NCBI RefSeq assembly: GCF_964355755.1 | Contig: NC_092670.1 | Coordinates: 31,298,388-31,362,387 of the forward strand | From: Antedon mediterranea | Lineage: Eukaryota > Animalia > Echinodermata | Direction: 5' to 3' | Length of the DNA stretch: 64,000 nt | In this document: in pieces, positions 1-64,000 of the stretch | Layout of the letters: each line of letters starts with the position of its first letter | Position numbering within the stretch: the stretch's first letter is position 1 | Position numbers and translations under genes: made by a program | The notes under the pieces: model-generated | What the model was told of the DNA's origin: nothing | Databases searched by the model: none | Seen by the model: the letters and a program-made list of their open reading frames with translations, nothing else

Positions 1-4
1 CAGA

Positions 5-1401
5 ATGAATGCCTATAAACCAACAGTTGGTTTCACTCATTCCAAAGGAAAATCCACAGAATGCAACGTACCTTCTGAAAAAGTAAAGGATGACTACACA
101 AAGGAACCAACAGAGGCACGTAAAAGTAATGAAATAGATTTCACTCGGAAGCTAATCAAATCAGATCAGCAGCAGATGATTTCCCCATATTTTAAGTTTC
201 CAGTGCACAAAATATCGAGAGAAAATTTAGATTGTGATTACATTCAACTTCTTGATAAAAGCTCAGCTGATACTTTGTATAAACAATGTGAGGAAGAGAT
301 TGATTATTTTACAGGTGATCTTGCAAAGGTGAAAGTGTTTGGTAGATGGTTTAATATACCTAGAAAACAGGTTAGTTTCTCTTTATTTTTCTTCATGGTT
401 TCATGACGTTAATGTAGGCTACATACTATTACGTTTAAAAAGATGCATTTTTACATTTTAATTACAGGCCTACCGCACTGTTTTCGTTTTATGCAACAGA
501 ATAACAGTTAACCAGGCCTACCGCACTGTTTTCGTTTTATGCAACAGAATATTAACAGTTAACCAGAATCCAACTGATCATATAATTGTATATACATAAG
601 AGAAACATTTTTAATAGTATGTTTCAACTCTGACAGGTTTCTTATGGTGATATGGGTTTAACATACAAATATTCAGGCAATATAGTGCCAGCCTTGCCAT
701 GGCCACCGTTCCTGAAAGATCTTCGAGATTATTTGAAAGAAGTCACAGGGTTCTACTTCAATTTTGTTTTGGTTAACAGGTACATATTTATTATATATAT
801 GTTTATATTTGTTATAATTAAATAATGCAAAGCTTTCTTATGGCTACATTGTTTTAACATTGATAATGATTTATTCTCAATTTTACTCTCAAGATTGTAT
901 AATTGAACAATATCAGTAAATCAGTCTTTTCGTCAACTATTAGAATCTCTCACTTTTTAACCGCACAAAACTATGTTTAATTATGTTGTACGGTTTATTG
1001 TTTTTATGCTAAAAAGTTAAGTGCAAAATGGATATTTATGTAAATATTTTCTAGCTTTAAATTACAGTACAATTTTTTATTTTAATTTATGTTTCTTTAT
1101 TAGATATGCAGACGGTAATGATTCTATTGGTGAACATAAAGACGATGAGAAAGATATCAACAAATTTAGTTCAATCGCGTCCATTTCATTAGGTCAAACA
1201 CGAATGTTTAGATTTCGCCATGGGGCTACACGCGGAAAGAGACACAAAAGAAGTATTGAACCAGTAAATGTTGATCTTAAACATGGTAGCTTACTAATGA
1301 TGAATTATCCAACTAACGAGTATTGGTACCATTCACTGCCTAAAAAACCATCCATCAAACTACCAAGAATAAATCTTACATTTAGAGATATTAAAAGATG
1401 A
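5..1401 (+). CDS. ALKBH2: DNA oxidative demethylase ALKBH2 (AlkB family Fe/2OG dioxygenase), left-arm copy, ~268 aa
   Basis: Exons 5-370, 637-779 and 1104-1401 with GT-AG introns join in frame. Motifs match ALKBH2: VKVFGRWFNIPRKQ, SYGDMGLTYKYSG, FNFVLVNRY, IGEHKDDE (HxD), HGSLLMM..PTN..WYHSLP, RINLTFR. A further 5' exon outside the window cannot be excluded. Confidence 0.93.
467..565. repeat. ~48-bp tandem duplication in ALKBH2 intron 1 (mirrored at ~10759-10857)
   Basis: caggcctaccgcactgttttcgttttatgcaacagaata..acagttaacca occurs twice. Confidence 0.85.
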
Positions 1402-1763
1402 GAAAGGTAAGGATTACTTTAGAACGCAAATCTTATTAACAACAATTCATGAACAATTGTTCTAAAATGTAATAGTTATTACATGTATCTGTGTGGTTTC
1501 CTATACATTATTATTGGCGGCTGTCAAAACTATTTTTAACAATTCGTTTCTTGTTAACTGTAGTTGTAGACTGTAGTTGTAGACTGTAGTTGTATCTTCC
1601 TTTTTTTTTTTATTGAATTTAAATATTTTATTATTGTGTTTGACTTAATTTTATGTTTTTAACAACGAAAATGAAACTTTTTTTCTTTGCGGTTATTTAA
1701 GTATTTGAATTAGTATTTTATTTTCATTTGTGTGAGTGAGGAAAATGGAAGCATAGATTTATC

Positions 1764-2948
1764 AAATTTAAATACAATTTCTTTATTTCAAAATGAATTT
1801 CATTTTCTACGTGTTTTCAATTTTAAATCTTTTAAGAAAGACACAATACGTACTGCTAAATAAAAACGCACACAAAAGAAAACAAATTTGAGAGGCACGA
1901 TATGTAACGACGCTTTCATTACAACATTTTTGATGTAGCGATTTCTTCAAGTGGTATTGTCATGAACGTATTGAAAAGAAATTAGTTTTATTGTCAATGA
2001 TTTGTCAAGTGTTTTATTTTAATTTCAATTACTGTTGTATTGTATTTAGTTTTACCCGTTCATGTTGGAATGATCAATATTTGCTCAAACTCCATTTTAT
2101 CGTTATGTTTGTAGTATTTTAGAGATTTCCGATCATCGTAATAATGATATAACTAGAATTCGTAACCGTGTGTTAGATTCCATGCGTATTATGACATATG
2201 CCTTCTCTCGTTATTCACCCGATGTATTTTGATCAAAAAATTGTACCTGAGCATGAAAGGTTAGTTGTTATGGTACAAGGAATCGGCCCGGAAAATAATT
2301 TGTTTTTTTTTCTGTTAAATAATTATTATATGTTTGTGAAGTGTATTGCAATAGATTTGTTTAATGAAATAAAATAATTATGTTTTGACTTAATATATGT
2401 CAGTGTAAATTTGTAAGAATACGGTAGTTTTCCTATTTTAATTCATCATAAATTTATTTCTTGACTTTATTTTTTTTCTCTTTTCTGTTAAAGGTTTATT
2501 ATTATTTTGTTTTGTAAAGTGTATTACAATATAATGTGTATGAAATACATTTTGTTTTTAACATCAACAACAAAAATGAAATTTGATCTTTGCGTGTTGT
2601 TTAACTCGTGTATGAAGTTTATGAATTTGTTAAATGTAATTGCAAACATACATAATAAATGATTGTGATTAAAAATATTCTGTTTACTTTATTTTTATTT
2701 TAAACAGTAGTATTTTTAACAGTAGTTATATTTTATATATAATAAGTAATATTAGAAAAATAAACATACAAAATGTATAAAGTATAGACTTATTAAATTT
2801 AATTACAATTTCTTTATTTCAAAATGAATTTCATTTTCTACGTGTTTTCAATTTTAAATCTTTTAAGAAAGACACAATACGTACTGCTAAAAAAACGCAC
2901 ACAAAAGAAAACAAATTTGAGACGCACGATATGTAACGACACTTTCAA
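1764..2948. repeat. ~155-bp direct repeat (1764-1918 and 2795-2948), mirrored in the right arm
   Basis: acaatttctttatttcaaaatgaatttc...gcacgatatgtaacgac is present twice, about 1.03 kb apart. Confidence 0.85.
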
Positions 2949-3424
2949 TAAGAAGGCATATTATAAATGTATTTTTTACCAAATTTATAAAGTAAATGGT
3001 TATTATTGAGAAATATACATTTTAGATAAATGATAACACATCTAAAATTAATTAGAGAGATCAATACATTATGGTGTTCATAATAATTTGTTTTGATGAC
3101 TAGAGGAAACATCTGAAGACATTCAACGAAAAACAAGCGTTAACACCATACCAGTCACTAAGAATGCTACTACTCTGAAAAAAAAAACCATCTCCCTTCC
3201 TACACAGAAACAAATTCTGTACGAAAATAAAAAATTAAAAAATTAAAATAATTAGTAAACAAAATACACGCATTATAAATAAAATGAATAATTTAAGAAT
3301 ATTTGTTAAACTATCCACGAACAAAAAAACGAAACATACTAACCGATTCATCGTCATTACGAAGTTCAAATAACGAAAACTTTTCCTTGAAAAATCCACA
3401 GGAGACACATTTTACATTTTCTAA

Positions 3425-3700
3425 CTACAATTCAGTGTCACATTGTGTCGCAACACATGTACATACAACGAGACCTGTCACAAGTCTGCCGACATTTATT
3501 TTTCTATCGCTCATCATTTGTTCTAATACATAATACAACGCTTCTGAAGAAATATCTTTACACAATTCTAACACATTAAAATTGTTTTCCAACTCTTTAC
3601 AAGCACGAATAGTACTCTGGAGGATGGGTGAATCCAAAACAACTAACCCCGTCAATTTATATTCAATGTATGCTAAAACTAATTCCTCTAAATCAACCAT
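3425..3700 (-). pseudogene. Compact intronless Bcl-2-family-like ORF (BH4/BH3/BH1-like), stop after BH1; left copy
   Basis: LEELVLAYIEYKL resembles BH4 (NRELVVDFLSYKL). IRACKELENNF is BH3-like. VLEQMMSDRKINVGRLVTGLVV resembles BH1 (VVEELFRDGVNWGRIVAF). The frame stays open for 37 codons after the TAG. Confidence 0.6.
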
Positions 3701-4380
3701 AACGCTCGACAAAACAAATGATAATGGATGTAATTACCAAGAAAGTTACAACTTAAAACCTTTATTTTTGTTTTTAAAAAGAAGTTGTAACATAGAAACT
3801 AATTTTGTCAGGAAATGTGTTTTTATTATTTATGTGATTTATTTGTGTTTAGAAGGTTACAACATTAACATTTAATTTGGTCAAAAAATGTGAATATACG
3901 GAGCCGATTGTAATTTTTAATCCTTAGTATAGTGAGAGATTTTATAAACAAAAAAGAGCGAACGCAAATTAATGATTGCAGATTAGACATATAGAAATGG
4001 ATTGAAATTGGAAATCTACATGATCAAAGAAAAGAAAGCCATTGTTCCGACAGAAGCTAATGACATTTACAAAGGAGGACACAGTTTGAATAGAGTAATT
4101 ACCGTATAACATAATTAAATTTTGTCAAGATAGTTGTCAAAAATAAATAAAATATATTATACTGAATTTACTTTGTACATTTATTTAATTTAGACCGTAA
4201 TTAGGTTTGTTGTTCATTTATAATTGTGAAAAAAAAAAATACATACTAATAAAACAGCTATATAAAAAGTTTTTTTTTTTAAATAATGATTCAGTGTTAT
4301 AATTTTATTTACCTGTCATTATGTTAATAAACCATATTCTAAATTTAATTTATATCATGTTAGATATATTTTCAAGGACC

Positions 4381-5080
4381 TTTGTTACATAAAAATAAAT
4401 TTGTAAAGAAATTTGTTACATAAGATAAATTTTGTTAAGAAGTTTGTTTCATAAACATATTTGTGTAGATAAATTTGTTACATAAAAATAATTTTGTAAA
4501 GAAATTCGTTACATAAATTTATTTTTTACAAGAAGTTTGTAACAGAAAATTATTTTGCAAAGAATTAGTTGCATCAATTGATTTTATCAAACGTATGTAA
4601 CATAAAAAATTATGTTGTTGAAAAAAAAAAAAACATTTTGTAATTCAGTCCATTTGCTCAGTAGTTTGTTTAAGTTGTTAAGTCTTGTTTGTGTAATATT
4701 CTTGTAAATAAAAGAATTCATTTTTAACCTTTGTAATTATTTTGTAAATATCATTTATGCATTTTTTTTTTTGGTAAATAATTGAATTTATTTATACTTT
4801 TTGTATGGAAATAATTATACTAATTTTAAATATCATTATTTGTTTATAAATTTAATTGTGATTTTAGATTTCTTCTTTATTTAGTATGTCGATTAATTTC
4901 AGATTCAGAAACATGTTACACAAGAAACAAAAATCGTCATGAAATTCGTTACATAAAAAATAATTTATCAAGAATCTTTTTTAACATAAATTTAATTTTA
5001 TCATTAAATTTGTTATAAAATTTATTTTGTCATTAAATTTGTTACATAAAAAAATAATTGTTTCATGATTCTTGTTACAA
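4381..5080. repeat. Degenerate ~31-bp tandem repeats with GTTACATAA core (4381-4615 and 4940-5080; mirrored ~6255-6957)
   Basis: tttGTTACATAAaaataaatttgtaaagaaa-like units; perfect core at 4384, 4415, 4477, 4508, 4948 and 5041. Confidence 0.75.
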
Positions 5081-5472
5081 TTTTTCCTTTTGTTCAACTA
5101 CTTACATGAAAATTCAAGTTAAGAACGCAATGACAATAGTTGGGCGTTTAGTGTGATTAGCGGACCGCTTTCCTCCGGTAAATCGGTATTTGTTAACAAT
5201 CTTTTAGAGAATAATTACTTTGACAAGTCGTTTGATGATATGATATAGTGTTATGGCAAATATCAAACTTAGTTTACGGAACTAATTACTGCAACATATG
5301 ACATAAGTTTTACGAAGGGTATACTTATACATTGGATGTTTTCGATGTTAGTAAAAAACACAATAGTGAATAACTAGTTGTTTATTTACACATTCACTGC
5401 TATAATTACAATTAGAAGGTCATAAAGGGTAAATCGGTATTCTTTAAAGAATTAGGCCTATAAATATTTAAA

Positions 5473-5625
5473 TTGTCGAGTTACTTGACGTTAGAGAAGT
5501 AAATGTTGTTTGTGTTTACATGTGTGTCATAGTAGATAACGAATTATAAAACCATTACATTGTCGAGTTTCTTGACGTTAGAGAAGTAAATGCTGTTTGT
5601 GTTTACATGCATGTAATAGTAGAGT
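5473..5625. repeat. ~87-bp tandem repeat next to the palindrome centre
   Basis: ttgtcgagtt.cttgacgttagagaagtaaatg.tgtttgtgtttacatg occurs twice; a third unit start (ttgtcga) lies inside the spacer. Confidence 0.8.
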
Positions 5626-7636
5626 TTGTAATTACGGTTTTTTTTTTTTCAATATAAATGTATTATATGTTGTCGATAGTTGTGTAAAAAAAAAAAACCG
5701 TAATTACAAACTCTACTATTACATGCATGTAAACACAAACAGCATTTACTTCTCTAACGTCAAGAAACTCGACAATGTAATGGTTTTATAATTCGTTATC
5801 TACTATGACACACATGTAAACACAAACAACATTTACTTCTCTAACGTCAAGTAACTCGACAATTTAAATATTTATAGGCCTAATTCTTTAAAGAATACCG
5901 ATTTACCCTTTATGACCTTCTAACTGTAATTATAGCAGTGAATGTGTAAATAAACAACTAGTTATTCACTATTGTGTTTTTTACTAACATCGAAAACATC
6001 CAATGTATAAGTATACCCTTCGTAAAACTTATGTCATATGTTGCAGTAATTAGTTCCGTAAACTAAGTTTGATATTTGCCATAACACTATATCATATCAT
6101 CAAACGACTTGTCAAAGTAATTATTCTCTAAAAGATTGTTAACAAATACCGATTTACCGGAGGAAAGCGGTCCGCTAATCACACTAAACGCCCAACTATT
6201 GTCATTGCGTTCTTAACTTGAATTTTCATGTAAGTAGTTGAACAAAAGGAAAAATTGTAACAAGAATCATGAAACAATTATTTTTTTATGTAACAAATTT
6301 AATGACAAAATAAATTTTATAACAAATTTAATGATAAAATTAAATTTATGTTAAAAAAGATTCTTGATAAATTATTTTTTATGTAACGAATTTCATGACG
6401 ATTTTTGTTTCTTGTGTAACATGTTTCTGAATCTGAAATTAATCGACATACTAAATAAAGAAGAAATCTAAAATCACAATTAAATTTATAAACAAATAAT
6501 GATATTTAAAATTAGTATAATTATTTCCATACAAAAAGTATAAATAAATTCAATTATTTACCAAAAAAAAAAATGCATAAATGATATTTACAAAATAATT
6601 ACAAAGGTTAAAAATGAATTCTTTTATTTACAAGAATATTACACAAACAAGACTTAACAACTTAAACAAACTACTGAGCAAATGGACTGAATTACAAAAT
6701 GTTTTTTTTTTTTTCAACAACATAATTTTTTATGTTACATACGTTTGATAAAATCAATTGATGCAACTAATTCTTTGCAAAATAATTTTCTGTTACAAAC
6801 TTCTTGTAAAAAATAAATTTATGTAACGAATTTCTTTACAAAATTATTTTTATGTAACAAATTTATCTACACAAATATGTTTATGAAACAAACTTCTTAA
6901 CAAAATTTATCTTATGTAACAAATTTCTTTACAAATTTATTTTTATGTAACAAAGGTCCTTGAAAATATATCTAACATGATATAAATTAAATTTAGAATA
7001 TGGTTTATTAACATAATGACAGGTAAATAAAATTATAACACTGAATCATTATTTAAAAAAAAAAAACTTTTTATATAGCTGTTTTATTAGTATGTATTTT
7101 TTTTTTTTCACAATTATAAATGACCAACAAACCTAATTACGGTCTAAATTAAATAAATGTACAAAGTAAATTCAGTATAATATATTTTATTTATTTTTGA
7201 CAACTATCTTGACAAAATTTAATTATGTTATACGGTAATTACTCTATTCAAACTGTGTCCTCCTTTGTAAATGTCATTAGCTTCTGTCGGAACAATGGCT
7301 TTCTTTTCTTTGATCATGTAGATTTCCAATTTCAATCCATTTCTATATGTCTAATCTGCAATCATTAATTTGCGTTCGCTCTTTTTTGTTTATAAAATCT
7401 CTCACTATACTAAGGATTAAAAATTACAATCGGCTCCGTATATTCACATTTTTTGACCAAATTAAATGTTAATGTTGTAACCTTCTAAACACAAATAAAT
7501 CACATAAATAATAAAAACACATTTCCTGACAAAATTAGTTTCTATGTTACAACTTCTTTTTAAAAACAAAAATAAAGGTTTTAAGTTGTAACTTTCTTGG
7601 TAATTACATCCATTATCATTTGTTCTGTCGAGCGTT

Positions 7637-7912
7637 ATGGTTGATTTAGAGGAATTAGTTTTAGCATACATTGAATATAAATTGACGGGGTTAGTTGTTT
7701 TGGATTCACCCATCCTCCAGAGTACTATTTGTGCTTGTAAAGAGTTGGAAAACAATTTTAATGTGTTAGAATTGTGTAAAGATATTTCTTCGGAAGCGTT
7801 GTATTATGTATTAGAACAAATGATGAGCGATAGAAAAATAAATGTCGGCAGACTTGTGACAGGTCTCGTTGTATGTACATGTGTTGCGACACAATGTGAC
7901 ACTGAATTGTAG
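7637..7912 (+). pseudogene. Compact intronless Bcl-2-family-like ORF; right copy
   Basis: Mirror of 3425-3700, with one Arg->Cys change and a synonymous change. Confidence 0.6.
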
Positions 7913-9922
7913 TTAGAAAATGTAAAATGTGTCTCCTGTGGATTTTTCAAGGAAAAGTTTTCGTTATTTGAACTTCGTAATGACGATGAATCGGTTAGTA
8001 TGTTTCGTTTTTTTGTTCGTGGATAGTTTAACAAATATTCTTAAATTATTCATTTTATTTATAATGCGTGTATTTCGTTTACTAATTATTTTAATTTTTT
8101 AATTTTTTATTTTCGTACAGAATTTGTTTCTGTGTAGGAAGGGAGATGGTTTTTTTTTTCAGAGTAGTAGCATTCTTAGTGACTGGTATGGTGTTAACGC
8201 TTGTTTTTCGTTGAATGTCTTCAGATGTTTCCTCTAGTCATCAAAACAAATTATTATGAACACCATAATGTATTGATCTCTCTAATTAATTTTAGATGTG
8301 TTATCATTTATCTAAAATGTATATTTCTCAATAATAACCATTTACTTTATAAATTTGGTAAAAAATACATTTATAATATGCCTTCTTATTGAAAGTGTCG
8401 TTACATATCGTGCGTCTCAAATTTGTTTTCTTTTGTGTGCGTTTTTTTAGCAGTACGTATTGTGTCTTTCTTAAAAGATTTAAAATTGAAAACACGTAGA
8501 AAATGAAATTCATTTTGAAATAAAGAAATTGTAATTAAATTTAATAAGTCTATACTTTATACATTTTGTATGTTTATTTTTCTAATATTACTTATTATAT
8601 ATAAAATATAACTACTGTTAAAAATACTACTGTTTAAAATAAAAATAAAGTAAACAGAATATTTTTAATCACAATCATTTATTATGTATGTTTGCAATTA
8701 CATTTAACAAATTCATAAACTTCATACACGAGTTAAACAACACGCAAAGATCAAATTTCATTTTTGTTGTTGATGTTAAAAACAAAATGTATTTCATACA
8801 CATTATATTGTAATACACTTTACAAAACAAAATAATAATAAACCTTTAACAGAAAAGAGAAAAAAAATAAAGTCAAGAAATAAATTTATGATGAATTAAA
8901 ATAGGAAAACTACCGTATTCTTACAAATTTACACTGACATATATTAAGTCAAAACATAATTATTTTATTTCATTAAACAAATCTATTGCAATACACTTCA
9001 CAAACATATAATAATTATTTAACAGAAAAGAAAAAAAATTATTTTCCGGGCCGATTCCTTGTACCATAACAACTAACCTTTCATGCTCAGGTACAATTTT
9101 TTGATCAAAATACATCGGGTGAATAACGAGAGAAGGCATATGTCATAATATGCATGGAATCTAACACACGGTTACGAATTCTAGTTATATCATTATTACG
9201 ATGATCGGAAATCTCTAAAATACTACAAACATAACGATAAAATGGAGTTTGAGCAAATATTGATCATTCCAACATGAACGGGTAAAACTAAATACAAAAC
9301 AACAGTAATTGAAATTAAAATAAAACACTTGACAAATCATTGACAATAAAACTAATTTCTTTTCAATACGTTCATGACAATACCACTTGAAGAAATCGCT
9401 ACATCAAAAATGTTGTAATGAAAGCGTCGTTACATATCGTGCCTCTCAAATTTGTTTTCTTTTGTGTGCGTTTTTATTTAGCAGTACGTATTGTGTCTTT
9501 CTTAAAAGATTTAAAATTGAAAACACGTAGAAAATGAAATTCATTTTGAAATAAAGAAATTGTATTTAAATTTGATAAATCTATGCTTCCATTTTCCTCA
9601 ATCACACAAATAAAAATAAAATACTAATTCAAATACTTAAATAACCGCAAAGAAAAAAAGTTTCATTTTCGTTGTTAAAAACATAAAATTAAGTCAAACA
9701 CAATAATAAAATATTTAAATTCAATAAAAAAAAAAAGGAAGATACAACTACAGTCTACAACTACAGTTAACAAGAAACGAATTGTTAAAAATAGTTTTGA
9801 CAGCCGCCAATAATAATGTATAGGAAACCACACAGATACATGTAATAACTATTACATTTTAGAACAATTGTTCATGAATTGTTGTTAATAAGATTTGCGT
9901 TCTAAAGTAATCCTTACCTTTC

Positions 9923-11319
9923 TCATCTTTTAATATCTCTAAATGTAAGATTTATTCTTGGTAGTTTGATGGATGGTTTTTTAGGCAGTGAATGGTACCA
10001 ATACTCGTTAGTTGGATAATTCATCATTAGTAAGCTACCATGTTTAAGATCAACATTTACTGGTTCAATACTTCTTTTGTGTCTCTTTCCGCGTGTAGCC
10101 CCATGGCGAAATCTAAACATTCGTGTTTGACCTAATGAAATGGACGCGATTGAACTAAATTTGTTGATATCTTTCTCATCGTCTTTATGTTCACCAATAG
10201 AATCATTACCGTCTGCATATCTAATAAAGAAACATAAATTAAAATAAAAAATTGTACTGTAATTTAAAGCTAGAAAATATTTACATAAATATCCATTTTG
10301 CACTTAACTTTTTAGCATAAAAACAATAAACCGTACAACATAATTAAACATAGTTTTGTGCGGTTAAAAAGTGAGAGATTCTAATAGTTGACGAAAAGAC
10401 TGATTTACTGATATTGTTCAATTATACAATCTTGAGAGTAAAATTGAGAATAAATCATTATCAATGTTAAAACAATGTAGCCATAAGAAAGCTTTGCATT
10501 ATTTAATTATAACAAATATAAACATATATATAATAAATATGTACCTGTTAACCAAAACAAAATTGAAGTAGAACCCTGTGACTTCTTTCAAATAATCTCG
10601 AAGATCTTTCAGGAACGGTGGCCATGGCAAGGCTGGCACTATATTGCCTGAATATTTGTATGTTAAACCCATATCACCACAAGAAACCTGTCAGAGTTGA
10701 AACATACTATTAAAAATGTTTCTCTTATGTATATACAATTATATGATCAGTTGGATTCTGGTTAACTGTTAATATTCTGTTGCATAAAACGAAAACAGTG
10801 CGGTAGGCCTGGTTAACTGTTATTCTGTTGCATAAAACGAAAACAGTGCGGTAGGCCTGTAATTAAAATGTAAAAATGCATCTTTTTAAACGTAATAGTA
10901 TGTAGCCTACATTAACGTCATGAAACCATGAAGAAAAATAAAGAGAAACTAACCTGTTTTCTAGGTATATTAAACCATCTACCAAACACTTTCACCTTTG
11001 CAAGATCACCTGTAAAATAATCAATCTCTTCCTCACATTGTTTATACAAAGTATCAGCTGAGCTTTTATCAAGAAGTTGAATGTAATCACAATCTAAATT
11101 TTCTCTCGATATTTTGTGCACTGGAAACTTAAAATATGGGGAAATCATCTGCTGCTGATCTGATTTGATTAGCTTCCGAGTGAAATCTATTTCATTACTT
11201 TTACGTGCCTCTGTTGGTTCCTTTGTGTAGTCATCCTTTACCTTTTCAGAAGGTACGTTGCATTCTGTGGATTTTCCTTTGGAATGAGTGAAACCAACTG
11301 TTGGTTTATAGGCATTCAT
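9923..11319 (-). CDS. ALKBH2: ALKBH2, right-arm copy (Tyr->Cys in SYGD relative to the left copy)
   Basis: Exons 11319-10954, 10687-10545 and 10220-9923 are the reverse complement of the left copy. TAT>TGT change at 10680. Confidence 0.92.
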
Positions 11320-12022
11320 TCTGGTAGAGATCTACTGAAATGTCTATTTTGACTACAACCTTATACACAGAATATTGTATATAAAATAATTTATGCATGA
11401 TGTCAGTAGCGTCCCTCTTTACCCACTTTTTGTTTTATTTTAAAAAGAAACAAAGAAATCTTTTCGTAAACGTAGCCAATTTAAATGAAAATAAAACTAA
11501 ACATTGGAAAACAAAAATCATGAAAAATAGTGAAACTAACATCATGACGTCACACATTAAACTTTAGTATGTCAAACACCCCGTGTCACTGCTTTCGATT
11601 TATACCCTTTGTTAACAAATCCGGAAGATGGTTAATTACCTGTCGGTATAGTTCAATCAAGACATACTTATTATTTAACTTCATTCATTCTTATCTTTTT
11701 GTTTTAGTCATTGTTATAATATCCGGATCAAATAACTTATGTCTTTGGATTATGTCGGCATACATCAAGCAAAAACCTCAATTAACTAGTTTTAATTAAC
11801 CAGGTGCATCTTTATTGACTCTGACTAATTCAAATCTTACAAAAACTATATTGTCTCACTTCCTTACCCTATGTTAACCATTGTATTATAATCCGAAACA
11901 TAACACCTATTGACTTCAACCATTGTAAACCATTTTGTTCTCATCACAAGCAACTAAATTACCATATCATTTTTTATTTAATATTTATTAATTTTATATT
12001 ATAATGTATATTAATATATAAC

Positions 12023-12396
12023 AAATCTATATAACAATTCTAGTGAAATGATATACTCTATTGTCTTATACTATCCCCATTGTTAACCATTGTTATAACC
12101 ACGACTGACTATCCGTGTAACGATCATCTATATCACTGCCTGGAACAACAACAGTATCCTCACATTAGAAACACCTGGCGGATATTACGTAATCAGGAAA
12201 TAAAATTAATAAATATTAAATCTATATAACAATTCTAGTGAAATGATATACTCTATTGTCTTATACTATCCCCATTGTTAACCATTGTTATAACCGCGAC
12301 TGACTATCCGTGTAACGATCATCTATATCACTGCCTGGAACAACAACAGTATCCTCACATTAGAAACACCTGTCGGATATTACGTAATCAGGAAAT
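12023..12396. repeat. ~195-bp near-identical tandem duplication
   Basis: aaatctatataacaattctagtg...atattacgtaatcaggaaata at 12023 and 12218. Confidence 0.9.
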
Positions 12397-12846
12397 ACCT
12401 CAAGGTTAACTTTGGGCTGAAGTACCTTTCTTTCTACTAATGTTCGTAAAAATTGTCAAATTTAACATTTTTGAAAAATTGAGACGTCTATTATTTCTAA
12501 AATTGATTCATTTCTTTGTGAAATAATAGATGAAATGTTTTCATTGAATAAACTATTCCACATATTATAACCACAACCGAAATTATCCAGAACAGTTTTT
12601 GCCATTTTCCGCCCACGATCTTTGAGTTTGGTCGCATATATTTGGTAATCTATTATTTTCCATTTTATTTATTTTATCCAATACTTTATCATTCTCAATA
12701 TTTGATAGTAATTAATTGGAATTATATACCTGTTTGTTACGCGAATATTATGGTAAACTTGCACTGTTGTTTTATATATTATTTGCTCACGACAGTTTAA
12801 TATCGGTGAACGATAAAAACTACTAATCGTATTTGTTTGTACTTAC

Positions 12847-13576
12847 CCGACATCTATTTTGTCGATTAAAAGTAAACCTCAGACCAAAAACGCCCTCTAA
12901 AACAACCTGAAAATGTATAGATATAATAATGAAAATATAATAAAATGTGTGATCGGTACTCCGTGTAATTAACTCCGAAATAAATGTTACCGCGCATATT
13001 CGAAAGCAGAACACAAATAGTTAGTGCTTATCAAAAAGTATTAAAAAAATACTGTGCTGTGTGCTAACCAATAACGTGTTTATCAATCATTAGTCACAAC
13101 AACGTCGGTATTATGACACACAAGGTGATACAAAAACATGATATTAGGCCAACTCGGTCTACATTGTGAGAAAAATGAAAAATTGCCACGGAGTTTCATA
13201 ACCTTATTGTATTCGTAACGCTAGCTGTAAATGACGGCCATTGGTCATTGGAAATATAGGCCTTATAAGGCTCTGACGTGATTATCATTTTCTCAAGCTT
13301 GTGGACCTTCTGAGGCAGTGCGACGTAGTGGAATCACCCGACACGGTTTCTCTTCCCTCTCTCCTTTCCACGTCTCTTTCCCTCATTCCCATTTTGATTT
13401 AACTTATTTCAGACACTTACGATTAGTCCAATGACTAAGCCAGGAATACTGGCGTACACGTGATTGTCATCCAACATAGTAATACTTGAAAGAGCAATGA
13501 TTGCTGCGCCAAGTATCATTAAAAGTAATGAACTTATCTTGACGACCGTCAAGAAGCAATTATTTCCCCCACACAT
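12847..13576 (-). pseudogene. Four-TM (MS4A/CD20-like) gene copy A, 3'-truncated (coding exons 1-2 only)
   Basis: Exons 13576-13421 and 12906-12847 are nearly identical to copy B. Homology stops in intron 2 at ~12437, and exons 3-4 are absent downstream in the window. Confidence 0.75.
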
Positions 13577-15319
13577 TCTAGAAAAAAAACAATGGAATCT
13601 ATAATATACAAACGATACATTGAATAAACTTGATTTAACCAATCACAAGAGGATGGCTTATTGGAAGGACTCTTTGCATTGGTCAACACGCTTACGCAGT
13701 GAGTCTACGTTCTTGCGTGGGTCCTGTGGAAAGCAAACTTAAGGTTGGTATAATAAATTAGCATAAACAAATATCAGTTAGGCCTATGTCGGAATAGGCT
13801 TACTCTACACCATCGCCTCTTATAGGCCATGATGGTACGCTTTCTTCGCTCACGTACGATCTTGGTCGGTTCTCGAATACATAATATAATTTCAGTATAA
13901 TAAAAACTGGCGATTTCAAAATGTCATGAGGTAATTTCCCGATTGATCGTAATCAAAACGGTACTGGGTTTGGTCTACTAGCGTTCCTGCTCCCAACCAG
14001 TACATCCATTACCTCCGATAGAGAAAGTCACAAAATGAGTCCAAATGTTTGAGTCAAATTTAAACAAAACCAATTTGTGTTTTGTATGTAACATTAGGGT
14101 TGGGGGATGACGAACTGCATATGAGGCGTAGGTAGGCGTGAATATGTTATGGGTACTATTTATAAAATTAGAATGGTAAAATCTTGATTTAAAAAAAACA
14201 ACCTTAACGTTAATATAAAGACTTCTAAAAAAAATCTTAAAAGTAACGGAATAATAGGCCTGCCTACACAATGTAACTGCTACGCTGTTTAACGCTTGTG
14301 TGTGAAGAACCACTAGTATACCGATGAATTAATGAATAACTTTCGTTTTAATCTTCAATAACTAATTATAACTCAACTTAATTAGTAAGCAGGGTTATGT
14401 TATCAATACCAAACGAGTAAAAATTATAGAATTCGATTTACTGAATTTTGCCCTTAGGTAATTAGATTTATATAGGCCTATAGATCTTGTAGCTTATGCG
14501 TATTACAAGGCATACGTATCCAGATTTATTTGCTCATTTCTGGCATATGAGGCGTAATTAGTATAGGCTTACTACCCCATTAACACAGCGTGAATATGTT
14601 ATGGGAATTATGCATACAATTAAAATGGTCAAACCTTGATAATCAAAACCAACCTTAACGGAAGATCCACAAAGACAGAAATATAAAGACTTCTAAAAAA
14701 ATCTTATAAGTAACGGAATAATAGGCCTGCCTACACAAATGTAACTGCTATGCTGTTTAACGCTTGTGTGTGAAGAACCACTAGTATACCGATGAATTAA
14801 TGAATAACTTTCAACGCAGCTAAAGTTTATAACCAGGATTTGATATTGCGATGTCATACATCAATACTATTTCAAGGTCGCGGTTGTTATTGTTGCTGCT
14901 TGTATCCTGGTTGAAATCGAATTAGCCAACTAGTGTAGTGTACTTTCAATAATTTCAACACTACTCACTAATTAATTGCATTCAGATGGAACATCTGAAG
15001 ACATGAGAGATCTGTAAGAATATTTGAAATATATATATAATATAATATAATATATCTTGACTCAACAACATCTATGAAGATTTGATGTGGTAATCACATT
15101 TCTGGAGGTCATTCAAAGTAAAATTCATTAAACCTAGTAGTATAGTAGTATTTGACAGGACCACAATGTAAAACAGATACACTGTTATCTGATTGTTTTA
15201 TCCTGTATAAATATATTATTTATTATTATTATTATTATAGTAGTAAACTACTATAGTCAAAATTAGGTGGCTATTTTTTGTTTTCTTTGTTGTGGTAAGT
15301 ATCTCCTGTCGTACCAATC

Positions 15320-15620
15320 TTGTACTACTGTCACTTTGCAATACTGCTGTCACACTTTGTAATACTACTGTCACACACTGTAATACTACTGTCACACACT
15401 GTAATACTACTGTCACACACTGTAATACTACTGTCACACACTGTAATAACTTCTGTCACACTTTGTAATAACTGCTGTCATACTTTGTAATAACTGCTGT
15501 CACACACTGTAATACTACTGCCACACTCTGTAATAACTTTTGTCACACTTTGTATTACTACTGTTACACTTTGTAATAACTTCTGTCACACTCTGTAATA
15601 AGTGCTGTCGCACTTTGTAA
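15320..15620. repeat. 21-bp minisatellite (cactgtaatactactgtcaca)n
   Basis: About 14 degenerate units; paralogous array at ~24110-24385. Confidence 0.9.
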
Positions 15621-16105
15621 CATTTTGAACTACTCGTGATTCGTGAAGTAGACGTCGTGCATTTCCACATTTTATACACACAAAATATATATAAAGATAC
15701 CTGTACGGCCTACAACTACCAGGTGTAAAAAAATAAAAAGTCGCTTACTTGAGCGTAATGTGGATATTAAAACCATATTTGCAATTAAATTATTCATAAA
15801 AATATACAGTAGTCGATTCGACAATTATCAAATATAGAACAGGTCGATACAAATATTTTTATTTTTTTGTAAACAAAATCGCTATAAGTCCTGTCACTGT
15901 GTAAATAAACAAATTGTGGACACAATAATGTATTCAAATCTTTTTTTTCAATGTAATGTAGGTCTATTATCTCCAACAAAAAATGCACGGTTCTTAAAAA
16001 ACATGCCATAAAGGCTTTCTGAGTGTGTAATTTAGGTAGGATCAATAACCAACAACAATTGAACAGCGATATTACAATGTTTGTTATGATATTGAATAAT
16101 AACCA

Positions 16106-16651
16106 TGTTCTGGCCAAATCAATAATTTTAAGCACACTGTTAATGCGAATCTTTAATGTCCATTCATAAACCGATTAACTGAAACAACAAAAATATCTCT
16201 CAGTAATAAGACAATAGCAAAAAATAATGGTAAAGTTATACAAACTAAATAATAATAATGCCTCATAATTCAGGCTAGATCATAACTAAATACACTTTAA
16301 ATAAACAGGTAAGTATACATAGGCTATAGCAAATTAAGGTGTTGCCCAAATGGCTCAACCATCATAACAAACATAAATACAATATAAATCTATCAATAAA
16401 GGTAATAAACTTAAAACTCACCAAAGATTGTGCTAACCACTTTGTACCAGAACATACATGCCTATATTGCCATCTACTATATAGTTGAACATAGCTATAC
16501 TAATACTACTATTCTTCTTGTGAGGACACATCCACCTAGCTTTTTCTGGCTACGACTGACCTCAATATTTATTCCTTATAACCTCAAAGAGTAGCCAAAT
16601 TGGTCCCTAGACTGAATAGGGACATATGAAGTTACCAAATTGCACCTTATA
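16106..16651. mobile_element. Probable solo LTR (546 bp, 5-bp TSD AACCA)
   Basis: Absent from the paralogous site (~24705-24715, aataaccaattcac). Flanked by AACCA at 16101-16105 and 16652-16656. Begins TGTT and ends ATA (possibly a mutated ACA). Confidence 0.55.
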
Positions 16652-17719
16652 AACCAATTCACTAAATAATATAACAATCTATTGTAAAAAGGTACATTTT
16701 TACTTAAATAAAATATAAACAAAAATACTATATAGGCGTACATCAATATAAAAATAAATAGCCTAAAACTATGGCAGCGGCATCATTAGTATACCACAAT
16801 ATGAAATATATGTATAAAGATGTAACATTCTATGTGATTTATTGAACTTTAATTGAGGCTTACTGTACTCGCGTAATTTGGCACAATCTACAATTTGTAT
16901 CCGAGGCTGTCTTTATTTACGTAAGCCTCTGATCAAATATAAAAACTATAGCTAGCAGCACATGTCATGTTTCATAATTATATAATAACAACATAACTTT
17001 ATGAGGGACTTTTCCGAGAGCCGGCGTTGATCGATTGCACAAATACGGTAATCATAATTGTACTATTGAGGCCGGCTATAATGTTACACATTTTCCTTAT
17101 GCCTACTCTACTACACTACAACATTGAATATCCAAAACACAGAAAAAGGCTATTCTTTAAAAATGTTGTCTTGATCCCATCTTCCGCTGGATATACTTTA
17201 TCTATTATTATTTACAATGTAGTTTAAACAGTAAAACACATTTGATTATTGAAGCTGTCTCGTGTTCATGCTTTGGTAAATACAATATGAGGCTGATCAA
17301 TAGAATCCTGTAAAAAAACGAACAGAAAAATAATAGTTGATGGTGGGAAAGGTTTGAAGGGCACTTGATAACAAAAAACTAATGTGAGGCGATTTAAGAT
17401 GTTTTTGAGACAATTCCACTCGGATGGAGGAACAGACAGACTAATATTTTTGAGCAGATAAAAACTTAACAATCGTTCCCAATTGGACATAACGTAACGA
17501 CGCGTAACGCAAGTGTCGAGTTGACCAATCACAGGGGACGTTTCGGATGATCCACGTGTCGTGATTGGTCAAATCAATTTCAGTGCGCTTACGTCCTTGC
17601 GTGGCATCCTAGTAGTGGAAACCAAACCCTAAACCCACTCTCCAGTTTACAGTACAACATCTCCTGTCATCATAACTGCCACTACTACCTCCCATGCCCA
17701 TGAACGTCTTTTGGATTTA

Positions 17720-20700
17720 TTAGGAGTTTATTAAATGTCCATCATTTACCATATCACCACAGCAGGCACATGGAGCAGACCGGATACGAAGCAGAATTGA
17801 CAGCACAATACCAACGAGTCCAAGGATCAACGGGGTCAACCCGCCGGTGATATAAGTATCAGAAGTAGTCTGTTAAAAATGACAAAGTTAAAGCATGTTA
17901 ATATACAATTACACATACCTTGTGCATATTGGATATGACGACATTTTAAAAACAATTATAGGCGCGCCTATACTTATTTTTTTGACAAATTTCACATAGC
18001 TTCCAAGTTGTAATTATAACAATAATTGTGTGATTTTTAGCAAGACTTCTCAACTTAAACAAGAATATTTCTTACAAAAAACGCTGCTCGCTTATTGTTA
18101 TGGCTAAGGTCAAGTCTGGGGGTCACTTCATCACGCCTAGATACTTCAAGTATCCTATTACAAACAAAAACTTCAATGGACTGTTTTGATAATAATTCAA
18201 TGATTATCTGACAGCGAATTATAGTAATATCATCATGGGACTCATAAATACCAGAATGCTTTGGGATTTGTCGTTAGACTCTTTTCCCAGCCGTTTTTGG
18301 ATTCAACAGGTGGTACCAATAAATTATAGTGGAGTTTCCATTTTAACAAAAATGTCAAAGTGTAGTACTATAAAGCTGCTTGATTTCATCTAATGAATGA
18401 GTCAACTCGTGTGACGTAGCGGGCTAGAGCAGCAGCGTGAAAAAGAAATGCAATATCGGTATCTTATCGTATTATCTGAAAATTTGTTGTTTTTTTTTCA
18501 AAATGGGAAATATACCAGTTCAGCAAACACGTTGGAATCGTCAGTAATAGAGCCAATAAAGTTGTTGGTCTGATCAGACATACATTTAACTACCTTGAAG
18601 AGGAAATGTTTGTTCCACTTTTTAAATCATTAGTGAGACCTCACCTTGAATATGCTAACTGTGTATGGTCTCCGTTTCTTCGTAAAGATATAACATGCAT
18701 TGAAAAAAGTTCAAAAGAGGGCAGCAACAAAAGCAATTCCATCATTAAAAGACCTGGATTATACAGAACGCCTAAAACGACTAAATCTATCAACATTGGC
18801 CTTTAGAAAATTACGAGGAGATAATTATGATTCATGTTTTTTGAATGTTGACAGGCCTAAGTGGTAGTGGAATGCGTAACTTCTTCCCTATGAAAACATA
18901 CGAGAGAAACCTAAGAAGACATAGATACACCATATATAAGCGACGACCTAAACTGGATATCCGCAAGTACAATTTTTCTTAAACGCCTTTAAAAATAAAC
19001 TTGATAAATTCATTGAAAGAAAATACAACAAATTTACTTTTATGGGATAAAGTGTATTGCAGAAGAATTTATATCAAGGAAACGAATAAAAAAAACAAAA
19101 CAAAAAAAAACACAAAAAAACCATGCAGTGATGACTTGATGAAATTGGGAGGGCATGACATGTACCATACAGAAATGTATGGTCTACTTACGAGCCCAAC
19201 AAGACAGGTGATTACAGGTGATTACAGACAGTGCGTATACTTACACATCCTTCTCTACACTCTGATATACGAGCATAGTTAGCTAACCAGTAAATCCAGA
19301 ATCCATTTATCCAAAAAAACAACAGAACAATTGTCACAATTGAAAACACGAGAGCAGTTTTTTTCTAAAAAGAACAAAATTAAAATACACAAAAATAGCA
19401 TCTTGGTCGAAATTAATTCTGTACCAGTGTCGCCAATGAATTTGGGCATATTGATAAACACAAAGTAGACATAGAACAACATTAATATCCATGTCAGTGA
19501 CAGTAAACTTTAAACCACTGTGAAACTTTTACAATTCCTATTATTGTTATCATTTTATTTATGTATTTATTGTTGTTGTTTACATTATATGTGTTATCAA
19601 TTAATAGAATAATACATGTATGTTGTATGCCTACCAAATATTTCAGTTTTAAAAGTTTCAACAGTACTAATCATTGCGATAGTCAGTTAGACTCTATCTA
19701 GTGACAGTGACAGCTGCAGGGGAATTAGGTGCATATTATTCATTATTTAATGGATATTTTACATTGAAGTTTAACAAAGATTTAAATATGTACAACACAA
19801 TCCTACAAAACATTAAATCGAGAAACATATTATACGCTGTATTTTAGATATATTATATTGTATTAATCAATTAATACATTATCAACAATAAAACAGATTT
19901 ATACTCGTGAGAAAATGAATGATTATGATACGTGTATATTTTATTCTTTCTTTCTTTTATTTCAGTGAACAATGGCCTCCCGGCGGCTCATAATAAAATC
20001 TATATTATTTTTACACAGGATTTTCTTCTTTTAATCTTAATTGATCACAAAACATATAATAAATATTCTAATTTTCAAATGTCGCCCTTTTTCAATCAAC
20101 AGATTATGACCAATAATCTAAATTATTACTAAATTAAGTTCTCATACTTACAACTTAAAGCATAGACATAATGTTCGTAAAAATTGTCAAATTGTCAAAC
20201 ATTGAGACGTGTATTATTTCTAAAATTGATTCATTTCTGGCAAGGCGGACAGAAGGAAAGTACAATATCACAACCGATCTTAATGTATGAGTGTTTATTG
20301 AACACCATTCAATTCTGTAAAGATTGAATAAAAAACAAAGGTTACAGTAAAAGTCAACCTGACTAAAAAGCTCATGTAAATATAAAGATGAAACATACAT
20401 AAAACATTATTTCAATATTAGATTAATGCATCCATAATCCTTAATCATCAATTAATAGTTAACATTATTCTTTTCATATTCCATTCTGATTCATTAATTC
20501 AAACATAATTATAAAGCATAATCAATGGAAACTTACTACTTTGACCGGATGTAATTAACATTTAAACAAGTCTCTGATTAACTTCAGTTCAGTATCTTAA
20601 GCAGATTAACAGTTGGTAGATCCCTAAACATCACAGTATCAATATCTTAATGAAATTTACTAAAAACTGGTAAATAAACAGAATTAAAATACTTATAAAA

Positions 20701-21894
20701 ACATCGATGCGAGTCAGCTGCTCGCCATGCTGGATCTACGCTTGTTTATTAGAGACAATAAAGGACGCCCTCAATGTTAACTAAATAAATATCTGTTTCA
20801 CACGAAACAATTTCTTTGTAAAATAATAGATGAAATGTTTTCATTGAATAAACTATTACACATATAACCACAACCGAAATTATCCAGAACAGTTTTTGCC
20901 CTTTTCCACCCACGATCTTTGAGTTTGGTCGCATTATTTGGTAATCTATTATTTTCCATTTTATTTATTTTATCCAATACTTGATCATTCTCAATATTTG
21001 ATAGTAATTAATTGGAATTCTATACATGTTTGTTACGCGAATATTATGGTAAACTTGCACTGTTGTTTTATATATTATTTGCTCACGACAGTTTAATATC
21101 GGTGAACGATAAAAACTACTAATCGTATTTGTTTGTACTTACCCGACATCTATTTTGTCGATTAAAAGTAAACCTCAGACCAAAAACGCCCTCTAAAACA
21201 ACCTGAAAATGTATAGATATAATAATGAAACTATAATAAAATGTGTGATCGGTACTCCGTGTAATTAACTCCGAAATAAATGTTACCGCGCATATTCGAA
21301 AGCAGAACACATTTTTATAAGAACACAAATAGTTAGTGCTTATCAAAAAGTATTAAAAAAATACTGTGCTGTGTGCTAACCAATAACGTGTTTATCAATC
21401 ATTAGTCACAACAACGTCGGTATTATGACACACAAGGTGATACAAAAACATGATATTAGGCCAACTCGGTCTACATTGTGAGAAAAATGAAAAATTGCCA
21501 CGGAGTTTCATAACCTTATTGTATTCGTAACGCTAGCTGTAAATGACGGCCATTGGAAATATAGGCCTTATAAGGCTCTGACGTGATTATCATTTTCTCA
21601 AGCTTGTGGACCTTCTGAGGCAGTGCAACGTAGTGGAATCACCCGACACGGTTTCTCTTCCATCTCTCCTCTCCCACTCTCCTTTCCACGTCTCTTTCCC
21701 TCATTCCCAATTTGATTTAACTTTTTTCAGACACTTACGATTAGTCCAATGACTAAGCCAGGAATACTGGCGTACACGTGACTGTCATCCAACATAGTAA
21801 TACTTGAAAGAGCAATGATTGCTGCGCCAAGTATCATTAAAAGTAATGAACTTATCTTGACGACCGTCAAGAAGCAATTATTTCCCCCACACAT
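17720..21894 (-). CDS. Four-transmembrane membrane protein, MS4A/CD20-like topology, copy B, ~161 aa
   Basis: Four phase-0 exons: 21894-21739, 21202-21143, 19364-19245 and 17869-17720, with GTAAGT donors and pyrimidine-AG acceptors. Four hydrophobic helices, a Cys pair in the second loop (ECREGC) and a Cys-rich tail (PCACCG). The family name is inferred from topology only. Confidence 0.8.
18520..18985 (+). mobile_element. 5'-truncated, degraded CR1-group LINE ORF2 C-terminal fragment
   Basis: RANKVVGLIRHTFNY..LFKSLVRPHLEYANCVWSP..KDITCIEK, then frameshifted LDYTERLKRLNL..L..RKLRGD. Confidence 0.85.
20238..20809 (-). mobile_element. Solo LTR (572 bp, TG...CA, 5-bp TSD ATTTC)
   Basis: Empty site in copies A and C (ttcatttctttgtg). 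ATTTC at 20233-20237 and 20810-20814. TG/CA termini. Minus-strand AATAAA about 55 bp from the end. Confidence 0.8.
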
Positions 21895-22012
21895 TCTAGA
21901 AAAAAAACCATGGATTCTATAATATACAAACGATACATTGACCAATCACAAGCGATGGCTTTTATTATTTTATTTTATTATTGGAAGGACTCTTTGCATT
22001 GGCCAACACGCT

Positions 22013-22480
22013 ATGGAACGCCTCCTCTGCCTTCAGTTCACATTTATCATGCAGTACACACCAATGGTAATGCAGTACACACCAATCGTCATGCAGTACA
22101 CACCAATGGTAATGCAGTACACACCAATCGTCATGCAGCACACACCAATCGTCATGCATTACACACCAAACGTCATGCAGTACACACCAAACATCATGCA
22201 GTACACACCAATCGTCATGCAGTACACACCAAACATCATGCAGTACACACCAATGGTCATGCAGTCGTGCATGCAGTACACACCAATGGTCATGCAGTAC
22301 ACACCAATGGTCATGCAGTACACACCAATCGTCATGCATGACCATTGGTGTGTACTGCATGATGTTTGGTGTGTACTGCATGACGATTGGTGTGTACTGC
22401 ATGACCATTGGCATGTACTGCATGAAGATTGGTGTGTACTGCATGATAAATGTCAACTGAAGGCAGAGGAGGCGTTCCAT
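22013..22480. mobile_element. Foldback-type non-autonomous DNA transposon with opposed 21-bp tandem repeats
   Basis: TIR atggaacgcctcctctgccttcagtt. TSD AACACGCT at 22005-22012 and 22481-22488 (a 6-bp reading is also possible). Empty site in copy A (~13685-13695). (catgcagtacacaccaatggt)n flips orientation at ~22336. Confidence 0.9.
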
Positions 22481-23511
22481 AACACGCTTACGCAGTGAGT
22501 CTACGTTCTTGCGTGGGTCCTGTGGAAAGCAAACTTAAGGTTGGTATAATAAATTAGCATAAACAAACATCAGTTAGGCCTATGTCGGAATAGGCTTACT
22601 CTACACCATCGCCTCTTATAGGCCAAGATGGTACGCTCTCTTCGCACACGTACGATCTTGGTCGGTTCTCGAATACACAATATAATTTCAGTATAATAAA
22701 AACTGGCGATTTCAAAATGTACGTACCGCAGGACAATAATACATGTCGTTTACAGCAACGATAAATAGACACATTGAATTATATAGTTAACTAAAATTAG
22801 CACCCTTGGAATTACCTCCGATAGAGAAAGTCACAAAATGAGTCCAAATGTTTGAGTCAAATTTAAACAAAACCAATTTGTGTTTTGTATGTAACATTAG
22901 GGTTGGGGGATGACGACGAACTGCATATGAGGCGTAGGTAGGCGTGAATATGTTATGGGTACTATTTATAAAATTGGAATGGTAAAATCTTGATTTAAAA
23001 AAAACAACCTTAACGTTAATATAAAGACTTCTAAAAAAAAATCTTAAAAGTAACGGAATAATAGGCCTGCCTACACAAATGTAACTGCTACGCTGTTTAA
23101 CGCTTGTGTGTGAAGAACCACTAGTATACCGATGAATTAATGAATAACTTTCAACGCGGCTAAAGTTTATAACCAGGATTTGATATTGCGATGTCATACA
23201 TCAATACTATTTCAAGGTCGCGGTTATTATTGTCACTGCTTGTATCCTGGTTGAAAACACTGTGAACGAATTAGCCAACTAGTGTAGTGTACTTTCAATA
23301 ATTTCAACACTACTCACTAATTAATTGCATTCAGATGGAACATCTGAAGACATAAGAGATCTGTAGGCCTATTTGAAATATATATATATAATATATATAT
23401 AAACACAGTAGGCAAAGAACACTAATTCCAAACCGCCCGGTGATATACTGAAATTTAATTAATTAATTTGAAACGATAAAGATGAGGAAATCTGTGAGAA
23501 TGAGAAAAAGT

Positions 23512-23583
23512 CGCCCCAACCGAGACTCGAACTCGGACCGCCTGCTTGATATGCAGATGTCCTAACCATTAGACCACTGGGGC
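23512..23583 (-). tRNA. tRNA-Asp-like cloverleaf (anticodon ATC) inside a ~270-bp insertion; likely repeat-borne or pseudo-tRNA
   Basis: 72 nt: acceptor GCCCCAG/TTGGGGC, D-arm TGGTCTAATGGTTAGGAC, anticodon arm TCTGC-ATATCAA-GCAGG, T-arm CCGAG-TTCGAGT-CTCGG, followed by TTTTT. Confidence 0.65.
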
Positions 23584-23666
23584 TTTCATGGTATTGTTCG
23601 AACTCGATTGGATAGCGACTCTTTAACATTCTCGGCGTGGTACGGCGGAACAGCACTAGTCCTCAG

Positions 23667-23770
<104 letters not shown>

Positions 23771-25782
23771 TGACTCAACAACGTCTATGAAGATTTGATG
23801 GGGTAATCACATTTCTGGAGGTCATTCAAAGTAACATTCGTTAAACCTTAGTAGTATAGTAGTAAACTAAACATTAGGTTGCTATTTTAGTTTACCTAAT
23901 TATCCTTACGTAGCCTATAAGCAAATAAAATGACTACACACATACTCATATCGTATTTTATTTATGTATTTATTGAACTGAGTTTATTTAAACTTGGTGT
24001 GGTTGGCAATAATCCTTTTTAATAATCTAAAGAAATTCTTTTTCAGGAGGCATGACGTCAATACAAGTTGTGGTAAATATCTACTAACTGGACTCACACT
24101 GTAAAAAAAGTCACTATTTGTAATATTGTAGGCTACTGCTGTCGCACTTTGTAATACTGCTGTTACATTCTGTAATAACTCCTGTCACACCAATCTTGTA
24201 ATACTACTGTCACTTTGCATCACTGCTGTCACACTTTGCAATACTGCTGTCACATTCGATAATACTGCTGTCGCACTTTGTAATACTACTGCCACACACT
24301 GTAATACTACGACACACCTCTGTAATAACTTCTGTCACACTTTGTAATACTTCTGTCACACACTGTAATTCTACTGTCACACCTCTTTAAATTATTCATA
24401 AAAATATACAGTATTCGATTCGACAATTATCAAAATAAAGAACAGGTAGGTAGATACAAATATTGTATTTTGTTGTAAACAAAAACTGTCACTGTGTAAA
24501 TAAACAAATTGTGAACACAATAATGTTCAAATCTGTTTTCAATGTAATGTAGGTCTATCATCTCGAAACTTTTAAAAATGCATGGTTCATTAAAAAAAAC
24601 ATGCCATAAAGGCTTTATGAGTGTGTAATTTTATTTCAAAAGGTATGCTCAATAACCAACAACAATTCAATAGCAATATTACAATGTTTGTTATGATATT
24701 TAATAATAACCAATTCACTAAAAGATATACCAACCTATTGTAAAAAGGTACATTTTTACTTTAATAAAATATAAACAAAAATAATATATAGGCTTACATC
24801 AAGAAAAAAATAAATAGCCTAAAACTATGGCAGCGGCATCATTAGTATACCACAATATGAAATATATATATAAAGATGTAACATTCTATGTGATTTATTG
24901 AACTTTAATTGCTTAGTATGAGGCTTACTGTACTCGCGTAATTTGGCACAATCTACGACTTGTATCCGAGGCTGTCCTTATTTACGCAAGGCTCTAGACT
25001 GATCAAATATAAACTATAGCTAGCAGCACATGTCATGTTTCATAATTATATAATAAATATAAATAAACAACATAACTTTATTATGAGGGACTTTTCCCAG
25101 AGCCGGCGTTGATCGATTTCACGAATACGGTAATCATAATTGTACTATTGAGGCTAAATGTTACAAATTTTCCTCAGGCCTACTCTACTACACTTCAACA
25201 TTGAAGATACCAAAACACAGAAAAGGGCTATTATTTTGATTTGATTTGATTTGATCTCATCTTCCGCTGGATATATTTTATCTATTATTATATACAAAGT
25301 AGTTTAGGCTAAGTAAAACACATTTGATGATTGAAGCTGTCTCGTGTTCATGCTTTGGTAAATACAATATGAGGCTGATCAATAGAATCCTGTAAAAAAA
25401 AACGAAAAGAAAAATAATAATAGATAGTAGGGAAAGTTTGAGGGAATGCCGAGTCATAAAAACTAATGCGAGGCACTTTAAACAGAAGGTCAATCGAATC
25501 GATGGAGGAACAAACAACTCAATATTTTTGGACAGATACAATCGTTGGGCTTGGACATAACGTAACAATGTAGGCGTAACACACGTAAGTTGACCAATCA
25601 GAAGGGACGTTTCGAATGATCCACGTGTCGTGATTGGTCAAATTAATTGCAGTGCGCTTACGTCCTTGCGCTGCCATTCTAGTAGTGGAAAACAAACACG
25701 AAACCCACATCTCCACACACCATTCCCTGCCACTCTTACCCTCCATGTCCAACGTTGTATTTTTTAGGTTATTTTAGATTTA

Positions 25783-28700
25783 TTAGGGGTTTATTAAATG
25801 TGCATCATTTACCATATTATCACCACAGCAGGCACATGGAGCAGACCTGATAAGAAGCAGAATTGACAGCACAATACCAATGAGTCCAAGTAACAACGGG
25901 GTCAACCCGCCAGTGATATACGTATCAGAAGTAGTCTGTAAAAATGATAACGTTAAAGTATGTTAATGTACAACTAGACATGAAACTCGTCACTTTGACG
26001 AGTTAGTTATCCGCACGACAGACGCCACGTGCACGTCATATGTTAAAAACTATAATAAGAGGTGGTCCTGTATTTTCGCCTTGTAATTGTATTATAATTA
26101 TACAGTATACTGTGTATACAAGGAGACAATAATTCTACATGATACAGAGGGCGGCAAACAACAATTTGCTCACATCAGAGCCTATGCTGGTTACATTCTA
26201 CTGTATAATATATAAATATTTTTAAATTCCAGAAGTATTTTTTCTCGATGTTTTTGTATGTGACTATTTCCCTGTGGTGCCAAATTGGGTCCACTTGAGC
26301 ACAGTGTATTAAAATACGAAAAAATAATATTATAATTTAGTGATTTTTTTCTATTTTATATCACTGTGTGCTCACTGGCGCGCGCACCAAATTGGGTCCA
26401 CTTGAGCACAGTGTATTAACATACGAAAAGATATTAAAATTCAGTGACTTATTTCTATTTCATATCACTCTTCCTGTGCTCCCCTGCCTCCAAATTGGGT
26501 CCACTTGAGCACAGTGTATTAACATACGAAAATATATTCAAATTCAGTGACTTGTTTCTATTTTATATCACTGTGCTCCACTGGCTCCAAATTGGGTCCA
26601 CTTGAGCACAGTGTATTAACATACGAAAAGATATTAAAATTCAGTGACTTTTTTCTATTTTATATCACTGTGCTCCACTGGCTCCAAATTGGGTCCACTT
26701 GAGCACAGTGTATTAACATACGAAAAGATATTAAAATTCAGTGATTTATTTCTATTTTATATTATTGTGCTCCTCACTGGCGCCAAATTGTGTCCACTTG
26801 AGCACAGTGTATTAACATAAGAAAAGAATATTAAAATTAGTAACTTATTTCTATTTTATATCACTGCGCTCCACTAGTGCTAAATTTGGTCCACTGGAGC
26901 AGCTACCGTAGTACCAAAGATTGCTACAATACACTATAGGTAAAATGTTGATGTCATTTGACCTCAATATGTAAATTATTTTTTTTCATGAAAACTCCAT
27001 ATTTAATTTTTTTTTAAATATCATTAGTTACGTAAACAGGTTTAAGATAACACTAAAGGTCATTTTTTTACCTTTATTCAGATTCGTCAAGACTTTCTTT
27101 CTGAGATTATTAGGATTCAGTATTTAAAGTAAATTTGGCAAAAAGTAGAAATGTAAAACTATGTAGAAAAAATGTTTTGTATTTATGAAAAACCCCTTAT
27201 TTTTTTGAAATTTTCACATAGAAACAGTTACTATGGTAAAATGTTGACCTCAAAATGAATGAATTTACAAGGTCAAGTTTGTCATTAATGGAATGCAGTA
27301 GAAGTAAAATTGAGAAAAATTACAAATGCAATCAATTCTTTGTATTTATAAAAACGCCATTTTTTACGTTTAAAAAAAAAAATTACTTTCCTTAGTTACA
27401 CATAGAAATGGTTGCTAAGGTAACACTATAGGTAAAATATGAAAATTGTTGAGAATTGTTATAAACTATCCTGTAAATTTTGATCAAACATTAATAGTTG
27501 TAGTAAAGTGGGGACCTGTCCTGTTTTGCATTCTGACCCCTTTTGACCTCAAATGACCTATTTACAAGGTCAGATTTTTTTGGAGGTCTTTCTGTATCTC
27601 TTTACACAAAATAGATTTAAAAATTTATAAAAACCATTGACGCAATTATTTCCAAGTTTAACATTATTTGCCATCAACTAAATATTTCAATGCAAAATAC
27701 TGTTTTTCTGGCAATTAATTGAAATAAACCTGGCAACACATTCTCCTATTTTATCTAAACTATTCGTATGACTCTAGTAGCATTATGACAAGCCACATAT
27801 ACATTTTATTATTGGATTAGCCATATTTAAATTGTGTTTCATGTGTTTTGTTTGTTGATATTTTGTTATATTTTTTGTATTTTTCGTATTTTCTTGGCAA
27901 CACAAAACCTATGTACGAAATTTACCCCAGTGTTTTTTTCGTGATTATTGTTTAGACACCTATTTACTATCAAATTAAAAAACCTCATTGATTTAAAAAC
28001 ACCACTTTGGAAGTTATAGGTACGTTTATGAGGTATACTTTTATAAAAAAAAATATTTTTAAAAAACACCCCTTTTTAAAATAATGGTATCAACCAAACT
28101 CCATTTTGTAATTTATTTTTTTTCTACATTAAATGGAACTTAATACTTGTTGTTTACACTGCTATAAACAAAAACTGTATACTGTAAGTATTTTTGGTTA
28201 AAATAAGTATACAAGTTTGTACTTTTTCACTATAGAAAATCTGTGAAAAATGGCAAAAACATCAAAATTTGGATAATTGACCGTTGTCATGGAAACGGAG
28301 GCTAAAAATTAAAATGAATGTTGTAGATATGCTTTTTATTGAAATGTCTATTCATGGTAAAAATTTGAGAGAAATCCATTTTTTTACATCTGCCACCAAA
28401 TCTTTGATTTTTACAGACAATGGCTCTTAACGTGTAAAAGAAATTTGAATACGTAAAATTTTTGTGCGCGCACATTTAAATGTGATGAACTTTGACGCAG
28501 ACGATGAAAATTTGACCTTTTTAATTAAACTTGTCATATGACGACGTCAAAACATCTGATTGGCGAAAACTTCACATGATTTTGTATCTACAATCCAATA
28601 GCTTTCAGGAAACGTTTTAATCGTAATTATCACATTTTATTTTTACGAGCTATTACAGATTAAAATTTACTGTAAAGATGAAATTTATGACCCACGTAAT

Positions 28701-31700
28701 TAAAATTTTTAGGCATGATGACGTTATAAAAATTAAAATATTTTATCTCATGCTAAAGAAAGTTGATTGACCTAGACAATATATAAATGTAGGAGAAAAA
28801 GGAATACTGTTAAGCGTGATGCGCTCCATTGAATGTGATGAGCAATAACGAAAGAGACAAAAATCCTATATTTTACATTCGTGTGGCCATACGATGACGT
28901 CAAAATGGTTTTTTTAGCCTTATCGATGCATGATCCGATATCTACAACTCATCAACTTCTAGATTTTGTAATAAAAATAAACGGTTCACGGTTTACTTTA
29001 GAAACTATGACTGTTTTAAAAAAGACATTATTTTGACGATTTTTAAAGCTTTTTCATAAAAAACGCGCACGAAATGTCTAATTCAACGTGTTCGTGTGGC
29101 GTTATTTAAACTGGAAAAGGTCTAAATTGTTTTTAAAATTACTAGGAAAGGCTTGAAAAATAAAATTCAAGAGAAAAAAATATGTTTTTAACGCTACGTG
29201 CGCACCGCGCTCGTAAAAAATTGCGCGCCCGTGGGAATTTTTGACATGCTCAAAATGACAAGAAACGCAAAAGTTGATTAGAAATTAATTTTGCGCATTT
29301 TGAAATTTTAAATGCGCGTGCGCGCGTAACTTCTTGTGAAACATGCCATTTTTAATCCGTAGAAAGTTTGCCCCTGATATGACTTAAATTTTGTCAAAGT
29401 GTTAATACAAAATAACTTATAACCTATGATCAATCAATGAAATTCATAAAATCGCGCGTAACTTACGCTGCGCGACTCTAGCGTCATATAACGAAGTTTC
29501 TTGCACATCTACAGCTACAGGTCAATCTTTTGACAAAGTTATACAATCTTATGTTCACAAGTAATAGGGGATATGCTGGTCACAAAAATCCGGGAAAGAA
29601 AGAAGAATAACAAAGAAGATGAAAAAGATATTTACAATCACAAGGGTTATCCGCAACTTTACAAGTTGCGGTAACCAACAACTTTACAAGTTGCGGTAAC
29701 CAACAATATTGATCTCATACAATAACAAGGAGTTATCCGCTCTACCAAGCGGATAACTAATTAGGCATACTTTGTGCATATTGGATATGACGAAATTTTA
29801 AAAACAATGATAGTCCTATACTTATTTTTTCGACAAATTTCACTTAAAATAATAATTATGTGATTTTTATCAAGACGTCTCAACTTAAAAAATAAATGCC
29901 ATATCAGTGTCTTATCGGCTTACAGGGACATTTGTTATTTTTATTTTAAAATTGGAGAAATATACGGTACCAGAAAGGTGGTTTATACTTACACATCCTT
30001 CTCCACACTCTGATATGTTAGCACTATTAACCGCCCAGTAAAGAAAGAATGCAAATATCCAAAATGGCAACAGAATAATAGTCACAATTGAAAACACGAA
30101 AGCAGTTATTTTCTGAAAAGAACAAAATTAATATACACAAAAATAGCATCTTGGTCGGAATTAATGCTGTACCATTGTCGCCAATTAATTTGGTCTATTT
30201 ATAAACACAAAGTAGGCATAGAACAACAATAATATCCATGTCAGTGACAGTAAAATTCAAACCATTCATTATTATTTATTTACACGTGTTATCAATTAAT
30301 AGAATAATACATGTATTACTACCAAATATTTCAGTTTTAACAGTACTACTGAATCATTGCGATAGTCAGTTAGACTCTATCTAGTGACAGCTGCAGGGGA
30401 ATCGGGTGCATATTATTCATTATTTAATAGACTATTCCAGATTTTAGAAAAATGAAATTCTGTAGGCATTTCGTGTTAAAAGCGAATAAACATGTGCTTT
30501 AGGGTAATTTTCAGATCAGATTTCCTGTTTACCCGGCTCAATTTTTAGATCTTCACCCTTAAAATGGGAAAAACAAAATGGCCCCCATTTTAGACGACTT
30601 ATTTTGGCTTATAACTTAGTTAATAGTAAAAACTGGTGTCTATACCTATGTTTGTGATAGTGAAGATTCCAAATATATTGTTATTAAAGTTGCAAATATT
30701 CTATTTCAGCCGCCATGTTAAAAATTACCCTAAAACACATGTTTATTCGCTTTTAACACGAAGTGCCTACAGCATGTTATTAGAGTGGAAATATGACTAT
30801 TAGGACTAGCCTAACTTGTATAATGAACATTTTACTTTGAAGTTTAACACAGATATAAATATGTACAACACAATCCTAAAAAAAACATTCAATCGAGAAC
30901 CATAGTATACGCTGTTTTAATTTGAGATTTATTATACTGTATTAATCAACAATTAATACATTATCAACGAAAAAACAGATTTATAATCGAAAGAAAATGA
31001 ATGATTATGACACGTGTACTTATTCTTTCTTTCTTTTATTTCATTAAACAATGGCCTCCCGGCGGCCCATTTCATATAATAAAATCTATATTATTTTCGG
31101 TCACACAGGATTTTCTTTTTTTTAAATCTTAATCGATCACAAAACATATATATTCTATTCTAATTTTTAAATGTCGCCCCTTTTCAATCAACAGATTATG
31201 AAAAGATAATCTAAAGCATGATATAAATGTTCTATACTTAACAACTTAATCTAAAGCATGATATAAATGTTCTATACTTAACAACTTAAATCGTAAACAT
31301 AAGGTTCGTAAAGATTGTCAAGTTTAATATTTTTGTAAAAATTGAAACGTATATTATTGCTAAAACTGTTTCATTTCTTTGTGAAATAATAGATGAAATG
31401 TTTCATTAAATAAACTATTCCACTAACCACAACCGAAATTATCCAGAACACCCAACAGTTTTGGCCATTTTTCGCCAAGATGTTTGTGTTTGGTCGTCGC
31501 ATATATTTGGTAATTTATTATTTTCCATTTTATTTATTTTATCCAATACTTGATCATTCTCAATATTTGATAGTAATTAATTGGAATTTATACCTAGTTT
31601 TTTACGCGCATATTATGGTCAACTTGCACTGTTGTTTTATATATTATTTACCCACGACAGTTTCATATCGATGAACTATAAACACTAATAATCGTATTTG

Positions 31701-32452
31701 TTTGTACTTACCCGACATCTATTCTGTCGATTAAAAGTAAACATCAGGCCAAAGACGCCCTCTAAAACAACCTGAAAATGTACCGTATAGATATAACAAT
31801 AACATAGTAAAATGTGTGATCGGTACTCCATGCCCGACTCCGTGTAATTAATTTCAAAATAAATGTTACCGCGCATATTCGAAAGCGAGAACACTTGGTG
31901 TTTAAGAACACAAATTTAAGTGCTTATCAAAAAAGTATTAAAAATATAATTTCACAAATGAGCTGTGATAAGCAATAACGTGTTTATTAATCATTAGTCA
32001 CGAACGGTATGATGACACACAAAGTGATACAAAAACATGATATTAAGCCAAAAATGAAAAATTAAACTGCTGCGGAGTCTCAGAACCTTAATGTATTGGT
32101 AACGCTAGCTGGAAATGACGGCCATTGGTCATTGGAAATAATATAGGCTTTATAATGCCCTGACGTGATTATCATTTTCTCAAGCTTTAGGCAGTGTGAG
32201 GTAGTGGAATCACCCGACACGGATTCTCTTCCCTCTCTCCTTTCCACGTCTCTTTCCCTCATTCCCATTTTGATTTAACTTATTTCAGACACTTACGATT
32301 AGTCCAATGATTACGCCAGGAATACCGGCGTACACGTGATTGTCATCCAACATAGTAATACTTGAAAGAGCAATGATTGCTGCGCCAAGTATCATTAGGA
32401 GTAATGAACTTATCTTGACGACCGTCAAGAAACAATTATTTTCCCCGCACAT
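25783..32452 (-). CDS. Four-transmembrane membrane protein, MS4A/CD20-like topology, copy C, ~162 aa
   Basis: Exons 32452-32297, 31771-31712, 30112-29993 and 25935-25783; intact frame and splice sites; paralog of copy B. Confidence 0.8.
25974..29760 (-). mobile_element. Non-autonomous Helentron/Helitron2-type element (HINE, DINE-1-like), ~3.8 kb
   Basis: Empty site in copy B (tacaa|ttacacatacc). On the minus strand: 5' TT, subTIR agttatccgc with adjacent inverted repeat (29731-29758), matching subTIR at 26005-26014, stem-loop aactcgtca-3nt-tgacgagtt (25984-26004), and CTAG 3' end. Inserted at a TT site. Confidence 0.85.
26260..26900. repeat. ~100-bp tandem repeat array (~6.3 units) inside the HINE
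   Basis: ccaaattgggtccacttgagcacagtgtattaa at 26280, 26387, 26490, 26587, 26684, 26783 and (partial) 26880. Confidence 0.92.
30428..30820. mobile_element. MITE-like insertion with ~52-bp internal inverted repeats
   Basis: Absent in copy B (cattatttaatggatatttt). 30460-30511 is the inverted repeat of 30721-30772. Confidence 0.65.
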
Positions 32453-33527
32453 TCTAGAAAAAAAAAACAATGGAATCTATAATATATACAACGATATATT
32501 GATTAAGCTTGTTCCGTAAGACGCAACGCTTTTCATTTATCAACTGGGTCTACGTCTCATGGTTGGCAAAATGAATTAAGCATAGTCTACTAATGTGTCG
32601 GAACATAATACTCCATCGCTTTTCATGGCCTCAGTCAGCTTCATATGCCCTATGCATGTAAATGGCAGTGAATTATCCTTGCGTTATTAAGCTGGTATAC
32701 TGATTGTGAGCTATAATGTGCTTAGTGTTAGAACTATGCGTACCATGACTAGGAGGCCTACGGGGGATTTTCTTGCCCATTTCTAGTACTATAGTAGGCC
32801 TAATAATAGTGTACGAACCCATTCATACAGCGTGGATGTTATGGAATATTGCTTTCAACATTGGAATTATGATAATAATTATAACGGTCTGTCATGTAAA
32901 ACAACCTTGAATAACAAAGCCTACCTTAACGGAGAATCCACGAAGACGAAAATATTAAGACGTCTTATCAGTAAATGATATGATACAGATACTGGTTCGC
33001 TGTTTACTGCTTGCGTGCTAGAATCACTGTTAACCAGGATTTGATATTGTGATAGGTCCTACAATACAATATGATGTCATACATCAATTACTATTTCAAG
33101 GTCGCGGTTGTTATTGACGCTGCGGTCGACGCTGCTAGTATCCTGGTTGGGAAAAATGAAATTGATGCACCTGAGTAGGCCGGCCGGCCGCGATATTTCA
33201 TAACCGTGAAACGTCACAAAATAAACATGAATATTAATTTTATTAGTCATATCCATAAGGTGTGACGTAAGAATTTCGAGCTAACTACTTTCGCTATGCA
33301 AACTCTTTTCGTCGAGCCGTCTGTGTAGTCGAGTGGATATTAAAGGCCTTAGCCTATGCGTTGGACTTTACATGTCAATGTATGAGATTCGACTACTTCT
33401 TTTACTTTATAGTGAGAGATTGATTATTTAGAGGGACCGGTTAGGTTTAGTTATATTTAGGAAGTAGTTCGGCAATCTTTCACATGGGGTGCCAACTTAT
33501 GTACGAAAAATCGCAGGCCGGCCTACA

Positions 33528-36500
33528 TTTTTTTTTTATTAGTACAAAACTGAATTGCGTCCAGTAACATAAACATAAAAAATATATCAAAAACGAGCAA
33601 AATTTACACAAACATCCAATATAAATATATATACTGTATATATATATATACAAAACTGCATTAAAAAAAAATATAAAGAATATACAATTACAAATTTACA
33701 AAGATATATATTAAAAACGAGCAAAATTACACAACCATCCAATATAAAAATATATATATACACATAAATTCATAACAAAAAAATAAAGAATATACAATTA
33801 CAATTTAAAAAACTGCGAGTAAAATTATTAATTATCCGTAGGCCTATCAACATTAAAAATTTCATATATATATATATTATTGCACTATAAGGTCATTGTT
33901 AATCAGGAATGGGAGTGTGGATTTCTTAAATCTCTCTGTTCTACATTTAATTTGGGATATTTTGTTTCCGTTTCTGAGAGATCTACCTGTCGCTTCGGCA
34001 CGGGTATTGGGGATAATATTATTAAATTTTTCATGGACACTCCTCCCAAACTTCAGAACAAGCTGGAGACGGCGGTCACAGAGCCTATCAAGAGAAAATT
34101 TCTTTAGGGCTGCAGTGTACGAATAGTACCTCCTCCCTAGTACAATTCTTAAAAACCTCTTCTGGACCGATTCCAGGTCAAAGCTTAATTCGGAAGTCAG
34201 GGAGGAGTGCCAGGTTGGACAAGCATATTCAATTATGGGGCGTATGAAAGATTTATAAATCTTAATTAACTGATCTTCTGGTGCACCAAACCTTTTAAGT
34301 ACCGACACAATATGCATGGCTTTATTGGCCTTGCTAACGATCTCACCAATGTGTGCATCCCACTTAAGGTTATCTTGGATAGTTACACCTAAAAGCTTCA
34401 ATTGCTTAACAGTCTCAACTTGGACTCCATTATTAGTCAGTAAATCATAGTAACCAGGAGTTTTGCAAAAGTTAATCTCCACTGATTTACACTTATTAGG
34501 GTTAAGGGACATTTTATTTATTTTACACCATTCCTCTAAATTACTAAAGTACGATTGAATAGAGTCCAGACAGTGAGATATCAGCGAAGGTTAGATCGTC
34601 GACAAATTTCCACCTTGTAATGCAATCTGATGCCGAGTCATTGACCATTACTTGAAAAAGGCTTGGGCCAGATTTCGTTCCTTCCGGAACACCGCAAAAT
34701 ATAGATGTCCAACTGGAAATAGCGCTACCATAGAGCACTCTTTGTTTTCTACAAGTTAGGAAGCTACAGAATCACGGGATGATAGATTTCCTGACACCAT
34801 TGATATCATCTTACTGATTAGTACCTGGTGACTAATACGGTCGAAAGCTTTGCTGAAATCTACAGCAAGAATTCGTGCTTTGTGACCAGGTTTTTCCAGT
34901 CCAGAAAGAAGGTAGTGTAAGAGCCCAATAAGGTAATGACTCGTGCTGATACCTTTGACATTACCAAACTGCTGTTTATCTATAATGGTAGATAGGTCTT
35001 CATTTAACCATTTAGTTAGAAAATGTTCAAAGATTCGGATAAACAGTGGCGTAAGCGAGATCGGTCTAATCTGTTCTATACTGACTGTACCTTTTTTCTT
35101 TGGTATCGGTATAACGGTAGCTTGTTTCCAAGCTTTGGGTACAATACCTTCTTTCAAAGAAGAATTAAATATATGCGTTAGGGGTTCTGCTATTTCGGGT
35201 GCAAATTCTTTGATGATAACTGGTGGAATTTCTCCAGGTGGAACTGATTTATTAATCTGCACTTTTAATAATTGTTGTTTAACTTCAAAGCATAACATTT
35301 GTGGCGGTGGACTCTCAGCTGGGAGGTATGTAGGCAATTCGTCAAGTTTGAGAGGATCCAGTTCACGACAAATTTTTGCGAGGTGTTCATTAATTTGTTT
35401 AGAGGCAACGGAATCTGGGATCGGTAAAGGATTATCAAATGTAATTCTTGGTTTGTCTTTACGTTTACCACAAATCTGCTTCACTTTGTCGTACCATTTA
35501 CGGAGATTGCTCACCTCAAGCATTTTTACTTTATAACGATAGTACTTCTCCTTAGCTTTCTTTATTTCCCATATTACCTTATTTCTAAGTGTTTTGTAAC
35601 GTTCATGTTTTTTCTTCCTAAAAGCAGTTTGTCTATACCTGATAAGTTTTTTTAATGTATGGAGTGATCCAAGGTCTATCGGTAGAATACACTCGCAAAT
35701 GTTTGGTAGGAAAAAACTTCTTGTACGCGGAGGTGAGGGTATCGTTCATTATGTTCACTTTATCATCTACATCTTTTATATTATAGACCTGTGACCAGTC
35801 AAATTTGGTAATCCAGTTTCCGAAACTTCTCATCGATGAATCAGTACAAGGCTTAAAAATCTTTGTAACCATTTTACCATTACACTTAATTGAGTTCAGC
35901 GGTTTCCAAATAATGACATTGTGATCACTTTTTCCAAGTGGGGCTTGAATTGTAGGAGTCATATAAAAATCTTTAAGGTCCGAAATTATGAGATCAAGCA
36001 TTTTGTCTCCTCTGGTTTTATCTTTAACAACTTGGTGCAAATCAACGACATGTTTAATAGAGAGGAGATATCAACACTGTTGAAATCCGCAGCAATAATG
36101 ACTTTTGCTAAATTTCTTCTTGAACGGATAGTGTCAATCGAATTTCTAAGATGGTTTAAGAGGTCACGTTGATGGTCTTTGTTTTGGCTGGGGCTACAAT
36201 AAATGGTACACACATATATTTCAGAAACTTCACGGGGAAGCTTATAAGGCTGTAATTTGACCCAAACACATTCTAGTTCGTCTGGAACAGTAATAAAATC
36301 AACGTGATCAGAAGGAATGCTGTTGTGGACGTAGGTTGCTACACCTCCTCCTCTGGTATTTGTGCGGCTCTTATAGAAAATGTTATAGTTACTGACCTTG
36401 CAAATATAGTCTCCATTAAACCATGTTTCCGCAAGTGTACAAACTTGGATGTTATTATGTTCGAGTGTTACCTGAAGGTCTTCCATTTTATTACAAATAG

Positions 36501-36594
36501 AACATGGATTCGTAAATAAGCCGCGCTGAGTATGCCCAATTGGCAATATACATATTGTCTTTGAATTTGAGGAGTCATAAAGTGTGGAAATCAT
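33528..36594 (-). mobile_element. Non-LTR retrotransposon (CR1/L2 group), APE endonuclease plus reverse transcriptase, frameshifted
   Basis: APE motifs (LAETWF, RGGGVATYV, IIAADFN, LDLII, GKSDH) and RT motifs (RPISLT, QQFG, DFSKAFD, GVPEG, KFVDD, LLGVTI) are split over five ORFs, 36594-33877. The 3' UTR ends in AATAAA plus an A-tail at ~33528-33540. Confidence 0.95.
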
Positions 36595-37019
36595 TCAATA
36601 AGTAAAATTAAACCGTGGGCGCCCAAAATATAATTAAAGTACCTATAGATAGAAGTGAAAGTTGTGTACAAAAGCCCATAATGCCATTTTAAGTATATGA
36701 TTTTCGAACGTAATCCGTTCCAACGAATTAGTAATTCGTTTGAACGGATTAATAATCTGTCAAGTAATTGAACGAATTAGTAACATTTTTGGCACACTGA
36801 TGTCATTTTAATTGTTTTTAATCCCAATGTTCGATCGCTTCCCGGTCTGTGTGTGTGATTGGGGCTGTTCACACTGCGACGAAGAGAGTTTCACCACTCT
36901 AAAGAGGGCGGGTTTATTTAAAACATTTTTTGGTTTGTAGTGGTGTTTACACTGTGTAAATTATACAATACACGTGTTTTATTAGTGTATTAATTAGGCC
37001 TTTCTTGGTTGTTGTTTTA

Positions 37020-37485
37020 GTAAAAGATGTAGGCCTAGGCATACGTGATAAACGAGCGGTAAGTGCAGGATATGAGACTTTATCTAGGCCTAGGCTAGTA
37101 GGTTGATGATGCCTAATTAAAAAAAATGATTGCCCTATTCTAAGCTAGAGTAGTAGGCTAGGCCTAGCCTACCTAGGCCTATAGGATAGGCCTAGGCCTA
37201 GTAGTAGTAGAGTAGGGCGCGCCTAGCCTAGGCCCCTGGCCTAGTAAATTATTATTAGAAATACGAATACACAGGAGGCTTACTACTAGCCTAAGACCTC
37301 TAGGCCTAGTCTAGTCCCGCCTCGGCCTACTAGTCTAGTTAAAAGGTATCTAGGTAGGGCCATGCCTAGCCTACTCTAGGCCTAGTCTAAGTAGGGCCTA
37401 GCTAGGCGATCGAGTACTACTAGACTAGGCTAGAGGGCCTAAGTACTAGCCTTTTATAGTTAGGGCCTAGCCTAGCCTAAAGTTT
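37020..37485. repeat. Low-complexity CTAG/AGGCCT-rich tract
   Basis: Dense ctag, taggcc and aggcct words just upstream of the first coding exon. Confidence 0.7.
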
Positions 37486-37575
37486 AAAGTCTTAAGTTAT
37501 CAAACCTACTATATGTAGTAAACAATGTAGCCTATAGATTACACATTCCATTTTATTTCTTTGAGATTTAAAATA

Positions 37576-40500
37576 ATGCTGAACCTAAAAAGATGTTTAC
37601 AAGTCACAAGGTTTTTACCAAGAAAAGTGTTAACTACTGTAGATGTTAGTAACCGTCATTTAAACACTGGTGAGTTTTTTAGTTGTTGGTTAAAAATGAC
37701 TATTTTTACTTGTATTACAAGTATATTTCTGGTCTTATGTTTGTACAATAAATCATCCACAATTTTCCAGTTATCGTTCAGGCCAACTTGCATTTTTGTT
37801 GTATGATATGTCATCATCATTCATCATTATCTTCATCTTTATTAATTTGTTTTTTTTTATTAAAGGTATCCTCCAACTGGGGAATGAAGTACAGCATGCC
37901 TTAAAGCATGGCTTACCATTGGTGGCCCTTGAAAGCACAATTATAACACATGGAATGCCATACCCACACAATGTCAGGTATGTTCTTTTCTTTTCTATTT
38001 CACATCCAGAAGCTAGCCAGCCAGTAACAGGATAGATATATTGTCATGCTTATAAACAGTCTCATTTGACACTATATATTAGTTTAAGATTAAACCCTGT
38101 CAACACTGGAACTGACTAACTAAACTAGTCGTGGTTACCTTATCAATTTTTAGTTGTAGACGAACCAGTATGCGCAGTGGCTTAAATCAAATGTATCGCT
38201 ACTGGTCGCGTTTAATTCCTGTTCCGCCTGTCAGTTGCATTCAGTTGCTCAAGTTGAGGTGAGTTCCGTATTGATATAAATAAGCCTTAATCTGATATAA
38301 AAAAATAAATGTTTTCAGGACTGCATGTGAAGTGGAGCAGATTGTACGTGACGGTGGCGCCATTCCAGCAACAGTTGGTGTAATAAATGGCAATCTCCAT
38401 GTTGGCTTGACTTCTGACCAACTAGAACAACTAGCATCATGCATGGATGCTATCAAAGTATCTAGGAGAGATTTAGCATGGTCACTCAGTCAAGTTAGTA
38501 TATATTATTGGTTTAGGTAAATGTAAAAGGTAAATATATGTAACCTGTAGTTTGTCAATTACTGGCCTAACATGTTTAGAAATTAAATATTAAATTGACT
38601 TATTTACTAATTAAAATTCATAAAAAAAAAATATGGAAGATGAAAAGAAATTGATTAACAATATTTAAAACTTTGTCTACACTATCAAACCAGGGAGTTG
38701 TAAAATTTACAACTCCCTGATCAAACTTTATGTGACAACAGAATGGGATGTGCCCATATATGGACATGATGATATATCACTACCGTATTTGGCCACATCA
38801 CACTTTTTTGGTCAAACTAGTTTGATATGTAGACAGAGCTTTGAAAAATAAATCTGATAAGCCAGCCATAACAAAATAACATGAGGATTTAAATAATTAT
38901 ATTGTGTTTAATACAGTTGTTATGTAAATAGAGTTGTTATGTAAATAGATGTTTCATAATTTTTTGTTTTTTTTAGGGTAAAGTTGGTGGAACCACAGTA
39001 GCTGGCACAATGATCGCAGCTCACTTGGCTGGTATACAGATATTTGTAACGGGTGGTATTGGTGGTGTACATCGAGGTGCAGAAAACAGTGAGTTATTTG
39101 ATGTCATATAGAGGATAAATTTCATAGAATTTAAAGAGATGTCAATTCTACTAAAAAAAAACCAAAAAGGCTAATTTAAATGCATGAGAACCCCCTGCAC
39201 ACAGTTCAGTACTTTCCCTGTTGGTATTGAAGAATTCTTTTACTGCCTTCCTATTTCTTTTTCATCGTAATTGTACTGATGTTTGTAGTGGCCAAAGGTA
39301 ATCATTGGATATGCTGTACATTAGACCATGGAGACCTTATTTCACCATGATTAGATGCAGTGATCCAATCAGGGACTTGAGTGACCCTGCCCATAATGAT
39401 CCCCCTGGCCTGGGAGGAGAGCATAATAAAGGGCCCCACCTTGGTTTACAGGACCGCCTATTATTTAAATAATAAACAAATAAATAAAATTTTGTTTAAA
39501 ATAAATAAATAGATATACTGTATAGTAGGCCTGTTAAGTGAACCAATCCTTCAAATTGTGATAACATTCTAAAACTTTGCACAGTTATTCATTAGGGTGT
39601 TAAAAATATGAAATGGAAGGGTTGCACAGATATTGGTCAGGGGAAAGCCGCCATTTTGGATTTCAAAATGGCGGACCCCAAATGTTCACTTTTCAGGTAT
39701 ATCTCTGCTATTCTAAAGAGGCACCTAGAGTTCTGATTTTAGTTGCAAATTATATGATAATAGGGTCACCAAACATATTGGTATAACTAACATTTTGATT
39801 GCATGGCGGCCATTTTGGATTTCAAAATGGCGGACTTTAAATTTTCACTTTTCAGGTATATCTTAATGAATGTCTTCGAACCATTGGGCCTGAGCATATT
39901 GATTATTGCTGGTCCATCTAACACCTTGGCATCAACTAATGGTTGATGTAAGGAGGGTCGTCAAAGACAGCGGGAGCATGCCCAACAATTGGACCACATT
40001 TTGACGCCATGCAATCAAAGACGTTATACCAATATGTTTGTTGACCTCAATACCATTTTATACTCTGTACCTAAAATTATAACTGTAGGTACCGTACTGA
40101 AACATTTTGAGTTCGCCATTTTGAGATTCAAAATGGCCACAATGCAATCAAAATGTTATAGTTAAATACCAATGTTTGGTGACCCATTACCATATAATTT
40201 GCACCTAAAATCAGAACTCTCTGTACCTTTTTAGCAGAGATATACCTGAAAAGTGAAAATTTGGGGTCCGCCATTTTGAAATCTAAAATGGCCACCATTC
40301 AATCAAAATGTTAGTTATACCAATATGTTTGGTGACCCCATTACCATATAATTTGCACCTAAAATCAGAACTCTAGGTACCTTTTTAGCAGAGATATACC
40401 TGAAAAGTGAAAATTTGGGTCCGCCATTTTGAAATCCAACATGGCCGCCATGCATTCAAAATGTTAGATATACCAATATTTTTGGTGACCCCACTACCAT

Positions 40501-43500
40501 ATAATTTGCACCTAAAATCAGAACTCTAGGTGCCTTTTAAGCAGAGATATACCTGAAAAGTGAAAATTTGGGGTCCGCCATTTTGAAATCCAAAATGGCG
40601 GCTTTCCCCTGACCAAATTTTGTGCAACCCTTCCATTTCATGTTTTTGACACCCTAATGAATAACTGTGCAAAGTTTCAAAATATTATCACAATTTGAAG
40701 GATTTGCCTAAAATATGCACCTTATGCCTACTAGTACATTTAAGTTGCCTCAGGCAAAGGCAATGCATACAGTATGTCAACGTCAGTCAATGACGGCCTG
40801 AGAACAGCTAAATAAACAAGAACAAAGAACCTGTAACAACAAAATCTTTTAACAATATGCTTCACTATAGGTATGGACATCAGCTCAGATCTCACTGAAC
40901 TCGGAAAGACACCTGTTACTGTTGTTTGTGCTGGAGCCAAGTCAATATTAGATATTGGAAGAACACTGGAATATTTAGTAAGTGCTGTAAAAAAGAAAAG
41001 TTGCGGTTTAATGTGAGACTAAAGCTCTGTCTACAATATCAAACTTTATGTGACAAAAAAATGTGATGTATATTTAAGCATATCACTACCATATTTGGAC
41101 ACATCACACTTTTTTTTCAAACTAGTTTGATAGCATTTATTTATTTATTTATTTCCTTTATTGCATCAAGTAAACAGTGATGAAGTTGACATAAATATTT
41201 AAAAAACAAAAACAAAACAAAAAAAAAACAAAACAAAAAACAAAACAAAAAAAAAACAAACAAAGCGTAGACTGAGCATCATGTCAAAATTGGTAGTCAA
41301 GAGACACTGAATGTGCAGGGGGTTATTATTATCAAACAATACAGAAAGAATTATAAAGATCTTGCGCATTTATTTAGGAGTGTCTTAATCATTATCAGAA
41401 ATTGTAATTATCGGAAATTTCTGTTGAGGCCGAGTTATTAGAATCCTGGTGAGATAATTAAAATACATTAGTGTCTTCTTCAACTGTGGTGCTTATTCAT
41501 ATCGGGCCCTCATTTAACTGCGACGATTGCTGTATTCAATTGTGTCTTTCGTTCTTATAAGCTGCATATTTTAACTGCACCAATTTTAACTGAGTTGCTT
41601 ATTGAAGAATATTAGAAATATAATTAGTTATACAAACAAAATAAAAGTTTGTATGTAAAGTATGTATACATAAAATATTATACAAGTAATGAATATTTGT
41701 GTTTGTTTTGCAAATAAAAATTCAAGTTTGTTTTTCAAACACTTTGATCAGGAAACCCAAGGAGTAACTGTAGCAACATACGGTGATTCTAAATATTTCC
41801 CAGCATTCTTTTCACCAGCCAGTGAGTACCTGTCTCCCTGTAATGTATCAAATGCAACTGAGGCTGCTCAGATCGTTGGTGAGTTTTTAAATTATATATA
41901 GTATCGGCATTTGTGAAAATTGAGGCTTATGAATTTCAACGAATTATTCACTGTATGCTATGGTGTGCACTGGCAGCTCAGGCCTAAAAAACAGTGTGTG
42001 TAATAATAATATACAAATAATCAATGTTTATGAGTGGAATAGTATAAATAATTTCATGAGGTAAAGTTGAGGCAACGCCTCAAGAATATCATGTTTCTAT
42101 CTAACGATCAAGTTGAATAAAAACAATACTGTCAAAATGCTTGGTCAATTGTAGATTATGTACAGTAAGTCAATGACTTCTACAACAAATAGAAATGTGT
42201 TATAATACAATAATTGTGTGTAATGCATGTGGCGGAGAGTTTATTAGTGAAACAAAAATAAAGGTCCTGAGACATTTATCCAAAAAATTTTTCTATGTAT
42301 ATTGGTATGGTATTTCAATATATGAGTAATAACAATTTTAAAAATGTGATAAGAAGAAAGTTCATTTTATATTTAGAAATCTTTTTATTCTGTTTTTGCA
42401 TTTTTAGCAACAAACAAAGCACTTGAACTGAACAGTGGCATTTTAATTGCTGTTCCTATCCCAGAATGCAGTGCCAAAGATAGTTCACAAGTTGAGTCTG
42501 CAATACAGACATCTTTAGAAGAAGCAAAGTGAGTGAACATTTGGAAGTGGCTATTGTTCAACCATGCATGCAATTTATTATTTTTCTATCGGCATGGTTA
42601 AAAGTGCATCTTGTGTGAATTTTTCTATTGCCAGATATGTTAGATCTTAGAAGCAAAGTATTAGACACACAGTTGATCATGCCGATAGAAAATATTGAAT
42701 TTACACACATGGTCAGCCATAGAATACTTTAAATTACATGCACAAAACATAAACAATCTCATTTGTTTTATTTAGTTTATGTCTCCCTCCAATCATGGAG
42801 GTAAAAAATAAGTTGCAATGAAAAATTGTACGGTCATTTTTTTAAACTATCTATTTTTCTTTTTGTACAGTCATTTTTTAAACTCTCTATTTTTGTTTTT
42901 AAGGCACACGGTGCAAATAGGAAAAGATGTTACACCATACATCTTAAAAAGAGTAAATGAAATTACTGGAGGAACAGCTCTGCAAGCTAGTATCCTTAAA
43001 TGTGGTGCATGAGTTGAACTTGGAAAGTCAAGTGTTTGAGTAATTGAGGCAGGGTCATTTCAATATATATTGTAGATTAAAGTTTTGAGGCTGTCCTCAT
43101 CCCCAAATCGTATTGCTAAGAACTTAATGCTTAATTGATTGGTATTAGTGATTGTAGTGTAACATTATAAAACAAGTGTGGACATTCATAGAAGTTGTGT
43201 AGTCATAAAATCGGCACAGGTCTGGGCTCTCCTCAACCATAGTGCTTATTACGTAAGGTTGGAGATCAAGTGTACACATTTGGCTTGTGTGAAGAATTCA
43301 GTACACTATAGTGCGCTACTTCCGACTTAGTCGTCAACAGATCAAGTGTGTCATTCACACCTGTGCGCAATTCAGCCCAGTAATACTTCACCTCACAGGT
43401 TATTCTCCACATTTAATACAAAACATCGTTTACTGTTAATTTAACGAGTTATCTTACATTTAATTGTTGTGTATTGGAATATAACCTTCCAACCCCTACT

Positions 43501-46500
43501 CTACCAGTTGTATCTGCATACTTTTTTTAACCAATAGTGTCTAGATATAGCATTGGTCAAGAACAATGCAAAAGTAGGTACAGAAATTGCAGTGGAATAC
43601 AGTAAATTAAGTGCTAACAAATCCTACAGTGTTGGCTCAAAGACAATGCATAAGGCAAATAGCTATACAGAACGAAACTCAATTGCAAAGCCTGTTGTTG
43701 TTGGTGCTAGTATTTATGATTTGAATGTAATGACACATTCAACTGATATTATTGTAAGTAAGAAGTGTTATAACACACTTAAATTGTTATTTTATTGGAC
43801 GATTGTGGGTCACATGATATGAAATAAATGTTATGTAGCACTCTCCAGAGTGCAGTGTCGTTATGTACAATCGAGTACTGCAATTTGCAAACAGATCAAC
43901 ACAAATGTTTATTATTATTTGTTTATAAATTATTTGCCCCATTGCACTCATCCGCAAATGGTGCAGTTAATTAAGCTTAAAAGGGAGTGTTGGTGATGAA
44001 ACATGATTTAACAAGCAGAATATAATTATAATATATATAAAAAAAACGGCTATAATTTAATCTGAACACTATATTTATTTTACCCAATTATTAATGATAT
44101 TATGCTGCCAATGCCATAGATTAATTCTGAAAGGTGAAAATAAAACTTCCCATTCTTGTAGCAAATTCTGAAATTATGGAAGTATCGGATGCAAGTGATC
44201 AGTTCCAATTTGTTCAAAAATACTGATGGCAATTGTCAATCATATGATAAGAAATAATCTATATAATAGCAAAATGCTTTTTCAGTATGGTGGGACGACA
44301 AACGTTGGTTCAATACAGCAAGGTGTTGGTGGAGTTGGTAGAAATGTAGCAGGTACTTTTTTTAATACTGAATCAAACTAGATTATTTCATAGGGTCTGG
44401 TCTCCATAAATAATAAAAACACCAACAAAACTAATTTCGTATTAATTATTATTTTAAAGTACATTCTGAAAAAAGGACATTAAGGATCTGCTTAAAGGTG
44501 TGTTGTATTTGGAGTCTAGTTGACTGCACTACCATATTTATGAATAATTGTAATGGTAGTGAGTGGCCAAGCGGTTAAGACATTGGAACTGTAATTTACG
44601 TAGCCATAACATTGGCAAGAGTTCGAGGCTCACTCGCTGCATGGTTTTTTTATTTTATTTTTTATTCTCATTTTAGGCAAATTGCCAATGATAACCACAA
44701 GTGAATTCATTCACTATCCTTCTCAAGGTGGCAATCACATCTGGTGGTAGAACAAATCATCTCGGATAAGGTCTATAAACCATAGGCCAAGTGTACAAAT
44801 CTAGCTTATATGTACTTTATAAACCTAGTACATCTTTCGAGACGATTAGGGGGTGACCCCAGTGTACTACTGATCATAACTAGGCCCTCTGGGAGATCAG
44901 TCTTTGACTGAAGAGGTTACCCAGTATAAATAAATATCAAATCTAATTTCTGCACACTAGTACTATATTTGAATGTAGAGCTATCTTGATAACTTCTGCA
45001 AATCATTCTCTTTCAGATTGCTTGTCAAGGCTTGGGGCTGATCCGTTATTTATATCTGTTGTAGGAGATGATCTTGAGGGAAAAAGTTTGTTAAGCCAAT
45101 CCGATTCCATGGTATTTACTTTAATTATTGCATTTAAATTTGTTTCCCATCCTAATGAAAAGTTTATGTATTCCCTGCATACAGTATCATTTCAGTACCT
45201 AATAGTATACACAAATATTGACTGGTCGTAGGTGGAATAGCCTGGTAGTGCGAAACGTGAGCCTACTACTATCTTTCCAAGGTCAGTGTACCTAGATAAT
45301 AGTTAGTCAAGGCAGTTACCTTCTTCATCAATTAACTCAAAGCGACCTAGGCTTATTTCAGCTATGTTTGCCCACCATATTCAACCATAATCACAGTCAT
45401 CATTGGAGATTGTGGTTACTGTTTTCAAAGTCTAGGAATTTACATGTGATAGGGTAAAATTAATATCAATGTGAATAAAAGCTTTGCTAGTACTTATTTT
45501 CCCAGTGATAAATGATAATGGAAACTACAGTACCATCTACTTTTTGACCAATGAAAGGCTTACAAAGTATATGTATAAGACAGTAGTATTATTACATTGT
45601 ATTTTACTAGGATACTAGTTGTATTACTGTTTTACAAAATGAGAGGACAGCTTCATACTGTGCTGGACTGGATGGCAGCGGCAATGTGTTCCTGGGAGTT
45701 GGAGATGCAAAGATTTGTGATAAACTAACACCTCAGCTTGTAAGGAAATAAAACAAAATTATACTTAAGTAAAATATTTCCCTTAAATATTAAGTATTTC
45801 ACTTACATTAACTCAATAACTATTTAAATTTAATTGTATTCACTTAGATTTTAATTTTAAGGGTGTTTCCTTTAGCCTAAGTGTGAATGGTGAATACGGC
45901 CACAGCATCCTAGTCTTTATGCCTTCCTACCAACATATTTTCACCTAGTAGTAATGCTAAAAATGTCAGTACTGCTGCAACCACTGCAAAGGAGAAACTT
46001 TGTTGAATCTGAAAGCTTTTGACTGTATTAGAATAGCAGTTTTGCCTCAAATGCTGTTCAAAATACTTCAAGATAATGCTTTCAAAATGTCTTATTCTTC
46101 AGTAATCTGAATAATGTTTGTGTAGTTTATTTTTGTTGGAATTTTCTTTAATTAGGTTAGCAATTTCAAGGAAGCCATTGTGGAAGCACCTCTTGTTTGT
46201 GTAGATGGTAATATTCCAACAGAAACTATTCAGTATGTTTGTGACATCTGCAGTGAGCATCATATACCAGGTATTATAGCACACCTTAGTAGATTGTTGT
46301 CACTTGATTGTAGGATTGTGGTCACATGATATTAAATAAATGATCTATTGCACTCTTAATGATGTCATCGAAAGTGCAATGTCATTATATGCACGCGAGT
46401 ACTGCAAGTTCATTTTTGTTACACAGTGATTGAGCAACCACAGCGCTGTTGATGGTCATGTTTGATTAAACTCTACCCAAAAAGAATTAACGATTATTAG

Positions 46501-48161
46501 AAATAAAAGTTATACCACTTCTGCTTTCAGTTTGGTACGAGCCTACGTGTGCACTCAAAGCTATCAAACCTTATGAAACCAATGCTGGAAAGTCCTTAAC
46601 ATTCGCTTCACCTAACCTCAGGGAGCTACGTCAGATGTATTCAGCTGTCGATGGCTTTGAACCACAATCTATACATGGTAAGCATTGGTACAGTTTGCAA
46701 AAATATGTTTGAAACCACCCACTGTCTACTTTATACACATACATATTTCAAATTAGAAATACCACTGCACCACCAAGGTGTTGAAAACTGAACTCTTTCA
46801 TAGTGCAACACCAACCTCAAAATAAGTCTTTAAAAGCCTAATCTACACTAGCACACATTACAAAACCTATATTTGAAAACTCTGCCACTTTTTAGAGAAT
46901 TCAGACAACAAACTTCAGAAATCTCGTTCAAGACAGCAACTAGTTTTCTGCAGTTTTTTTAACTGGTTTACACTAAAACTTTTGCAACCTGTTTTTCCCA
47001 AAACAACTTTGTACACTAAATTTGCTAGTGTAGACTAAGTTTTACATTAGAAAGCAAATGTTTATGTCTCAACCTGCAATTGGTCCAACATATTAATTGT
47101 GCTGTAAAAAACTGGTGGTTTTTTTTCAGATGAAGAAATGTCGTTAACAGATATTATACGGGAATGCCGTCACCTTTGCAGTGTTTTGATCAAGAATGGT
47201 CTACATTGCATTATACTAACCTTAGGTCCAGATGGCGTACTTGTTTGCCGGAATACGGAGCCAGAAGAGTTGTTTCCTTGTGGCCATTTGAATAGGATTG
47301 TAAGTTATGTTATGACAATGTATACTTTTGTTATCTTCGATGGTGTTGCGTGCAAACCTACAGTTTGTGTGAAGCTGTAGTTGGTGGGTTGGATGCTTCA
47401 CTTCCAATCCATTGGTCCTAGGTTCAACAGATCCTATCTCAGCCAGGCCAGCTGCTGCTCTTGTGGCGTCTATGGCCCTGTGACCCATTCCTTATTTCCA
47501 GATTTATTTCACTGTAATAACAGTTATTATAAAGTACAGGAGATTGTGCAAATTTTGAGAAGACATCTTTTTTGTCTTAAAAGTTTGAGAACTTGTATAA
47601 CTTCACGTATACAAACTGTACACAAAAATCTTATTTCAGGATGATAATAGCATGGTGTCAATCCAACATTACCCAGCATGCAGTGAGGTTCATATTCCTT
47701 CTGAAGTTGTTAGTGTTTCTGGTGCTGGTGATTGGTAAGAAAAGATCATGTATTCCTTGTGAAGTTGTTAGTGTTTCTGGTGCTGGTGATTGGTAAGAAA
47801 AGATCATGTATTCCTTGTGAAGTTGTTAGTGTTTCTGGTGCTGGTGATTGGTAAGAAAAGTTGTTAGTGTTTCTGGTGCTGGTGATTGGTAAGAAAAGAT
47901 CATTTTATGTAATAATAAATAGAAGAACAGTGATAGGGATTAAATTAAGTAGTCCCTTTTTCCTATTTCAGTCTTGCTTCTGGTGTGATATCGGGAATTC
48001 TTCAAGGGCATGATCCAGATGTTTGTATTAAAGGAGGACTTCTTGCAGCTAGCCATTCCATTAGATCTCTACAGACTGTTCCAGACTCTATAAATTCAAG
48101 AGCTTTCTCTGCAGATGCTATCAAAGAGTGGGCACCATTTACACCTACTTGCATTATGTGA
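37576..48161 (+). CDS. Bifunctional pseudouridine-5'-phosphate glycosidase (PsuG/IndA) / pseudouridine kinase (PfkB family), ~716 aa
   Basis: 17 exons total 2151 nt in frame: 37576-37669, 37866-37977, 38319-38493, 38977-39088, 40871-40977, 41752-41878, 42408-42528, 42904-42989, 43545-43753, 44286-44352, 45017-45111, 45611-45739, 46156-46270, 46531-46677, 47130-47299, 47640-47734, 47972-48161. PsuG motifs: [64 protein letters not shown]. PfkB motifs: [26 protein letters not shown]. Confidence 0.95.
38670..38842. mobile_element. ~140-bp palindromic MITE family member (others at ~41021-41133, 50008-50135, 52822-52880, 53142-53284, 57902-58030, 58265-58378)
   Basis: Shared TIR aagctctgtctacactatcaaac and internal tgtgatgtgcccatatatgg...ccatatttgggcacatcaca. 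Confidence 0.8.
39523..40733. mobile_element. Non-autonomous DNA transposon, Academ-like (TAG...CTA, 3-bp TSD GTA), long TIRs and ~153-bp internal repeats
   Basis: tagtaggc / gcctacta termini with GTA on both flanks. 39545-39710 is inverted at 40540-40705. Repeated gccattttgaaatccaaaatggc units. Confidence 0.75.
42990..43544 (+). other. U12-type (minor spliceosome) GT-AG intron
   Basis: Donor GTATCCTT. Branch-like TTTTTTAAC at 43523-43531, about 14 nt before the AG. Splicing restores the conserved [10 protein letters not shown]. Confidence 0.85.
44553..44940 (+). mobile_element. tRNA-derived SINE
   Basis: A-box TGGCCAAGCGG, B-box-like GAGTTCGAGGC, non-tRNA body, (TAAA) tail. Confidence 0.65.
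47693..47903 (+). repeat. Tandem repeat (~58 bp, 4 units, last ones shorter) of the exon-16 end plus splice donor
   Basis: agttgttagtgtttctggtgctggtgattg|gtaagaaaag occurs four times. Confidence 0.92.
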
Positions 48162-49680
48162 ATATTTCTTGACAAGGAAGGGTAATGTTTGTTTCTCATT
48201 TTGAAATGATGGACTCCAGCAATTACACTCTTTACATGAAGTCACTTAACACTGGACTAACACTATTCACATGGACTAACACTCTCACTCTTTTCATATA
48301 GGCTAACACTCTTTACATGGACTAACACCCTGGGGGGGGGGGGGGGGGGGGGTGGGGGGGGGGGGTCACTCTTAAATATTTCCAAACGGGGAGGTGCCGC
48401 ATTTACGGGTATATTTTCGAGGGCCTGGTAGCACAAGTGTGGGAAATTATGGAGAGTTGGTAGCACAAGTGTGGGAAATGACAGGGTGAAATTAGTAGTT
48501 TAAGATTTAAAATGTAATGGATGGTAGGAACAGTCTATCATTCTTGACATTGAAAAAAGGATAGAGTTCCAGAAAAACTATTAAGTAAAACTATTGTATT
48601 CATCTAGAAACTGTTAAGCAGAAATGTCCAGTAATACTTTGTGTCTGTCAACAACAAAAAAACAATCCTTGAATGGCAATGGTGCAGCTTTAAATTAATA
48701 TTGGGATATCAGTGACAGGTAATCGTTCATAACAACAGTACTATATATGATATAAATCAATGCAATATACACAAATGTGATGTAGCAAAATTACTTTAAT
48801 GTAAAAAAATACATTTATTTGGCTTTTCTATATTTAATAATCACTAATTTATAATAATCACTAATTTATAATATGTAGAGTATATTTCGTGAGTGTATCC
48901 ATACCATTTGGATAGTCAATTATTCATCATGCTGTGTTATTCTAATCGAAAAGTGATATCTAATGAATTCAGCATTTTTTGTAAGAAAAAAATGTTCTTG
49001 CGTACGGAATAAAAATCCACTCTCTCTATTATTGCAGCTATTTTTCGGAATTTTTAAAAATGTCACTCGATATCGGAACATTTTTACAGACCGATATGGT
49101 ACTAATTAACGACGATACAAGAAGTGAAATTGTTTTAAAAAACACAATGCAACTCATAAAAATTCATTTTTTGTATACTGACCAATATAAAGGCACACAT
49201 TATTGTTATTTATCACTTTCTATACCAATCTTCATATTATATCATCTTTTAATATACCTATTTATATGAATTAAAACCATATTTTTCTATTTCTTCCAAC
49301 ATACTGTAATCTTGATCACACTGCTATACATGGAATTATTGTAGAAAGACTATATATTGGTAATAAACAAAATCTAAATAATAATCTGTTATATTTATTC
49401 ATTTGTTTCATCTGAAATATAAAAACAAAACTTGTATAAATATTTTGTAAACAAACTGAAACATGCACAGTATTTATGTATAGTCAATTATTAGCCAATG
49501 GATGAAGACTATTATATAAAAAATCAAATGTATTCTTAGTTGTAACAGCTTTATAAAAGTAGGGAAAAGTACTATCGGTATCAATGTACTATGTTGGCAC
49601 CATTAAAAAAAATCCTGGATCCGCCCCTGAACATGTTACTTGAAATTAACTGATATGTATATACCTTGAAATACATACTT

Positions 49681-61100
<11,420 letters not shown>

Positions 61101-61322
61101 TACTTGAGAATGAAACCTAAATAAAGAGGAAAAATAGAAAATAGTAAAGCCTATTAGGTCACCAAAAAAGCAAGAAATAAGGTGAAGCCCTACCAGGTAA
61201 TTCAAGCTAAAAACTGTATGGTAAGGGTACCTAGACTTAGGCCAATAATAGTCTTTAGAACTGTTTTGTATCATCCACATGCTACCAGTCATACATGAAG
61301 TAGAGCTATCCTATATGTTTAA

Positions 61323-61915
61323 AGACCCCTTCCCTACGTTTTTTATATCTAATTTAAGATCACAAACTATATGATATAAAAATAATACTACATGGTCCTA
61401 TTGCGATAATTTTTTCCGTTTTTAAACGGTTAAAAATGTGAAAAATAAGTTGATTCTAATAATTATAGCGGCCCAATCCCAAAATGCATTGCGCGCGGAT
61501 TGATATTTTTGTTTTTCTTGACCCACTTTTTGATCGATCGTGAGGCCAAAACAAATGGAAGACTCCTATCCTAAAAAATACCGGGTTTTCCCTAATTTGT
61601 ATCAACGGAGTCTGGCAAAAATAGAAAGACAATTAATGCAGCAACTATACAACGTCAGACTAGGTATATAGCTAGTGTACGATGTTCGTACGTTACCGAT
61701 ATTTACCTACCCTACAAAACTAAGCCTAGGCCTAAAGACTGTCCACGAGAGGTCATTCGCCGCAAGCTATTTAGGTAGTGCATTGTTTCTCAATATTATC
61801 ATAATTTACCATAAAACATACATTTTAGACAAGAAATGACCTGGTTAAATGTTTTTAAAGTAATATATATATGTATTATTTTTACAAAACGTCACAAATT
61901 GTAGGGAAGGGGTCT
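61323..61915. mobile_element. Kolobok-like MITE (TTAA TSD, AG...CT termini)
   Basis: ttaa|agaccccttccctac ... gtagggaaggggtct|ttaa. Confidence 0.8.
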
Positions 61916-63249
61916 TTAAGATAAACAGGATTTATATTTCACAAACATAAAAAGTAATATAAAATATTAGGACAGATAACAAAATATAATTTAAACATAG
62001 AATATTGAATAAAAGTAATGGGATATTATTATTAACAAATTAATGAATGAATTTATATTTCAAAAACATAAAAACAATCAAATGATAATGATAAAAATGG
62101 ATACCATTAAAACATAACATATAATAGACTAAAAAAGTAGAATAAAAACAACAGGCTCAATTAACAATGGATATATACTTTATTTTGAAGATAAAAAAAA
62201 GATCAATTTATAAATTTATATTTCAAAGGCATAAAAAATGATAACATCAAAATAATAAAACCATTTAAAAAAAGCATAGAATTATATTTAATTGAATAAA
62301 AATGCAGAATAAAAATGTAAAAGGCTTAACACATATGGATATTAAAAAAACGCGGTAAATTAAATATAAATATCGGACGGAAACGAATCACAATATATTT
62401 AGTATCACCAATACCAGCATGAATATAATATGCATCTACAATGCACCCCTTCTTTTATGGAAAAAATAAAATCCTTTAAAAACATGTGGAACCATAGAAG
62501 TACAAAAAGGCCGAACTAGCTGGTGACAGATGAAATGAGTCGCGTTTGAAATCGGTTACGTTTTATTTTGGTCACGATAAAATCAACATCTGGTATTTTG
62601 TATAATGTGACATTATTGTAGATGATTTTTTATCATAGTCATAGTCATAGTCATAGTCATATATACTTTATTGTCCATTTAAAAAACAGAAATGTGATTT
62701 GAAAACTGGCAAAATACAAAAATATAAAATACAATTTACAATAACACACACAAAAAGTTAAGAGGCTAAAAATTGTTAAAATTAGATAAAAATTATCGGT
62801 TATCATATCGGTTGCTAATTTATATGGTGCGCTGTAGTTATATTTTTGTTGTTTCTATATTTTTACTTAAGTCAATTATGCAAATGATCATTTATTTGAA
62901 TATAGAACTTCAAATCATACGTTTGAGAATTTTTAAACCTCAAGAAGTAAAATAAGAATGTTTATTGAAGGCAATCTAACAATATTGTATTGGTTTACCC
63001 AAATAATTTGTTTTTTCATTCATACGACAAAATGTACTAGATCACGCCCTCACACATAGGCCTACTATACAACATTTTGGGCAAAATAAAAATGTTAGCG
63101 CCCGCTTTTTGGAAGCTGCCACCTTTTTGGTTTTAAAGTAAAAAAACATCGTTTTATGCTAAAAAAAAGTTATAATCCTGTATGTAAATACATGTACATC
63201 GCGCAGTCCCGGAAGCAATATGTATAAAATCTTTCTAGGCCGCGTGATG

Positions 63250-63715
63250 TCAAAGAATACAAGTACTTAGGAACAATCATAGATGATAAATTAAAATGGA
63301 GCAAAATACAAACATTTTATAAAAAGGGTTCAGCAACGACTGCACCTAGTGCACTTAAGAAATTTAAAGTAGATAACCAAATTCTAACTATGTTTTACAA
63401 ATCGATGGTACTTAGCGTGATATCTTTCTGTAATATGCTGTGTTGGGAAATAGTCTCAATGTAAAAGATAAGGGAAAACTACATAGAATCGTACGAAGAT
63501 CTAGTAAAAGGCTCAATATCCCTGAAATCGATCTCAATATAAGATTTGATGAGTCAGTATTATGCACTTGTAAAACGAATAATGGCAAATACAAACCATC
63601 CATTATATGTCGAGTATAACTTTTTATGGTCAGGGTGCCGTTTACGGAGTATTCTCTAACGAACTACAAGATATAGTAAATTGTTTGTACAAAGTTCAAT
63701 TAAAACTTTTAATAA
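63250..63715 (+). mobile_element. Degraded LINE ORF2 C-terminal fragment (Rex1/Babar-like)
   Basis: KEYKYLGTIIDDKLKW, LKKFKVDNQILTMFYKSMVLSV, HPLY...SG.RLRS, RTTRYSKLFV, with frameshifts. Confidence 0.75.
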
Positions 63716-64000
63716 GCAGTGCAATATACAGTTATGTATGGACTGATTTTGCGATATTTTACATTTTTTAAATAGAGTATTTTTTTTATGATACTGTATT
63801 TTAATATGGTACATATATTTACTTCAATAATTTTCAATAATCTGCAATACGCCTAGTCTTTCCTCAACACAATACACGAAGTTTTAGTTTAAGTTACGTG
63901 TTCTCTTTTATTTTTTTGTTGTAACAAGTTTGGTGTGAATGATGTACAGTATAATCTATATAATGTTTTACTTGTTATGTATGTAGTGTATTAAACGACA

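What the first reader, a model, noticed from the sequence alone, without database searches (positions are those of the whole stretch)
1..11323. Giant (>=11.3 kb) gene-carrying palindrome with only a 36-bp spacer
Seen: arms of at least 5.65 kb meet at T12-36bp-A12. They are not identical. By eye there are roughly 15-20 substitutions or indels, e.g. a 13-bp unit present 3x at 1557-1593 but 2x in the right arm, and coding changes in both genes. The ALKBH2 copies converge and the Bcl-2-like copies diverge. Established: long palindromes with tiny spacers are normally unstable (cruciforms, breaks), and arms can be homogenised by gene conversion. Inference: either a real, maintained fold-back duplication that doubles a repair plus anti-apoptosis cassette, the junction of a hairpin-ended or linear element, or an assembly join of two haplotypes.
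Basis: partly seen in the sequence, partly recalled or inferred. Interest (0 to 1): 0.85.

Follow-up and report, generated by a model that had tools for sequence, protein, structure and literature searches.

The report
Folded-back Polinton remnant carrying ALKBH2
A feather-star chromosome holds two near-identical mirror-image halves of a broken repeat that likely derives from a virus-like Polinton transposon and likely captured a DNA-repair gene; it likely arose when one copy folded back on itself, so it is probably a known kind of accident rather than a selected gene cassette.

Summary
The palindrome is in the assembly as described: arms 1-5649 and 5686-11323, a 36-bp spacer, 14 substitutions and 3 indels (0.25%). 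The ALKBH2 copies match annotated Antedon mediterranea proteins, and the window lies mid-chromosome. The inner 2.4 kb of the arm (the only part laid on reads) is a multi-copy repeat, about 4% from its sisters. It holds a broken packaging ATPase whose best hit is a crinoid Polinton-type protein, and a Bcl-2-like frame with a stop in both arms, so there is no working anti-apoptosis cassette. One sister contig appears to run from the spacer into non-mirrored DNA, which points to a fold-back at about 3 bp of microhomology. The DNA right of the arm ends at 12438 on a Maverick-like end motif, where a host repeat resumes. Best reading: a young, roughly 13.5-kb defective Polinton made of two copies of one half, with ALKBH2 as cargo (0.55). 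No read was seen across the junction, so an assembly artefact stays open (0.25). The 1.2 kb upstream of the window would decide it. The scan noted similar fold-back palindromes in other animal genomes.

The parts
1..5649 (.). Left arm; runs off the window, predicted to go on for about 1.1 kb
   Evidence: prediction
5650..5685 (.). 36-bp spacer, single in the palindrome; likely ordinary internal sequence of the repeat family
   Evidence: (depth in the first bin in all 4 runs; X5 joint at 5688)
5686..11323 (.). Right arm, 14 substitutions and 3 indels from the left arm
5638..5697 (.). T12-spacer-A12 centre; the inferred template switch lies at about 5686-5689
5..1401 (+). ALKBH2-like gene, left copy (exons 5-370, 637-779, 1104-1401), 268 aa, open frame, Tyr125
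   Evidence: equals P0121 / XP_071944657.1; PF13532 and human ALKBH2 structures match the right-arm twin
9923..11319 (-). ALKBH2-like gene, right copy (exons 11319-10954, 10687-10545, 10220-9923), 268 aa, open frame, Cys125
   Evidence: equals P0001 / XP_071944660.1
3311..3700 (-). Bcl-2-like intronless frame, left copy, broken by an in-frame stop at 3425-3427
7637..8026 (+). Bcl-2-like intronless frame, right copy, broken by an in-frame stop at 7910-7912; weak family assignment
   Evidence: PF00452 E 8e-4, below cut-off; best solved hit a viral Bcl-2, E 0.19
5150..5329 (+). Broken packaging-ATPase remnant, left copy, pointing to the centre
   Evidence: 60% to P0137 392-451
6006..6185 (-). Broken packaging-ATPase remnant, right copy (stops and loss of frame)
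   Evidence: (E 8.7e-15)
4381..4617 (.). 31-bp minisatellite between the Bcl-2-like frame and the ATPase remnant (mirror 6728-6954)
11324..12438 (.). Candidate terminal region of the element, unique in the window, with a 195-bp tandem pair at 12010-12397
12433..12438 (-). Candidate element end, 5 of 6 letters of the (AGT)2 Maverick end motif, at the point where a host segmental repeat resumes
12439..12444 (+). Predicted 6-bp target-site duplication (partner outside the window, not seen)
   Evidence: inference

Best explanation
The palindrome is two 99.7%-identical halves of one broken repeat copy that is likely a non-autonomous Polinton/Maverick derivative, likely made in one recent fold-back event and predicted to span about 13.5 kb between two like ends. 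Shown: the arms, two open ALKBH2 genes, a broken ATPase, a broken Bcl-2-like frame, the multi-copy nature of the inner 2.4 kb, and a breakpoint at 12438. Inferred steps: (1) a Polinton lineage lost its polymerase and took up ALKBH2 and a Bcl-2-like gene as accessory cargo next to one end; (2) one copy decayed at this site; (3) a broken or nascent 3' end just past the spacer paired by about 3 A's with the T12 run 36 bases back and copied the same half in reverse; (4) the copied end replaced the other end, through homology between the terminal repeats or by integration of a snap-back replicon, which avoids a dicentric chromosome; (5) the 36-base loop and a few mismatches let it persist. The doubling of ALKBH2 is a by-product.
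For: Arms differ by 0.25% (95% CI 0.14-0.42%), with even density in the outer and inner arm (9/3298 vs 5/2351, p 0.79). All 32 listed sister pieces differ from the arm, pooled 4.1%, so both arms come from one copy; they also share the same stops. 477, 212, 50 and 74 contigs of runs X1, X2, X5, X6 lie on 5650-8060. The ATPase remnant's best hit among 1.84 billion proteins is an Anneissia model holding DNA_pol_B_2 and Pox_A32 (E 8.7e-15). An X5 contig of depth 123.4 leaves the spacer at 5688 into non-mirrored sequence; bin arithmetic gives whole numbers of covered bases (61, 25, 30, 23). An X6 contig also has other DNA before 5710. Upstream of the shared anchor, host repeat units 2 and 3 stay 68-80% alike while unit 1 falls to 43-56%; downstream, unit 1 is 80-90% alike. 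Only 1% of positions are as close to an end motif. Precedents: 2-8 bp inverted microhomology at human fold-backs (PMC3907307); a 35-bp spacer in wild-type yeast and repeat-mediated closure (PMC10622511); Bcl2 homologues in adintoviruses (PMC8502044); intron-bearing cargo beside the terminal repeat in nematode Mavericks (10.1101/2022.07.12.499685). 14 substitutions and a 13-bp indel are not what one folded read gives (inference).
Against: No read or contig was seen across the spacer-to-right-arm junction. The laid stretch began at 5650, so a spanning contig would show only as running over the end. At most listed sites where the window differs from the family, its own letter has little or no depth in the four runs; the tool warns that contigs drop rare variants. 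The X5 joint has only 23 letters on its short side, and that the pieces are one contig is inferred from equal depth. The left end and the target-site duplication lie outside the window. The end motif is 5 of 6, and 12438 could be any rearrangement breakpoint. No polymerase remnant was found, and no frame of 90 aa or more for other core genes. The 268-aa ALKBH2 has only these two annotated copies and is 80% from the multi-copy PC4-fused form, so its cargo status is inferred; the outer arm was never laid on reads. At 4 of 4 sites that could be polarised the left arm has the family or host state, which is lopsided but not significant.
Confidence: 0.55

Rival explanations
1. Assembly artefact: one real element copy was assembled twice, from a fold-back read or graph tangle, with the two arms taken from the two haplotypes.
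For: Junction not seen in reads. Fold-back reads can tangle assembly graphs (PMC12870357, passages). The region is a multi-copy repeat. The scan judged another palindrome to be such an artefact (e1-9944443, unchecked).
Against: No N in the window. The window starts at least 29.1 Mb into its piece. The spacer appears to be natural family sequence with microhomology, not adapter. The 0.25% arm difference is far below the 1.54% heterozygosity reported for another feather star (PMC13079724; a different species, so weak).
Confidence: 0.25
2. A real chromosomal fold-back (inverted duplication) that merely started inside a Polinton remnant and runs on into host DNA. ALKBH2 is then a host paralogue beside the remnant, and 12438 is an unrelated breakpoint.
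For: ALKBH2 has introns, a native start and only two annotated copies. The tree does not resolve it from the presumed host gene. Human fold-backs of this kind are common (PMC3907307).
Against: The ALKBH2 3' flank shares a 173-bp, 95% repeat with DNA further in (1749-1921 vs 2780-2950). The unique flank ends on an end-like motif exactly where a host repeat is cut. 14 other ALKBH2-family proteins on 7 other contigs, 12 of them forming one tight clade, suggest this gene is mobile in the species.
Confidence: 0.15
3. An old palindrome kept by selection and gene conversion to double a DNA-repair and anti-apoptosis cassette.
For: Both ALKBH2 frames are open and separately annotated; near-identical arms could also come from conversion.
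Against: The Bcl-2-like frame is stopped in both arms. The arms are decayed repeat DNA. Sister copies in the runs appear non-mirrored at the centre. Differences are evenly spread, with no old diverged edge inside the window.
Confidence: 0.05

Closest known systems
Fold-back inverted duplications (human, PMC3907307, abstract and section 8 read; yeast, PMC10622511, passages and section 11 read)
   Same: Inverted arms around a single-copy spacer; short inverted microhomology (inferred about 3 bp); closure likely through repeats; yeast wild-type cases had a 35-bp spacer.
   Different: Human spacers were 766-70,466 bp; here 36 bp. Here the event is predicted to be confined to one transposon copy, with no terminal deletion seen. 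The junction is not confirmed in reads.
Polinton/Maverick elements and adintoviruses (PMC8097293, passages and section 7; PMC8502044, passages; nematode Mavericks, 10.1101/2022.07.12.499685, passages)
   Same: Packaging-ATPase remnant facing the centre; multi-copy; candidate (AGT)2-like end; accessory genes near the end, including a Bcl-2-like frame; predicted size within the 12.7-24.6 kb range.
   Different: No intact polymerase, integrase, protease or capsid gene; both halves come from the same end; ALKBH2 cargo was not found in my searches.
Mu killer of maize (PMC3440606, abstract and passages)
   Same: An internally deleted, partly duplicated DNA element with both ends from the same side and an inverted duplication at the centre (here predicted).
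   Different: Mu killer has shown silencing activity, and that paper disputes the long-hairpin model. Here no transcript, small RNA or silencing is shown, and the element is of another class, in an animal.

Membership tests
Autonomous Polinton/Maverick | Protein-primed DNA polymerase B | tested here: not met
   tblastn of P0137 finds only its ATPase part in the window; other hits E 0.15 or worse
Autonomous Polinton/Maverick | Intact integrase, protease and capsid genes | tested here: not met
   The only frames of 90 aa or more in 1-12438 are ALKBH2 exons and the Bcl-2-like region; decayed remnants were not searched with profiles
Polinton/Maverick-derived (non-autonomous) | A32/FtsK-type packaging ATPase | tested here: met
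   Broken remnant; 56% to the ATPase part of P0137, E 8.7e-15; P0137 carries Pox_A32 and DNA_pol_B_2 above cut-off
Polinton/Maverick-derived (non-autonomous) | Terminal inverted repeats with a 6-bp end motif | tested here: inconclusive
   One candidate end at 12438, 5 of 6 to (AGT)2, at a host-repeat breakpoint; the other end is outside the window
Polinton/Maverick-derived (non-autonomous) | 6-bp target-site duplication | not testable with these tools
   Left end outside the window; no genome held
Polinton/Maverick-derived (non-autonomous) | Multi-copy family | tested here: met
   For 5650-8060 only: 50-477 contigs per run, 32 of 32 listed pieces differ, pooled 4.1%; genomic dispersal of these copies not shown
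Fold-back inverted duplication | Single-copy spacer between inverted copies | tested here: met
   36-bp spacer, no second copy in the window beyond one 12-mer
Fold-back inverted duplication | Short inverted microhomology at the junction | tested here: inconclusive
   About 3 A's inferred from one X5 contig with a 23-letter short side
Fold-back inverted duplication | Junction present in the organism's DNA | tested here: inconclusive
   Only Logan contigs were available; no spanning piece listed
Mu killer-type silencing locus | Both ends from one side of the element, with a central inverted duplication | tested here: inconclusive
   Central inversion shown; second like end predicted only
Mu killer-type silencing locus | Transcript through the centre, small RNAs, silencing in trans | not testable with these tools
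   No RNA holder listed; no raw reads
Bcl-2 family (PF00452) | Score above the curated cut-off, or a Bcl-2 fold | tested here: inconclusive
   20.4 bits vs cut-off 31.4; viral Bcl-2 best hit E 0.19; model unusable, pLDDT 35.6; atlas hits unrelated and under 0.9
ALKBH2 dioxygenase | 2OG-Fe(II) domain matching ALKBH2 over its length | tested here: met
   PF13532 107.6 bits; human ALKBH2 structures E 2e-67 over residues 70-266; activity untested

The most novel reading that the evidence does not exclude
This is an animal 'Polinton killer'. A snap-back Polinton derivative with two like ends is transcribed through its centre from the ATPase remnant. There is no plus-strand AATAAA between 4712 and 5949, so the RNA would fold into a hairpin of about 280 bp or more and yield small RNAs against a family that has captured ALKBH2 and a Bcl-2-like gene. 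With two good ends it could also be moved in trans as a unit.
Probability: 0.08. Interest if true: 0.75.

Novelty: new variant of a known kind. Interest (0 to 1): 0.38.

Why it matters
If real, it shows how a large palindrome with a tiny spacer can form in an animal germ line without wrecking the chromosome: the fold-back is closed by the transposon's own terminal repeats. It also points to a crinoid Polinton-like family that carries ALKBH2 (elsewhere fused to PC4) and a Bcl-2-like gene, cargo I did not find described. It gives a cheap test case for silencing of virus-like transposons by inverted duplications in animals. As a 'maintained gene-doubling palindrome' it does not hold up.

Tried and rejected
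No whole genome was held, so the DNA upstream of the window could not be read. Only 5650-8060 was laid on reads; the outer arm, ALKBH2 and the flank were not, so there is no arm-versus-flank depth test. No RNA holder was listed; this is no evidence on expression. Searches for relatives of the Bcl-2-like frame found none: longer proteins, near length, exact look-up 0 of 3, viral contigs, atlas with unrelated hits under 0.9. A single-sequence fold was unusable, so no fold search was run. The ATPase remnant was not searched in the atlas. PC4-ALKBH2 has no match in viral contigs. A 22-base spacer pattern has no match in metagenome contigs. Rfam on 1-34000 gave one tRNA-like hit. The bacterial promoter scan was at chance level and is irrelevant here. 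Rejected: two independent insertions head to head (the arms are about 16 times closer to each other than to sisters and share stops); a chromosome or hairpin end (the window is mid-piece); an adapter remnant as spacer (it appears in family contigs); a core duplicated later inside older long inverted repeats (inner and outer arm differences are equal). Summed contig depth was not used as copy number. Literature searches found no paper on ALKBH2/AlkB cargo or palindromic derivatives of Polintons; most subscription papers are not in the library. The Bcl2 examples of PMC8502044 are in supplements that I did not read.
Full report
Observation. The arms 1-5649 and 5686-11323 align end to end with 14 substitutions and 3 indels around a 36-bp spacer flanked by T12 and A12. 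That is 0.25% (95% CI 0.14-0.42%), spread evenly. Shuffles give inverted matches of at most 20 bp.

Where it is. The last ALKBH2 exon is identical to an Antedon mediterranea protein. The left and right genes translate exactly to two separately annotated 268-aa proteins on one 41.4-Mb contig. They come from an assembly that holds both arms, so they are not independent support. Earlier scan notes place the window at least 29.1 Mb into its piece, so position 1 is not a chromosome end.

What the arms hold. ALKBH2 is open in both arms and matches human ALKBH2 structures. The Bcl-2-like frame is intronless, weakly assigned (E 8e-4, below cut-off; best solved hit a viral Bcl-2 at E 0.19) and broken by the same stop in both arms. 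Most sister contigs read another letter within that codon, so the stop looks private to this copy. Near the centre lies a broken P-loop frame. Read with X at its stops, its best hit of 7 among 1.84 billion proteins is an Anneissia japonica model that joins a protein-primed polymerase to an A32-type ATPase (E 8.7e-15), which is the Polinton/Maverick module. No polymerase remnant is in the window.

The arm is a repeat. Eleven runs hold part of 5650-12000, none more than 0.43 of its words. I laid 4 of the 11 on 5650-8060 (contigs only). 477, 212, 50 and 74 contigs fit. All 32 pieces listed, of 860, differ from the arm, pooled 4.1%. The two arms are thus far closer to each other than to the family and derive from one decayed copy.

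The centre. In run X5 a contig of depth 123.4 joins position 5688 to sequence like 8038-8060, and a contig of the same depth joins 5755 to 6061. Bin depths convert to whole numbers of covered bases. I read this as a sister copy in which the left-arm sequence and the spacer run on into non-mirrored DNA after three A's. Run X6 also has other DNA before 5710. The window instead continues with the complement of the T-run, the pattern expected from a template switch on about 3 bp of microhomology. This rests on a 23-letter side and on inferring one contig from equal depth. No spanning piece was listed, but the laid stretch began at the spacer and could not have shown one as a joint. The window's own letters are mostly absent from these contigs, which the tool says may drop rare variants. 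So the junction is neither confirmed nor refuted.

The outer end. DNA from 11324 to 12438 is unique in the window and holds a 195-bp tandem pair. At 12438 the first of three copies of a host segmental repeat begins abruptly. The other two copies stay 68-80% alike upstream of that point while this one falls to 43-56%. Read inward, the end matches 5 of 6 letters of the commonest vertebrate Maverick end motif (PMC8097293, section 7); 1% of positions are that close. This suggests the element's end, puts ALKBH2 inside it, and predicts a total of about 13.55 kb with a left end about 1.1 kb before the window and a 6-bp duplication of 12439-12444.

ALKBH2 as cargo. The species has 14 further ALKBH2-family proteins on 7 other contigs, some fused to PC4, besides a presumed host gene with two isoforms. 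In a 24-row tree (two truncated proteins and one isoform left out) 12 of them form a tight clade (98/98) and the window pair forms another (100/98); the order among crinoid lineages is unresolved. The window form is 80% identical to the PC4 form and has only two annotated copies. Cargo status is therefore likely but not shown. Intron-bearing cargo beside the terminal repeat is known in nematode Mavericks (10.1101/2022.07.12.499685, passages), and Bcl2 homologues are reported in adintoviruses (PMC8502044, passages).

Mechanism. Most likely a fold-back inside one defective copy, closed through the element's own ends. Human fold-backs show 2-8 bp inverted microhomology and a single-copy spacer (PMC3907307, section 8). 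In wild-type yeast two of three inverted duplications used a 5-bp repeat with a 35-bp spacer, and duplications were closed at repeats (PMC10622511). Spacers above 8 bp escape one nuclease pathway and fork block (PMC8053094, passages). Whether the fold-back happened in the chromosome or in a replicating element cannot be told.

Rivals. An assembly artefact stays at 0.25: fold-back reads exist (PMC12870357, passages) and the junction is unseen. Against it are the natural spacer, real substitutions, no gap in the window, and a divergence well under the 1.54% heterozygosity of another feather star (PMC13079724, passages). A chromosomal fold-back running into host DNA is 0.15, and a selected cassette 0.05.

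Novelty. The architecture resembles maize Mu killer (PMC3440606, passages; that paper disputes the long-hairpin model). Long read-through from ALKBH2 is unlikely, since 12 plus-strand AATAAA lie between 1402 and 4712, but none lies between 4712 and 5949, so a short hairpin RNA through the centre is possible and untested. My searches found no palindromic Polinton derivative or ALKBH2 cargo. The scan has noted other fold-back palindromes and a palindromic Merlin element in other genomes (unchecked), and nothing like this sequence. Verdict: a new variant of a known kind, interest 0.38.

Noticed in passing
P0002, P0004, P0005, P0122-P0132: A. mediterranea has a young family of at least 14 ALKBH2-related proteins, some fused to two PC4 domains, on 7 contigs; only one Anneissia cluster was among the 120 hits listed. 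Likely spread by a mobile element.
   Followed up: partly
window 12438-32511: Three diverged copies (77-93%) of a gene-poor segmental repeat of about 8 kb, each with different insertions; it gives the empty-site comparison for 12438.
   Followed up: partly
window 1920-2300 (mirror about 9040-9420): Frameshifted remnant-like frames between repeated AT-rich 3'-flank motifs (1749-1921 matches 2780-2950 at 95%); possibly another decayed accessory gene.
   Followed up: no
window 22012-22481: Small fold-back insertion made of opposed 21-bp tandem arrays with 151-bp inverted ends, absent from the sister repeat unit at about 13690.
   Followed up: no
window 23512-23583 (-), 23669-23768: tRNA-like sequence (Rfam 57.9 bits) next to an (AT)50 run, inside an insertion in repeat unit 2; likely a SINE.
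   Followed up: no
window 33832-36594 (-): Broken LINE-type element with endonuclease and reverse-transcriptase frames.
   Followed up: no
window 39545-40704: Fold-back-like element with 319-bp inverted ends (92%) around a 153-bp tandem array.
   Followed up: no
window 37700-48000 (+) and 52800-56400 (-): Host genes: an Indigoidine_A-domain gene and a second multi-exon gene that I recall as TTC38-like (no call).
   Followed up: no
joints 5755-6061 and 5842-6061: Sister copies have at least two versions of the DNA downstream of the ATPase start, suggesting subfamilies of a non-autonomous element.
   Followed up: no

What the first reader, a model, noticed from the sequence alone, without database searches (positions are those of the whole stretch)
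3311..3700. Intronless, virus-style mini Bcl-2 homolog inside the palindrome
Seen: a 91-aa ORF with BH4-like (ELVLAYIEYKL), BH3-like and BH1-like (INVGRLV, versus canonical NWGR) segments. It has almost no BH4-BH3 loop and no intron. A TAG follows BH1, then 37 more open codons (LENVKCVSCGFFKEKFSLFELRNDDESVSMFRFFVRG). Both arms share the stop. Established: loop-less, divergent, intronless Bcl-2 folds are typical of large dsDNA viruses. Inference: the AT-rich 1.5-5.6 kb block may be a remnant of an endogenous virus or Polinton-like element carrying an apoptosis inhibitor, or a retrocopy.
Basis: partly seen in the sequence, partly recalled or inferred. Interest (0 to 1): 0.7.

Follow-up and report, generated by a model that had tools for sequence, protein, structure and literature searches.

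The report
Palindromic Maverick's broken mini Bcl-2 gene
A small intron-free gene that likely encodes a virus-style cell-death blocker is broken by a stop codon in this copy but open in related copies, and it sits beside an intact DNA-repair gene inside a mirror-image DNA segment that is likely a helper-dependent descendant of a virus-like Maverick transposon in a feather star genome.

Summary
The 91-codon frame, its stop, the 37 further codons and the mirror copy are all there. Bcl-2 kinship is likely, but only weak signals support it. These are Pfam PF00452 (E 5e-4, under the curated cut-off), fowlpox FPV039 as top PDB sequence hit, and Bcl-2 folds as the top seven matches of one low-confidence model. 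A second, shorter model did not repeat the fold result. In 4 of 4 sequencing runs laid, that codon is not a stop (98-100% of depth), so this copy is a pseudogene of a multi-copy family. The unit is likely a palindrome of about 13.5 kb. It has a Maverick-like right end at 12438 that interrupts a host repeat, a broken packaging-ATPase trace near the centre, an intact spliced ALKBH2 gene in each arm, and no detected polymerase, integrase or capsid gene. The host is likely the crinoid Antedon. Bcl-2 cargo in adintoviruses (Mavericks) is already published. This scan has noted palindromic Mavericks with Bcl-2 or IAP cargo in other genomes. The ALKBH2 cargo and the crinoid host appear new. The left end, target-site duplication, expression and function are untested.

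The parts
3425..3700 (-). mini Bcl-2-like ORF, 91 aa (predicted helices 1-5), ended by a premature stop in this copy
3311..3424 (-). 37 open codons after the stop (likely helix 6 region), then a second stop
   Evidence: Pfam match extends to residue 97; related copies have no stop at the break
3235..3411 (-). overlapping open frame whose end is strongly hydrophobic; possible membrane anchor in some family copies (uncertain)
   Evidence: best 19-residue hydropathy 2.84, highest of 147 stop-free segments in the block, but 14 of 147 reach 2.0; copies vary in length just before it (table 4)
7637..8026 (+). mirror copy of the mini Bcl-2 gene with the same stop
   Evidence: PF00452 E 6.7e-4
5..1401 (+). 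intact spliced ALKBH2-like DNA demethylase gene, exons 5-370, 637-779, 1104-1401, 268 aa; likely cargo
9923..11319 (-). mirror copy of the ALKBH2-like gene
   Evidence: two 268-aa proteins in one cluster, each on a contig of the same length
5123..5332 (+). broken P-loop ATPase trace (Walker A), likely an A32-type packaging ATPase, pointing at the palindrome centre
6003..6212 (-). mirror copy of the ATPase trace
   Evidence: arm symmetry
5650..5685 (.). 36-nt unpaired centre of the palindrome, flanked by T and A runs
4381..4564 (.). 31-bp tandem repeat array (mirror at 6728-6954)
11324..12438 (.). likely outer part of the right arm, no detected coding, with a 195-bp tandem duplication at 12010-12397; ends in TCTACT (AGTAGA read inwards)
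12439..12444 (+). candidate 6-bp target-site duplication AATGTT (partner predicted about 1.1 kb before the window start)
   Evidence: present once at the empty paralogous site 20170 and as AAGGTT at 31301; partner not visible

Best explanation
The frame is a broken copy of a likely anti-apoptotic mini Bcl-2 gene, carried in both arms of a palindrome that is likely a non-autonomous Maverick/Polinton element of about 13.5 kb, moved by the enzymes of an intact helper element elsewhere. Inferred mechanism: a parent element (end repeat, captured ALKBH2, mini Bcl-2, packaging ATPase) was copied from one end, and the polymerase turned back near 5668, just past the ATPase start. That gave a snap-back molecule with two identical ends, which a helper's integrase inserted into a host tandem repeat. 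In full-length family copies the protein would bind BH3 helices of host Bax/Bak-type proteins and keep the cell alive during amplification. This copy would make a product lacking helix 6, likely non-functional. Both arms share the stop and differ by only 14 substitutions, so the stop likely predates the insertion, or was spread by arm-to-arm conversion. If it predates the insertion, the gene was not needed in cis for this copy to move.
For: Shown: ORF, stop and mirror. Bcl-2 signals: PF00452 E 5e-4; FPV039 top of 3 PDB hits, E 0.3, aligned across BH1; Atlas ranks 2, 3, 6 and 14 carry Bcl-2 families, scores 0.80-0.87; ranks 1-7 of 48,161 chains are Bcl-2 folds, Z 4.7-5.6, rmsd 3.9-4.6, 71-91 aligned; BH4 pattern of PMC3847314 met. 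Stop absent in 4 of 4 runs: 16456 of 16748, 47.2 of 47.2, 4085.7 of 4085.7 and 29.6 of 29.6 depth. Many allelic contigs per run, diverged paralogue pieces, and single contigs at depth 7277 and 3891. ATPase trace: Atlas 0.92 to A32-like and Preplasmiviricota clusters; 0 of 1000 resamples gave the hh.GPxxxGKS pattern. Right end: a host tandem unit present three times breaks off at 12438 in one copy only, and the end matches the published (AGT)2 motif in 5 of 6 bases. A 5-of-6 match to either published end motif occurs at 0.7% of positions. Bcl2 cargo is reported in adintoviruses.
Against: Pfam score is 21 bits against a cut-off of 31.4. Both models are low confidence (pLDDT 37 and 49). The 91-aa model put transporters and MazG proteins first, and only one Bcl-2 fold (F1L, rank 37, Z 3.5) among 50 rows. 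No Foldseek hit reached E 0.001, and the viral library showed no named Bcl-2 among 37 rows. The strict BH3 pattern is not met, and there is no in-frame membrane anchor (best hydropathy 0.42 in residues 93-129). Of 17 other differences between this copy and the runs, 6 are silent, 10 change the residue and 1 is a stop in a minor contig, against 20% silent expected: no clear sign of purifying selection. The ATPase pattern was written after seeing the sequence, Atlas recognition was below its 2300 benchmark, and no relative was found. Depth is about 47 in two of the four runs, and the tool warns that depth is no copy number.
Confidence: 0.68

Rival explanations
1. A local inverted duplication of host DNA copied an ordinary ALKBH2 paralogue together with an old neighbouring Maverick fragment (Bcl-2 plus ATPase trace). 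The palindrome is then not itself mobile, and the end at 12438 belongs to an unrelated insertion.
For: Only two proteins of this ALKBH2 type are annotated, although the Bcl-2 region looks multi-copy. The gene keeps introns and a host-like N-terminus. The left end is not visible.
Against: No other copy or coding trace of a different element in 11324-12438. The end motif is Maverick-like. The window ALKBH2 is a third lineage, weakly sister (80/79) to a young 13-member multi-contig clade rather than to the presumed host gene.
Confidence: 0.17
2. The Bcl-2-like gene came from another virus or mobile class (poxvirus-like, adenovirus-like, foldback transposon), or is an old, highly diverged retrocopy of a host gene.
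For: Top sequence and fold hits are poxviral, and the first Atlas cluster is mostly eukaryotic and Nucleocytoviricota with no common Pfam family. A32-like ATPases also occur in giant viruses. A foldback element was noted in this genome.
Against: Those hits are weak and reflect which structures are solved. The end motif and size fit Mavericks. No host parent was found at E<=0.001.
Confidence: 0.08
3. The palindrome is an assembly artefact (two haplotypes or a read fold-back joined head to head), while the single arm is real.
For: Arms are 99.3% alike. No read spanning the centre was examined.
Against: The centre is an asymmetric 36-nt spacer, and the arms differ by 14 substitutions and 3 indels, so it is not a single-molecule fold-back. 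This does not affect the gene or the right end.
Confidence: 0.04
4. The frame is not a Bcl-2 homologue but a chance helical ORF.
For: 63 of 1000 resamples give an ORF this long. No single test is decisive, and the second model missed the fold.
Against: Pfam, PDB sequence search, Atlas and one fold search all point at the same family. These partly share the same sequence signal. Related copies keep the frame open at the break.
Confidence: 0.03

Closest known systems
Bcl2 accessory genes of adintoviruses (animal Mavericks/Polintons), Starrett et al. 2021, PMC8502044 (passages and text of Supplementary Fig. S2 read)
   Same: Bcl-2-like gene in an element with a packaging ATPase; maps include sea-urchin elements
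   Different: Here no polB, integrase, protease or capsid gene was detected, the element is a full palindrome, the gene is broken, and a spliced ALKBH2 rides along. Sequence similarity to those Bcl2 proteins could not be tested.
Vertebrate Mavericks, Barreat and Katzourakis 2021, PMC8097293 (passages read)
   Same: End motif 5 of 6 bases like (AGT)2//(ACT)2; candidate 6-bp target duplication; most copies are mutationally degraded
   Different: Intact ones have seven or eight core ORFs; this one shows only an ATPase trace
Compact viral Bcl-2 proteins: fowlpox FPV039 (5tzp), canarypox CNP058 (5wos), vaccinia A49 and N1L; review PMC3847314 (passages read)
   Same: Short, without long inter-helical loops, degenerate BH motifs; N1L fits the fold in 115 residues without a membrane anchor
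   Different: Only weak similarity (E 0.3; Z 5.1-5.6). Some of these (A52, B14) act on NF-kB and not on apoptosis, so the fold does not fix the function.
Palindromic non-autonomous Mavericks noted by this scan in other genomes (e1-7803354, e1-7804837, e1-7883520, e1-7884490; unreviewed AI notes)
   Same: 11.6-22.7 kb mirror-image elements with Maverick ends and a cargo gene (Bcl-2, IAP, LRR) in each arm
   Different: No shared sequence found; ALKBH2 cargo is not among them
Snap-back defective genomes of AAV, PMC8235507 (search listing and start of abstract only)
   Same: One end plus the start of a gene copied back into a mirror-image genome that needs a helper
   Different: Different virus and replication; an analogy for the mechanism only

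Membership tests
Bcl-2 family | Pfam PF00452 at the curated cut-off (31.4 bits) | tested here: not met
   20-21 bits, E 1e-3 to 5e-4; the only family hit
Bcl-2 family | BH4 pattern aliphatic-aliphatic-X-X-aromatic-aliphatic (PMC3847314) | tested here: met
   LVLAYI at residues 7-12, in predicted helix 1; a short pattern, weak on its own
Bcl-2 family | BH3 pattern L-x-x-x-[GAS]-D (PMC3847314) | tested here: not met
   IRACKE in helix 2; the aligned FPV039 stretch also lacks it
Bcl-2 family | BH1 NWGR | tested here: inconclusive
   KINVGRLV aligns with FPV039 KINWGRII; G and R kept, W replaced; no difference listed at that codon in the four runs
Bcl-2 family | BH2 motif | tested here: inconclusive
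   not recognisable by eye; Pfam match ends at residue 97
Bcl-2 family | helical bundle fold | tested here: inconclusive
   129-aa model: six helices, top 7 matches Bcl-2 at Z 4.7-5.6; 91-aa model: not repeated; both low confidence
Bcl-2 family | binds BH3 helices or blocks apoptosis | not testable with these tools
   needs bench assay
Autonomous Maverick/Polinton | protein-primed polB, integrase, protease and capsid genes | tested here: not met
   no Pfam hit in 12 read-through frames of 1402-3203 and 3702-5671 or 6 frames of 11324-12438; hence filed as a non-autonomous derivative, not a member
Autonomous Maverick/Polinton | A32/FtsK-type packaging ATPase | tested here: inconclusive
   broken Walker-A trace; Atlas 0.92; weak Pfam P-loop hits including Adeno_IVa2 and FtsK, E 0.02-0.3; no relative retrieved
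Autonomous Maverick/Polinton | terminal inverted repeats ending (AGT)2//(ACT)2 or (AG)3//(CT)3 | tested here: inconclusive
   right end matches 5 of 6 bases at an insertion junction; left end outside the window
Autonomous Maverick/Polinton | 6-bp target-site duplication | not testable with these tools
   left flank is outside the window and no genome is held
Retrocopy of a host Bcl-2 gene | close similarity to a spliced parent gene | tested here: not met
   0 hits at E<=0.001 in 1.84 billion representatives; 0 of 4 candidates scored

The most novel reading that the evidence does not exclude
Crinoids host families of snap-back, helper-dependent Mavericks that have dropped all replication genes and keep a doubled survival kit: a mini Bcl-2 against cell death and a captured, still spliced ALKBH2 repair enzyme. 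A sister family carries a PC4-AlkB fusion (13 near-identical proteins on 7 contigs). The Bcl-2 family is shared at about 96-99% identity by three differently coded organisms, so it may travel between hosts as packaged defective genomes.
Probability: 0.25. Interest if true: 0.7.

Novelty: new variant of a known kind. Interest (0 to 1): 0.45.

Why it matters
It adds a crinoid case to a pattern that my searches of the held library did not find in print: mirror-image, gene-poor Mavericks that keep only anti-death cargo. It also adds a DNA-repair gene as likely cargo (one search listed 3 papers with both words, none on this by title or abstract start). If right, some annotated ALKBH2 paralogues of this genome are mobile-element cargo rather than host genes, and a multi-copy Bcl-2-like family is missing from the annotation. 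The window copy itself is a pseudogene, and Bcl-2 cargo in Mavericks is published, which limits the surprise.

Tried and rejected
No whole genome is held, so copies could not be counted and the left end could not be seen. No homologue of the Bcl-2 frame was found: (0 of 4 candidates, 70-226 aa only), (11 pattern matches, 0 confirmed; 255 matches, 0 confirmed). PHROGs and NCBIfam gave nothing relevant. Foldseek had no hit at E<=0.001; Bcl-2 proteins were frequent among the weak PDB rows. The Walker-A motif scan of viral contigs gave 48 loci that look like MutS-, clamp-loader- and kinase-type P-loops by eye; 0 of 48 matched the window downstream of the motif (best E 0.15). The ATPase trace found no protein relative (0 of 15 candidates, 0 of 26) and only generic P-loop hits in the PDB. 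PC4-AlkB had no relative in viral contigs. No RNA holder was listed; this is no evidence on expression. Only 4 of 14 listed runs were laid, and only on 3290-4125, so ALKBH2, the centre and the end were not examined in reads. A poxvirus-like hairpin end was considered from the tandem repeats and centre (recalled) and set aside, because the end motif and ATPase fit Mavericks better. Short frames at 2074-2377, 3100-3246 and 3987-4109 gave no usable hit. Slides S1 of PMC8502044 had no reader, and its protein compilations were not reached in the stored part; they may hold the closest Bcl2 relatives. No paper held crinoid, endogenous, virus and Bcl-2 together.

Full report
Observation. The frame is as described: ATG at 3700 on the minus strand, 91 codons, TAG, 37 more codons, TAG. 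It is mirrored at 7637-8026 with the same stop. The palindrome spans window 1-11323 at 99.3% identity around a 36-nt unpaired centre; by my count of the printed differences, the arms differ by 14 substitutions and 3 indels. ORF length alone is unremarkable: 63 of 1000 resamples of the AT-rich block match it.

Is it Bcl-2? Likely, on several weak signals that partly share one sequence signal. PF00452 is the only Pfam hit, E 1e-3 for 91 aa and 5e-4 with X at the stop, but 21 bits against a cut-off of 31.4. Twelve other read-through frames of the block gave a best E of 0.58. The top of 3 PDB sequence hits is fowlpox FPV039, E 0.3, aligning KINVGRLV with KINWGRII. Four of five listed Atlas rows carry Bcl-2 families, all under 0.9 and so leads only. 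A single-sequence model of 129 residues (pLDDT 37) has six helices, and its seven best matches among 48,161 chains are Bcl-2 folds, Z 4.7-5.6. Against: the 91-residue model (pLDDT 49) ranked transporters and MazG proteins first, with one Bcl-2 fold at rank 37. No Foldseek search reached E 0.001. By the motif definitions in PMC3847314 (passages), BH4 is met and strict BH3 is not. That review also states that viral Bcl-2 proteins are compact and lack long loops, that N1L needs only 115 residues, and that some such folds act on NF-kB instead.

Host. The neighbouring spliced gene's last exon is 100% identical to an annotated ALKBH2-like protein of Antedon mediterranea. Its cluster has two 268-aa members, each on a contig of the same length, as expected for the two arms. 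The host is therefore likely this feather star. The Bcl-2 frame matched nothing among 1.84 billion representatives or in the word-indexed search, so it is unlikely to be an exon of an annotated gene or a recent retrocopy.

The stop is private to this copy. Fourteen runs were listed, 12 holding part of the stretch. I laid 4 of them (three coded organisms, four studies) on 3290-4125. All 30 bins are covered in all four. At the break codon the runs read a different letter, which gives a sense codon, in 16456 of 16748, 47.2 of 47.2, 4085.7 of 4085.7 and 29.6 of 29.6 summed depth. Longer contigs are about 96-99% identical to the window. Runs X1 and X6 show many allelic contigs and single contigs at depth 7277 and 3891, X5 and X8 show about 47, and pieces under 90% alike point to older paralogues. 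The tool warns that depth is no copy number and that contigs drop rare variants, so 'multi-copy family' is an inference. Selection was not shown: of 17 other listed differences in the frame, 6 are silent, 10 change the residue and 1 is a stop in a minor contig, against 20% silent expected. Copies also vary in length near the end of the frame (table 4), next to an overlapping frame with the most hydrophobic window of 147 segments. Whether family members have a membrane anchor is open; this copy has none in frame.

The element. A frame at 5123-5248 holds a Walker-A motif. The Atlas places it at 0.92 with A32-like packaging ATPase and Preplasmiviricota clusters, with recognition below its benchmark. 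Pfam gives weak P-loop hits. A plain Walker A appears in 27 of 1000 resamples, and the tighter pattern, written after the fact, in 0 of 1000. The following residues resemble Maverick ATPases as I recall them, but I could not test that: no relative was retrieved. No polymerase, integrase, protease or capsid trace was found in 18 read-through frames. To the right, a host tandem unit occurs three times. Units 2 and 3 match each other upstream of the shared point (78% over 562 columns), but unit 1 matches only from 12438 on. The sequence ending there reads AGTAGA inwards and is followed by AATGTT, which stands once at the empty site 20170. Vertebrate Mavericks end in (AGT)2 or (AG)3 with 6-bp duplications (PMC8097293, passages), and a 5-of-6 match occurs at 0.7% of positions. 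By symmetry the left end would lie about 1,115 bases before the window, giving about 13.5 kb. That is a prediction; no genome is held.

ALKBH2 as cargo. It lies inside both arms with an intact frame and two introns. In a tree of 23 catalytic domains (P0039 and the other hits were left out), it forms its own lineage. That lineage is weakly sister (80/79) to a young clade of 13 near-identical Antedon proteins on 7 contigs, at least two with PC4 domains, and lies apart from the presumed host gene P0004/P0038. Cargo status is inferred; a local duplication remains the main rival.

Mechanism. Shown: anatomy, stop, its absence elsewhere, and the junction. Inferred: copy-back from one end of a parent Maverick, which cut the ATPase gene; integration by a helper; an anti-apoptotic role for full-length copies; loss of function here. 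Because both young arms share the stop, it likely predates insertion, unless the arms were homogenised later.

Known context. Starrett et al. 2021 (PMC8502044; passages and text of Fig. S2) report Bcl2 and IAP homologues in adintoviruses, so the cargo type is known. A 2026 preprint (10.1101/2025.02.07.637071, passages) reports polintons with gene-containing end repeats, cargo and horizontal transfer, with no occurrence of 'palindrom'. Listings showed no paper on fully palindromic non-autonomous Mavericks or on AlkB or PC4 cargo; the library lacks most subscription papers. Earlier notes of this scan describe such palindromes in other genomes. They prompted my search for the end and are not independent evidence.

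Verdict. A real gene remnant, likely Bcl-2-like, in a likely non-autonomous palindromic Maverick with ALKBH2 cargo. New variant of a known kind; interest 0.45.

Noticed in passing
proteins P0003, P0005, P0006, P0027-P0036: Thirteen near-identical Antedon ALKBH2-like proteins on 7 contigs; PC4 domains are shown for P0003 and P0006. Several have neighbouring or duplicate accessions, as if in pairs. Possibly cargo of a second mobile or palindromic family.
   Followed up: partly
window:12438-32511: A degenerate host tandem unit of roughly 8-11 kb in three copies, 78-93% alike; it supplies the two empty sites.
   Followed up: partly
window:33877-36594: Broken LINE-type retrotransposon on the minus strand: endonuclease-like and reverse-transcriptase-like frames, named by eye.
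   Followed up: no
window:1749-1921 and 2780-2950: A 173-bp direct repeat (95%) inside each arm, 1031 bases apart.
   Followed up: no
window:5468-5623: A 69-bp direct repeat with 87-bp spacing right beside the palindrome centre; could mark the template-switch site.
   Followed up: no
window:3987-4109: A 40-codon plus-strand frame with a faint DUF6974 hit (E 0.05); possibly another decayed gene.
   Followed up: partly
window:37700-38035 and 56110-56418: Exons that look like pseudouridine-5'-phosphate glycosidase and TTC38 host genes (recalled, not tested).
   Followed up: no
runs X1, X5, X6, X8 on window:3290-4125: Three differently coded organisms share the family at about 96-99% identity, with depth differing more than a hundredfold between runs. 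Close kin, mixed samples or host switching cannot be told apart.
   Followed up: no
window:23668-23771 and 22046-22447: A near-perfect 104-bp palindrome and a short-period inverted repeat array.
   Followed up: no
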